From a virus: a stretch of 29,311 nt of DNA. Below are positions 1-29,311 of the stretch, piece after piece. Numbering within the stretch: position 1 is the first letter of the stretch; every line of letters begins with the position of its first letter. The notes under the pieces are model-generated. The model was not told the DNA's origin, did no database searches, and saw nothing but the letters and a program-made list of their open reading frames with translations. The translations under genes were made by a program, and so were the position numbers. Location of the stretch: the IMG/VR virus record IMGVR_UViG_3300032082_001293. One strand, written 5' to 3'.

Positions 1-427
1 CCAAGTCAGTTGAAGAGTCACCAGAATATGGAGTTGGTGCTTCGTTGAACAGAGCTTCTGTATCAACAGCACCAGCACCAGCATTAGGTCCAGTCTTAAA
101 ACGTGACTTCATAGCGAAGATAAGACCAGTAGGACCAGTCATAGGCTGAACGCCACAAACGTCATATGCCATCAAGTTAGGCATAGCACGACGAACGAGG
201 GCGATAAGGATGGGGTCCCAGTTTGCACCACTTGAACCAGCAGCTTGGGTTACAGAAGTGTTTGTGTTTACTTCGTTAAGTTGAGCTTGTTCCATGAACG
301 CCTTCTCTTGGTTTTCCAAGATAGCAGCAGTTACAGCACGACGATGAGAATCTTTGATCTCACCCGCTGACTCTTCATTCAGAACTGGAGCCCACTTCTC
401 AACGAGTCTATCGTAAGAAATTTCCAT
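1..427 (-). CDS. gp23: Major capsid protein, 5' part (runs off the window edge)
   Basis: Not in the ORF track. Manual translation from ATG at 427: MEISYDRLVEKWAPVLNEE...RRAVTAAILENQE...WDPILIALVRRAMPNLMAYDVCGVQPMTGPTGLIFAMKSRF...EALFNEA, which carries hallmark T4 gp23 motifs. SD AAGGAG at 435-440; directly downstream of gp22. Confidence 0.98.
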   Translation of the reverse strand, partial: MEISYDRLVEKWAPVLNEESAGEIKDSHRRAVTAAILENQEKAFMEQAQLNEVNTNTSVTQAAGSSGANWDPILIALVRRAMPNLMAYDVCGVQPMTGPTGLIFAMKSRFKTGPNAGAGAVDTEALFNEAPTPYSGDSSTDL

Positions 428-445
428 TTAAATACTCCTTAAATG

Positions 446-1465
446 TTACTTTTTAGTTCTTTTGATTGCATTGAGATACATATCCATAGTAGAATTAGAT
501 TCAACTGTGGCATCCGTATCCCAATCTTCTTCGATTACTTCTTCGGTTGAAGTTACTTCTTTCTTGAAGTAAGACTCTTTCACAGTTTTAACTTTTTCTG
601 TGAATGACTCTTCGTCTTCAAAGTCGAGAGAAGAAACCAAAGAACGTAATTTTTCTACTTGCGTGTCTGCAAGGTCACGAGCGCTTTCACGGATAACCGT
701 TTCACGCTGGTACTCTTCCAACTTCTCACGCATTTCTAATACTGAACCAGTTTGGTCGTTGAGTTTTTCTTCCAACTCTTCCACTGATGCAGCGAGTTCA
801 TCAACAAGGTCTACCTTAGACTCAGGTACTTCGATGTAAGACTCAACGAACAACTCTTTCAAGTTATTCATGAAACCTTCAGCAATCTCAGTACGGAGAC
901 CAGACTCGACAGCGAGTTTGTTCTCTTCCATCCAAGTTTCAACCACATAGTTGAGGTAGTTATCAACCTTCTCAACGAGGTCTTCACGCGTTGCGTTCAG
1001 TTCTTCGTCAAGACGAGATTGATATTCATCTTCCAAACGTTCTACTTCTTCAGTAAGTTTGGAACGAATAGCAGTTTCGAAGATTACAGCAGTTTTCGCT
1101 TTGAATTCATCTGACAATGTTGCCTCTGATTCAACCAATGCCTTGAGTTCATCAGTAACAGAAAATTCTGGCAACTCAACCGCTTCGCCTTCTTCTTCTG
1201 ACATTTCAACTTCTTCCTGCATTTTTGCGTACATAGCTTGAAGTTCATGCTTTTTCATAGCATGCATCTTGCCGTACATTGCGTTGATCATACCTGCTTT
1301 AGTCTTCGGAGCAGCGGCTTGCTTAGTAGCATCGCCAGCCTTATCTACTGAATCTACTGAGTCTTTCTCAGCACCTTCAGGATCGTGACCTTTCGCTTCC
1401 TCGATTTGGTCCTCAGACGCCTCAGGAAGTTCAACATCATCAATCATGTTTTCTTGATCAGACAT
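446..1465 (-). CDS. gp22: Prohead core scaffolding protein
   Basis: Acidic coiled-coil protein with LSDEFKAKTAVIFETA, KVDNYLNYVVETWMEEN and GLRTEIAEGFM motifs; lies between gp21 and gp23. Confidence 0.95.
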   Translation of the reverse strand: MSDQENMIDDVELPEASEDQIEEAKGHDPEGAEKDSVDSVDKAGDATKQAAAPKTKAGMINAMYGKMHAMKKHELQAMYAKMQEEVEMSEEEGEAVELPEFSVTDELKALVESEATLSDEFKAKTAVIFETAIRSKLTEEVERLEDEYQSRLDEELNATREDLVEKVDNYLNYVVETWMEENKLAVESGLRTEIAEGFMNNLKELFVESYIEVPESKVDLVDELAASVEELEEKLNDQTGSVLEMREKLEEYQRETVIRESARDLADTQVEKLRSLVSSLDFEDEESFTEKVKTVKESYFKKEVTSTEEVIEEDWDTDATVESNSTMDMYLNAIKRTKK

Positions 1466-1468
1466 GTT

Positions 1469-2134
1469 TTACTCCTTAAAGTTTGTTTTGAGTAACGAGA
1501 GGAAATTTTTAAACTCACGAACCTGAGTCTCGTAGAGATCAGTACGTGGAGCCTTTTTAATTTCTGTCTCCATTTTTTCAATTTCTTGAGGTTGAATGAT
1601 ACCATTGTTCCACACCCAATCAACACCTTCCATGATGCCGTTAACAAACGCACCAGGCGCTGAAGGGTCTTGAACAATATCTACTGTGTTAAGAAGAAAA
1701 TCTTCTTTCACATACATTGTGCCATTCCTGTTCTCAAGACTACCCATACCACGAGTTGAAACACCTAGTTTGACTCCCCCATCGAGTAGACCTTTAACAA
1801 TCTGACCATTAGGAGTATCAAGAATAGATGCTTTTCCTACCACATTATTACCTTCCCATTGAAGGTCTGTAATGAGGTGAGAAACTTTATCTAGGTTAAC
1901 TGTTGGGCCTTCAGGATGATTCAATTCACCAACTGACCTTTTTTGTTTAACCTGTTCATTTACGTACTTATCTACCGCCTTTTCCATAATGGTTTTAGGA
2001 TAGATACGTCCGTTTCGATTCTTTTGTTCTGCTTGTGCGAACACGCCTTCAATGACATATGACTTACCGCCACCTTCTTTCGCTTCAGTGATAACGGTTA
2101 AATCTTGTTCTACATATTCGGCAATAAGTTTCAT
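1469..2134 (-). CDS. gp21: Prohead core protein protease
   Basis: MKLIAE start, NRNGRIYP, GELNHP (His), GVSTRGMGS (Ser) and DIVQDPSAPGAFV motifs; synteny. Confidence 0.97.
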   Translation of the reverse strand: MKLIAEYVEQDLTVITEAKEGGGKSYVIEGVFAQAEQKNRNGRIYPKTIMEKAVDKYVNEQVKQKRSVGELNHPEGPTVNLDKVSHLITDLQWEGNNVVGKASILDTPNGQIVKGLLDGGVKLGVSTRGMGSLENRNGTMYVKEDFLLNTVDIVQDPSAPGAFVNGIMEGVDWVWNNGIIQPQEIEKMETEIKKAPRTDLYETQVREFKNFLSLLKTNFKE

Positions 2135-2137
2135 TGG

Positions 2138-2347
2138 TTACATTTCCTTTGCAAATGTGACACCCATCTTCTCAGCTTCTTTCTGAGAACGATAAGTGTC
2201 TAATTTTTCGCCGTCAATATAAACGGTGAAACCCTTTGTATTTTTGTGCACCATAACGTGCACCTTACCTACCTTTTTATCGAACACATGTTCGCCAGGT
2301 GGCATTTTTTTCTTAGAGGCTTCTCTAATTTCTTTAAAATTTTTCAT
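2138..2347 (-). CDS. Small basic head/prohead-core protein (gp68 position) with capsid-targeting-like N-terminus
   Basis: 69 aa. N-terminus MKNFKEIRE-A resembles the T4 internal-protein capsid targeting sequence and contains an (I/L)xE gp21 cleavage site. Located immediately upstream of gp21. Confidence 0.65.
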   Translation of the reverse strand: MKNFKEIREASKKKMPPGEHVFDKKVGKVHVMVHKNTKGFTVYIDGEKLDTYRSQKEAEKMGVTFAKEM

Positions 2348-2353
2348 AATTAT

Positions 2354-2361
2354 TATTTATA
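2354..2361 (-). promoter_or_regulatory. T4-type late promoter TATAAATA
   Basis: Plus strand tatttata at 2354-2361, intergenic, 6 nt upstream of the ATG at 2347. Confidence 0.85.
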
Positions 2362-2366
2362 AAAAA

Positions 2367-2708
2367 TTAATTTTCTGGTTCTTCTTCTGTTTCTAAATAC
2401 TCTTCTTCATCTGTCTCAAGAGCATCTAGTTCTGTCTCGAACTCGTCATCACTAATATCGATATCGAGTTCACCATCTTCTTCTTCCGCCTCGGCAGTTT
2501 CCGGTTCGTTATTAAATACCGATTGTGCCAGAGAAACTTTACGCTGGTCTAATGCAGTACTTAAACGGTCACCAATCAGATCATTAAAAGATTTTTCTGC
2601 ATCTAAGTGATTTTCTTTTTCGATAGCTGCCAACAAATCAGCAATACGATTGTTCGGTTCAATCGGGTCTGCTTCTACTTGTGCTACCATTACATCATCA
2701 TCTGCCAT
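2367..2708 (-). CDS. Acidic prohead core protein (gp67-like)
   Basis: 113 aa with a helical segment (AEKSFNDLIGDRLSTALDQRKVSLAQSVF) and a very acidic tail; gp67 syntenic position; SD AGGAG upstream. Confidence 0.7.
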   Translation of the reverse strand: MADDDVMVAQVEADPIEPNNRIADLLAAIEKENHLDAEKSFNDLIGDRLSTALDQRKVSLAQSVFNNEPETAEAEEEDGELDIDISDDEFETELDALETDEEEYLETEEEPEN

Positions 2709-2719
2709 AATTCAAACTC

Positions 2720-3343
2720 CTATTTGAGTGCCAAAAATTCACCTTTCTTCAAGGTGTTATCAACTTTAGTATCTACTACTGTTAAATCACTATCTATGTC
2801 TTTCACTAACTGTCCATATGTACTTGCACCAGTGTTCGGTGTAGTCGATCTAGCCCAAACATACGCAGCAATATTTTCATAATCCGCTTGAGTAATAGCT
2901 GCACTTGCAACTAACTGGTCTACCAAGTTAGAACGTGTCAAGTTAACTGATACACCTTCTGCAAACAAGAATGGGTTACCACCCGCTTCTCTTGTATAAA
3001 TGTTTCCGTTTACCGTAAGAATATACGGATTCTTACTCGCAAATGGTTGTATTCTCCATCCATTCTCTAGGAAGAATGTCGAACCAACGTTCAACGTATC
3101 GTTCAACGGTTCACCACCGATAGCACTAATTGCTTCTAGTTGCCAAGATGGTAATGGATATTCTGGTGAATTTAGTACCCATTCTTTCCATGCAGAATAT
3201 ATGTCAATCTTTACATCAAGTACTGTAACACCTTCGTTTACATATATGATTTTTGCAAAAGCATCAAACGCAACCTTTTGATTAGGAAACAGATTAGGAT
3301 CCCAATTCCAATTATTACCATATTGGTGATGAATAAATGCCAT
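2720..3343 (-). CDS. Hypothetical virion protein; N-domain paralogous to the 647-aa ORF
   Basis: 207 aa. KVAFDAFAKIIYV...DIYSAWKEW...FFLENGW aligns by eye with the N-terminus of 8729..10672. TAATG coupling with the upstream gene. Confidence 0.7.
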   Translation of the reverse strand: MAFIHHQYGNNWNWDPNLFPNQKVAFDAFAKIIYVNEGVTVLDVKIDIYSAWKEWVLNSPEYPLPSWQLEAISAIGGEPLNDTLNVGSTFFLENGWRIQPFASKNPYILTVNGNIYTREAGGNPFLFAEGVSVNLTRSNLVDQLVASAAITQADYENIAAYVWARSTTPNTGASTYGQLVKDIDSDLTVVDTKVDNTLKKGEFLALK

Positions 3344-5826
3344 TACTGACTAAGTTCTTTCCACACAACATTGAATGTGATATAAGTTCGATCAGGTGCA
3401 GATGGTTGTGATCCGCCTGGCTGGAACCCAAGATCGTCTCCACCGATTGGATTGTACATAAACGTCCAAACAGGAGCAGATGGTGGTTCTGCTTCGAGCG
3501 CACCTTCGTCTGCCAAATTGTATGCTGGATTACTCCAACCCGAAGAACTGTATGCATTCAAAGATGTCTTGTAATCTAACGGATATGCATTAACACCGTT
3601 CCTTCTAACAGAGCTCAACGTGGTACTCAACAATGTTGCTCCGGAACTATTCTTAACTGTGAATGCAGTACCACCCGCAAGATCTGAGTCCAACAAGGCA
3701 TTGTTTCTACCTTCAAGGAATATTTGACCCGCATCTGAATCATAGTCGAGAACCAGTGCACTTCCCGCACCAGCAACTTGTGCACTGTCTTGACCACTTG
3801 GCGAAAGATTGTTAATCCCCACTGGAATAGTAGAAGGCGTGAAATTAATAATTCGAGTATTACGGTCATCTTCGAGCAATGACACGCCACCCGCATCACT
3901 GTCGTACAACCAAGCATCGTTACTTGACAAGAAAGACAAATAGAAGTTTTTGTTCAGTAATGTTTCGGGGCCATTGGTATCTGTAATGTCCTTGAACGTA
4001 ATTAATTGTTTGTCTTCGAAGTAGTGAACATTCCCGCCTCGTTCTGGATCTTGACCAACCTGTATTTCAACACGTTGTACGCCACGACTATACCGATCTG
4101 TTTGACCAAAAATATCTTGCAGAGGTTGTTTGCGTCTTGAAAGTCCTACTTCTGTGTTAGGTCTTACTGCGCCCCATTGAATACCGTCAAACAATTTTTC
4201 TAAGTTGACATCAAGTACACCATTCCGAATTGGTGCTCGTATAATTTCTGGGCCGTGACCAATGTGATGCCCTTTGGCATTGTATACAGAACGAATACCA
4301 TCTACGCTGGTAACTGCATCACCATCTCTTTGTATCGTAGCGTAACTGGGTGTTTCCCATTTCTCTCCTCGAAGAATACACTTCAAGAACACACGCAACT
4401 CTCCATCTGGGAAAGTCCCGTCTTCGTTAAAACAATTGAGACGAATTTGTTCTGGTGCATACAGAGAGTGGTTATCTTGTCCGGCGGCAGGAAAACCAGC
4501 AGGGTATTCAGCAACGGGACGCATTGAGGTGAGGTAATAAACACCCTGCGTATATGGAACACCCGCAGTAGTTACTTTGTTATCAATCATGAATACTTCA
4601 TCAATAGACCCCGGCTTTCCCAATTCTTGAACGGGGTCAGTTCCCGCATCTGTCCAAACACCAGCACCTAACGCATAAAAATAATCAGCACTATCTTCTG
4701 TCGGCGCAGACGTTCTCTTAGTTGCCCAACAAATAGGTCTTGCATTCAACCCGATAGCATTTGTTTGCCATCCGATGTCGGTTCGATTACTCATATCCAT
4801 TTCATGACAGATGATTCGTTCACCGTTGATGATAATACCCCAACGAATAGAACCCCCGCCTAAACTTTGATAATCGTAGAAATACTGGTTTGCCGTTGTG
4901 ACATCAAGGGTTACGCCTGATCTGTTCCCGCCGCCACCACTACCGTCCAAACGATCACCATTCCAGTTTGACTGTGGTATGACTGTTTCGGTTTGAGTAC
5001 CGTCAAAAGTTCTACGATGTACGACAGAGAGACCTGACCCAGTGAGACGGAACATAAACCCGTCAGTTGCATCAAATGGACCCCAGTTTCTCACACAGGT
5101 TGCTTTACCAGTATCAGGAATCATGGTTCCCATAATAACGAAGATACCAGAACCAAACGTTAACGGGTGATAAAGGTGTGAGGTGTTTGTTGCAAGGTCA
5201 CCAGAAGCGCCATTGCCAAGATTACCTTCTAAACCAAGACGTATCCATTTCTTACCTGAGTCCCATACAGCAGTGCCAGAACCCAAGAGAGAGTTTGCAA
5301 ATTGTGAGGGCATTGCATCAACGTCGAAAACATAATTAGCAAGAACCCTTGAGTCAGCAATACGCAGCTGACCATATGCCGCAAGTTCTGGTTGTCCTTC
5401 TGAGAATCTAATGTTTGCCGCACCGAAACGGTCAATCTCTAATCCGTACTCTGGGTTGTCGTACCCCATAATGTGGGTAGTTGGTACGTATACGTCATAT
5501 GCTTCTTTTACTTTACAAATGTTTGTACCATCATAAGAAATGGTTTCACCAGCGGCAGGAACTGCATTTTCAAACTTTGCAGTTTTATTATAGTGAACCG
5601 CAAGAATACCAGTACCATCACCTTTATCATAAACGCCGTGTACGTGCACGTCACCACCTTGAAAATTGGTAATGTCGTATCTTTCGCCGATTTTCCAAAC
5701 GTGATCAGTATCTCCACCTTGTGCATCTAATTTCTGCTCGAATTCGATCTCAGCAGTGTGTATCATGTACAGACGATCGCCAGTGCTCTCTGGTGGTATT
5801 CTTGTATATCGTTTTTCACCTGCCAT
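3343..5826 (-). CDS. Large hypothetical virion protein with a predicted beta-rich central domain
   Basis: 827-aa ORF with its own late promoter and SD GGAG. AAYGQLRIA and PQSNWNGDRLDG...LDVTTANQYFYDYQSLGGGSIRWG resemble, from memory, a widespread uncharacterised phage structural-protein family. Confidence 0.7.
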   Translation of the reverse strand: MAGEKRYTRIPPESTGDRLYMIHTAEIEFEQKLDAQGGDTDHVWKIGERYDITNFQGGDVHVHGVYDKGDGTGILAVHYNKTAKFENAVPAAGETISYDGTNICKVKEAYDVYVPTTHIMGYDNPEYGLEIDRFGAANIRFSEGQPELAAYGQLRIADSRVLANYVFDVDAMPSQFANSLLGSGTAVWDSGKKWIRLGLEGNLGNGASGDLATNTSHLYHPLTFGSGIFVIMGTMIPDTGKATCVRNWGPFDATDGFMFRLTGSGLSVVHRRTFDGTQTETVIPQSNWNGDRLDGSGGGGNRSGVTLDVTTANQYFYDYQSLGGGSIRWGIIINGERIICHEMDMSNRTDIGWQTNAIGLNARPICWATKRTSAPTEDSADYFYALGAGVWTDAGTDPVQELGKPGSIDEVFMIDNKVTTAGVPYTQGVYYLTSMRPVAEYPAGFPAAGQDNHSLYAPEQIRLNCFNEDGTFPDGELRVFLKCILRGEKWETPSYATIQRDGDAVTSVDGIRSVYNAKGHHIGHGPEIIRAPIRNGVLDVNLEKLFDGIQWGAVRPNTEVGLSRRKQPLQDIFGQTDRYSRGVQRVEIQVGQDPERGGNVHYFEDKQLITFKDITDTNGPETLLNKNFYLSFLSSNDAWLYDSDAGGVSLLEDDRNTRIINFTPSTIPVGINNLSPSGQDSAQVAGAGSALVLDYDSDAGQIFLEGRNNALLDSDLAGGTAFTVKNSSGATLLSTTLSSVRRNGVNAYPLDYKTSLNAYSSSGWSNPAYNLADEGALEAEPPSAPVWTFMYNPIGGDDLGFQPGGSQPSAPDRTYITFNVVWKELSQ

Positions 5827-5862
5827 TTATTGCTCCAAAAAAATTCTTGCGTTAATACTCTT

Positions 5863-5870
5863 TATTTATA
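5863..5870 (-). promoter_or_regulatory. T4-type late promoter TATAAATA
   Basis: Plus strand tatttata, intergenic between the stop at 5878 and the start at 5826. Confidence 0.85.
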
Positions 5871-5877
5871 AGTTTTT

Positions 5878-7935
5878 TTATGCTGGGTCTCGATAGTTTC
5901 TGTCACCGACCTGCGTCAGTGGTATGTTACCTGTTTCAGCTGAATTGTTTAATGATAGAATAGGGTTTGACCCAGTTCTAAATGCCAAGATATCTATCAC
6001 GTTTCCTACCGGAGTTGAAAACTGAAACCTTGCGTCTACTTTCTCTACTGTGACTGTTTTAGAATTTGCACCAGTAATTGCGGTTCCAAACGCAGAAGTA
6101 AACCCAGAAGAAAGCGTTTTTGTTATTATCGAAGTTGTAGTCGGTGCTGTTGGGTCTGCATCAACCTCAAACTCATCAAACAATTGTAATGATGGGTTGG
6201 TATCATCATCTCGAACTACGATTCGTATCTTGTCACCATCGGCTAATGCTCTAGGATTAGTTGCGTTTGTGTCCTGTAACACGCCAGGGAAATTACTAAA
6301 CACAGCAGAACCTACTGCATCAATCGTAACGAATGTACCACCAGTATTGATTTGATAATAGTTTGTATTGTCTCCAACAAATGTGTCTGCACTTATTCTC
6401 TCAGTTGACGAAACAGTTGTCACACTCGGGGCGGGTAATGAAGTTGCAGAGTATGGGGATGGATTGTCTAGTACACTAATCTCTGTGTTACCTAACAAAC
6501 GAGTTAAAGAAACCGTAGCGGCTTCAACAATCGAAACTGTCCCTGCTCCAAGATTTTGAATTGATGGTACGGTAGAATTGTTAACTATGTTGATTGTTAA
6601 TGTTTGACTTGTTGCTACATTAACTTCTATTGCTGCACTATCTGTTCCAGTCGTACCAACAAAATCTCCAGTAGTCCCCGCAGTATAACCCGAAAGTGTG
6701 TTATTTGAAAAGTTAATTGATTTGGTTTGTGCAACCGACCCAAGACGTATTGCGTGATTAGATCTATTGGGAGTTGAGGTAAAACTACAACCAGTTATTA
6801 GACTTATATCATTTCCTGAATCACTTACGTGCAATGCGTGAGCTGAATCGTGTGTTGTTTCAAAATCACAATTGGTAAAGGTCGCACCATTTTGTCTAAC
6901 AACATCAGCTCTTCGAAAGGTTACATCCTGATTCGTAGAATTAGAACCAAAGTTAAAGAAACCCATATCGGTAAATGAACAACCTTTAAAGTTCGTAGCT
7001 GCGTTATCGTTAACAATTAGATTTCCTCTCGCAGAATCAATTGTAGTACCATACGCACTTCCTTTGGAGAATACGATGTTTCCCCATATAATATTCGAAT
7101 TTGCGTTACTAATTTCAATCAGATTAAATTCAGGATAACAATATCGAGTATCATCAATCAAGATACTCTGATTCGAATCTTCAAATAGAAGCGATGTCGC
7201 GGATGTGCCTAGTTCTAGTCTTCCTTTATAAAGGTATCCTGCCGCAGTTTCTTGAAATATTCCCCAACGGTTAGCTTCCAAGTCGTTTTGTGTAGCCATA
7301 TCATCGAAGGTACCAGCGGGTGCTCCACCAGTAAATGTTATAGACGCTCTTCCCCAACGAACCGCATCTACTGCGTGACCCTGACCACGGTTCAAACCAA
7401 TTCTAGGATTAGGTGTTGCGGTCAGTGCGGTATATGTTCCAGCGGTAGGCGTACCTTCTTGAATTGCCGCTTTAGTCGAAGCCGTTGAGGGGTCAATTGC
7501 GATATTAGTCCAACCACCATATGGATACGTACCGTAATCTCTTCCACCTACTGCCCAATGATAAGAATTACCATCACCAGAACCTATACCTAAAAAATAT
7601 CCAGCCTCAGTGCCAGGCGCGTTCAGGCTTGGAAACGCTTGACCAAGACCTTGGGTTTCATTAAATGGGTTAAGTGCATTGGGAAAAAGAAAGTACCACC
7701 AAAGGAGAAAAACGTCTGTCCCATCTGTGAAACCAGCGGGGTCAGTAACCGCTTGATACATTGCTCCACACGCACCAGATTTGTTCGCCCGAAGCGCTTG
7801 GGAACTACAATCGTTTCCTTGCAGGTATGCTTCTGCATCAACAATTGGCGTCGAACCACCAGTGTCTCGGGCTGGTTCGCCCCAAGCACCATCGGTGTAG
7901 ATATCGTTTAAGTCTGTGGTGGGTGTGTTAGCCAT
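5878..7935 (-). CDS. Hypothetical virion protein with a beta-helix-like middle region and C-terminal RNYRDPA tail
   Basis: 685 aa, T/G/N/S-rich; repeats such as FKGCSFT, FTNCDFE, ITGCSFT and FSNNTLS suggest a right-handed beta-helix; ends DRNYRDPA*. Confidence 0.7.
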   Translation of the reverse strand: MANTPTTDLNDIYTDGAWGEPARDTGGSTPIVDAEAYLQGNDCSSQALRANKSGACGAMYQAVTDPAGFTDGTDVFLLWWYFLFPNALNPFNETQGLGQAFPSLNAPGTEAGYFLGIGSGDGNSYHWAVGGRDYGTYPYGGWTNIAIDPSTASTKAAIQEGTPTAGTYTALTATPNPRIGLNRGQGHAVDAVRWGRASITFTGGAPAGTFDDMATQNDLEANRWGIFQETAAGYLYKGRLELGTSATSLLFEDSNQSILIDDTRYCYPEFNLIEISNANSNIIWGNIVFSKGSAYGTTIDSARGNLIVNDNAATNFKGCSFTDMGFFNFGSNSTNQDVTFRRADVVRQNGATFTNCDFETTHDSAHALHVSDSGNDISLITGCSFTSTPNRSNHAIRLGSVAQTKSINFSNNTLSGYTAGTTGDFVGTTGTDSAAIEVNVATSQTLTINIVNNSTVPSIQNLGAGTVSIVEAATVSLTRLLGNTEISVLDNPSPYSATSLPAPSVTTVSSTERISADTFVGDNTNYYQINTGGTFVTIDAVGSAVFSNFPGVLQDTNATNPRALADGDKIRIVVRDDDTNPSLQLFDEFEVDADPTAPTTTSIITKTLSSGFTSAFGTAITGANSKTVTVEKVDARFQFSTPVGNVIDILAFRTGSNPILSLNNSAETGNIPLTQVGDRNYRDPA

Positions 7936-8398
7936 TGTTCATCTTTACCAATTTTAGAAATTTTTTGAGAAGATCAAATTTTTCCACACCATCACGGGGA
8001 TATAACATAGGTTGTAATGTGTCGTGTTTTCTTAAAACTACACTGTATCCTTGTTGATTAAAAACTTTTATTTGATTCATACCGTGTTCACTTATTGTGA
8101 CTTCTGCTCTCACTGTTCCTATGAACATTTCTTCATCAATTTTTTCAAAAATAATTCCACACTTATCTGGTCGCATAAACAAAGGCGCCTTTTCGTGTTG
8201 TGCATAAGAACAGAAAAAATCTCTACATATTTTCGGACGTTCTTCGTGCACTTTACAACCCACATTTTTCTCGCAATAACCGCACATTTCTCCTGCTGGA
8301 GAATCTATGACAATTGTTTCAATAATATTACCTTGTGTTGCTTTTAATGATTTTACTTCAAGTAATTCGCAACATTCGGTGCATTCACCGCATTCCAT
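7928..8398 (-). CDS. YkgJ/FliB-type CxxCxxCC cysteine-cluster (Fe-S/Zn) protein
   Basis: Begins MECGECTECC and contains CGYCEKNVGCKVHEERPKICRDFFC, the typical two-part motif of the PF03692 family. Confidence 0.85.
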   Translation of the reverse strand: MECGECTECCELLEVKSLKATQGNIIETIVIDSPAGEMCGYCEKNVGCKVHEERPKICRDFFCSYAQHEKAPLFMRPDKCGIIFEKIDEEMFIGTVRAEVTISEHGMNQIKVFNQQGYSVVLRKHDTLQPMLYPRDGVEKFDLLKKFLKLVKMNNG

Positions 8399-8405
8399 AA
8401 TATGC

Positions 8406-8672
8406 TCAATCGTTTAAATGACTTTCAATTTCCCCTACAAGACCCTCGTCCATTTCTTTTTTAAATGATAACACATCATCCAAATTGAACCACCATGTTG
8501 GTTCAGTTGTTTCAACATTTTCATTAAATGAAATTGTACCATCTTCATTGTAGTTTAATTCTTCATCACCAACAAGTTGAATCGGAAGCCGTTTCTCATT
8601 GTTCGCAATATAAAGAACCTCATCGGCACTTCGATTAAGTATTTCACTGGCTTGTTCTAAAGATATTTTCAT
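8406..8672 (-). CDS. Excisionase/MerR-like helix-turn-helix protein (HTH_17-like)
   Basis: ATG at 8672 with SD GAGGA is preferred over TTG at 8684. ISLEQASEILNRSADEVLYIANNEKRLP...WWFNLDDVLSFK fits the winged HTH_17 pattern, with an acidic insertion in the wing. Confidence 0.6.
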   Translation of the reverse strand: MKISLEQASEILNRSADEVLYIANNEKRLPIQLVGDEELNYNEDGTISFNENVETTEPTWWFNLDDVLSFKKEMDEGLVGEIESHLND

Positions 8673-8682
8673 AATATTCCTC

Positions 8683-8715
8683 AAAAAAAAAATTAAGGGG
8701 CCCCGAAGGACCCCT
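8683..8715 (-). terminator. Rho-independent terminator with cUUCGg tetraloop
   Basis: Minus strand AGGGGTCC-TTCG-GGGCCCCT followed by TAA and T10, 13 nt after the stop of the 647-aa gene. Confidence 0.92.
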
Positions 8716-8728
8716 CGTGTTCATTTTA

Positions 8729-10672
8729 TTATGCTGGGTCAGAGTAGTTACGTTCTACAGCAGATACTACAGAGATACTATTTGTATTCTGTTCTGTAAT
8801 CGTTGCAGTCTGTTCCACCCAAGTACCATTGTTCAATCCAATTGCACGAACGTTAACATCGAAAGGTTGTCCACCTTCTCTGTCTTTTTGTGAATTGTTA
8901 TCAAACGCATAAGATACCACAAAACGGTTGTTTGTTAAACTACCAGATGCAAGGTCCGAAACGGCCGCCTGTGCAACATTATTTTCTGCTGTTGCACCAG
9001 CAGAGTCAAGTAACAATGCGCCCGGAGAGTTGATTGGGTGAGTGTAAATTGCATCGCCCGCTGTATTCAAAGTCTCATTAATTGGTGCAACCGTATCATC
9101 AAGTGTAATCGCCGCAAAGTTACTGGAATCGACTACAGAAGTTACTTTCCAAATAACGTTGTGATTAGCACCAGTACCACTAGCTTTATTTAAGCGGAAA
9201 TATGCATTAGCATCAGTTAAGGGGTCTAGACCCTCTGGGTTCTGAACAGTAGTGGTTGTCAATAAAGGTGTGAACGATACCGCACCATTTAAAGTAATGT
9301 TAGCACTGTCAAGATACGCATTAGTTGCTGACGGACCTACGTCAGCAAGTTGAATCGACGTTCCGATTTCACCACCAACAGCGTAATCACGTGTGTGGTC
9401 ATAGTATACAAACACTTTAGCGTTAGCACCATCATCCAAAATATCTTGAGAGAAACCAATACTAATTGCAGTAGAGAACGGGAATGATTGCAACGACCCA
9501 CCAGTATTGAACAACTGGGTGTTGTTGATATCATCAGCATTAACATTAGTAATCGCAACACCAGTTCTGGTACCGTTTTGGTCGATATTAGTTACTGGTT
9601 TAGTTGTTAATGTATCACCAACAAAGGCCAACAATTCATCTGCCAGTTTACCACTCTTAACTGTACCTGCAGCAAATTCAATATCAGAATCTTGACGCAA
9701 GTTATATTGAACCCAAGCATATAATTCTTGGTTAGTTAAAGGTGTTGTTCCATCAACGCCTGATGCAGATTTAATCTTAACACCAAAATTGAAAGGACCA
9801 CCCAACAAGTCTTCTGAATAACCGAAAGTGTTAGATGCTTCATCTACCGCAAGATATTCAATGGTAGAACCGTCACCTGTAGTCGAGTACTTTTGACCAT
9901 TTCCTTTTGCAGCTAAAATAGTTGCGTCACTTACACCACCAGCACCAGTAATTTTAAGGTCGTTACCTTCAACCAACGGGAATCGTTGAGTGTTATAAGG
10001 AAGAGTTGTACCAGCTGACAAACCGATATCTACGGTGTCAGTTTGGTCGTATGTCTTACCTTCTTGACGAATGAACAAACGAAGAATATCTCCACGAAAA
10101 TCAAGTTCTGCCGTTTGGTTTGCATCACTGTCTTTATAAGTCAGTACTGCTTGGTTAACTTCGCCGGGGAAGTTGTAGTCAAATGGACCAGCCTTTGATG
10201 TACCATTTGCAGAATCAAAAAATGCGTAATAAACGAAATCTTGGTCACCAGCACCGTCTTGGTTCTGATCACCATCGATATTACCTAGAGAAATTGTACC
10301 AATATACTGACGTTTCAATGTGGTATCATCAGTACTAAATTCTCTCCATCCAGCAGTACGAATCAAAGAACGCGATGAATCGTCAGCAGGTGACCATCCG
10401 AAACGCCATTCGAACTGTTCTGGTGTAATAGCGACGAGTGGGAAAGGATAAGCAATCAACTGTTTACTGTTTGGGTCATCCTTCCATTCTTGTTTAAGAA
10501 AGCTGTAAAGTGCCTGAAGCGTCACCCCCGTTTCATCAAGAACGGGTCCCTTTGGCGCTGCACTGTTGTTACGAATCTTAATTGTTCGTAATGCAGTGTC
10601 GATGTGAATGTTCTTACCGGCGGAATCTCCACCAGTATCAAACAACCCATCTGGATCTACAATTGTTGGCAT
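8729..10672 (-). CDS. Hypothetical, probably high-copy virion protein (candidate filament major subunit)
   Basis: 647 aa with its own late promoter, SD AGGAG and terminator; N-domain shared with the 207-aa ORF; C-terminal ERNYSDPA* shared with the 685-aa ORF. Confidence 0.72.
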   Translation of the reverse strand: MPTIVDPDGLFDTGGDSAGKNIHIDTALRTIKIRNNSAAPKGPVLDETGVTLQALYSFLKQEWKDDPNSKQLIAYPFPLVAITPEQFEWRFGWSPADDSSRSLIRTAGWREFSTDDTTLKRQYIGTISLGNIDGDQNQDGAGDQDFVYYAFFDSANGTSKAGPFDYNFPGEVNQAVLTYKDSDANQTAELDFRGDILRLFIRQEGKTYDQTDTVDIGLSAGTTLPYNTQRFPLVEGNDLKITGAGGVSDATILAAKGNGQKYSTTGDGSTIEYLAVDEASNTFGYSEDLLGGPFNFGVKIKSASGVDGTTPLTNQELYAWVQYNLRQDSDIEFAAGTVKSGKLADELLAFVGDTLTTKPVTNIDQNGTRTGVAITNVNADDINNTQLFNTGGSLQSFPFSTAISIGFSQDILDDGANAKVFVYYDHTRDYAVGGEIGTSIQLADVGPSATNAYLDSANITLNGAVSFTPLLTTTTVQNPEGLDPLTDANAYFRLNKASGTGANHNVIWKVTSVVDSSNFAAITLDDTVAPINETLNTAGDAIYTHPINSPGALLLDSAGATAENNVAQAAVSDLASGSLTNNRFVVSYAFDNNSQKDREGGQPFDVNVRAIGLNNGTWVEQTATITEQNTNSISVVSAVERNYSDPA

Positions 10673-10733
10673 TTCTATATCTCCTACGTAGAATAATTTT
10701 TATTACATGTAATTTAAGGTTTGTGCACCCTGT

Positions 10734-10741
10734 TATTTATA
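10734..10741 (-). promoter_or_regulatory. T4-type late promoter TATAAATA
   Basis: Plus strand tatttata immediately after the collagen gene stop (10743). Confidence 0.85.
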
Positions 10742-10742
10742 A

Positions 10743-11828
10743 TTATGAATATGTAAACGTGATTCTATCATCCCATATTTTATCAAATTCAGCAGTTCCA
10801 TCTGCCCATAAAATATTGTAGTCATTACCAATTTCTTCGATACGTTTGATTCGCCATTTAGGTTGATCCGTATTAGTACCAGGCAATGCCTCACCTATGT
10901 AATAAAACGTCCCTTCCTGATCTATTAATTTGTTATACTGCACTTCTAATTCCGCTTTTAATCTGTCCAATACATTTACGAAAGAATCCGCAATAAATTT
11001 TTTCTTGGTGGGGTCGTAGATTAATATCGCATCATCTACTACGCCCTTCAATGCAGCTTTATCAACATCTGCATTATCAACCAATTTGTAAGAACCACCA
11101 CCTCCGATAGTGCTTAGAGATTGATTGATTCTATCAATCTGTTTCTGAATATTGTTATCAACTCTTGATGCATTTTCTGTCAGTCGTTGATTAAAATTCT
11201 TTAATGCTTCTTCGAACTCATTTCTGTAATCAGGTGCAGGAGTTCCGGGCTCACCTTTCTCTCCACGTTCACCTTTTTCACCTTGAGGGCCAGTTAATCC
11301 TCTCTCGCCTCGTTCGCCTCGTTCACCCTTTGCTCCTGCAACTCCTTGAGGGCCAGCAGGTCCGATTGCTCCGACAGGACCGGCGGGACCGATTGGGCCA
11401 GGTTCTCCTTTCTCACCACGAGCTCCAGTATCGCCTGTATCACCCTTCTCACCACGTTCTCCTTGGGGGCCAGTTAATCCCTGTAGGCCAGTGTCACCCT
11501 TTTCTCCTTGGAAACCTCTCTCGCCTTGTAATCCTTGTTCGCCTCTCTCGCCCTTTTCTCCACGAAGTCCAGTATCTCCCTTGTCTCCCCTGAGACCTTG
11601 AGCTCCTCGATCTCCTTTTTCGCCACGGTCACCTTTGATACCTTGGTCACCTTTATCTCCCTTAACTCCTTTATCGCCTTTTGGGCCCTGTGGACCTTCA
11701 AACCCTTGCGGTCCTTGAAGTCCTTGAAGGTCTTCGAAAACATTAAATATTTTGTCTTCTAACTTTTCAATTTCTTTCTGCGTGTGTACTATGGAGAACG
11801 CAGTAGAAATTTTATCAATCTTGTTCAT
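10743..11828 (-). CDS. Collagen triple-helix repeat fibre protein
   Basis: 361 aa; 54 uninterrupted Gly-X-Y triplets flanked by predicted coiled coils; small C-terminal domain (YYIGEALPG...KWRIKRI...FDKIWDDR); overlaps the gp20 stop by 14 nt. Confidence 0.9.
11238..11723 (-). repeat. (Gly-X-Y)54 collagen-coding repeat
   Basis: Residues 36-197 of the 361-aa ORF (GLQ...GTP), manual count. Confidence 0.9.
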
Positions 11829-13485
11829 TGATTCGTGCCATATACCTTGTCATTTCTTCAAGTAATTCATCTTCTTGTGAAGGTATATATTTTTCTTTTT
11901 TCTCCTCAGATTCTTGAGGGGGTTCTTCATCAGAACTAGGTTCTGCCTTGGGTTCAGGCTTTGGTTTTTCTTCATCGTCACCACCACCCATTCCAGGCAA
12001 CTCAACATCACCGTCTTCACCTTCACTATCTATTTGTTTCTGCATGTCCTCAATATCTTCTTCAGACATTCTCAAAACATTTTTCCATATCCACTCTTTA
12101 CTTACATAGTTACCCACGAATTGGTCTACTTCATTCAGAAGACCAAACCGTTCACGCATAATTTCTGTTTCTTTGAGCTCAGTGAAGTGATTGTCTTTAA
12201 CGTAATCAACGATGATTTCGTTTCGCCATTCTTCCCAATCCTGTTCTGTGATAATACCTTTTAACAGAAGTTGTTTACGAAGAATGCCTAAGAATACCTG
12301 AGAAAACTTTCTACGAAGACGGTCAACAAACTTTTGTAGTTTCACTTCGTCTCGTGAAATCTCAGTAGAACGACCAAGAGAGAACTGAGCTTCCTGTTCC
12401 AAACGATTGACAGGAACATTCAATGCACGATATAATCTCTTTTGGAAATAAATGATATCATCAATCTGACCAAGGTTGTCACCGCCAGGCAGAGTAGAAA
12501 TCTCTGTACCACGACCACCTTCTCGACGGGGTAACCAGAAGTCTTCAAGCATCGACATATGCTTGCGGTCATCTTTGAGTTCACCAGTGTTCGCATCGTA
12601 TACCAGTTTGTTACGATACTTTGCCATAATATCTTTCATATACTGTTCAGACTTACCACGGGGCAAGTTACCCACGTCAATATAAAAGATACGTCTTTCT
12701 GGTGCACGTGCGAGACGATAGATGACTAGAGAGTCTTCCATCATTCTTAACTGATTGATTGGTTTTAGTGCCTTGTGTAGATGCGACACAACTTTCTTTT
12801 TTGTCTCATCAAGTAAACCAGATGTGACATAACTAATAGAATCTGTAGAAAGTTTAACCGCTGATGATTGTTGTCCAGGCTTCTCTTCGTAAATATAAAA
12901 CTCGTCTACTGACTCAACAATCTTTGCGCCCGTTGCAGGGTCTTTTTTGTATTTTACATTTTTAACTTTACGAATCTTTGCAGCATCGATGTGTCTAATT
13001 TCTTGAATACCTGCTTTGAGATTCGATTCGTTCACAAGTAGGTGATGATAGATTCTACCATCAACATACCACGAACGGAAAATATCGTGTCCATTGTCAT
13101 TGAACTTCAACATAGACACAATATTTTTGAATTCTTCTTGAATTTGTTCTTTAATCTTATCGGGGGCTTCTACATCTTCTAGTGATAGTTCAAGGTTAGA
13201 TGTTAGTTCAGAAGCAGTAATCGATTCGTTGACAATTTCTTCAATCGCCATATCTACTTCTGGATGTGTTGCAACTCCACGATAACGTAAGATAAGTTGG
13301 TGATTGTCTTTAGAATTATCACCATCCATATTGATATACTGACCATAGTGACCAGCAGCTGTAGTGACATACCCAGCACCATCGTCATCCGTAGGCGGAA
13401 CAATGGAAGGAAGTTTTTCTTTCTTCTGTGCTTGTGTTCTGCGTAACTCAAAACCAAATAATTTAAAGATGCTATCGTCTGCCAT
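11815..13485 (-). CDS. gp20: Portal vertex protein
   Basis: [54 protein letters not shown] and [22 protein letters not shown] motifs. ATG at 13485 preferred over TTG at 13497. Confidence 0.98.
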
Positions 13486-13495
13486 ATCTGTGTCC

Positions 13496-13530
13496 AAAAA
13501 ATAAAATAAAGGGACCTCCGGAGAGGTCCC
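13496..13530 (-). terminator. Rho-independent terminator after gp19 (cUCCGg tetraloop)
   Basis: Minus strand GGGACCTC-TCCG-GAGGTCCC followed by TTTATTTTATTTTT. Confidence 0.9.
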
Positions 13531-13533
13531 AAT

Positions 13534-13540
13534 TATTTAG
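13534..13540 (-). promoter_or_regulatory. Variant late promoter CTAAATA upstream of gp20
   Basis: Plus strand tatttag between the gp19 stop and the hairpin; a variant of the consensus. Confidence 0.55.
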
Positions 13541-13547
13541 TAGAGAT

Positions 13548-14075
13548 TTAAGATGTTGTATTTGATTCCCAGTACTGGACTTGGAATTCTACCGTAAATC
13601 TTTCAATCTCGTTTTCCGTTGTGTATGAAAGGTCAATTGCCTGAACGTTTGTCGGGAAACAACCACGGAAGTTGTAACGCTTGAGTGTTTCTCCATCTTT
13701 ATCCAACTGATCTACGAAGAGGTCAGCTTGATAATCTACTGGATTAACCAAACCCGTGTTTGCCGAATGAGCGTTCATTCCATTCATCCAACGTTCCATT
13801 GAATCTCGAATTGTGAAATCAGTATCATTGATAATGGTTACTGTCCAAGGTTCGAAAGTTCTATCACCAGCTATTTTCAACTGGCGACCACGGAACGGAA
13901 CTGTTACCAATCCCATAGTTGAGGCAGGTAACTGAGCAGCTTCGCAAAGAAATGATGTTAATTCAACATCACCTCCAGCATAAGCTGGGAAGTTGACAGT
14001 TGCTTGGAACAGATTCGGCCTAGCACCACCACCTCTCAGCTTTGACTTAAAGTCATCGACTCCTAAAATTGCCAT
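13548..14075 (-). CDS. gp19: Tail tube protein
   Basis: GGGARPNLF, PFRGRQLKIAGDRTFEPWTVTIIND and FTVEFQVQYW motifs. Confidence 0.98.
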   Translation of the reverse strand: MAILGVDDFKSKLRGGGARPNLFQATVNFPAYAGGDVELTSFLCEAAQLPASTMGLVTVPFRGRQLKIAGDRTFEPWTVTIINDTDFTIRDSMERWMNGMNAHSANTGLVNPVDYQADLFVDQLDKDGETLKRYNFRGCFPTNVQAIDLSYTTENEIERFTVEFQVQYWESNTTS

Positions 14076-14098
14076 TTAAATTCTCCTTATGGTTGTGC

Positions 14099-15880
14099 TT
14101 AAACCGTACCAACCACTTCACTGAAATCAACTCCGGTGCGTACAGCAACAAAGTTAAGAGTGATGTAGTTAATAGAACGAGCAGGTTTGACAAAAACTGA
14201 ACAAACAAACTCGTTACGGTCGATTACTGCAGCCGTATTGTTTGTTTCGTCACAAACCACTCGGAAATCTGTAATACCTCTTCGACCCTGAATTTCTCTC
14301 AGGAACGGTTCAACGATATTAACAAATTCTGCACGAGTGAATTCGTCATTGAATTCAAACATTACGTTTCTTGCAGCTCGTTCGATTGACCTTTCAATTG
14401 CGAGGAACAATCGTCGGACATTAATACGATCGAAAGCTGATGGACGAGATTCTTTAGTCTTATCACCAAAAAGAATAATACCTTGTCCAGGCAAGTTTAC
14501 AATCGGATTAATTCCAGCTTTGTACAATGTATCTCTTTGTGCCTTACTAGCTGAATAAGCTAAGGAAGTAACTCCGAAATATTGACCCCTTCTTTGACCA
14601 GCAGGTGAGAACCAAGGTGCAGCGACAGCATCAGTCGATGCCATCAAACCAGCAGTGCCAGGAGCAGCTGGGATAAACACATATTGGTCGTTATACTTGT
14701 CATATACCTTAAGGTAGTTGTTGTCTACAATCAGGTAAGATGAAGCTGTGAAATTTGCAACACCACCAGTTGTGTTTGTTACCGCGTCAGCAGCAGTTAA
14801 ACCAACAACATCTTCTCTAGCAGGTGAAGTAACAACAACACAGTCTTTACGCAAAGATGCGGCCGTACCTACAATGTCATTAACAACGGTAGTTTGGTCA
14901 GCAGTAGCGGACATACCACGAGCGATTAAGAAATCCACCTGAATGTTTTCTTTACTTTCGAACTCGTCAAATCCTTTCGCAACATCACCAGTATCAATTG
15001 TTGGACCATTAGAACCACCGCCCAACTTAAACGTATGAATAGTTGGTGTAGCTGGTTCAAAGTCTGTTCCTGATGCGGTTGATGTGAAGTTATAATCTTC
15101 ATCTGCTGCACCGTCATGTTTGTTTAGGGATATTGCCCAAACATAACTTGAACGATTGTTAATAACATCAATAACGTGGTTATTAGAACCATCTACAGTC
15201 TTACCGTCCGTTGCAAAAGATAAGAACGGGAATGTTTCTAAAACAGCACCTACTGTACCAGTTAAAGTACCGTCTTCGTCTACTACGACAACGTGAACTT
15301 CATCGTCTGCACCATTAACGTCAGAGGCGTACTGTGAAGTACCTGGCGCTGCATCGAAATAACTGGCGTATGCCCAACCATCAAACAAAGTTGTATCGTT
15401 TGACTTAGCAGGACACAGTTCTACTCTGAGACTGTTACCAGCTTCGCCGGGATATTTTGCGATGAAAGTATGGTTTTTTGCTGGAGCTTTGAGACCAGCT
15501 ATTGTGTTCTGAATATCAAAATCGTCGGCATTCTTAACCAATGGTTTGCCAGATGACAAATCAATTATTTCATCTGAATCCCACGCATTTAACGCGCCGG
15601 TGTCAGCAGTATCATCTACTGTACGTGACACATAAAGACTTGTTGAGTATTGCAAAAAGTTTGCGGCAGACAAAAAGTCTACTGCATTTGTGGTACTTGG
15701 AGACCCGAATGTCGAAACCAACGTTCCCTCGTTATCTACGAGAGTTGGTTGGTGTACGGGACCCCAAGAAAATTCTCCTACATAAGCACCCGTTGAAGTA
15801 GTGACTGAAGGGACAACACCCGTTAAGTCAATTTCTTTAACTGTAATGCTGGGAGACGCTGATGGGGTAAAAAGAGCCAT
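14099..15880 (-). CDS. gp18: Tail sheath protein
   Basis: SPSITVKEIDLT, FSWGP, PWFSPAG, SAFDRINVRRLF, FEFNDEFTR and KPARSINYITLNFVAVRTG motifs. Confidence 0.98.
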   Translation of the reverse strand: MALFTPSASPSITVKEIDLTGVVPSVTTSTGAYVGEFSWGPVHQPTLVDNEGTLVSTFGSPSTTNAVDFLSAANFLQYSTSLYVSRTVDDTADTGALNAWDSDEIIDLSSGKPLVKNADDFDIQNTIAGLKAPAKNHTFIAKYPGEAGNSLRVELCPAKSNDTTLFDGWAYASYFDAAPGTSQYASDVNGADDEVHVVVVDEDGTLTGTVGAVLETFPFLSFATDGKTVDGSNNHVIDVINNRSSYVWAISLNKHDGAADEDYNFTSTASGTDFEPATPTIHTFKLGGGSNGPTIDTGDVAKGFDEFESKENIQVDFLIARGMSATADQTTVVNDIVGTAASLRKDCVVVTSPAREDVVGLTAADAVTNTTGGVANFTASSYLIVDNNYLKVYDKYNDQYVFIPAAPGTAGLMASTDAVAAPWFSPAGQRRGQYFGVTSLAYSASKAQRDTLYKAGINPIVNLPGQGIILFGDKTKESRPSAFDRINVRRLFLAIERSIERAARNVMFEFNDEFTRAEFVNIVEPFLREIQGRRGITDFRVVCDETNNTAAVIDRNEFVCSVFVKPARSINYITLNFVAVRTGVDFSEVVGTV

Positions 15881-15942
15881 AATCGTTTCCTTTTTTTATT
15901 AGCTAATAATAAGATTTACATAATACGGATGTTCAATGTATT

Positions 15943-15950
15943 TATTTATA
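15943..15950 (-). promoter_or_regulatory. T4-type late promoter TATAAATA
   Basis: Plus strand tatttata between the gp17 stop and the gp18 start. Confidence 0.85.
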
Positions 15951-15962
15951 TTTGCGGGGTTT

Positions 15963-17588
15963 TTAGAAAGGATCGTGAAAAAGTTGCCATCCTTGTCGTT
16001 CCATTTCTTCTCGTTGTTCAATATAATCAATTTGAGATGAACCATCATCTATAAAACCAAATGGAACAACATCATCTTCTATCTCTTGCATTCTGTTTTC
16101 AAACATCATTTGTTTGAGATTAATATCAGTCATATCGGCGAACATTTGCGTTGTAACAAAGTAACCAAACATCACGAGGTTCATCATTAAATCATCGTGG
16201 TTACCGTCACTGGCCTGATAAGAAACTCCATTAGCAACAAACGTGGAGATTTCTAGAATAGTGTTATCATCGTGAATCGCAAGTTTCTTTTCTTCTAGAA
16301 TATCTTTAATAGCAGAACAACCTAGTCGTTTTGTTTTACGGTTGATTTCAATACCAATTGAATTAGATTTTACAGCTGAAGAGAGATGAACGTTTTCGTA
16401 TTCAAGGTCGTAGTATAAACCGTTACATACCACAGAACCTTGGTCATTTGATTCAACAACCACATAAGCGTTGTTATAAACGGTTGCGTACTTATATATA
16501 ATATTAGGGAAGAGTATTGGAGAGATAGAGTTGTTCCGATACACAGCCACTTGTTCAAATGGGCGTGTCGAAATGTCGATGACAGTGAACGTAGAGTAGT
16601 CCTGACCTCTTCCTTTCGAGACATCAACGGTCATGATGTACTCGTGCTTGCTAGCAGGTTCGTTATAAACTTTTAGAAGACCGCCCTCTAAAACCCGCTG
16701 GGGCGTTTTTGCTCGTAAAGACAAGAGCGTCTCAGCGTTTATTAGGGTATCACCTGTTCCAAAAAAGGTATTACCAAATTCTTGGTCAAATTGGAGTGCT
16801 GATGTATTGGCAATTGTTTGTGCTTTCCATTCTTCATCTCTGCCCGGAACATCCCACCAGTCTACACGAAACGATTTAAATTCATTTATACCTTGTTCAG
16901 CGCCTTCCCATATTTTATGGAAGATGTTTCCGATACCGTTTGCGGTTGAGGTGATGATGACTTTGGTGTCTCGTCCAGCGGAGACAACAGGATACGTTGA
17001 AGTGTAAAACTCAGTTGCTCGCTCAACAAAAGCAAACTCATCGAGATAGAGCAAATTAACAGACATACCCCGAATAGAAGACCCGCTAGTGGCAGCAGCA
17101 ATAATCCTAGAATTATTAGAAAACTCGATTGAACCTTTATTAAGAGTTTTACAGCCAGGTTGTAAGAAGAATGGAAGATTCTCCAACATGAGAGTAACAC
17201 GGGCGAGCATCTCTCGGGCAGTTGCTCCTTTATTCGCCAGTACAGCGATTGTTTTTTCGGGATGGAAAATGGCGTACCAAAGAAGGTAGGCAACCGACGA
17301 TATTGACTTACCAGACTGTCTACAAGCAAGAACGACATTAAACCGATTATTATTAAAATGTTCGAACATCCGTCTTTGATAATCGTAAAGATTAAACGGA
17401 ACCAATCCACTATCCAGAGAAATAATTTTAACATAGTGTTCGGCAAAATACGAAGGGTCATCCATGCATTTTTTATATTCACGTACTTGGTCCTTAGTCC
17501 ATTCCTGAACTATACCATCACGTTTTACATTGATATTGCCAAGATACGTTTCGTTATTCATTCTCAGTAACGAGTTTTGCATCATCAC
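15963..17588 (-). CDS. gp17: Terminase large subunit
   Basis: Walker A RQSGKS, Walker B LLYLDEFAF, motif III ITSTANG, nuclease DVSKGRGQDYS and HDDLMM. The true start may be the ATG at 17561. Confidence 0.98.
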   Translation of the reverse strand: MMMQNSLLRMNNETYLGNINVKRDGIVQEWTKDQVREYKKCMDDPSYFAEHYVKIISLDSGLVPFNLYDYQRRMFEHFNNNRFNVVLACRQSGKSISSVAYLLWYAIFHPEKTIAVLANKGATAREMLARVTLMLENLPFFLQPGCKTLNKGSIEFSNNSRIIAAATSGSSIRGMSVNLLYLDEFAFVERATEFYTSTYPVVSAGRDTKVIITSTANGIGNIFHKIWEGAEQGINEFKSFRVDWWDVPGRDEEWKAQTIANTSALQFDQEFGNTFFGTGDTLINAETLLSLRAKTPQRVLEGGLLKVYNEPASKHEYIMTVDVSKGRGQDYSTFTVIDISTRPFEQVAVYRNNSISPILFPNIIYKYATVYNNAYVVVESNDQGSVVCNGLYYDLEYENVHLSSAVKSNSIGIEINRKTKRLGCSAIKDILEEKKLAIHDDNTILEISTFVANGVSYQASDGNHDDLMMNLVMFGYFVTTQMFADMTDINLKQMMFENRMQEIEDDVVPFGFIDDGSSQIDYIEQREEMERQGWQLFHDPF

Positions 17589-17916
17589 TAATCACCTTTT
17601 CTTCATTCTGTAGCAAGCGTTGCAAATCAGTAGTGCTTCCTAAAAACACATTATTGTTCGTGATTTGTTTTTGTTCAGGTATTTCTTCTTTCATCACGTC
17701 TTTATGTTTCTTGTTCAGTTCCATCAACTTGTCTGTGACATCAGCGATGTTTTTAATCATACCGGACAAAACTTCAAAAGCTCGTGGGTGTTCTGATTCA
17801 CGTGCTACTTGTATCATCAACTCAAGGGATTCTTTACCACCTTCAATCAATTCGAGATACGTATCACGTGAAGTATCGTAATCGTCTTGTATATTCTTTG
17901 TATTGTTATCTTTCAT
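17554..17916 (-). CDS. gp16: Terminase small subunit
   Basis: ARESEHPRAFEV and NNNVFLGSTTDLQRLL motifs; synteny. Confidence 0.95.
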   Translation of the reverse strand: MKDNNTKNIQDDYDTSRDTYLELIEGGKESLELMIQVARESEHPRAFEVLSGMIKNIADVTDKLMELNKKHKDVMKEEIPEQKQITNNNVFLGSTTDLQRLLQNEEKVISDDAKLVTENE

Positions 17917-18716
17917 TATGTTACACTATCCAATGCACTAAAATATTCATAATTAAATCCATAATCACTATCAGGACTTACTGCTAAGGGGTTCGGAGTT
18001 GTTCGGAGTGTTTCAAGTAAAGTATCACTATCACCAGTAACTCCGGTACCTTGTTGATAAATCTGTCCATCAACCTGTCGAATGATAGGTCCAGTGGATA
18101 GAGGCCCATAGAAACTAACTTTCATGGAAAAGTCCATTGTGTAGATAATGGTTCTTCTAGCCTCTAATGGTCCTTCATAATCATCCTGAAAGTTCAACCC
18201 TTGCAGAATAATAGGAACATCATCTGTGATATCAGTCAAGTCTTCAAGTGGTTTGACCGATACTGTATACTGCGGATTGAAAAAAGGAATAATCTGTTCA
18301 ACAATCTGTAACGCATCGTCCTGAGATTTGGCATAAGCATTTAATTGAAAATTGATATTGTAAGGTACAGAAGTGTACAGACGTGTTCTATCTGAAACTC
18401 CAGAACCAGAAGTCAATGCTTTTTGCCTAGAATTTATTTTAGGTAGTTGCCTAGAAATGTCGTATTCCATCGAAACAATTTCAAATGACATACGGGGTAA
18501 CTTGATTGCAATTTGCCTTTCCGCATCTTCCCCTTTGTTCATTTGTTCTATACGTTCAATGAAGTTTCTTTTAGGGGCATAAGAAAGAGGCACCTTGGCC
18601 TGACTAATAACTTCGCCACTAGAATTCTTTCTTAAAACATAAATGTTATTAAACAATGAACCAAAAACAGCAACAGCTTTTCTAACCCGTTGATGATAAA
18701 AATATGTACCAAACAT
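17916..18716 (-). CDS. gp15: Tail sheath stabiliser / tail terminator
   Basis: FGSLFNNIYV, KVPLSYAPK, LPRMSFE, DALQIVEQIIPFFNP and RRTIIYT motifs. Confidence 0.96.
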   Translation of the reverse strand: MFGTYFYHQRVRKAVAVFGSLFNNIYVLRKNSSGEVISQAKVPLSYAPKRNFIERIEQMNKGEDAERQIAIKLPRMSFEIVSMEYDISRQLPKINSRQKALTSGSGVSDRTRLYTSVPYNINFQLNAYAKSQDDALQIVEQIIPFFNPQYTVSVKPLEDLTDITDDVPIILQGLNFQDDYEGPLEARRTIIYTMDFSMKVSFYGPLSTGPIIRQVDGQIYQQGTGVTGDSDTLLETLRTTPNPLAVSPDSDYGFNYEYFSALDSVT

Positions 18717-19597
18717 TACTGTGGGTCTCCAAACGGATTAGATTCAGTGAAATCTAAGAAATCACTCTCAAATACATCAAAGATATCGTTCTGTGCTTCA
18801 CGTTGAATATTTTGCAATTCTTCTACTAGGGTAGGTGTTCCAACTGCGCCAGAGGTTGCACCTACTACCTGAGCGGTTGTGGTGAATGTGTGGAATTCAC
18901 CATCACTAGCTCCAACATGTGCCAGATACAGTTTATTATTCACAGCGTCCCAGTTCACCACTTCACCATTCATTGTATATTCACCGTTGTTTTGACTAAC
19001 AGATTCACCAACCTCAAAGGTTCCAGTGACAGAGGCAAATGTCATGACATATTGATACGCCGAGAAGTTTTCTACTTGGTCAATTTCTTCAATGTCTGTA
19101 TCAAAGTCTTCGTCGTTATACTCAAATAGTTCACAACGCATTCTAAACGTTGGGAGATTCTTTAATTGAAAGAACGGTGTCTCTGTTTCTACCTTCATAA
19201 TCTGAAACATAGATTGAGACAAAGGTAAATAGATTACATCGCCTTCACGAGGGCGAAAGAAAGGTACAACATCGGTGGCTTCGTTTTCTGCGACCACACT
19301 ATTCCATCTTCTTCGTGAAACAATAAACGTGGCCGCATCACGAATCTCTACACCAAACTTGGTAAAGAGGTCTCCCTCACCGTCAAACCCTTCAGTGTTT
19401 TCAATGTACATTTCAATTTTGTAAGCATCAGAAAAACGAGAAACAGAATCATCAACAAAGATATCATCTTTATTAACTAATTCTCTTGGTAGATAGTAAA
19501 CATCCTGTCCGTACATCTTTAAGGATTCAACTACTAAATCCTCGTACAACAATTGTTCGCTTTTTCTACCCTGACTGAAATATGGATTAGTGGCCAT
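18716..19597 (-). CDS. gp14: Neck protein
   Basis: ESLKMYGQDVYYLPR, KFGVEIRD, RPREGDVIYLP and DFTESNPFG motifs. Confidence 0.96.
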   Translation of the reverse strand: MATNPYFSQGRKSEQLLYEDLVVESLKMYGQDVYYLPRELVNKDDIFVDDSVSRFSDAYKIEMYIENTEGFDGEGDLFTKFGVEIRDAATFIVSRRRWNSVVAENEATDVVPFFRPREGDVIYLPLSQSMFQIMKVETETPFFQLKNLPTFRMRCELFEYNDEDFDTDIEEIDQVENFSAYQYVMTFASVTGTFEVGESVSQNNGEYTMNGEVVNWDAVNNKLYLAHVGASDGEFHTFTTTAQVVGATSGAVGTPTLVEELQNIQREAQNDIFDVFESDFLDFTESNPFGDPQ

Positions 19598-19604
19598 CTA
19601 ATAG

Positions 19605-20357
19605 TTATCCAATGAAAAAGTCGGGTGGTAATTCTTGTTCTAAACGAAGTTTCTCTTCTAGTTCTTTTAATTCTGTGTTAGCATCATCTAGAATCTGTCT
19701 GCCACTGATTGTCACACCGCCTGGCAACTGCATTCCCTCAAACTTGGACATATTCATACCCCACTGTTGTTTAATTAAAGCTGTGGTGTAATTTTTTACG
19801 AACATGTCATTATAAACACTAGAGAATGTATCGGGGTCAACGGCTGTATATACTTCTGCGACAACATAATCACCAACATCTAAATCATCGTTCGACCATT
19901 CGCCCCAAATATAAAGTCGGTCTTGATGTCGTGACCAAGTGGTTTGTGGATATCCAGATAATACCATATCTAAAAATTCTAGGTATTGCTGCATTTGATA
20001 GTAGTATGCCATACCACCAGCAAAGTTCATAAAATCACCTAAACTATTCAACATCATTTGATAACGAATATCAAATAAATTAACAGAAGAAAACGTTGGG
20101 TTTAAAGGAAACAACTGAGAAATGTACAATACGTTAGAATCTATAGGAATATAACCATTGTCTTTATCTGTCTGTGTGATAACGTGTTTTAAATATGTTC
20201 GATAGGTCGCATCAGAATGAAACTCTTGATACATTTGCAAAGCATCATCAACCTTATCTTCAATCTGGTCATCATCAACATTGATTTCAATTACAGGCGC
20301 ACCTAATCTGCGAAGACAGAAATCTATTAGTGATTGCCTTGAATTTGGTGTTGCCAT
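19605..20357 (-). CDS. gp13: Neck protein
   Basis: CLRRLGAPVIEINVDDDQ and ALIKQQWGMNMSKFEGMQLPGGVT motifs. Confidence 0.97.
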   Translation of the reverse strand: MATPNSRQSLIDFCLRRLGAPVIEINVDDDQIEDKVDDALQMYQEFHSDATYRTYLKHVITQTDKDNGYIPIDSNVLYISQLFPLNPTFSSVNLFDIRYQMMLNSLGDFMNFAGGMAYYYQMQQYLEFLDMVLSGYPQTTWSRHQDRLYIWGEWSNDDLDVGDYVVAEVYTAVDPDTFSSVYNDMFVKNYTTALIKQQWGMNMSKFEGMQLPGGVTISGRQILDDANTELKELEEKLRLEQELPPDFFIG

Positions 20358-20382
20358 TATTGTTAATCCTTTTCTTCAATAA

Positions 20383-20390
20383 TATTTATT
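20383..20390 (-). promoter_or_regulatory. Late promoter AATAAATA upstream of gp13
   Basis: Plus strand tatttatt; one mismatch to consensus; intergenic. Confidence 0.7.
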
Positions 20391-20392
20391 GG

Positions 20393-20491
20393 TTAGTTTA
20401 TAACGACCTTTTTAACCAAAGTATTTTTAGTAATGACAATCTTGTCAACCCTGGCCTTATTTTCTATTACTTTTTTAACTACAGTTGTCAT
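20393..20491 (-). CDS. Unannotated 32-aa small ORF
   Basis: MTTVVKKVIENKARVDKIVITKNTLVKKVVIN*. ATG lies 1 nt after the upstream stop; the ORF fills the gap and is followed directly by a late promoter. Confidence 0.55.
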   Translation of the reverse strand: MTTVVKKVIENKARVDKIVITKNTLVKKVVIN

Positions 20492-20492
20492 A

Positions 20493-20858
20493 TTATAGAT
20501 TCGGTAATTTAGTAACTGATGGGGTTACGAAAATCTGACCTTCCATAACTCGTTCGATTTCTGCAATTGAACCAGAACTATCTCTAGCAATCTCAAGGTC
20601 ATATACGTACCTCTTATTTGCTTTGAGATTGTCCGTTTGAGTGTAGGATAACGCAAGATTAATAATTCCCGACGCAGCAGAATCTACTGTGCAAGTAAAC
20701 ACAGTGATATTATCACTATCGAGATTATAGTTCGGACTGATGTGTGCAGTCGGCGTGTAATTAGTTAGATTCTTAGCCGTACCATCTTTGTTCGTAAGAT
20801 AGACATCGATTGAAACTGAAGAACCTTGGTCAATCGTAAGGTCTTTATAATAGGACAT
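20493..20858 (-). CDS. Small beta-sandwich virion structural protein
   Basis: DLTIDQGS...NLTNYT...GIINLALSYTQT...RYVYDLEI...ERVMEGQIFVTPSVT, a pattern I recognise from conserved small proteins upstream of gp13 in marine T4-like phages. ATG at 20858 preferred. Confidence 0.75.
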   Translation of the reverse strand: MSYYKDLTIDQGSSVSIDVYLTNKDGTAKNLTNYTPTAHISPNYNLDSDNITVFTCTVDSAASGIINLALSYTQTDNLKANKRYVYDLEIARDSSGSIAEIERVMEGQIFVTPSVTKLPNL

Positions 20859-20888
20859 ATCCCAACCCAATTTTTGGTGTATATGTCC

Positions 20889-20896
20889 TATTTATA
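20889..20896 (-). promoter_or_regulatory. T4-type late promoter TATAAATA
   Basis: Plus strand tatttata, intergenic. Confidence 0.85.
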
Positions 20897-20908
20897 TATT
20901 AAAGAATC

Positions 20909-21673
20909 TTACGTTGAAGAACAGTCGTTAAAGGAAACTAAAAGATTACCTCCGCTTCCATCCCATATAGAGAGCATTTCATTCCACTGGGTTGTTCCAA
21001 CGTCTGACTCAGTCCATGTATACCTTAGATAAAATGTCGTTGCACCGATGAGGGCTACACTTGCTAGCGACTGAGGAAACGTAACACATCTATAAAATAA
21101 TGCTGGTAAACCTGATGGTGCGCCCGTCGTTCCAACTTCACTAGTAGTTACACTAAATGAACCTATTATGTCTGTATGTCCAGAGAAAGATGCACTTGTA
21201 CTTTTTAACCAAAGTTCAAATAATTGGTCGCCAGAGTCATATCCTATTTTATCAACGGTGACAGAAGCACCATTATGAGTAACAGCTACCGTATTTTCAG
21301 ACAACTGATCAGCAGCGATTCCATTCGGGTTCCATCGCGTACCGTAACCGTATGTGCCAGCAGCAGCGTCGGCCGAATATCCATAATGGTTCGTTTCATA
21401 TGTTCCTTGAGAAATAGCCCCGTCCGCTAATGCAGTGTCAATCGTATTAGATGCTTTCCATTCATCTCCGATAGTGAAACTATTAACTGAAGTATCACCT
21501 GATTTTCTCATAGCACCATATCTCAATACCGCTAACGAACTAACGGTTTTATCGGGTCTGATATCTCCAACAAACGCTGCTAAATTAGGCTCCGCGTTGT
21601 AAATTGAAGTAAAATTGAAACCATAGTTGTATAGATCGGAAAATCTAACATTAGTTGATTTAACTAAACCCAT
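20909..21673 (-). CDS. Fibre-associated protein, possible distal adhesin
   Basis: 254 aa; starts 4 nt after the S74-fibre stop; G/S/T/Y-rich. Function inferred from position only. Confidence 0.55.
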   Translation of the reverse strand: MGLVKSTNVRFSDLYNYGFNFTSIYNAEPNLAAFVGDIRPDKTVSSLAVLRYGAMRKSGDTSVNSFTIGDEWKASNTIDTALADGAISQGTYETNHYGYSADAAAGTYGYGTRWNPNGIAADQLSENTVAVTHNGASVTVDKIGYDSGDQLFELWLKSTSASFSGHTDIIGSFSVTTSEVGTTGAPSGLPALFYRCVTFPQSLASVALIGATTFYLRYTWTESDVGTTQWNEMLSIWDGSGGNLLVSFNDCSST

Positions 21674-21677
21674 CTAC

Positions 21678-24600
21678 TTACTCTCCCTTGAGTGCTTGAA
21701 TTTCTTCACGGAGTTCATCAATCTGGGATTGTTGTTCTTTCATACCTTCGATAAGAACAGCAACAAGTTTTTCGTAGTCAACAGTTTTTGTCGGTAACCC
21801 ATCAATTAGTTCTGCTTTTTTCTCCCGAACAATTTCTGGTATAACTGTTTCTACTTCTTGAGCTATAACACCGATGTCACGAACTCCTTCACGAGACCCT
21901 GCATTCCAAGTGAACGATACACCTCTCAATTGTAGAATCTTCTCTAACGATTTATCAAGTGTTTTTACATCATCTTTGAGGCGTTGGTCTGATAATGAGG
22001 TAGAGAAGGCAATAATATCATTTTTTACGTGGAGATCGGAAGAACTATCTAACATCATATCAATATCAGTACCGTTACTACCAAATAATAATTTACCTAT
22101 TCTACATGTTATTCCAAAGTCATTGACTTTTCCACCACTGCCAAAAACATGATTTCCAGTACCTATATCAGCCATTGAGGTGGCACCACCGTATTCCCAA
22201 GTCAAGTATGAACCAGTTGTGCCGTTGAAACGAGCTCGTTGATTTCCCTCGGAATTCAATACAATATTTAAGTCACCGGCATGGTACATTCTTGCTGTAA
22301 CACCATCAGTATTTTGTTGATGTATCCAGAATAAGTCATCGTCGGAACTACCTTTTAATCTTATACCATCATCATTTCCGCTGGCTTTTACTTCCAAGGT
22401 ATCTGACGGACTCGTCAGGCGGATGCCGACGTTGCCTGTGTTATCGATGGTCATTCTTTGAACTAATGTACCACCTGTCGTATCAGTCCAAAACCCCATC
22501 CTACCGCCACCGCCAGTGCCATAGTCAGATGTTATTCTAGATCTTTCATTATCATTAACAAATCTCAACGCGGCAGTGTTAAAGGTTCCATCGGCATCTA
22601 CTACTAAATGCCCTCCTTTCACATACAGTTTATCAGAATCAGCTATAATATTTGTGCCGATGCCGACTTTGCCAAGCGCGTTGATTCGCATCGACTCAAC
22701 TAGAGTGGTTGGCGGAAAGGTTTCAGCATAAGTAGTAAAAAATCTTATACCGCCGCTGCCTGGGTTAGCTGGGTCCGCAGTTTTATCTAGATAGAGTGAT
22801 ATCGCTGCGTTTGCAGCATAGTGAGGGTTCGTGGTCCCATTAGCAGCTATGATAGTAAATATATCTGAATCTTCATCACTATATGCCGGGAGTGCTGAGG
22901 CTTGCCCGATTCCAGCTAATATTGCTGGACTTCTTATATCAGATTCAGTCCCAGCTCCCCTCCTCGAGCTTTGGTAAAGTGTTAAATTAATTTTCTCATC
23001 CGTCGTAGTCGTGTCAGCCAAAGAACTATAACCCTGCGAGGAGAGCTCGTTAAACATGGTAATAGCACCATTGTGGTCAATTACCATTCTTGTAGGAGGA
23101 TTTGTAGTATCGTGTCCAGTTCTAAAAGAGAGACCCCCGTAAGGAATATTCTGATTATTTAATATTTGTATAGCGTCTATTTGTGATGTTACGTCACCTT
23201 CAGTAAAAAATTCTATTGAACCAAATATATCACCTCTATCCCAATCGGTATTTGTAGTAGTATTAGCGAAACGAAGATCAGGAGTGGCTTTACTAATTTG
23301 CAAATCAGCATTTGGTGCACTAGTGCCTAGGCCTATATTACCATCAGAACCACGGACGAAAAACGCGTTCTGATCAACATTAGACTCAACTCTAAAATCG
23401 ACATCCTGAGACTGTTCATTAACAACTACTTCCGCCTGATTAATAGTTAAAGTTTCGTATAAGGTATCTGTTCCATCACGTGTAACCCATATTGATAATT
23501 CACCTGGCGCATCCGTTGTATCTGTACTAGTACCCCATTCAGCATAAGCAGTTGCCTGAATCCTAACTGCTGTGTCCTGAACACTTTCATCTGTACCTTT
23601 AAATTCAATCCTACCTAACGATTCGTTTAGACCAATCGCATTATCTGCTGGAACATAGTTAAATGTAAGTTCAGGTTGTGAAGTCCCTTCAACTACAATC
23701 TGACCACCTTTAAACGTTTTCACACCACCAAAGTCTTGAGCTCCTGTGCTCACTACACCTACGACAGAAGCTGTAGCATTTGGCAATGTCCTCGTAGTGA
23801 TGTTAGTTACAGAACCAATTGTATCAGACGTAAATACATCAAGAACATCTACACCAGATGTATTGATACTTCGCGTAGTGTATGTTGGGTGAGAATAGTT
23901 ATTGTATGTTGCGGTGGTTACTGCTGTAACGTGACCCATTTCGTCTACGGTGATACTTGCAATACCAGCAGAACCTTGTGCACCACTAAGAGTAGATGTA
24001 TCATGGTGTGCAAAGGTAATTGTATCACCAGTTTCAGAAATGTCAAGACCGTCAGTAGTACCAGTTTGTGCCACAGCCAATATAATATCGTCAGTTCCCG
24101 AACCAGAACCACCAGCAGTTAATCGAATTTTTTCTGAGACGGCATCATCACCGGCTACTGTACTGATGGAGTACGTTGTGTTTGTATTATCACTTGCAGG
24201 GACCGTTACCGTTTTAACATTAGCAGCTGTAACGTGTCCACGTGCGTTAGTCGTTAACGAATCTATAACGGTAAATGTACCACCATATGCTGGGGTCGCA
24301 GTAGATGTCGTATCAGTTCTTGTTATATTACTGTGATTAATGGTAATAGTTTCATTACCAGTTTGATTAGTTGTAAAATCACCAGCGGTATTTTGTAAAT
24401 CAGTACCCCCTGCGATAGTAATTGTTGCATTACCGATTGAGGTCGTTGCACTTGTTATACCAGTGATGTGTCCATATGTGTCAAGCGTGATATCTTGAAT
24501 GAATGTGTTTCCAGAATTATCGACACTTCCTTGAGATGATGTGTCGGTGTGTTCAATGGTAAGTCCGGTCGCACTGGTACGAGTAATTGTAATCGCACCC

Positions 24601-26483
24601 CCACCCGTAAGTGTTAAATCATCGTTTCCTGAACCAGAACCCCCAGCGGCTAATCTAATTGCTGGATTATCATCATTTCCACCTGTCTGAATGATTGATA
24701 AATCATACGTTGTATTTGTATTATCACTTGCAGGAATTGTTACTGTTTTAACATTAGCAGCAGTTACGTGGCCTCTGGCATTAGTCGTTAAAGAATCGAT
24801 GACAGTGAATGTACCACCATATGCTGGAGTCGCAGTAGATGTCGTATCAGTTCTTGTTATATCAACATGTTGAAAACGAATAGCATCATTTGTGGCATCA
24901 ACATCAACGTCAAAATCATTTCCACTAACAAATGTCAGCGTATCTGCATTGGTATCAGCGACAGCGGAACCTGTATCGGCCCAAGTATATTCAGTGTCAG
25001 TATCGTCAACAGTAAAGGTTTTGAAAATATTTTGTGCAGAACCTTTATCTGTGTTGGTTACACTAAAAGTCAAATCATATGGGTCAGCATCAGTACCATT
25101 GGAGACATCAGTCCAGTTAATATCAATAGAAGCACCATCTCCAGCACCCTCTACAAACTTCCACTCATTCGCCTGATTAATCGTAACTTCAGTACCATCA
25201 CCATCTTCTACTTGGAAAGACCTTATATACCTGTTGTCTAGGTTAGTTGTTACTACAGAAGCGGCAGTTGTGTGACCGTAAGTATCGAAGGTGAATGAAA
25301 TATCTTGAAGTACAGTACCGTTCGCATTATCAGAAGATAAGTTGCCCACTGATGATGTATCAGCGTGGTTAATGGTTACTGTATTTCCTTCCGCATTATT
25401 TGCTGTTTCGGAAATACTGATTGCGTCTCCCTGAACAATATCAGCAACATACGCACCTGTCGTGTCCGTACCTAACGCAACCGAGTTAGCGGCAATAGTA
25501 GTTGCAAAACTGATTGTCCCACTAGTCAAATCCGTGAGTGTGGTGTTTCCAGAACCAGTAACATCACCCGTTAAAGTAACAGTAACAACGGGGTCTGGTT
25601 TGTCTTGAATATAACTCCAATTTAAATTCCCTATTAGTGTCGAAGCGTTGATAGTAGTAGCGCCAATAGAGTCTGCTTGCAAATTGCCCAGTGCTGGCGT
25701 ATCAAACGCACTATTTAATCTAACTTGCCAAGCATCAACTGTTTCGTTAAAAACGAAAGAAGCTGAATCTAACGTTCCTCTATCAATGAAAATACCTGAT
25801 ACTGCAAGTTCACCTCCAGCACCACCATTAATACCTGCTAAAGTTTCACCATCGTTTAAGGTAATTTTTCTATCAGTGACAGAGAGGTCGTTCTGACTAA
25901 TTGCGTCTAGTGTACCTGTTGCCTCAATGTCACCCGAAACCTTTAAATTACCAGTAATAAGAACATGTGGACTTACATTAGTTATTTCTATTCTTTCCGA
26001 CCCACCAGCTACAATTCTGAATTGGTCGGCTGCATGAAACTGAAGATACGTGTTTGTATCACCCGTAGAGATAATCTGGTCATCAATGTAGAGGTCTGTG
26101 ATACCAGAAACATTACCTGTTAATTTTGTATCACCATTGACTTGTAATAGATTAGAACCATCATCAGTAGAAGTGCCGATTAACACATTGCCTGTGTTGG
26201 GATTTAATTGAATTGTACCATCAAGTTCTACCAGAACGGCAGGAATACCTGAATTGTCGTTGATTGAGAAAGAATAACCATCACCATCACTATCGATGTT
26301 CGCAACACTGAATAACTGACCCGTAGAAGCTTCAAACGAAAGAGTAGAAACTGTACCATCGTAACTGGCACTGAGAGTAATGGTATCATTACCACTAGCG
26401 TCTGCCCCAGTAAATTCTATCTTTGGTTCGTTGGCAGTACCAGTATTGGGTGTAATTAAAATATTTTTATCGTCAAGTGCCAT
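21678..26483 (-). CDS. Long tail fibre with C-terminal intramolecular chaperone (Peptidase_S74)
   Basis: 1601 aa, T/G/D-rich; GNVGIGT-type repeats; C-terminal SDQRLKDDV...IGVIAQEVE...VDYEKLVAVLIEGMKE plus coiled coil (21678-21992). Confidence 0.92.
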   Translation of the reverse strand: MALDDKNILITPNTGTANEPKIEFTGADASGNDTITLSASYDGTVSTLSFEASTGQLFSVANIDSDGDGYSFSINDNSGIPAVLVELDGTIQLNPNTGNVLIGTSTDDGSNLLQVNGDTKLTGNVSGITDLYIDDQIISTGDTNTYLQFHAADQFRIVAGGSERIEITNVSPHVLITGNLKVSGDIEATGTLDAISQNDLSVTDRKITLNDGETLAGINGGAGGELAVSGIFIDRGTLDSASFVFNETVDAWQVRLNSAFDTPALGNLQADSIGATTINASTLIGNLNWSYIQDKPDPVVTVTLTGDVTGSGNTTLTDLTSGTISFATTIAANSVALGTDTTGAYVADIVQGDAISISETANNAEGNTVTINHADTSSVGNLSSDNANGTVLQDISFTFDTYGHTTAASVVTTNLDNRYIRSFQVEDGDGTEVTINQANEWKFVEGAGDGASIDINWTDVSNGTDADPYDLTFSVTNTDKGSAQNIFKTFTVDDTDTEYTWADTGSAVADTNADTLTFVSGNDFDVDVDATNDAIRFQHVDITRTDTTSTATPAYGGTFTVIDSLTTNARGHVTAANVKTVTIPASDNTNTTYDLSIIQTGGNDDNPAIRLAAGGSGSGNDDLTLTGGGAITITRTSATGLTIEHTDTSSQGSVDNSGNTFIQDITLDTYGHITGITSATTSIGNATITIAGGTDLQNTAGDFTTNQTGNETITINHSNITRTDTTSTATPAYGGTFTVIDSLTTNARGHVTAANVKTVTVPASDNTNTTYSISTVAGDDAVSEKIRLTAGGSGSGTDDIILAVAQTGTTDGLDISETGDTITFAHHDTSTLSGAQGSAGIASITVDEMGHVTAVTTATYNNYSHPTYTTRSINTSGVDVLDVFTSDTIGSVTNITTRTLPNATASVVGVVSTGAQDFGGVKTFKGGQIVVEGTSQPELTFNYVPADNAIGLNESLGRIEFKGTDESVQDTAVRIQATAYAEWGTSTDTTDAPGELSIWVTRDGTDTLYETLTINQAEVVVNEQSQDVDFRVESNVDQNAFFVRGSDGNIGLGTSAPNADLQISKATPDLRFANTTTNTDWDRGDIFGSIEFFTEGDVTSQIDAIQILNNQNIPYGGLSFRTGHDTTNPPTRMVIDHNGAITMFNELSSQGYSSLADTTTTDEKINLTLYQSSRRGAGTESDIRSPAILAGIGQASALPAYSDEDSDIFTIIAANGTTNPHYAANAAISLYLDKTADPANPGSGGIRFFTTYAETFPPTTLVESMRINALGKVGIGTNIIADSDKLYVKGGHLVVDADGTFNTAALRFVNDNERSRITSDYGTGGGGRMGFWTDTTGGTLVQRMTIDNTGNVGIRLTSPSDTLEVKASGNDDGIRLKGSSDDDLFWIHQQNTDGVTARMYHAGDLNIVLNSEGNQRARFNGTTGSYLTWEYGGATSMADIGTGNHVFGSGGKVNDFGITCRIGKLLFGSNGTDIDMMLDSSSDLHVKNDIIAFSTSLSDQRLKDDVKTLDKSLEKILQLRGVSFTWNAGSREGVRDIGVIAQEVETVIPEIVREKKAELIDGLPTKTVDYEKLVAVLIEGMKEQQSQIDELREEIQALKGE
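24171..24860 (-). repeat. Two 156-nt direct repeats inside the fibre gene (24171-24326 and 24705-24860)
   Basis: Both encode ITRTDTTSTATPAYGGTFTVIDSLTTNARGHVTAANVKTVT[I/V]PASDNTNTTY (51/52 aa identical); copies are 534 nt apart. Confidence 0.95.
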
Positions 26484-26521
26484 AGTGGATTATCCAAACT
26501 CGTTGAGGTTACATTTCTATT

Positions 26522-26529
26522 TATTTATA
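26522..26529 (-). promoter_or_regulatory. T4-type late promoter TATAAATA
   Basis: Plus strand tatttata upstream of the fibre gene. Confidence 0.85.
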
Positions 26530-26536
26530 TCGGTTT

Positions 26537-27778
26537 TTAAAGACCGAACTGTTTTCTGTGTGCGATAAAGTTTTGTTTTACTTCTGCTTCTGAGAGAGCT
26601 CTGCTGTAAATTCTAAAAATAGGAATATCGTCTATACCATAATAAGCCCCAGATGGACTTCCCCCACTAAAATAAGTTCCAATCGGAAAAACGCCAGACT
26701 GCGTTACAGTTGTTTCTGTTTTAGAGAACGTCGATTTCACTCCATTTTTATACAGACTTACTACGCCCGCATTTATTGTGACACATATGTGTTGATAAAT
26801 GTCATAATCAGCAGTGGGTCGAGTTCCAGTAAATCCATCATTCCAACCAAAGCCACCCCAACCTACATCCCAATTACTACCAGTAATCCCAATATAAAAT
26901 CTTTCGCCGGATACATTTTGATGCCCAACGGGTATTCTTGTTGTATCAGTATCGTCTATTGGTCTAATCCAAAACTCTACCGATGTGCTGACTGAACCTG
27001 TACCAAACGTTGTTGCAGCATTAGGTAGCGTTATATATTGACCATTACCAAATCTAAATGTGCCATCACTATTATACGTAAGAGAATTAGCTGTTACGGT
27101 TTCATTACCTGTCAAATCAATAATCGCTTGGGTATTACTTCTCGTCCCATCAATAAACGGAGTGGCGAAACTACTAGCTTCCAATTGAGGGTCAAGAATT
27201 AATACACCAGAACCAGGCGTTCCAGCATACGCTACTAAACGAGTCGCAGAAGCGGAATTGATAACTGCATATGCCATTCTTCCTGCGCCAGGAGACGTAC
27301 TAGTTTCTGTATAGGTGCAACGATACCATCCAGAATATCGTCCACTTTTTATTAACTTAATTGTTGCCTTTGAAGCACCCGTACCCGAGATACTACCTTC
27401 TCCGGTCAAAGTGAAGTTAGCATATAAACTTACAGGAAATCCAGTTGAAGGTGATATTTGAAAATGTTCTCTCTCAACGGGCTTGACATAAATCGATTGT
27501 GTGTATTCAGTATCGTCTGTTAACGTGGTGTCTTTTAAAACATAATGTCCCACGTTAGCCGAAGTTTCTGTCATTTTAACTTCTGGAAGCGGGTCGTAAT
27601 ATGTAAATTCTATTGATGATGTGGTCCAAGTGTCGTATTGATTTACATATCCAGCAAACAAATTCGTCGTTGGTTTTCCTTTAAACGAACGAATCGTATT
27701 GGTCATATCGTAGTAAAAAATTAATGAACTATCATTAACGATTCTTTTACCAACCTGAGTTATTTTTGTCGTAGCCAT
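26537..27778 (-). CDS. LamG/concanavalin A-like domain protein with an inserted carbohydrate-binding-like module
   Basis: SVEFWIRP, YQHICVT, LYKNG and IFRIYSRALSEAEVKQNF motifs; insert spans YTQSIYVKP...GWYRC...PQLEASSFATPF. ATG at 27778 preferred. Confidence 0.85.
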   Translation of the reverse strand: MATTKITQVGKRIVNDSSLIFYYDMTNTIRSFKGKPTTNLFAGYVNQYDTWTTSSIEFTYYDPLPEVKMTETSANVGHYVLKDTTLTDDTEYTQSIYVKPVEREHFQISPSTGFPVSLYANFTLTGEGSISGTGASKATIKLIKSGRYSGWYRCTYTETSTSPGAGRMAYAVINSASATRLVAYAGTPGSGVLILDPQLEASSFATPFIDGTRSNTQAIIDLTGNETVTANSLTYNSDGTFRFGNGQYITLPNAATTFGTGSVSTSVEFWIRPIDDTDTTRIPVGHQNVSGERFYIGITGSNWDVGWGGFGWNDGFTGTRPTADYDIYQHICVTINAGVVSLYKNGVKSTFSKTETTVTQSGVFPIGTYFSGGSPSGAYYGIDDIPIFRIYSRALSEAEVKQNFIAHRKQFGL

Positions 27779-27805
27779 TATTGACAATACCTAAAGTTTA
27801 TACTA

Positions 27806-27813
27806 TATTTATT
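27806..27813 (-). promoter_or_regulatory. Late promoter AATAAATA overlapping the upstream stop codon
   Basis: Plus strand tatttatt; one mismatch to consensus. Confidence 0.65.
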
Positions 27814-28535
27814 CACAAACCAAACCTTGCTCGATGTGCTAAAAAGTTTTTACGAACCTCTGATTCTGACAATCCTTTATTATAAATTGAGAGTGGACCC
27901 ATCTTGCCATCAAAAAATCCTGTAACACGGCCACTTGAGTTTCCTATGGTTATGTCTCCATAGGTACCCCCTAAGATGTAATAATCATCATTACCATCAA
28001 AACTTACAAGACCAGTATCTAATTCACCATTCATATAAACGTTTGTGAAGGTATTGTGTTGTTTACACCAAACCACATGATACCACTGATTATAAGAAAA
28101 TGTACTTCCATAGAAATTATTGGTACTTCTAGCGCCAAAATTCATTCGAGGGTTTCCACCAGAAACCCCAACCTGCATACCTACGCCAACAGAAGTCGTA
28201 GAACCTATAATACTATCTGCACTTGTGGTAGTACCTTGAGATGTGCGAACGTATATCCAAGCTTCTAAAGTGTAGTCGCTTTGTCCTGTAGAACTTCCAC
28301 TGGTTAAGGTATTCGAGGTTTGATTAATATAAGAATTGTTCATATCAATCAGGTCATTAACGCCATCGAAATCAAACGTGCCGTCACTGATAGTAACGCC
28401 AGAGATTGTTCCGACTCGCCCACTTGCGACATCAGTAATACTAGAACCAGTCCCAGGATAGGACCTGAGACTGGCTGGGTCGATTCGCATTATCAAACCA
28501 TCGGTTGTAATCCTAGGCCCGTAACTAACTCCCAT
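27813..28535 (-). CDS. LamG/concanavalin A-like domain protein
   Basis: SYPGTG, FDFDGVND, YTLEAWIY, WYHVV, VYMNG and IYNKGLSESEVRKNF motifs. Confidence 0.9.
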   Translation of the reverse strand: MGVSYGPRITTDGLIMRIDPASLRSYPGTGSSITDVASGRVGTISGVTISDGTFDFDGVNDLIDMNNSYINQTSNTLTSGSSTGQSDYTLEAWIYVRTSQGTTTSADSIIGSTTSVGVGMQVGVSGGNPRMNFGARSTNNFYGSTFSYNQWYHVVWCKQHNTFTNVYMNGELDTGLVSFDGNDDYYILGGTYGDITIGNSSGRVTGFFDGKMGPLSIYNKGLSESEVRKNFLAHRARFGL

Positions 28536-29242
28536 TATACACCAAACCTTGCACGATGTGCTAAAAAGTTTTTACGAACTTCTCTTTCGGTCAAAACTCT
28601 AGAGTAGATTTTAATTGGGCCCATATAACCTGTCCATTCAGTTGATGTTGTGTAACGAGTTCCAATACGAAAGTTGGTTCGAATGTCTTCATCTACATTA
28701 TTGTTACCTGATACATTGGTTCTTTCTGTACCATCGATATACAATTTAGGACCAGTAGCATCACTTGTTATACAGAGATGTTGCCATCTATTAAGAAAAT
28801 CGGCATTGTTGGCATCATAAGTGGTGTCAAAATTGTATATAAAATTATTATGAAAATTAATATTACCACTTGTGTAATTGGAAAGAAACCAATTACCATT
28901 TTGATTGCGTCCATCAAAGAAATATTGTGTAGCTGAAGAGTTTTTATAATACCAGACATCGATTGACATTGCACCACTAATATTTAAGTCTTCATCGATG
29001 TTCATTCCACGTCCACCCGCAAAATCGAACACTCCACCGTTGATGGCGTTATATGCAGGAAAGTTTGCGGTATTGGGAGTATGTGTTCCAGCGTTCGGTT
29101 GACCATTAGCACCAGTCACCGCACCGCCTGTGATAATGTTAACACAAGAAGTATTGCCTGGCGTAAAACACCTAGTATTGCCAGCGTCTATGACAAACTT
29201 TAAACTGTCACTGACAATACTAGGCCCGTAACTAACTCCCAT
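28535..29242 (-). CDS. LamG/concanavalin A-like domain protein
   Basis: SIDVWY, WQHLCIT, LYIDG and KIYSRVLTEREVRKNF motifs; paralog of 27813..28535. Confidence 0.9.
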   Translation of the reverse strand: MGVSYGPSIVSDSLKFVIDAGNTRCFTPGNTSCVNIITGGAVTGANGQPNAGTHTPNTANFPAYNAINGGVFDFAGGRGMNIDEDLNISGAMSIDVWYYKNSSATQYFFDGRNQNGNWFLSNYTSGNINFHNNFIYNFDTTYDANNADFLNRWQHLCITSDATGPKLYIDGTERTNVSGNNNVDEDIRTNFRIGTRYTTSTEWTGYMGPIKIYSRVLTEREVRKNFLAHRARFGV

Positions 29243-29311
29243 CGGCCGGAAACTCCACTTCTAGTTTCTCGACATCCTTACGTTCTGCGAGAACCATATA
29301 GAAGCAGTTCA
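29232..29311 (-). CDS. 3' end of an upstream structural gene (partial)
   Basis: Manual translation ...NCFYMVLAERKDVEKLEVEFPADGS*. The CFYxVxAERKD ending is one I recognise from marine T4-like tail-region proteins; overlaps the next ATG by 11 nt. Confidence 0.7.
   Translation of the reverse strand, partial: NCFYMVLAERKDVEKLEVEFPADGS

What the first reader, a model, noticed from the sequence alone, without database searches (positions are those of the whole stretch)
2720..11828. Seven-gene, ~9-kb module inserted between portal and prohead-core genes: candidate virion appendage system
Established: T4-like order is 20-67-68-21-22-23. Seen: gp20 and the gp67-like gene are separated by genes for a collagen protein (361 aa), a 647-aa protein, an HTH protein, a CxxCxxCC protein, and 685-, 827- and 207-aa proteins. 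All are co-oriented and wired into late expression through two TATAAATA promoters, one terminator and overlapping stop/start codons. Inference: this is a coherent accessory system (structural subunits, metal-cluster enzyme, regulator) that builds a head- or portal-associated appendage, not a random set of ORFans.
Basis: partly seen in the sequence, partly recalled or inferred. Interest (0 to 1): 0.85.

Follow-up and report, generated by a model that had tools for sequence, protein, structure and literature searches.

The report
Syn5-horn-like fibre cassette in T4-like phage
An uncultivated marine T4-like phage carries, between its portal and head-core genes, a conserved but dispensable 9-kb set of late virion-fibre genes whose core matches the proteins of the odd 'horn' of cyanophage Syn5, so such extra appendages may be common on ocean phages.

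Summary
Seven co-oriented genes (2720-11828, minus strand) lie between portal g20 and the gp67/68-like genes. The block has two TATAAATA late promoters, one terminator and three start/stop overlaps.

The block is not a set of ORFans. Dozens of IMG/VR T4-like contigs keep the same order, with portal identity down to 48%. Of the 80 nearest portal relatives, 46 carry it, 30 lack it at exactly this junction and 4 cannot be scored. Carriers and non-carriers are interleaved on the portal tree.

The new point is homology to cyanopodovirus Syn5:
- p647 matches gp53 (2.4e-41).
- p207 matches gp55 (hhalign 99.4%).
- p685 belongs to the gp54 family, through a shared C-terminal ...DRNYxxP tail and jackhmmer links.

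From my memory of Raytcheva 2014, gp53 and gp54 form the Syn5 horn. I could verify only the paper's title.

T4-like versions add a collagen-stalk protein translationally coupled to the portal gene, and an 827-aa protein with a ConA-like lectin fold (Z 16.8).

The 'HTH regulator' is unconfirmed. The CxxCxxCC protein occurs in only a few cassettes.

Best reading: a swappable, accessory, sugar-binding virion appendage, probably on the head side. Its position on the virion is not shown.

The scan noted the same block in another genome (e1-5974872).

The parts
11815..13497 (-). g20 portal gene (upstream flank); its last 14 nt overlap the start of p361
   Evidence: PF07230 E 6.5e-170, phrog_213; overlap read from the sequence
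10743..11828 (-). p361: short N-terminal segment, 54 G-X-Y collagen triplets (residues 36-197, about 46 nm if a triple helix), and a conserved C-terminal globular domain ending ...WDDRxTFTYS
   Evidence: PF01391 7e-30; triplet count; C-domain alignment A5 with 19 invariant columns; weak match to the C-terminus of Rctr197k gp177 (hhalign 90%, 1.8e-6); its start lies 10 or 7 nt before the portal end in nearly all carrier contigs
10734..10741 (-). T4-type late promoter TATAAATA before p647
8729..10672 (-). p647: full-length homologue of Syn5 gp53 (from memory, a horn protein). Conserved N-domain (IxDPDxL ... LYSFLKxxW), variable middle, conserved C-terminal tail ...SxVERNYSDPA. It has its own promoter and terminator.
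   Evidence: tblastn 4e-36 against the phage collection; phmmer 2.4e-41; termini across 60 homologues; alignment A4
8695..8716 (-). intrinsic terminator (9-bp stem with 6 GC pairs, then a T-run) after p647
8406..8672 (-). p92 (88 aa from the ATG at 8672): small conserved protein of unknown role; its resemblance to an HTH is unconfirmed
   Evidence: present in 12 of 21 intervals; alignment A6; no Pfam or PDB profile match
7928..8398 (-). p156: YkgJ/FliB-type CxxCxxCC Zn/Fe-binding protein; its stop overlaps the p685 start by 8 nt; an optional cassette member
   Evidence: PF03692 7e-4, 20.7 bits against a 23-bit cut-off; phrog_9155 9e-11; in 2 of 21 intervals, next to the gp54-like gene in the intervals where both were seen
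5878..7935 (-). p685: member of the Syn5 gp54 family, i.e. modular proteins that share an N-terminal TDL motif and the C-terminal tail ...PLTQVGDRNYRDPA, with swapped central parts
   Evidence: hhalign of A3 against Syn5 gp54: 93.8%, E 1.8e-7 over the last 40 residues; jackhmmer from gp54 recovers p685-family members such as L029 (47% identical to p685 residues 1-472), L054 and L052
5863..5870 (-). T4-type late promoter TATAAATA before p827
3343..5826 (-). p827: conserved N-terminal roughly 470 residues, including a ConA-like/GH16-like jelly roll (about 147-400), a variable C-terminal half, and a conserved end ...WKELSQ
   Evidence: AF2 model pLDDT 78, pTM 0.71; VIA Z 16.8, rmsd 3.7, 201 aligned to GH16 enzymes and lectins; Foldseek hits to lectin-like domains; phrog_1645 'virion structural protein' 8e-30; no ExDxxE motif
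2720..3343 (-). p207: homologue of Syn5 gp55. Conserved N-terminal domain (FDGPNKxIxVNxGVT..DIYSAWKEW..FFLENGWRI) and a variable C-terminus. Its start overlaps the p827 stop by 1 nt.
   Evidence: hhalign of A1 against gp55: 99.4%, E 8.4e-22, 129 columns; phmmer 7e-11; 2649 50%-identity clusters in 1.84 billion proteins, with the domain N-terminal in all but one of the 150 listed; C-terminal extensions up to 2358 aa (L133)
2138..2708 (-). downstream flank: gp67-like s113 (2367-2708), late promoter (2354-2361) and s69 (2138-2347). In phages without the cassette these directly follow the portal gene.
   Evidence: phrog_1064 6e-5; non-carrier contigs have s113 at +84 to +160 after the portal gene

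Best explanation
The block is a late-transcribed, dispensable and horizontally shuffled cassette for an accessory fibre appendage on the virion surface.

Core: three proteins are homologous to gp53, gp54 and gp55 of the T7-like cyanophage Syn5. gp53 and gp54 make that phage's 'horn' on the capsid vertex opposite the tail. gp55 was assigned to capsid knobs.
- p647 corresponds to gp53. It has its own promoter and terminator, so I infer it is the most abundant subunit, perhaps the shaft.
- p685 corresponds to gp54.
- p207 corresponds to gp55.

Additions in T4-like phages:
- a collagen-stalk protein (p361) whose translation is coupled to that of the portal;
- an 827-aa protein with a lectin-like jelly roll (p827) whose gene is coupled to that of p207.

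Inferred assembly and function: p647 and p685 share a C-terminal tail ([ED]RN[YF]xxP). p207 has a conserved N-terminal anchor domain and a free, variable C-terminus. This pattern suggests a hub with exchangeable arms. I infer that the product is a head- or neck-side appendage that binds carbohydrate and gives weak, reversible adhesion to cells or particles. It would act beside the phage's separate tail-fibre set, not in place of it.

Shown here: gene structure, promoters, synteny, presence/absence among relatives, the homologies and the lectin fold.

Inferred: virion incorporation, position on the head side, subunit roles and sugar binding.
For: Coherence:
- The order g20-p361-p647-(p92)-(p156)-p685-p827-p207-g67-like is kept in dozens of IMG/VR contigs, with portal identity from 98% down to 48%.

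Late expression:
- Six of six TATAAATA sites are intergenic and on the coding strand; two lie inside the block.
- There is a terminator after p647 and there are coupled start/stop overlaps.

Homology to the Syn5 cluster gp53-gp54-gp55, in the same relative order:
-.
- In the Syn5 GenBank record gp53, gp54 and gp58 are annotated 'structural protein'.
[quoted passage not shown] That the two proteins are gp53 and gp54, located by immunogold, is from my memory of that paper.
- The horn is added after the tail (PMC4238041).

Dispensability:
- 46 carriers, 30 non-carriers and 4 unscorable among the 80 nearest portal relatives, with the difference at exactly this junction.
- Supported branches of the portal tree force at least 4-7 gains or losses.
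- The complete genome of C48C1 has no gp53- or gp55-like gene.

Fibre or adhesin character:
- 54 collagen triplets in p361.
- ConA/GH16-like fold in p827, whose domain family is annotated 'virion structural protein' in cyanomyoviruses.

Separate tail-fibre genes exist upstream of g13: p1601 with gp37-type PHROG hits and p125 matching a tail-fibre assembly family.
Against: - There is no virion proteomics or imaging for any T4-like carrier, and no cultured T4-like phage in the 50,697-record collection has the cassette.
- In L139 the core cassette lies just upstream of g13, after a protein whose C-terminus matches the tail-fibre-assembly-like p125. In L135 and L137 it lies among large structural genes. 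Genomic position therefore does not tie it to the head.
- A conserved N-terminus with a variable C-terminus (p207, p827) is also the hallmark of tail receptor-binding proteins.
- Podovirus Panino has the triad, but its description mentions no horn.
- The gp54-p685 link rests on the C-terminal 40 residues plus transitive hits, not on a direct full-length match.
- The identity of the Syn5 horn proteins could not be re-read here, because the paper is not held.
Confidence: 0.55

Rival explanations
1. The cassette is an extra tail- or baseplate-side set of fibres or tailspikes, i.e. a host-range module. The gp55-like N-domain and the p827 N-terminus would anchor to the tail, and the variable C-termini and the p685 centre would bind or cut surface polysaccharide.
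For: - p207 and p827 have conserved N-termini and variable C-termini. The gp55-like domain is N-terminal in all but one of the 150 listed hits among 2649 clusters, with extensions to over 900 aa and 2358 aa in L133.
- In L139 the cassette sits directly upstream of g13, where this window keeps its own tail-fibre genes.
- Frequent gain, loss and part-swapping are typical of receptor-binding cassettes.
- Panino, a podovirus with the triad, makes halo plaques and is said to carry two depolymerases.
- p827 has a glycan-binding fold.
Against: - From memory of Raytcheva 2014: Syn5 gp53 and gp54 were located on the horn, not the tail, and antibodies against them did not neutralise infection.
- Syn5 and this phage both have separate, recognisable tail-fibre genes.
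- None of the seven proteins matches a T4 baseplate or fibre family, apart from non-specific collagen-repeat hits.
- 30 of the 80 nearest portal relatives do without the cassette.
Confidence: 0.3
2. The small conserved member p207 (gp55-like) is a capsid decoration or cement 'knob' that stabilises hexamers, as proposed for Syn5 gp55. The rest of the cassette would be head-surface decoration, not one appendage.
For: - Gipson et al. 2014 (PMC4102127) assign Syn5 gp55 to two knob densities per hexamer that bind the major-capsid E-loop.
- p207 is a clear gp55 homologue.
- The cassette lies among head genes.
Against: - The Syn5 assignment rested on secondary-structure prediction and density shape, not on labelling or a built model.
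- Long C-terminal extensions on the same N-domain and tight coupling to an 827-aa lectin protein fit an anchor-plus-arm protein better than a cement protein.
- No homologue of the partner knob protein gp58 was found (phmmer 0 hits).
- The p207 model is only moderate (pLDDT 66).
Confidence: 0.1
3. The seven genes are an accidental pile of unrelated mobile ORFs in a variable spot and have no common function.
For: - The g20|g21 junction is a variable spot. L181 holds a different cassette there.
- p92 and p156 come and go.
Against: - Four families co-occur in 21 of 21 intervals in fixed order across deep portal divergence.
- A similar gene set recurs in unrelated phage backbones: Syn5, Panino, Rctr197k, L135 and L139.
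- Gene starts and stops are coupled.
Confidence: 0.03

Closest known systems
Horn gene cluster of cyanopodovirus Syn5 (gp53, gp54; neighbouring gp55) - Pope 2007; Raytcheva 2014 J Virol 88:2047; Dai 2013; Gipson 2014 (PMC4102127)
   Same: - p647 is a full-length homologue of gp53, p207 of gp55, and p685 shares the gp54 C-terminal module.
- The relative gene order is the same.
- The genes are late or structural.
- No Pfam, PHROG or PDB relatives were found for p647, p685 or p207, and no PHROG relative for gp53-gp55.
   Different: - The host virus is a T4-like myovirus, not a T7-like podovirus.
- The cassette lies between the portal and prohead-core genes, not between the tail-fibre and terminase genes.
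- It carries four further genes: collagen stalk p361, lectin-fold p827, p92 and p156.
- The proteins are 1.1 to 1.5 times longer.
- No horn has been seen on any carrier.
- No gp58 homologue was found.
Cyanomyovirus 'virion structural protein' (phrog_1645; e.g. S-RIM12 gp133, S-CAM9 gp158) between g16 and g17
   Same: It is homologous to the jelly-roll part of p827 (40% identity over 119 aa; 8e-30 to the PHROG). It has a similar C-terminal W-x-E ending.
   Different: - The cyanophage proteins are stand-alone, about 430 aa, and sit at another locus.
- No gp53-, gp54- or gp55-like gene was found next to them in the stretches examined.
- p827 has extra N- and C-terminal domains.
T4 fibritin (wac) whiskers and collar, and the T4 head decoration protein Hoc
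   Same: Analogy only. All are dispensable, late, surface-exposed fibres or decorations on the head or neck that aid adsorption or adhesion without being the primary receptor binder. Like fibritin, p361 is a predicted trimeric fibre with a small C-terminal domain.
   Different: - No sequence relation appeared in the Pfam or PHROG scans.
- p361 has a collagen triple helix where fibritin has a coiled coil.
- The cassette holds seven genes, not one.
Head filament of Caulobacter phage phiCbK (PMC3556154)
   Same: A single filament on the capsid pole opposite the tail, used for first contact with the host (the flagellum). It is the best-studied functional precedent for a head-borne adhesion filament.
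   Different: - tblastn of p647 and p207 against the phage collection listed no Caulobacter phage.
- phiCbK is a siphovirus with a prolate head.
- Its function in flagellum binding is known from experiment, unlike here.
GH16 glycoside hydrolases and ConA-like/LamG lectins
   Same: p827 residues about 147-400 adopt this beta-jelly roll: Z 16.8 to 12 against 50 entries, about 200 aligned residues, rmsd about 3-3.7.
   Different: Sequence identity is 4-10%. The GH16 catalytic ExDxxE motif is absent and no acidic pair is conserved in that place in alignment A2. The fold more likely binds glycan than cuts it.

Membership tests
Syn5-type horn cassette (gp53/gp54/gp55) | gp53 homologue | tested here: met
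   p647 against Syn5 gp53: tblastn 4e-36, covering both the N- and C-terminal parts; phmmer 2.4e-41; same N-terminal IxDPDxL and C-terminal LERNYSNP ends
Syn5-type horn cassette (gp53/gp54/gp55) | gp54 homologue | tested here: inconclusive
   Only the last 40 residues align directly (hhalign 93.8%, 1.8e-7). jackhmmer from gp54 reaches many p685-family members but not the window protein itself. The central regions differ.
Syn5-type horn cassette (gp53/gp54/gp55) | gp55 homologue adjacent downstream | tested here: met
   p207 against gp55: hhalign 99.4%, 8.4e-22 over 129 columns. It is the last gene of the cassette, as gp55 follows gp54 in Syn5.
Syn5-type horn cassette (gp53/gp54/gp55) | proteins form a slender projection on the capsid vertex opposite the tail | not testable with these tools
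Syn5-type horn cassette (gp53/gp54/gp55) | proteins present in purified virions | not testable with these tools
   Only indirect evidence: late promoters and the 'structural protein' annotation of the Syn5 homologues.
T4 tail fibres and baseplate (gp34-37, gp12, gp9-11) | sequence-profile match to a tail-fibre or baseplate family outside low-complexity repeats | tested here: not met
   p647, p685 and p207 have no Pfam or PHROG hit. p827 matches only 'virion structural protein'. The tail-fibre PHROG hits of p361 lie in its collagen repeats. The true fibre-type hits are in p1601 and p125, outside the block.
GH16 glycoside hydrolase | catalytic ExDxxE (or ExDxE) strand motif | tested here: not met
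   A regex search finds no such motif in p827. The fold itself is matched.
ConA-like lectin/glucanase fold | curved two-sheet beta-jelly roll of about 200-250 residues | tested here: met
   VIA Z 16.8-12 over model residues 147-400, where pLDDT is mostly 80-93; Foldseek E 2e-7 to 5e-6
PF03692 YkgJ/FliB CxxCxxCC proteins | CxxCxxCC motif and a score above the Pfam gathering threshold | tested here: inconclusive
   The motif C3-x2-C6-x2-C9-C10 and later Cys pairs are present. The score is 20.7 bits against a 23-bit cut-off, E 7e-4. phrog_9155 scores 9e-11.
Helix-turn-helix DNA-binding regulators | profile match to an HTH family or structure | tested here: inconclusive
   p92 has no Pfam HTH hit at E up to 5. 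The profile of 16 homologues finds no HTH chain in the PDB. The N-terminal 35 residues resemble an excisionase-type HTH only by eye.
Collagen-like phage fibre proteins | long uninterrupted G-X-Y run | tested here: met
   54 triplets, residues 36-197; PF01391 7e-30

The most novel reading that the evidence does not exclude
A large, abundant group of marine T4-like myoviruses is 'horned'. These phages would carry a branched head- or neck-side adhesion organelle built from Syn5-horn homologues on a collagen stalk set beside the portal. The gp55-like N-domain (over 2,600 protein clusters, no known family) would be a general socket that receives the shared [ED]RN[YF]xxP C-terminal tails of exchangeable gp53/gp54-type arms. 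If so, the cassette is a portable plug-in appendage that can be fitted to podovirus and myovirus capsids alike.
Probability: 0.25. Interest if true: 0.8.

Novelty: new variant of a known kind. Interest (0 to 1): 0.62.

Why it matters
In the papers I could read, the Syn5 horn is described as unusual or unique, and none assigns it a function.

This result shows that its genes belong to a widespread, mobile cassette:
- It is present in 46 of the 80 nearest relatives of this T4-like phage.
- It occurs in deep-branching T4-like lineages, in flavobacterial podovirus Panino and in the 197-kb virus Rctr197k.
- The gp55-like domain alone defines more than 2,600 clusters at 50% identity.

Three things follow if the reading is right:
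- It gives a testable hypothesis: a sugar-binding accessory appendage that aids encounter or reversible adhesion in dilute seawater.
- It supplies natural controls, because closely related phages exist with and without the cassette.
- It provides a reason to revisit the assignment of Syn5 gp55 to capsid knobs.

It also assigns candidate roles to several large 'hypothetical' families that are common in marine viromes.

Tried and rejected
**Similarity and profile searches with no useful result**
- megablast of the whole block against 50,697 phage records: no match.
- Profile searches of the p827, p207, p647, p685, p361-C and p92 families against PDB sequences: nothing meaningful.
- Pfam scans of all 29 p685-family and 35 p647-family members: no fibre or beta-helix family. 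My impression that the p685 centre is a beta-helix is therefore unverified and is not used as evidence.
- NCBIfam: nothing.
- PHROGs for Syn5 gp52-55 and gp58 and for the Panino and Rctr197k partners: nothing.
- ESM Atlas for p647 and p685: best scores 0.75 and 0.77, uninformative.

**Folds**
- p207 model (pLDDT 66): Foldseek best E 1.2, VIA best Z 2.5, so no fold assignment.
- GH16 enzyme reading of p827: rejected, because the catalytic motif is absent.

**Proposed relationships that did not reach significance**
- p647 and p685 as paralogues: only the C-terminal 46 columns align (hhalign E 6.8e-4, probability 27%). BLASTP was not significant.
- p207 N-domain against p647 N-domain (shared LYSxxKxxW and FxFxxGW motifs): hhalign E 0.02-0.2. 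Suggestive only.
- p361 C-domain against Syn5 gp52 or Panino CDS0101: not significant.
- Covariation of the Y/F position in the two tail motifs within genomes: none seen.

**Other**
- Scan of bacterial genomes with the gp55-like profile: five MAG contigs, no host clue.
- Literature: Raytcheva 2014, Pope 2007 and Dai 2013 are not held. No paper was found that describes horn-protein homologues outside Syn5.
Subunit contacts, expression and the NCBI record behind P0071/P0072 could therefore not be examined.

Full report
**What is there**

The window is the last 29 kb of a 93.7-kb contig, and all of its genes lie on the minus strand. The backbone is colinear with T4-like marine phages of the Kyanoviridae: g13, g14, g15, g16, g17, g18, g19 and g20, then later g21, g22 and g23. 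The closest isolate is phage C48C1, with a portal 69% identical.

Seven ORFs lie between the portal gene (11815-13497) and a gp67-like gene (2367-2708; phrog_1064). They encode 361, 647, 92, 156, 685, 827 and 207 aa.

- TATAAATA occurs six times against 1.8 expected. Every copy is on the coding strand and intergenic. Two lie in the block, before p647 and before p827.
- A strong hairpin with a T-run follows p647.
- Start/stop overlaps are g20/p361 14 nt, p156/p685 8 nt and p827/p207 1 nt.

In C48C1, Melnitz, S-RIM12 and S-CAM9 the portal gene is followed directly by one to three small genes and g21. The 9 kb is therefore an insertion relative to every cultured relative examined.

**Is it a coherent unit?**

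Scans of IMG/VR with p827 and p207 returned 139 loci. Local tblastn shows the order g20-p361-p647-(p92)-(p156)-p685-p827-p207-(s113-s69)-g21-g22-g23 again and again.

In 21 non-redundant complete g20-g21 intervals (9.0-12.1 kb; portal identity 92% to 48%):
- p361, p647, p827 and p207 homologues are present in all 21;
- p685 is present in 14 by tblastn, and a gp54/p685-type protein is found in nearly all by profile search;
- p92 is present in 12;
- p156 is present in 2.

Those loci were fetched with two of the cassette's own proteins, so I also fetched the 80 nearest portal relatives without regard to the cassette. Of these, 46 carry the cassette, mostly with p361 starting 10 or 7 nt before the portal stop. 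Another 30 have s113 or s69 directly after the portal gene, and 4 are too short to score.

On a portal tree, carriers and non-carriers are interleaved. Supported branches force at least 4-7 changes. A deep clade with portals only about 50% identical to this one also carries the cassette, while the isolates sampled next to it (Melnitz, S-RIM12, S-CAM9) and C48C1 lack it. The cassette is therefore old or mobile, repeatedly lost or gained at one precise junction, and dispensable.

One lineage (L181, L184) has a different cassette at this spot. Its first protein keeps the p361-type N-terminus.

**What the proteins are**

- **p361.** A short N-terminal segment, 54 uninterrupted G-X-Y triplets (about 46 nm as a triple helix) and a highly conserved 140-residue C-terminal domain.
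- **p827.** It models well (pLDDT 78, pTM 0.71).
  - Residues about 147-400 form a ConA-like/GH16-like jelly roll. VIA gives Z 16.8, rmsd 3.7 and 201 aligned residues, and 50 entries score Z 12 or more. Foldseek gives E 2e-7 to lectin-like domains.
  - The GH16 ExDxxE motif is absent, so a lectin role is more likely than an enzyme role.
  - This domain is homologous to the cyanomyovirus 'virion structural protein' phrog_1645, which lies between g16 and g17 in S-RIM12 and S-CAM9.
  - BFVD holds structural relatives in many uncultured phages, haloarchaeal tailed viruses and giant viruses.
- **p207.** The model is moderate (pLDDT 66) and matches no known fold.
- **p156.** It carries a literal CxxCxxCC motif and later Cys pairs, but scores just under the Pfam threshold.
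- **p92.** It has no HTH profile support.

**The key link: Syn5**

tblastn of p647 against the phage collection hit Synechococcus podovirus Syn5 gp53 and its relative S-TIP28. It also hit Maribacter podovirus Panino and the 197-kb virus Rctr197k.

| Window protein | Syn5 protein | Evidence |
|---|---|---|
| p647 | gp53 | Both begin MA(L/I)I(V/T)DPDxL and end ...LERNYSNP; phmmer 2.4e-41 |
| p685 family | gp54 | gp54 ends ...LPITQVLDRQYNNPV, the C-terminal signature of the whole p685 family. hhalign of the family against gp54: 93.8%, E 1.8e-7 over the last 40 residues. jackhmmer from gp54 recovers many p685-family members, including L029, which is 47% identical to p685 over residues 1-472 |
| p207 | gp55 | hhalign 99.4%, E 8.4e-22; phmmer 7e-11 |

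The Syn5 genes 53-54-55 and the window's p647-p685-p207 are therefore the same three families in the same order.

What the literature says about these Syn5 proteins:
- In the Syn5 record, gp53, gp54 and gp58 are 'structural proteins'.
[quoted passage not shown] I could not open it.
- From memory of that paper: immunogold labelling placed gp53 and gp54 in the horn on the vertex opposite the tail, placed gp58 on the capsid lattice, and the antibodies did not neutralise infection.
- Cryo-ET showed that the horn is added after the tail (PMC4238041).
- Gipson et al. assigned gp55 and gp58 to capsid knobs by secondary-structure and density arguments only.

**Wider distribution and architecture**

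The same core recurs on unrelated backbones:
- Panino: CDS0100 is gp53-like, CDS0099 and CDS0098 are gp54-like, and CDS0097 is gp55-like.
- Rctr197k: gene 176 holds the p827-type jelly roll, 177 has a p361-type C-terminus, 178 is gp53-like, 179 is gp54-like and 180 is gp55-like.
- L135 and L137: the order is gp54-like, gp53-like, gp55-like.
- L139, a T4-like contig: gp54-like, gp53-like, p827-like and gp55-like genes lie directly upstream of g13.

The gp55-like domain has 2,649 representatives at 50% identity among 1.84 billion proteins. In all but one of the 150 best hits listed it sits at the N-terminus, on proteins of 136 to over 900 aa. In L133 it heads a protein of 2,358 aa.

The p647 family has at least 458 homologues at E of 1e-5 or below. 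The 120 listed carry no Pfam domain and no name other than 'hypothetical protein'.

Recurrent conserved ends stand out:
- gp53- and gp54-type proteins share only a C-terminal stretch of about 45 residues ending [ED]RN[YF]xxP.
- p827 proteins begin MAGEKRYTRIPPESTGDR and end W(K/R)ExxQ, with the p207 start overlapping the p827 stop by one base in many loci.

**How it most likely works**

Shown:
- a late-promoter-driven, coupled gene set;
- conserved co-inheritance;
- dispensability among close relatives;
- homology to proteins of a capsid appendage;
- a collagen fibre and a lectin fold.

Inferred:
- The products assemble after head and tail formation into an accessory surface appendage.
- p647 has its own promoter and terminator, so it is probably the most abundant subunit.
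- p647 and p685 dock through their common C-terminal tail onto a shared partner. p207, the always co-occurring small protein with a conserved N-domain, is the obvious candidate.
- p827 supplies a glycan-binding head.
- p361, whose translation is tied to the portal, supplies a stalk.
- The function would be weak, reversible adhesion to cell-surface or particle polysaccharide. It would raise encounter rates without being needed for infection. That fits the many natural cassette-minus relatives and the remembered failure of anti-gp53/54 sera to neutralise Syn5.

I put 0.55 on this package. I am about 0.9 sure of the homology and of the cassette's coherence, about 0.8 sure that it is a virion-surface structure, and about 0.45-0.5 sure that it sits on the head or neck side.

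**Rivals**

1. *An extra tail-side fibre or tailspike set (0.3).*
   - For: the conserved-N, variable-C design, the L139 and L135 gene contexts, and Panino's halo plaques.
   - Against: the Syn5 localisation and the presence of a separate tail-fibre set (p1601, p125).
2. *p207 as a capsid cement knob, as proposed for gp55 (0.1).*
   - Against: the assignment had a weak basis, the same N-domain carries long C-terminal fusions, and no gp58 homologue is present.
3. *An incidental pile of ORFs (0.03).* The synteny contradicts this.

**Comparison with the known, and novelty**

The nearest known system is the Syn5 horn cluster.

Membership tests gave:
- gp53 homologue: met.
- gp55 homologue: met.
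- gp54 homologue: only partly met.
- The defining physical feature, a projection on the vertex opposite the tail: cannot be tested here.

Differences from Syn5:
- myovirus backbone;
- different locus;
- four additional genes;
- larger proteins.

I found no paper describing horn-protein homologues outside Syn5. I therefore rate it a new variant of a known kind.

The scan's own notes record the same kind of block in another genome (e1-5974872). Its gene sizes (374, 903, 96, 641, 822 and 201 aa) match locus L013, which I analysed.

**Limits**

- There is no cultured carrier, no proteomics and no imaging.
- The identity of the Syn5 horn proteins rests on my memory of a paper whose title alone I could verify.

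Noticed in passing
G000:C1:13315-14874 (minus strand), about 50 kb before the window: A second protein in the same contig matches the p827-family profile over its jelly-roll part (profile positions 266-403, E 7e-18). The two systems may share a lectin-type module.
   Followed up: no
window 26537-29242: Three consecutive genes (p235, p240, p416) are paralogues that share C-terminal ends and all hit phrog_8510 'virion structural protein'. Relatives of p240 and p235 also lie beside the gp53/54/55 cassette in L135 and L137.
   Followed up: partly
L181:2793-4200 and 4258-6003 (IMGVR_UViG_3300022198_003212); also L184: An alternative cassette at the same portal junction. It has a 459-aa protein with a p361-type N-terminus (MSKIKPSITTAFSIAYTK...) but a different body, followed by a 582-aa protein. 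This suggests that the p361 N-terminus is the conserved anchor and the rest is exchangeable.
   Followed up: partly
window 3343-5826 (p827 N-terminus), 8729-8760 and 5878-5910 (C-termini of p647 and p685): The invariant p827 N-terminus (MAGEKRYTRIPPES) resembles the shared C-terminal tail of the p647 and p685 families ([ED]RN[YF]xxP). The resemblance is unexplained and may be chance.
   Followed up: no
window 13511-13530: A perfect 8-bp GC-rich hairpin between g19 and g20 scores as a terminator on both strands. It would separate tail-tube and portal transcription.
   Followed up: no
L135:17369-20323 and L137:14348-16195: The large terminase of these distant phages is 984 aa. It matches p541 in two blocks separated by about 430 residues, so it may hold an intein or an inserted domain.
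   Followed up: no
window 8672-8684: The ORF caller starts p92 at the TTG at 8684. An ATG at 8672 with a GAGGA seven bases upstream is the likelier start, giving 88 aa.
   Followed up: yes
P0071, P0072: Two p647 homologues (52% identical, 622 aa) come from NCBI records, one on a 144,259-bp contig. This may be a complete genome of a carrier phage that is not in the phage collection searched.
   Followed up: no

Follow-up and report, generated by a model that had tools for sequence, protein, structure and literature searches.

We propose that a gene cassette of the type that encodes the horn of cyanophage Syn5, located among the head genes of a marine T4-like phage, probably builds a polar filament on the virion. 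Its base would be a 207-aa protein (B), its repeating shaft a 647-aa protein (A) and its tip a 685-aa protein (T). The logic of base, repeating subunit and tip had been put forward in the original prediction, and it is well supported by the homology to the horn proteins gp53 and gp54, by coupling between the two ends of A, by the free tail of A and by a predicted B–A complex. The assembly model rests on two largely independent computational lines, co-evolution and complex prediction. The cassette itself is known but poorly understood; new here are the joint between subunits and the assembly model.

The cassette, its relatives and Syn5

The window comprises 29,311 nucleotides of virus DNA (IMGVR_UViG_3300032082_001293) on a 93.7-kb contig of a marine T4-like phage. 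It is the structural gene region of that phage, with genes for sheath, tube, terminase, neck, portal (PF07230), prohead protease, scaffold and gp23. The cassette is placed between the portal and the prohead genes (prohead protease). In order of transcription, it encodes a collagen-repeat protein (361 aa), A (647 aa), a 92-aa protein, a 156-aa CxxCxxCC protein, T (685 aa), an 827-aa protein and B (207 aa). Coordinates, lengths and tails of the reading frames for A, T and B, all three on the minus strand, are as originally described.

11815–13497: portal (PF07230)
10743–11828, minus strand: collagen-repeat protein, 361 aa, PF01391, directly upstream of A
10734–10741, minus strand: T4-type late promoter TATAAATA, directly upstream of A
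8729–10672, minus strand: A, 647 aa, Syn5 gp53 homologue (tblastn, AF2 model, fold search)
10319–10672, minus strand: N-terminal socket domain of A, residues 1–118, with cap helix 52–65 and loop 70–81 (HHalign, couplings)
8768–9484, minus strand: C-terminal prealbumin/CnaB-like Ig domain of A (397–424 and 552–635) with inserted beta-barrel (427–551) (VIA-align)
8729–8761, minus strand: putative tail latch of A, residues 638–647, E-R-N-Y class (conservation, couplings)
8695–8716, minus strand: intrinsic terminator directly 3' of A, ahead of T
5878–7935, minus strand: T, 685 aa, gp54-type; N-terminal part variable, C-terminal part and tail conserved
5878–5904, minus strand: tail of T, D-R-N-Y class (co-varies with the tail of A within loci)
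5863–5870, minus strand: late promoter upstream of the 827-aa gene and B
3343–5826, minus strand: 827-aa virion structural protein (PHROG 1645)
2720–3343, minus strand: B, 207 aa, Syn5 gp55 homologue; socket domain 22–138 and C-terminal helices (homology, model)

Homologues are found in T4-like, T7-like, other podo-, sipho- and large phages, and the profile of A is matched by 827 protein clusters at 50% identity. The three genes occur together in 43 of 45 non-redundant loci with enough flank, which come from unrelated phages (T in 44, B in 44). Gene order is ATB in 29 loci, TAB in 10 and ATTB in four; sizes range from 438 to 957 aa for A, from 403 to 1785 aa for T and from 133 to 2358 aa for B. 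Two T-type genes per cassette, one of about 400 aa and one longer, are present in L017, L039, L067, L118 and L171, and alternative tips are suggested by this arrangement. Locus L171 also has a B-like gene (9099–9818) upstream of A on the opposite strand, the sole such arrangement seen. Relatives of A in 14 prokaryotic genome bins (L118–L131), including Saccharibacteria and Kaiserbacteria, may reflect prophages, mis-binning or domestication.

Relatives of the 827-aa protein (PHROG 1645) are present in 15 of the 45 loci, three of them not T4-like. The stop codon of its gene overlaps the start of B in the window, and the protein has neither a Pfam nor a PDB match; it is possibly an accessory part of the system. 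The collagen-repeat protein, the C-terminal domain of which is encoded near A in 17 of the 45 loci, is a possible accessory fibre. Its gene lies immediately upstream of A in most T4-like loci. In three non-T4 loci, a 140-aa protein encoded near A consists of this C-terminal domain by itself, and genes similar to Syn5 gp52 take the place of the collagen-repeat gene in other loci. Genes for the 92-aa protein, which recurs in 11 loci, and for the 156-aa protein (PF03692, below the cut-off) lie between the terminator of A and T (7928–8684).

A matches gene 53 of Syn5 by tblastn (E = 4e-36, 32% identity, 83% cover) and also genes of S-TIP28, Maribacter phage Panino, Rctr197k and a siphovirus. B is related to Syn5 gp55 (34% identity, pairwise E = 4e-9; HMM E = 9e-39). 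T has no direct sequence match to gp54. The link is made by intermediates, as gp54 matches T proteins in one single-linkage cluster with the T of the window; the D-R-x-Y tail of T and its place next to the gp53 homologue agree with it. Syn5, S-TIP28, Panino, Rctr197k and the siphovirus share one pattern, in which N-domain and tail are combined in one protein, the tail alone occurs in one or two, and the N-domain alone in one. The order A–T–B is that of Syn5, homology of A to gp53 and of B to gp55 is detectable, the tails of gp53 and gp54 belong to the two classes seen in A and T, and gp55 has only the socket. Unlike Syn5, which is T7-like, the phage analysed here is T4-like; A contains an inserted barrel, unlike gp53 (446 aa), the collagen-repeat and 827-aa genes are added, and gp58 is absent. 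By homology and gene order, the locus belongs to the Syn5 horn cassette, known here from its genes alone.

The horn of Syn5, which is composed of gp53 and gp54, is reportedly a structural oddity known since 2007. We found no published assembly mechanism for it in the literature covered, which leaves out the horn papers of 2007 and 2014, and our searches turned up neither a solved structure nor a family model for the horn proteins. That gp53 and gp54 are horn proteins is stated in the title of Raytcheva (2014), which PMC4102127 cites. Syn5 has a single horn, located at the vertex opposite the tail and added last (PMC4238041). The TEM description of Panino, a carrier of the cassette, mentions no horn.

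Domains and tails of A, T and B

The AF2 model of A has a pLDDT of 91.4 and a pTM of 0.83, with the last seven residues at pLDDT of about 50. From the model, A appears to consist of four core domains (capped beta-helix-like, Ig, capped beta-helix-like, Ig), the inserted barrel and a tail, the first three folds being read from secondary structure. For the C-terminal Ig domain the fold search gave a VIA-align Z of 7.3 (rmsd 2.2, 87 aligned residues); the score against pilin CnaB (Z 5.7–6.4) is within the range of common Ig-like folds. The last strand (630–635) pairs inside its own domain, as seen in the AF2 model and from DCA (608–633, z 15.1). A second helix in A, residues 314–325, is similar to the socket helix and shows coupling to linker residue 240. 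When the profiles of domains 1 and 3 were compared, the cap helix alone aligned (E = 0.016), a hint from sequence comparison that A may be an ancient tandem of two socket–Ig units.

The beta-helix and adhesin calls made earlier for T stay tentative. Its beta-helix gave a weak match to a pentapeptide-repeat protein (E = 0.087) in addition to repeats seen by eye, and a LamG lectin domain is present in one relative of T (the second T gene, about 400 aa, of L039). Among close relatives of T the match is restricted to the C-terminal part, the N-terminal part being exchanged.

The N-domain of B resembles a short capped beta-helix (weak matches), followed by helices. The C-terminus of B differs between phage groups; its last residues fall into classes, and some relatives have a long coiled coil. 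Fusions of the B socket domain to very long coiled coils are encoded at 10001–17077 of L116 (2358 aa) and at 15378–17729 of L039 (at least 784 aa), suggesting a stalked base. Two T4-like loci, L072 and L208, combine a short A of 438 aa with a B C-terminus of the T4 class. This combination gives a small hint that the end of B tracks capsid type and binds the capsid.

No family for A, T or B was found in Pfam and PHROGs. Sequence and fold searches of the PDB revealed no solved relative, which is no demonstration of a new fold. The best Foldseek hit had E = 0.012, and VIA-align reached at most Z 7.3 with A and Z 2.9 with B. The ESM Atlas search returned only viral clusters without names.

The N-domains of A and B had been proposed to be homologous. 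Pairwise BLASTP of the two domains gave no match. Profile comparison improved with deeper alignments, from E = 0.033 over 8e-5 to 8.8e-7 (HHalign probability 91.5%), the alignment falling on the motifs from which homology had been proposed, and this bears out the proposal. In both domain models the elements follow one another alike: two strands first, then a short strand and a long helix, and finally further strands.

A and T had been described as near-identical in their tails and otherwise dissimilar. The tails are indeed alike, and the shared motif is not a chance resemblance: the ending [DE]R.[YF] is confined, among 126 ORFs of the contig, to A and T, both on the minus strand, and to a single unrelated ORF, and the tails are conserved across hundreds of relatives. 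They nevertheless form two distinct classes, E-R-N-Y (A-type) and D-R-(N/Q)-Y (T-type), which differ almost absolutely in E versus D; T-type tails also carry a Q four residues before the R. The difference between E and D could point to different sockets. E640 and R641 of A are invariant in 148 sequences. The claimed dissimilarity has to be amended, as A and T also share the strand pattern of their last domain, which is weakly detectable (probability 93.5% with the tail, only E = 0.01 without it).

At the DNA level, 12 bases at the 3' ends of the A and T genes (8729–8740 and 5878–5889) are identical, as had been noticed. The identity carries no independent weight: among 80 loci it is common only to the window and to L001, which is 90% identical, and it is incidental as a by-product of the shared D-P-A-stop. 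Gene conversion between the two tails at the DNA level was rejected, the identity being restricted to these two close loci.

The proposed joint between subunits

Co-evolution within A was analysed by DCA on 357 full-length sequences (Neff 231). Apart from ordinary local contacts, which were also recovered, the pairs 61–645 (z 9.1), 5–646 (z 7.1), 73–423 (z 5.7) and 74–423 (z 5.4) took four of the first five ranks among those linking the first domain to the last. The pair 61–645 ranked first in four random halves of the data. The close clade yields 61–645, and distant sequences alone yield 5–646 and 73–423. On the tree, residues 61 and 645 changed on the same branch in 13 of 45 cases (0.29), equal to the maximum among 139 comparable columns, whose median is 0.11. 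These changes include reciprocal swaps from E/N to Q/D and one reversion.

Near-invariant K60, next to residue 61, prompted us to consider a covalent Lys–Asn isopeptide joint. This is not favoured, because the Asn after R varies in T tails (N in 75%) and because the 61/645 swap resembles an amide–acid hydrogen bond.

Co-evolution cannot separate contacts within a chain from those between chains. The coupled contacts might thus close A into a hairpin monomer or a small ring (collar), with B and T as side partners. We consider this quite unlikely. AF2 had the signal in its alignment, yet the tail remained at pLDDT of about 50; in a ring no end would be left open, yet 43 of the 45 loci retain one partner with only a socket and one with only a plug; and B is predicted on the very face that the N-domain of A co-evolves with. 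A tail folding back within its own chain had been named as the outcome that would count against docking; the AF2 monomer model of A leaves it free. For this reason, the couplings between N-domain and C-terminal end of A are most simply placed between chains.

Complex prediction was carried out with residues 397–647 of A and 15–150 of B, so that the N-domain of A was not in the input. The complex reached an ipSAE of 0.79, the best of three controls 0.00; the mark for this score is reached by 58 of 80 solved and two of 110 mismatched pairs, counts that hold only roughly with our own alignments. Runs shared at least 72% of contacts, with partner pLDDT of at least 78. The model supports binding of B to the end face of the last Ig domain of A. 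In line with the original prediction of an A–B complex, the C-terminal domain of A is predicted to be bound through the surface that the N-domain of A and B have in common. On the B side the modelled interface consists of the conserved cap helix (S50, K53, E54, 56, 57) and loop 62–74, and on the A side of residues 417–423, 547–554 and 609–620, including invariant G612, at that end of the Ig domain where the tail leaves it.

The two lines of evidence converge. By profile alignment, B66 and B67 correspond to A73 and A74. The modelled pairs 423–66 and 423–67 therefore map to 73–423 and 74–423 of A, which rank second and third of 11,322 in the DCA. Couplings are over-represented in the interface when it is mapped in this way (p about 4e-4). 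Part of the modelled pairs are uncoupled, several of them because the residues involved are near-invariant. The simplest reading is that the N-domains of A and B bind the same end face of A.

The tail had originally been thought to dock into the N-domain. DCA and the tree test do couple the tail of A to the N-domain, whereas the confidently predicted interface is the Ig end face; the tail lies outside the confident contacts of the B–A model, which is no evidence against its touching. From co-evolution, the tail of A may close like a latch on helix residue 61 and on the N-terminal segment, which is partly absent in B. The plug would thus be an Ig end face with a short tail latch, of which the tail geometry is deduced from the couplings, and not a donated strand.

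Within loci, the tails of A and T vary together (at the key position 0.84 versus 0.68, uncorrected for kinship), and in three loci with K at A61 both tails are without the N-P ending. This suggests, from sequence covariation, that both tails meet the socket of A. A has its own T4-type late promoter and a strong terminator; a late promoter precedes A in most T4-like relatives, where hairpins are also found at the position of the terminator. Such a transcription unit fits a high-copy subunit, with T expressed by read-through, and A is probably made in excess.

With two sockets and two distinct tail classes, and with B–A as the only modelled step, the proteins could also form a discrete chain without polymer, T binding the socket of A and A that of B once each, or a trimer of such chains. 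We regard this as very unlikely. Such a chain predicts no coupling between the socket and the C-terminal end of A, yet these give the top pairs between the domains. Moreover, A61 tracks A645 more tightly than it tracks the tail of T (E61 occurs with N in 59 of 59 A tails versus 53 of 61 T tails), and A alone has its own transcription unit.

Proposed assembly on the virion and comparison with pili

We envisage a polymer of A that grows from B and is ended by T. B would be fixed to the particle by its C-terminal helices, with its N-domain pointing outward and, as predicted, gripping the end face of the last Ig domain of A. The homologous N-domain of this A would point outward in turn and grip the next A likewise, the E-R-N-Y tail presumably folding over cap helix and N-terminus as a latch. 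Growth would end when T, which has a binding end and no socket, occupies the last socket and displays its variable, probably carbohydrate-binding N-terminal part. The role may be reversible attachment to glycans of the cell surface or of particles before tail engagement, which is the least certain step.

Where the filament stands depends on B. Gipson (2014; PMC4102127) placed gp55 on capsid hexamers in two copies each, at knobs I/J, a copy number that speaks against gp55 as the base of a single horn, and B might accordingly be a many-copy capsid decoration that is either no horn base or seeds many short head fibres; the constant position of the cassette among head genes in T4-like loci would suit this. 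We judge it rather unlikely. The knob assignment in PMC4102127 is indirect, derived from secondary-structure prediction only, with no model built. The other proposed knob protein of Syn5 is gp58, a relative of which was found in no fetched locus outside Syn5 (L015, 12305–12814), including the S-TIP28 stretch, while relatives of gp55 travel with those of gp53 and gp54. In B, moreover, the socket helix is retained and binding to A is predicted, and Syn5 has a single horn that is added last. We suggest that gp55 is the anchor of the Syn5 horn, which questions the published assignment.

It is similarly improbable that the filament is real and stands on the neck, sheath or baseplate of this phage. 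The variation of the B C-terminus between phage groups, with a long coiled coil in some, is reminiscent of whisker-type fibres. Against this, the location in Syn5 is the head, and in the 15 T4-like loci the cassette is always among head genes, between portal and prohead protease wherever both are visible. Attachment of the filament to the head through B is the reading we retain.

Chaperone-usher and type V pili are built from related domains as base, shaft and tip, the tip having a binding end and no socket, and the cassette follows the same logic. The analogy to pilus strand exchange drawn in the original prediction holds for this logic and fails for the donated strand: unlike in donor-strand-exchange pili, the last Ig domain of A is complete in cis, B binds loops of its end face, and the joint would be an Ig end face on a capped beta-helix-like domain with a short latch. 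By inspection, the N-termini of A, T and B have no signal peptide, hydrophobic signal or lipobox; no chaperone, usher or dedicated protease of such a system is encoded nearby, the neighbours being phage head and tail genes. Sortase pili share the base, shaft and tip logic; the C-terminal domain of A shows a modest resemblance to pilin CnaB, at scores that are common among Ig-like folds. Unlike in sortase pili, the C-termini, read directly, carry no LPXTG signal or membrane anchor, and the joint appears to be non-covalent.

We lean, by a narrow preference, towards a wider reading in which the cassette encodes a portable ‘phage pilus’ used by unrelated capsid types. It would be assembled in the cytoplasm and held together non-covalently by the joint of Ig end and beta-helix cap with its peptide latch, and would have exchangeable glycan-binding tips and a capsid-adapted base. 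The Syn5 horn would be one instance of it, with gp55 as anchor and not (only) a knob. If true, a self-assembling filament with a defined base and a swappable tip would be useful as a protein scaffold. The locus, together with its relatives, provides a residue-level, testable model of how the Syn5 horn builds up, and since the module is common, aquatic phages may widely possess an attachment organelle that has gone unrecognised.
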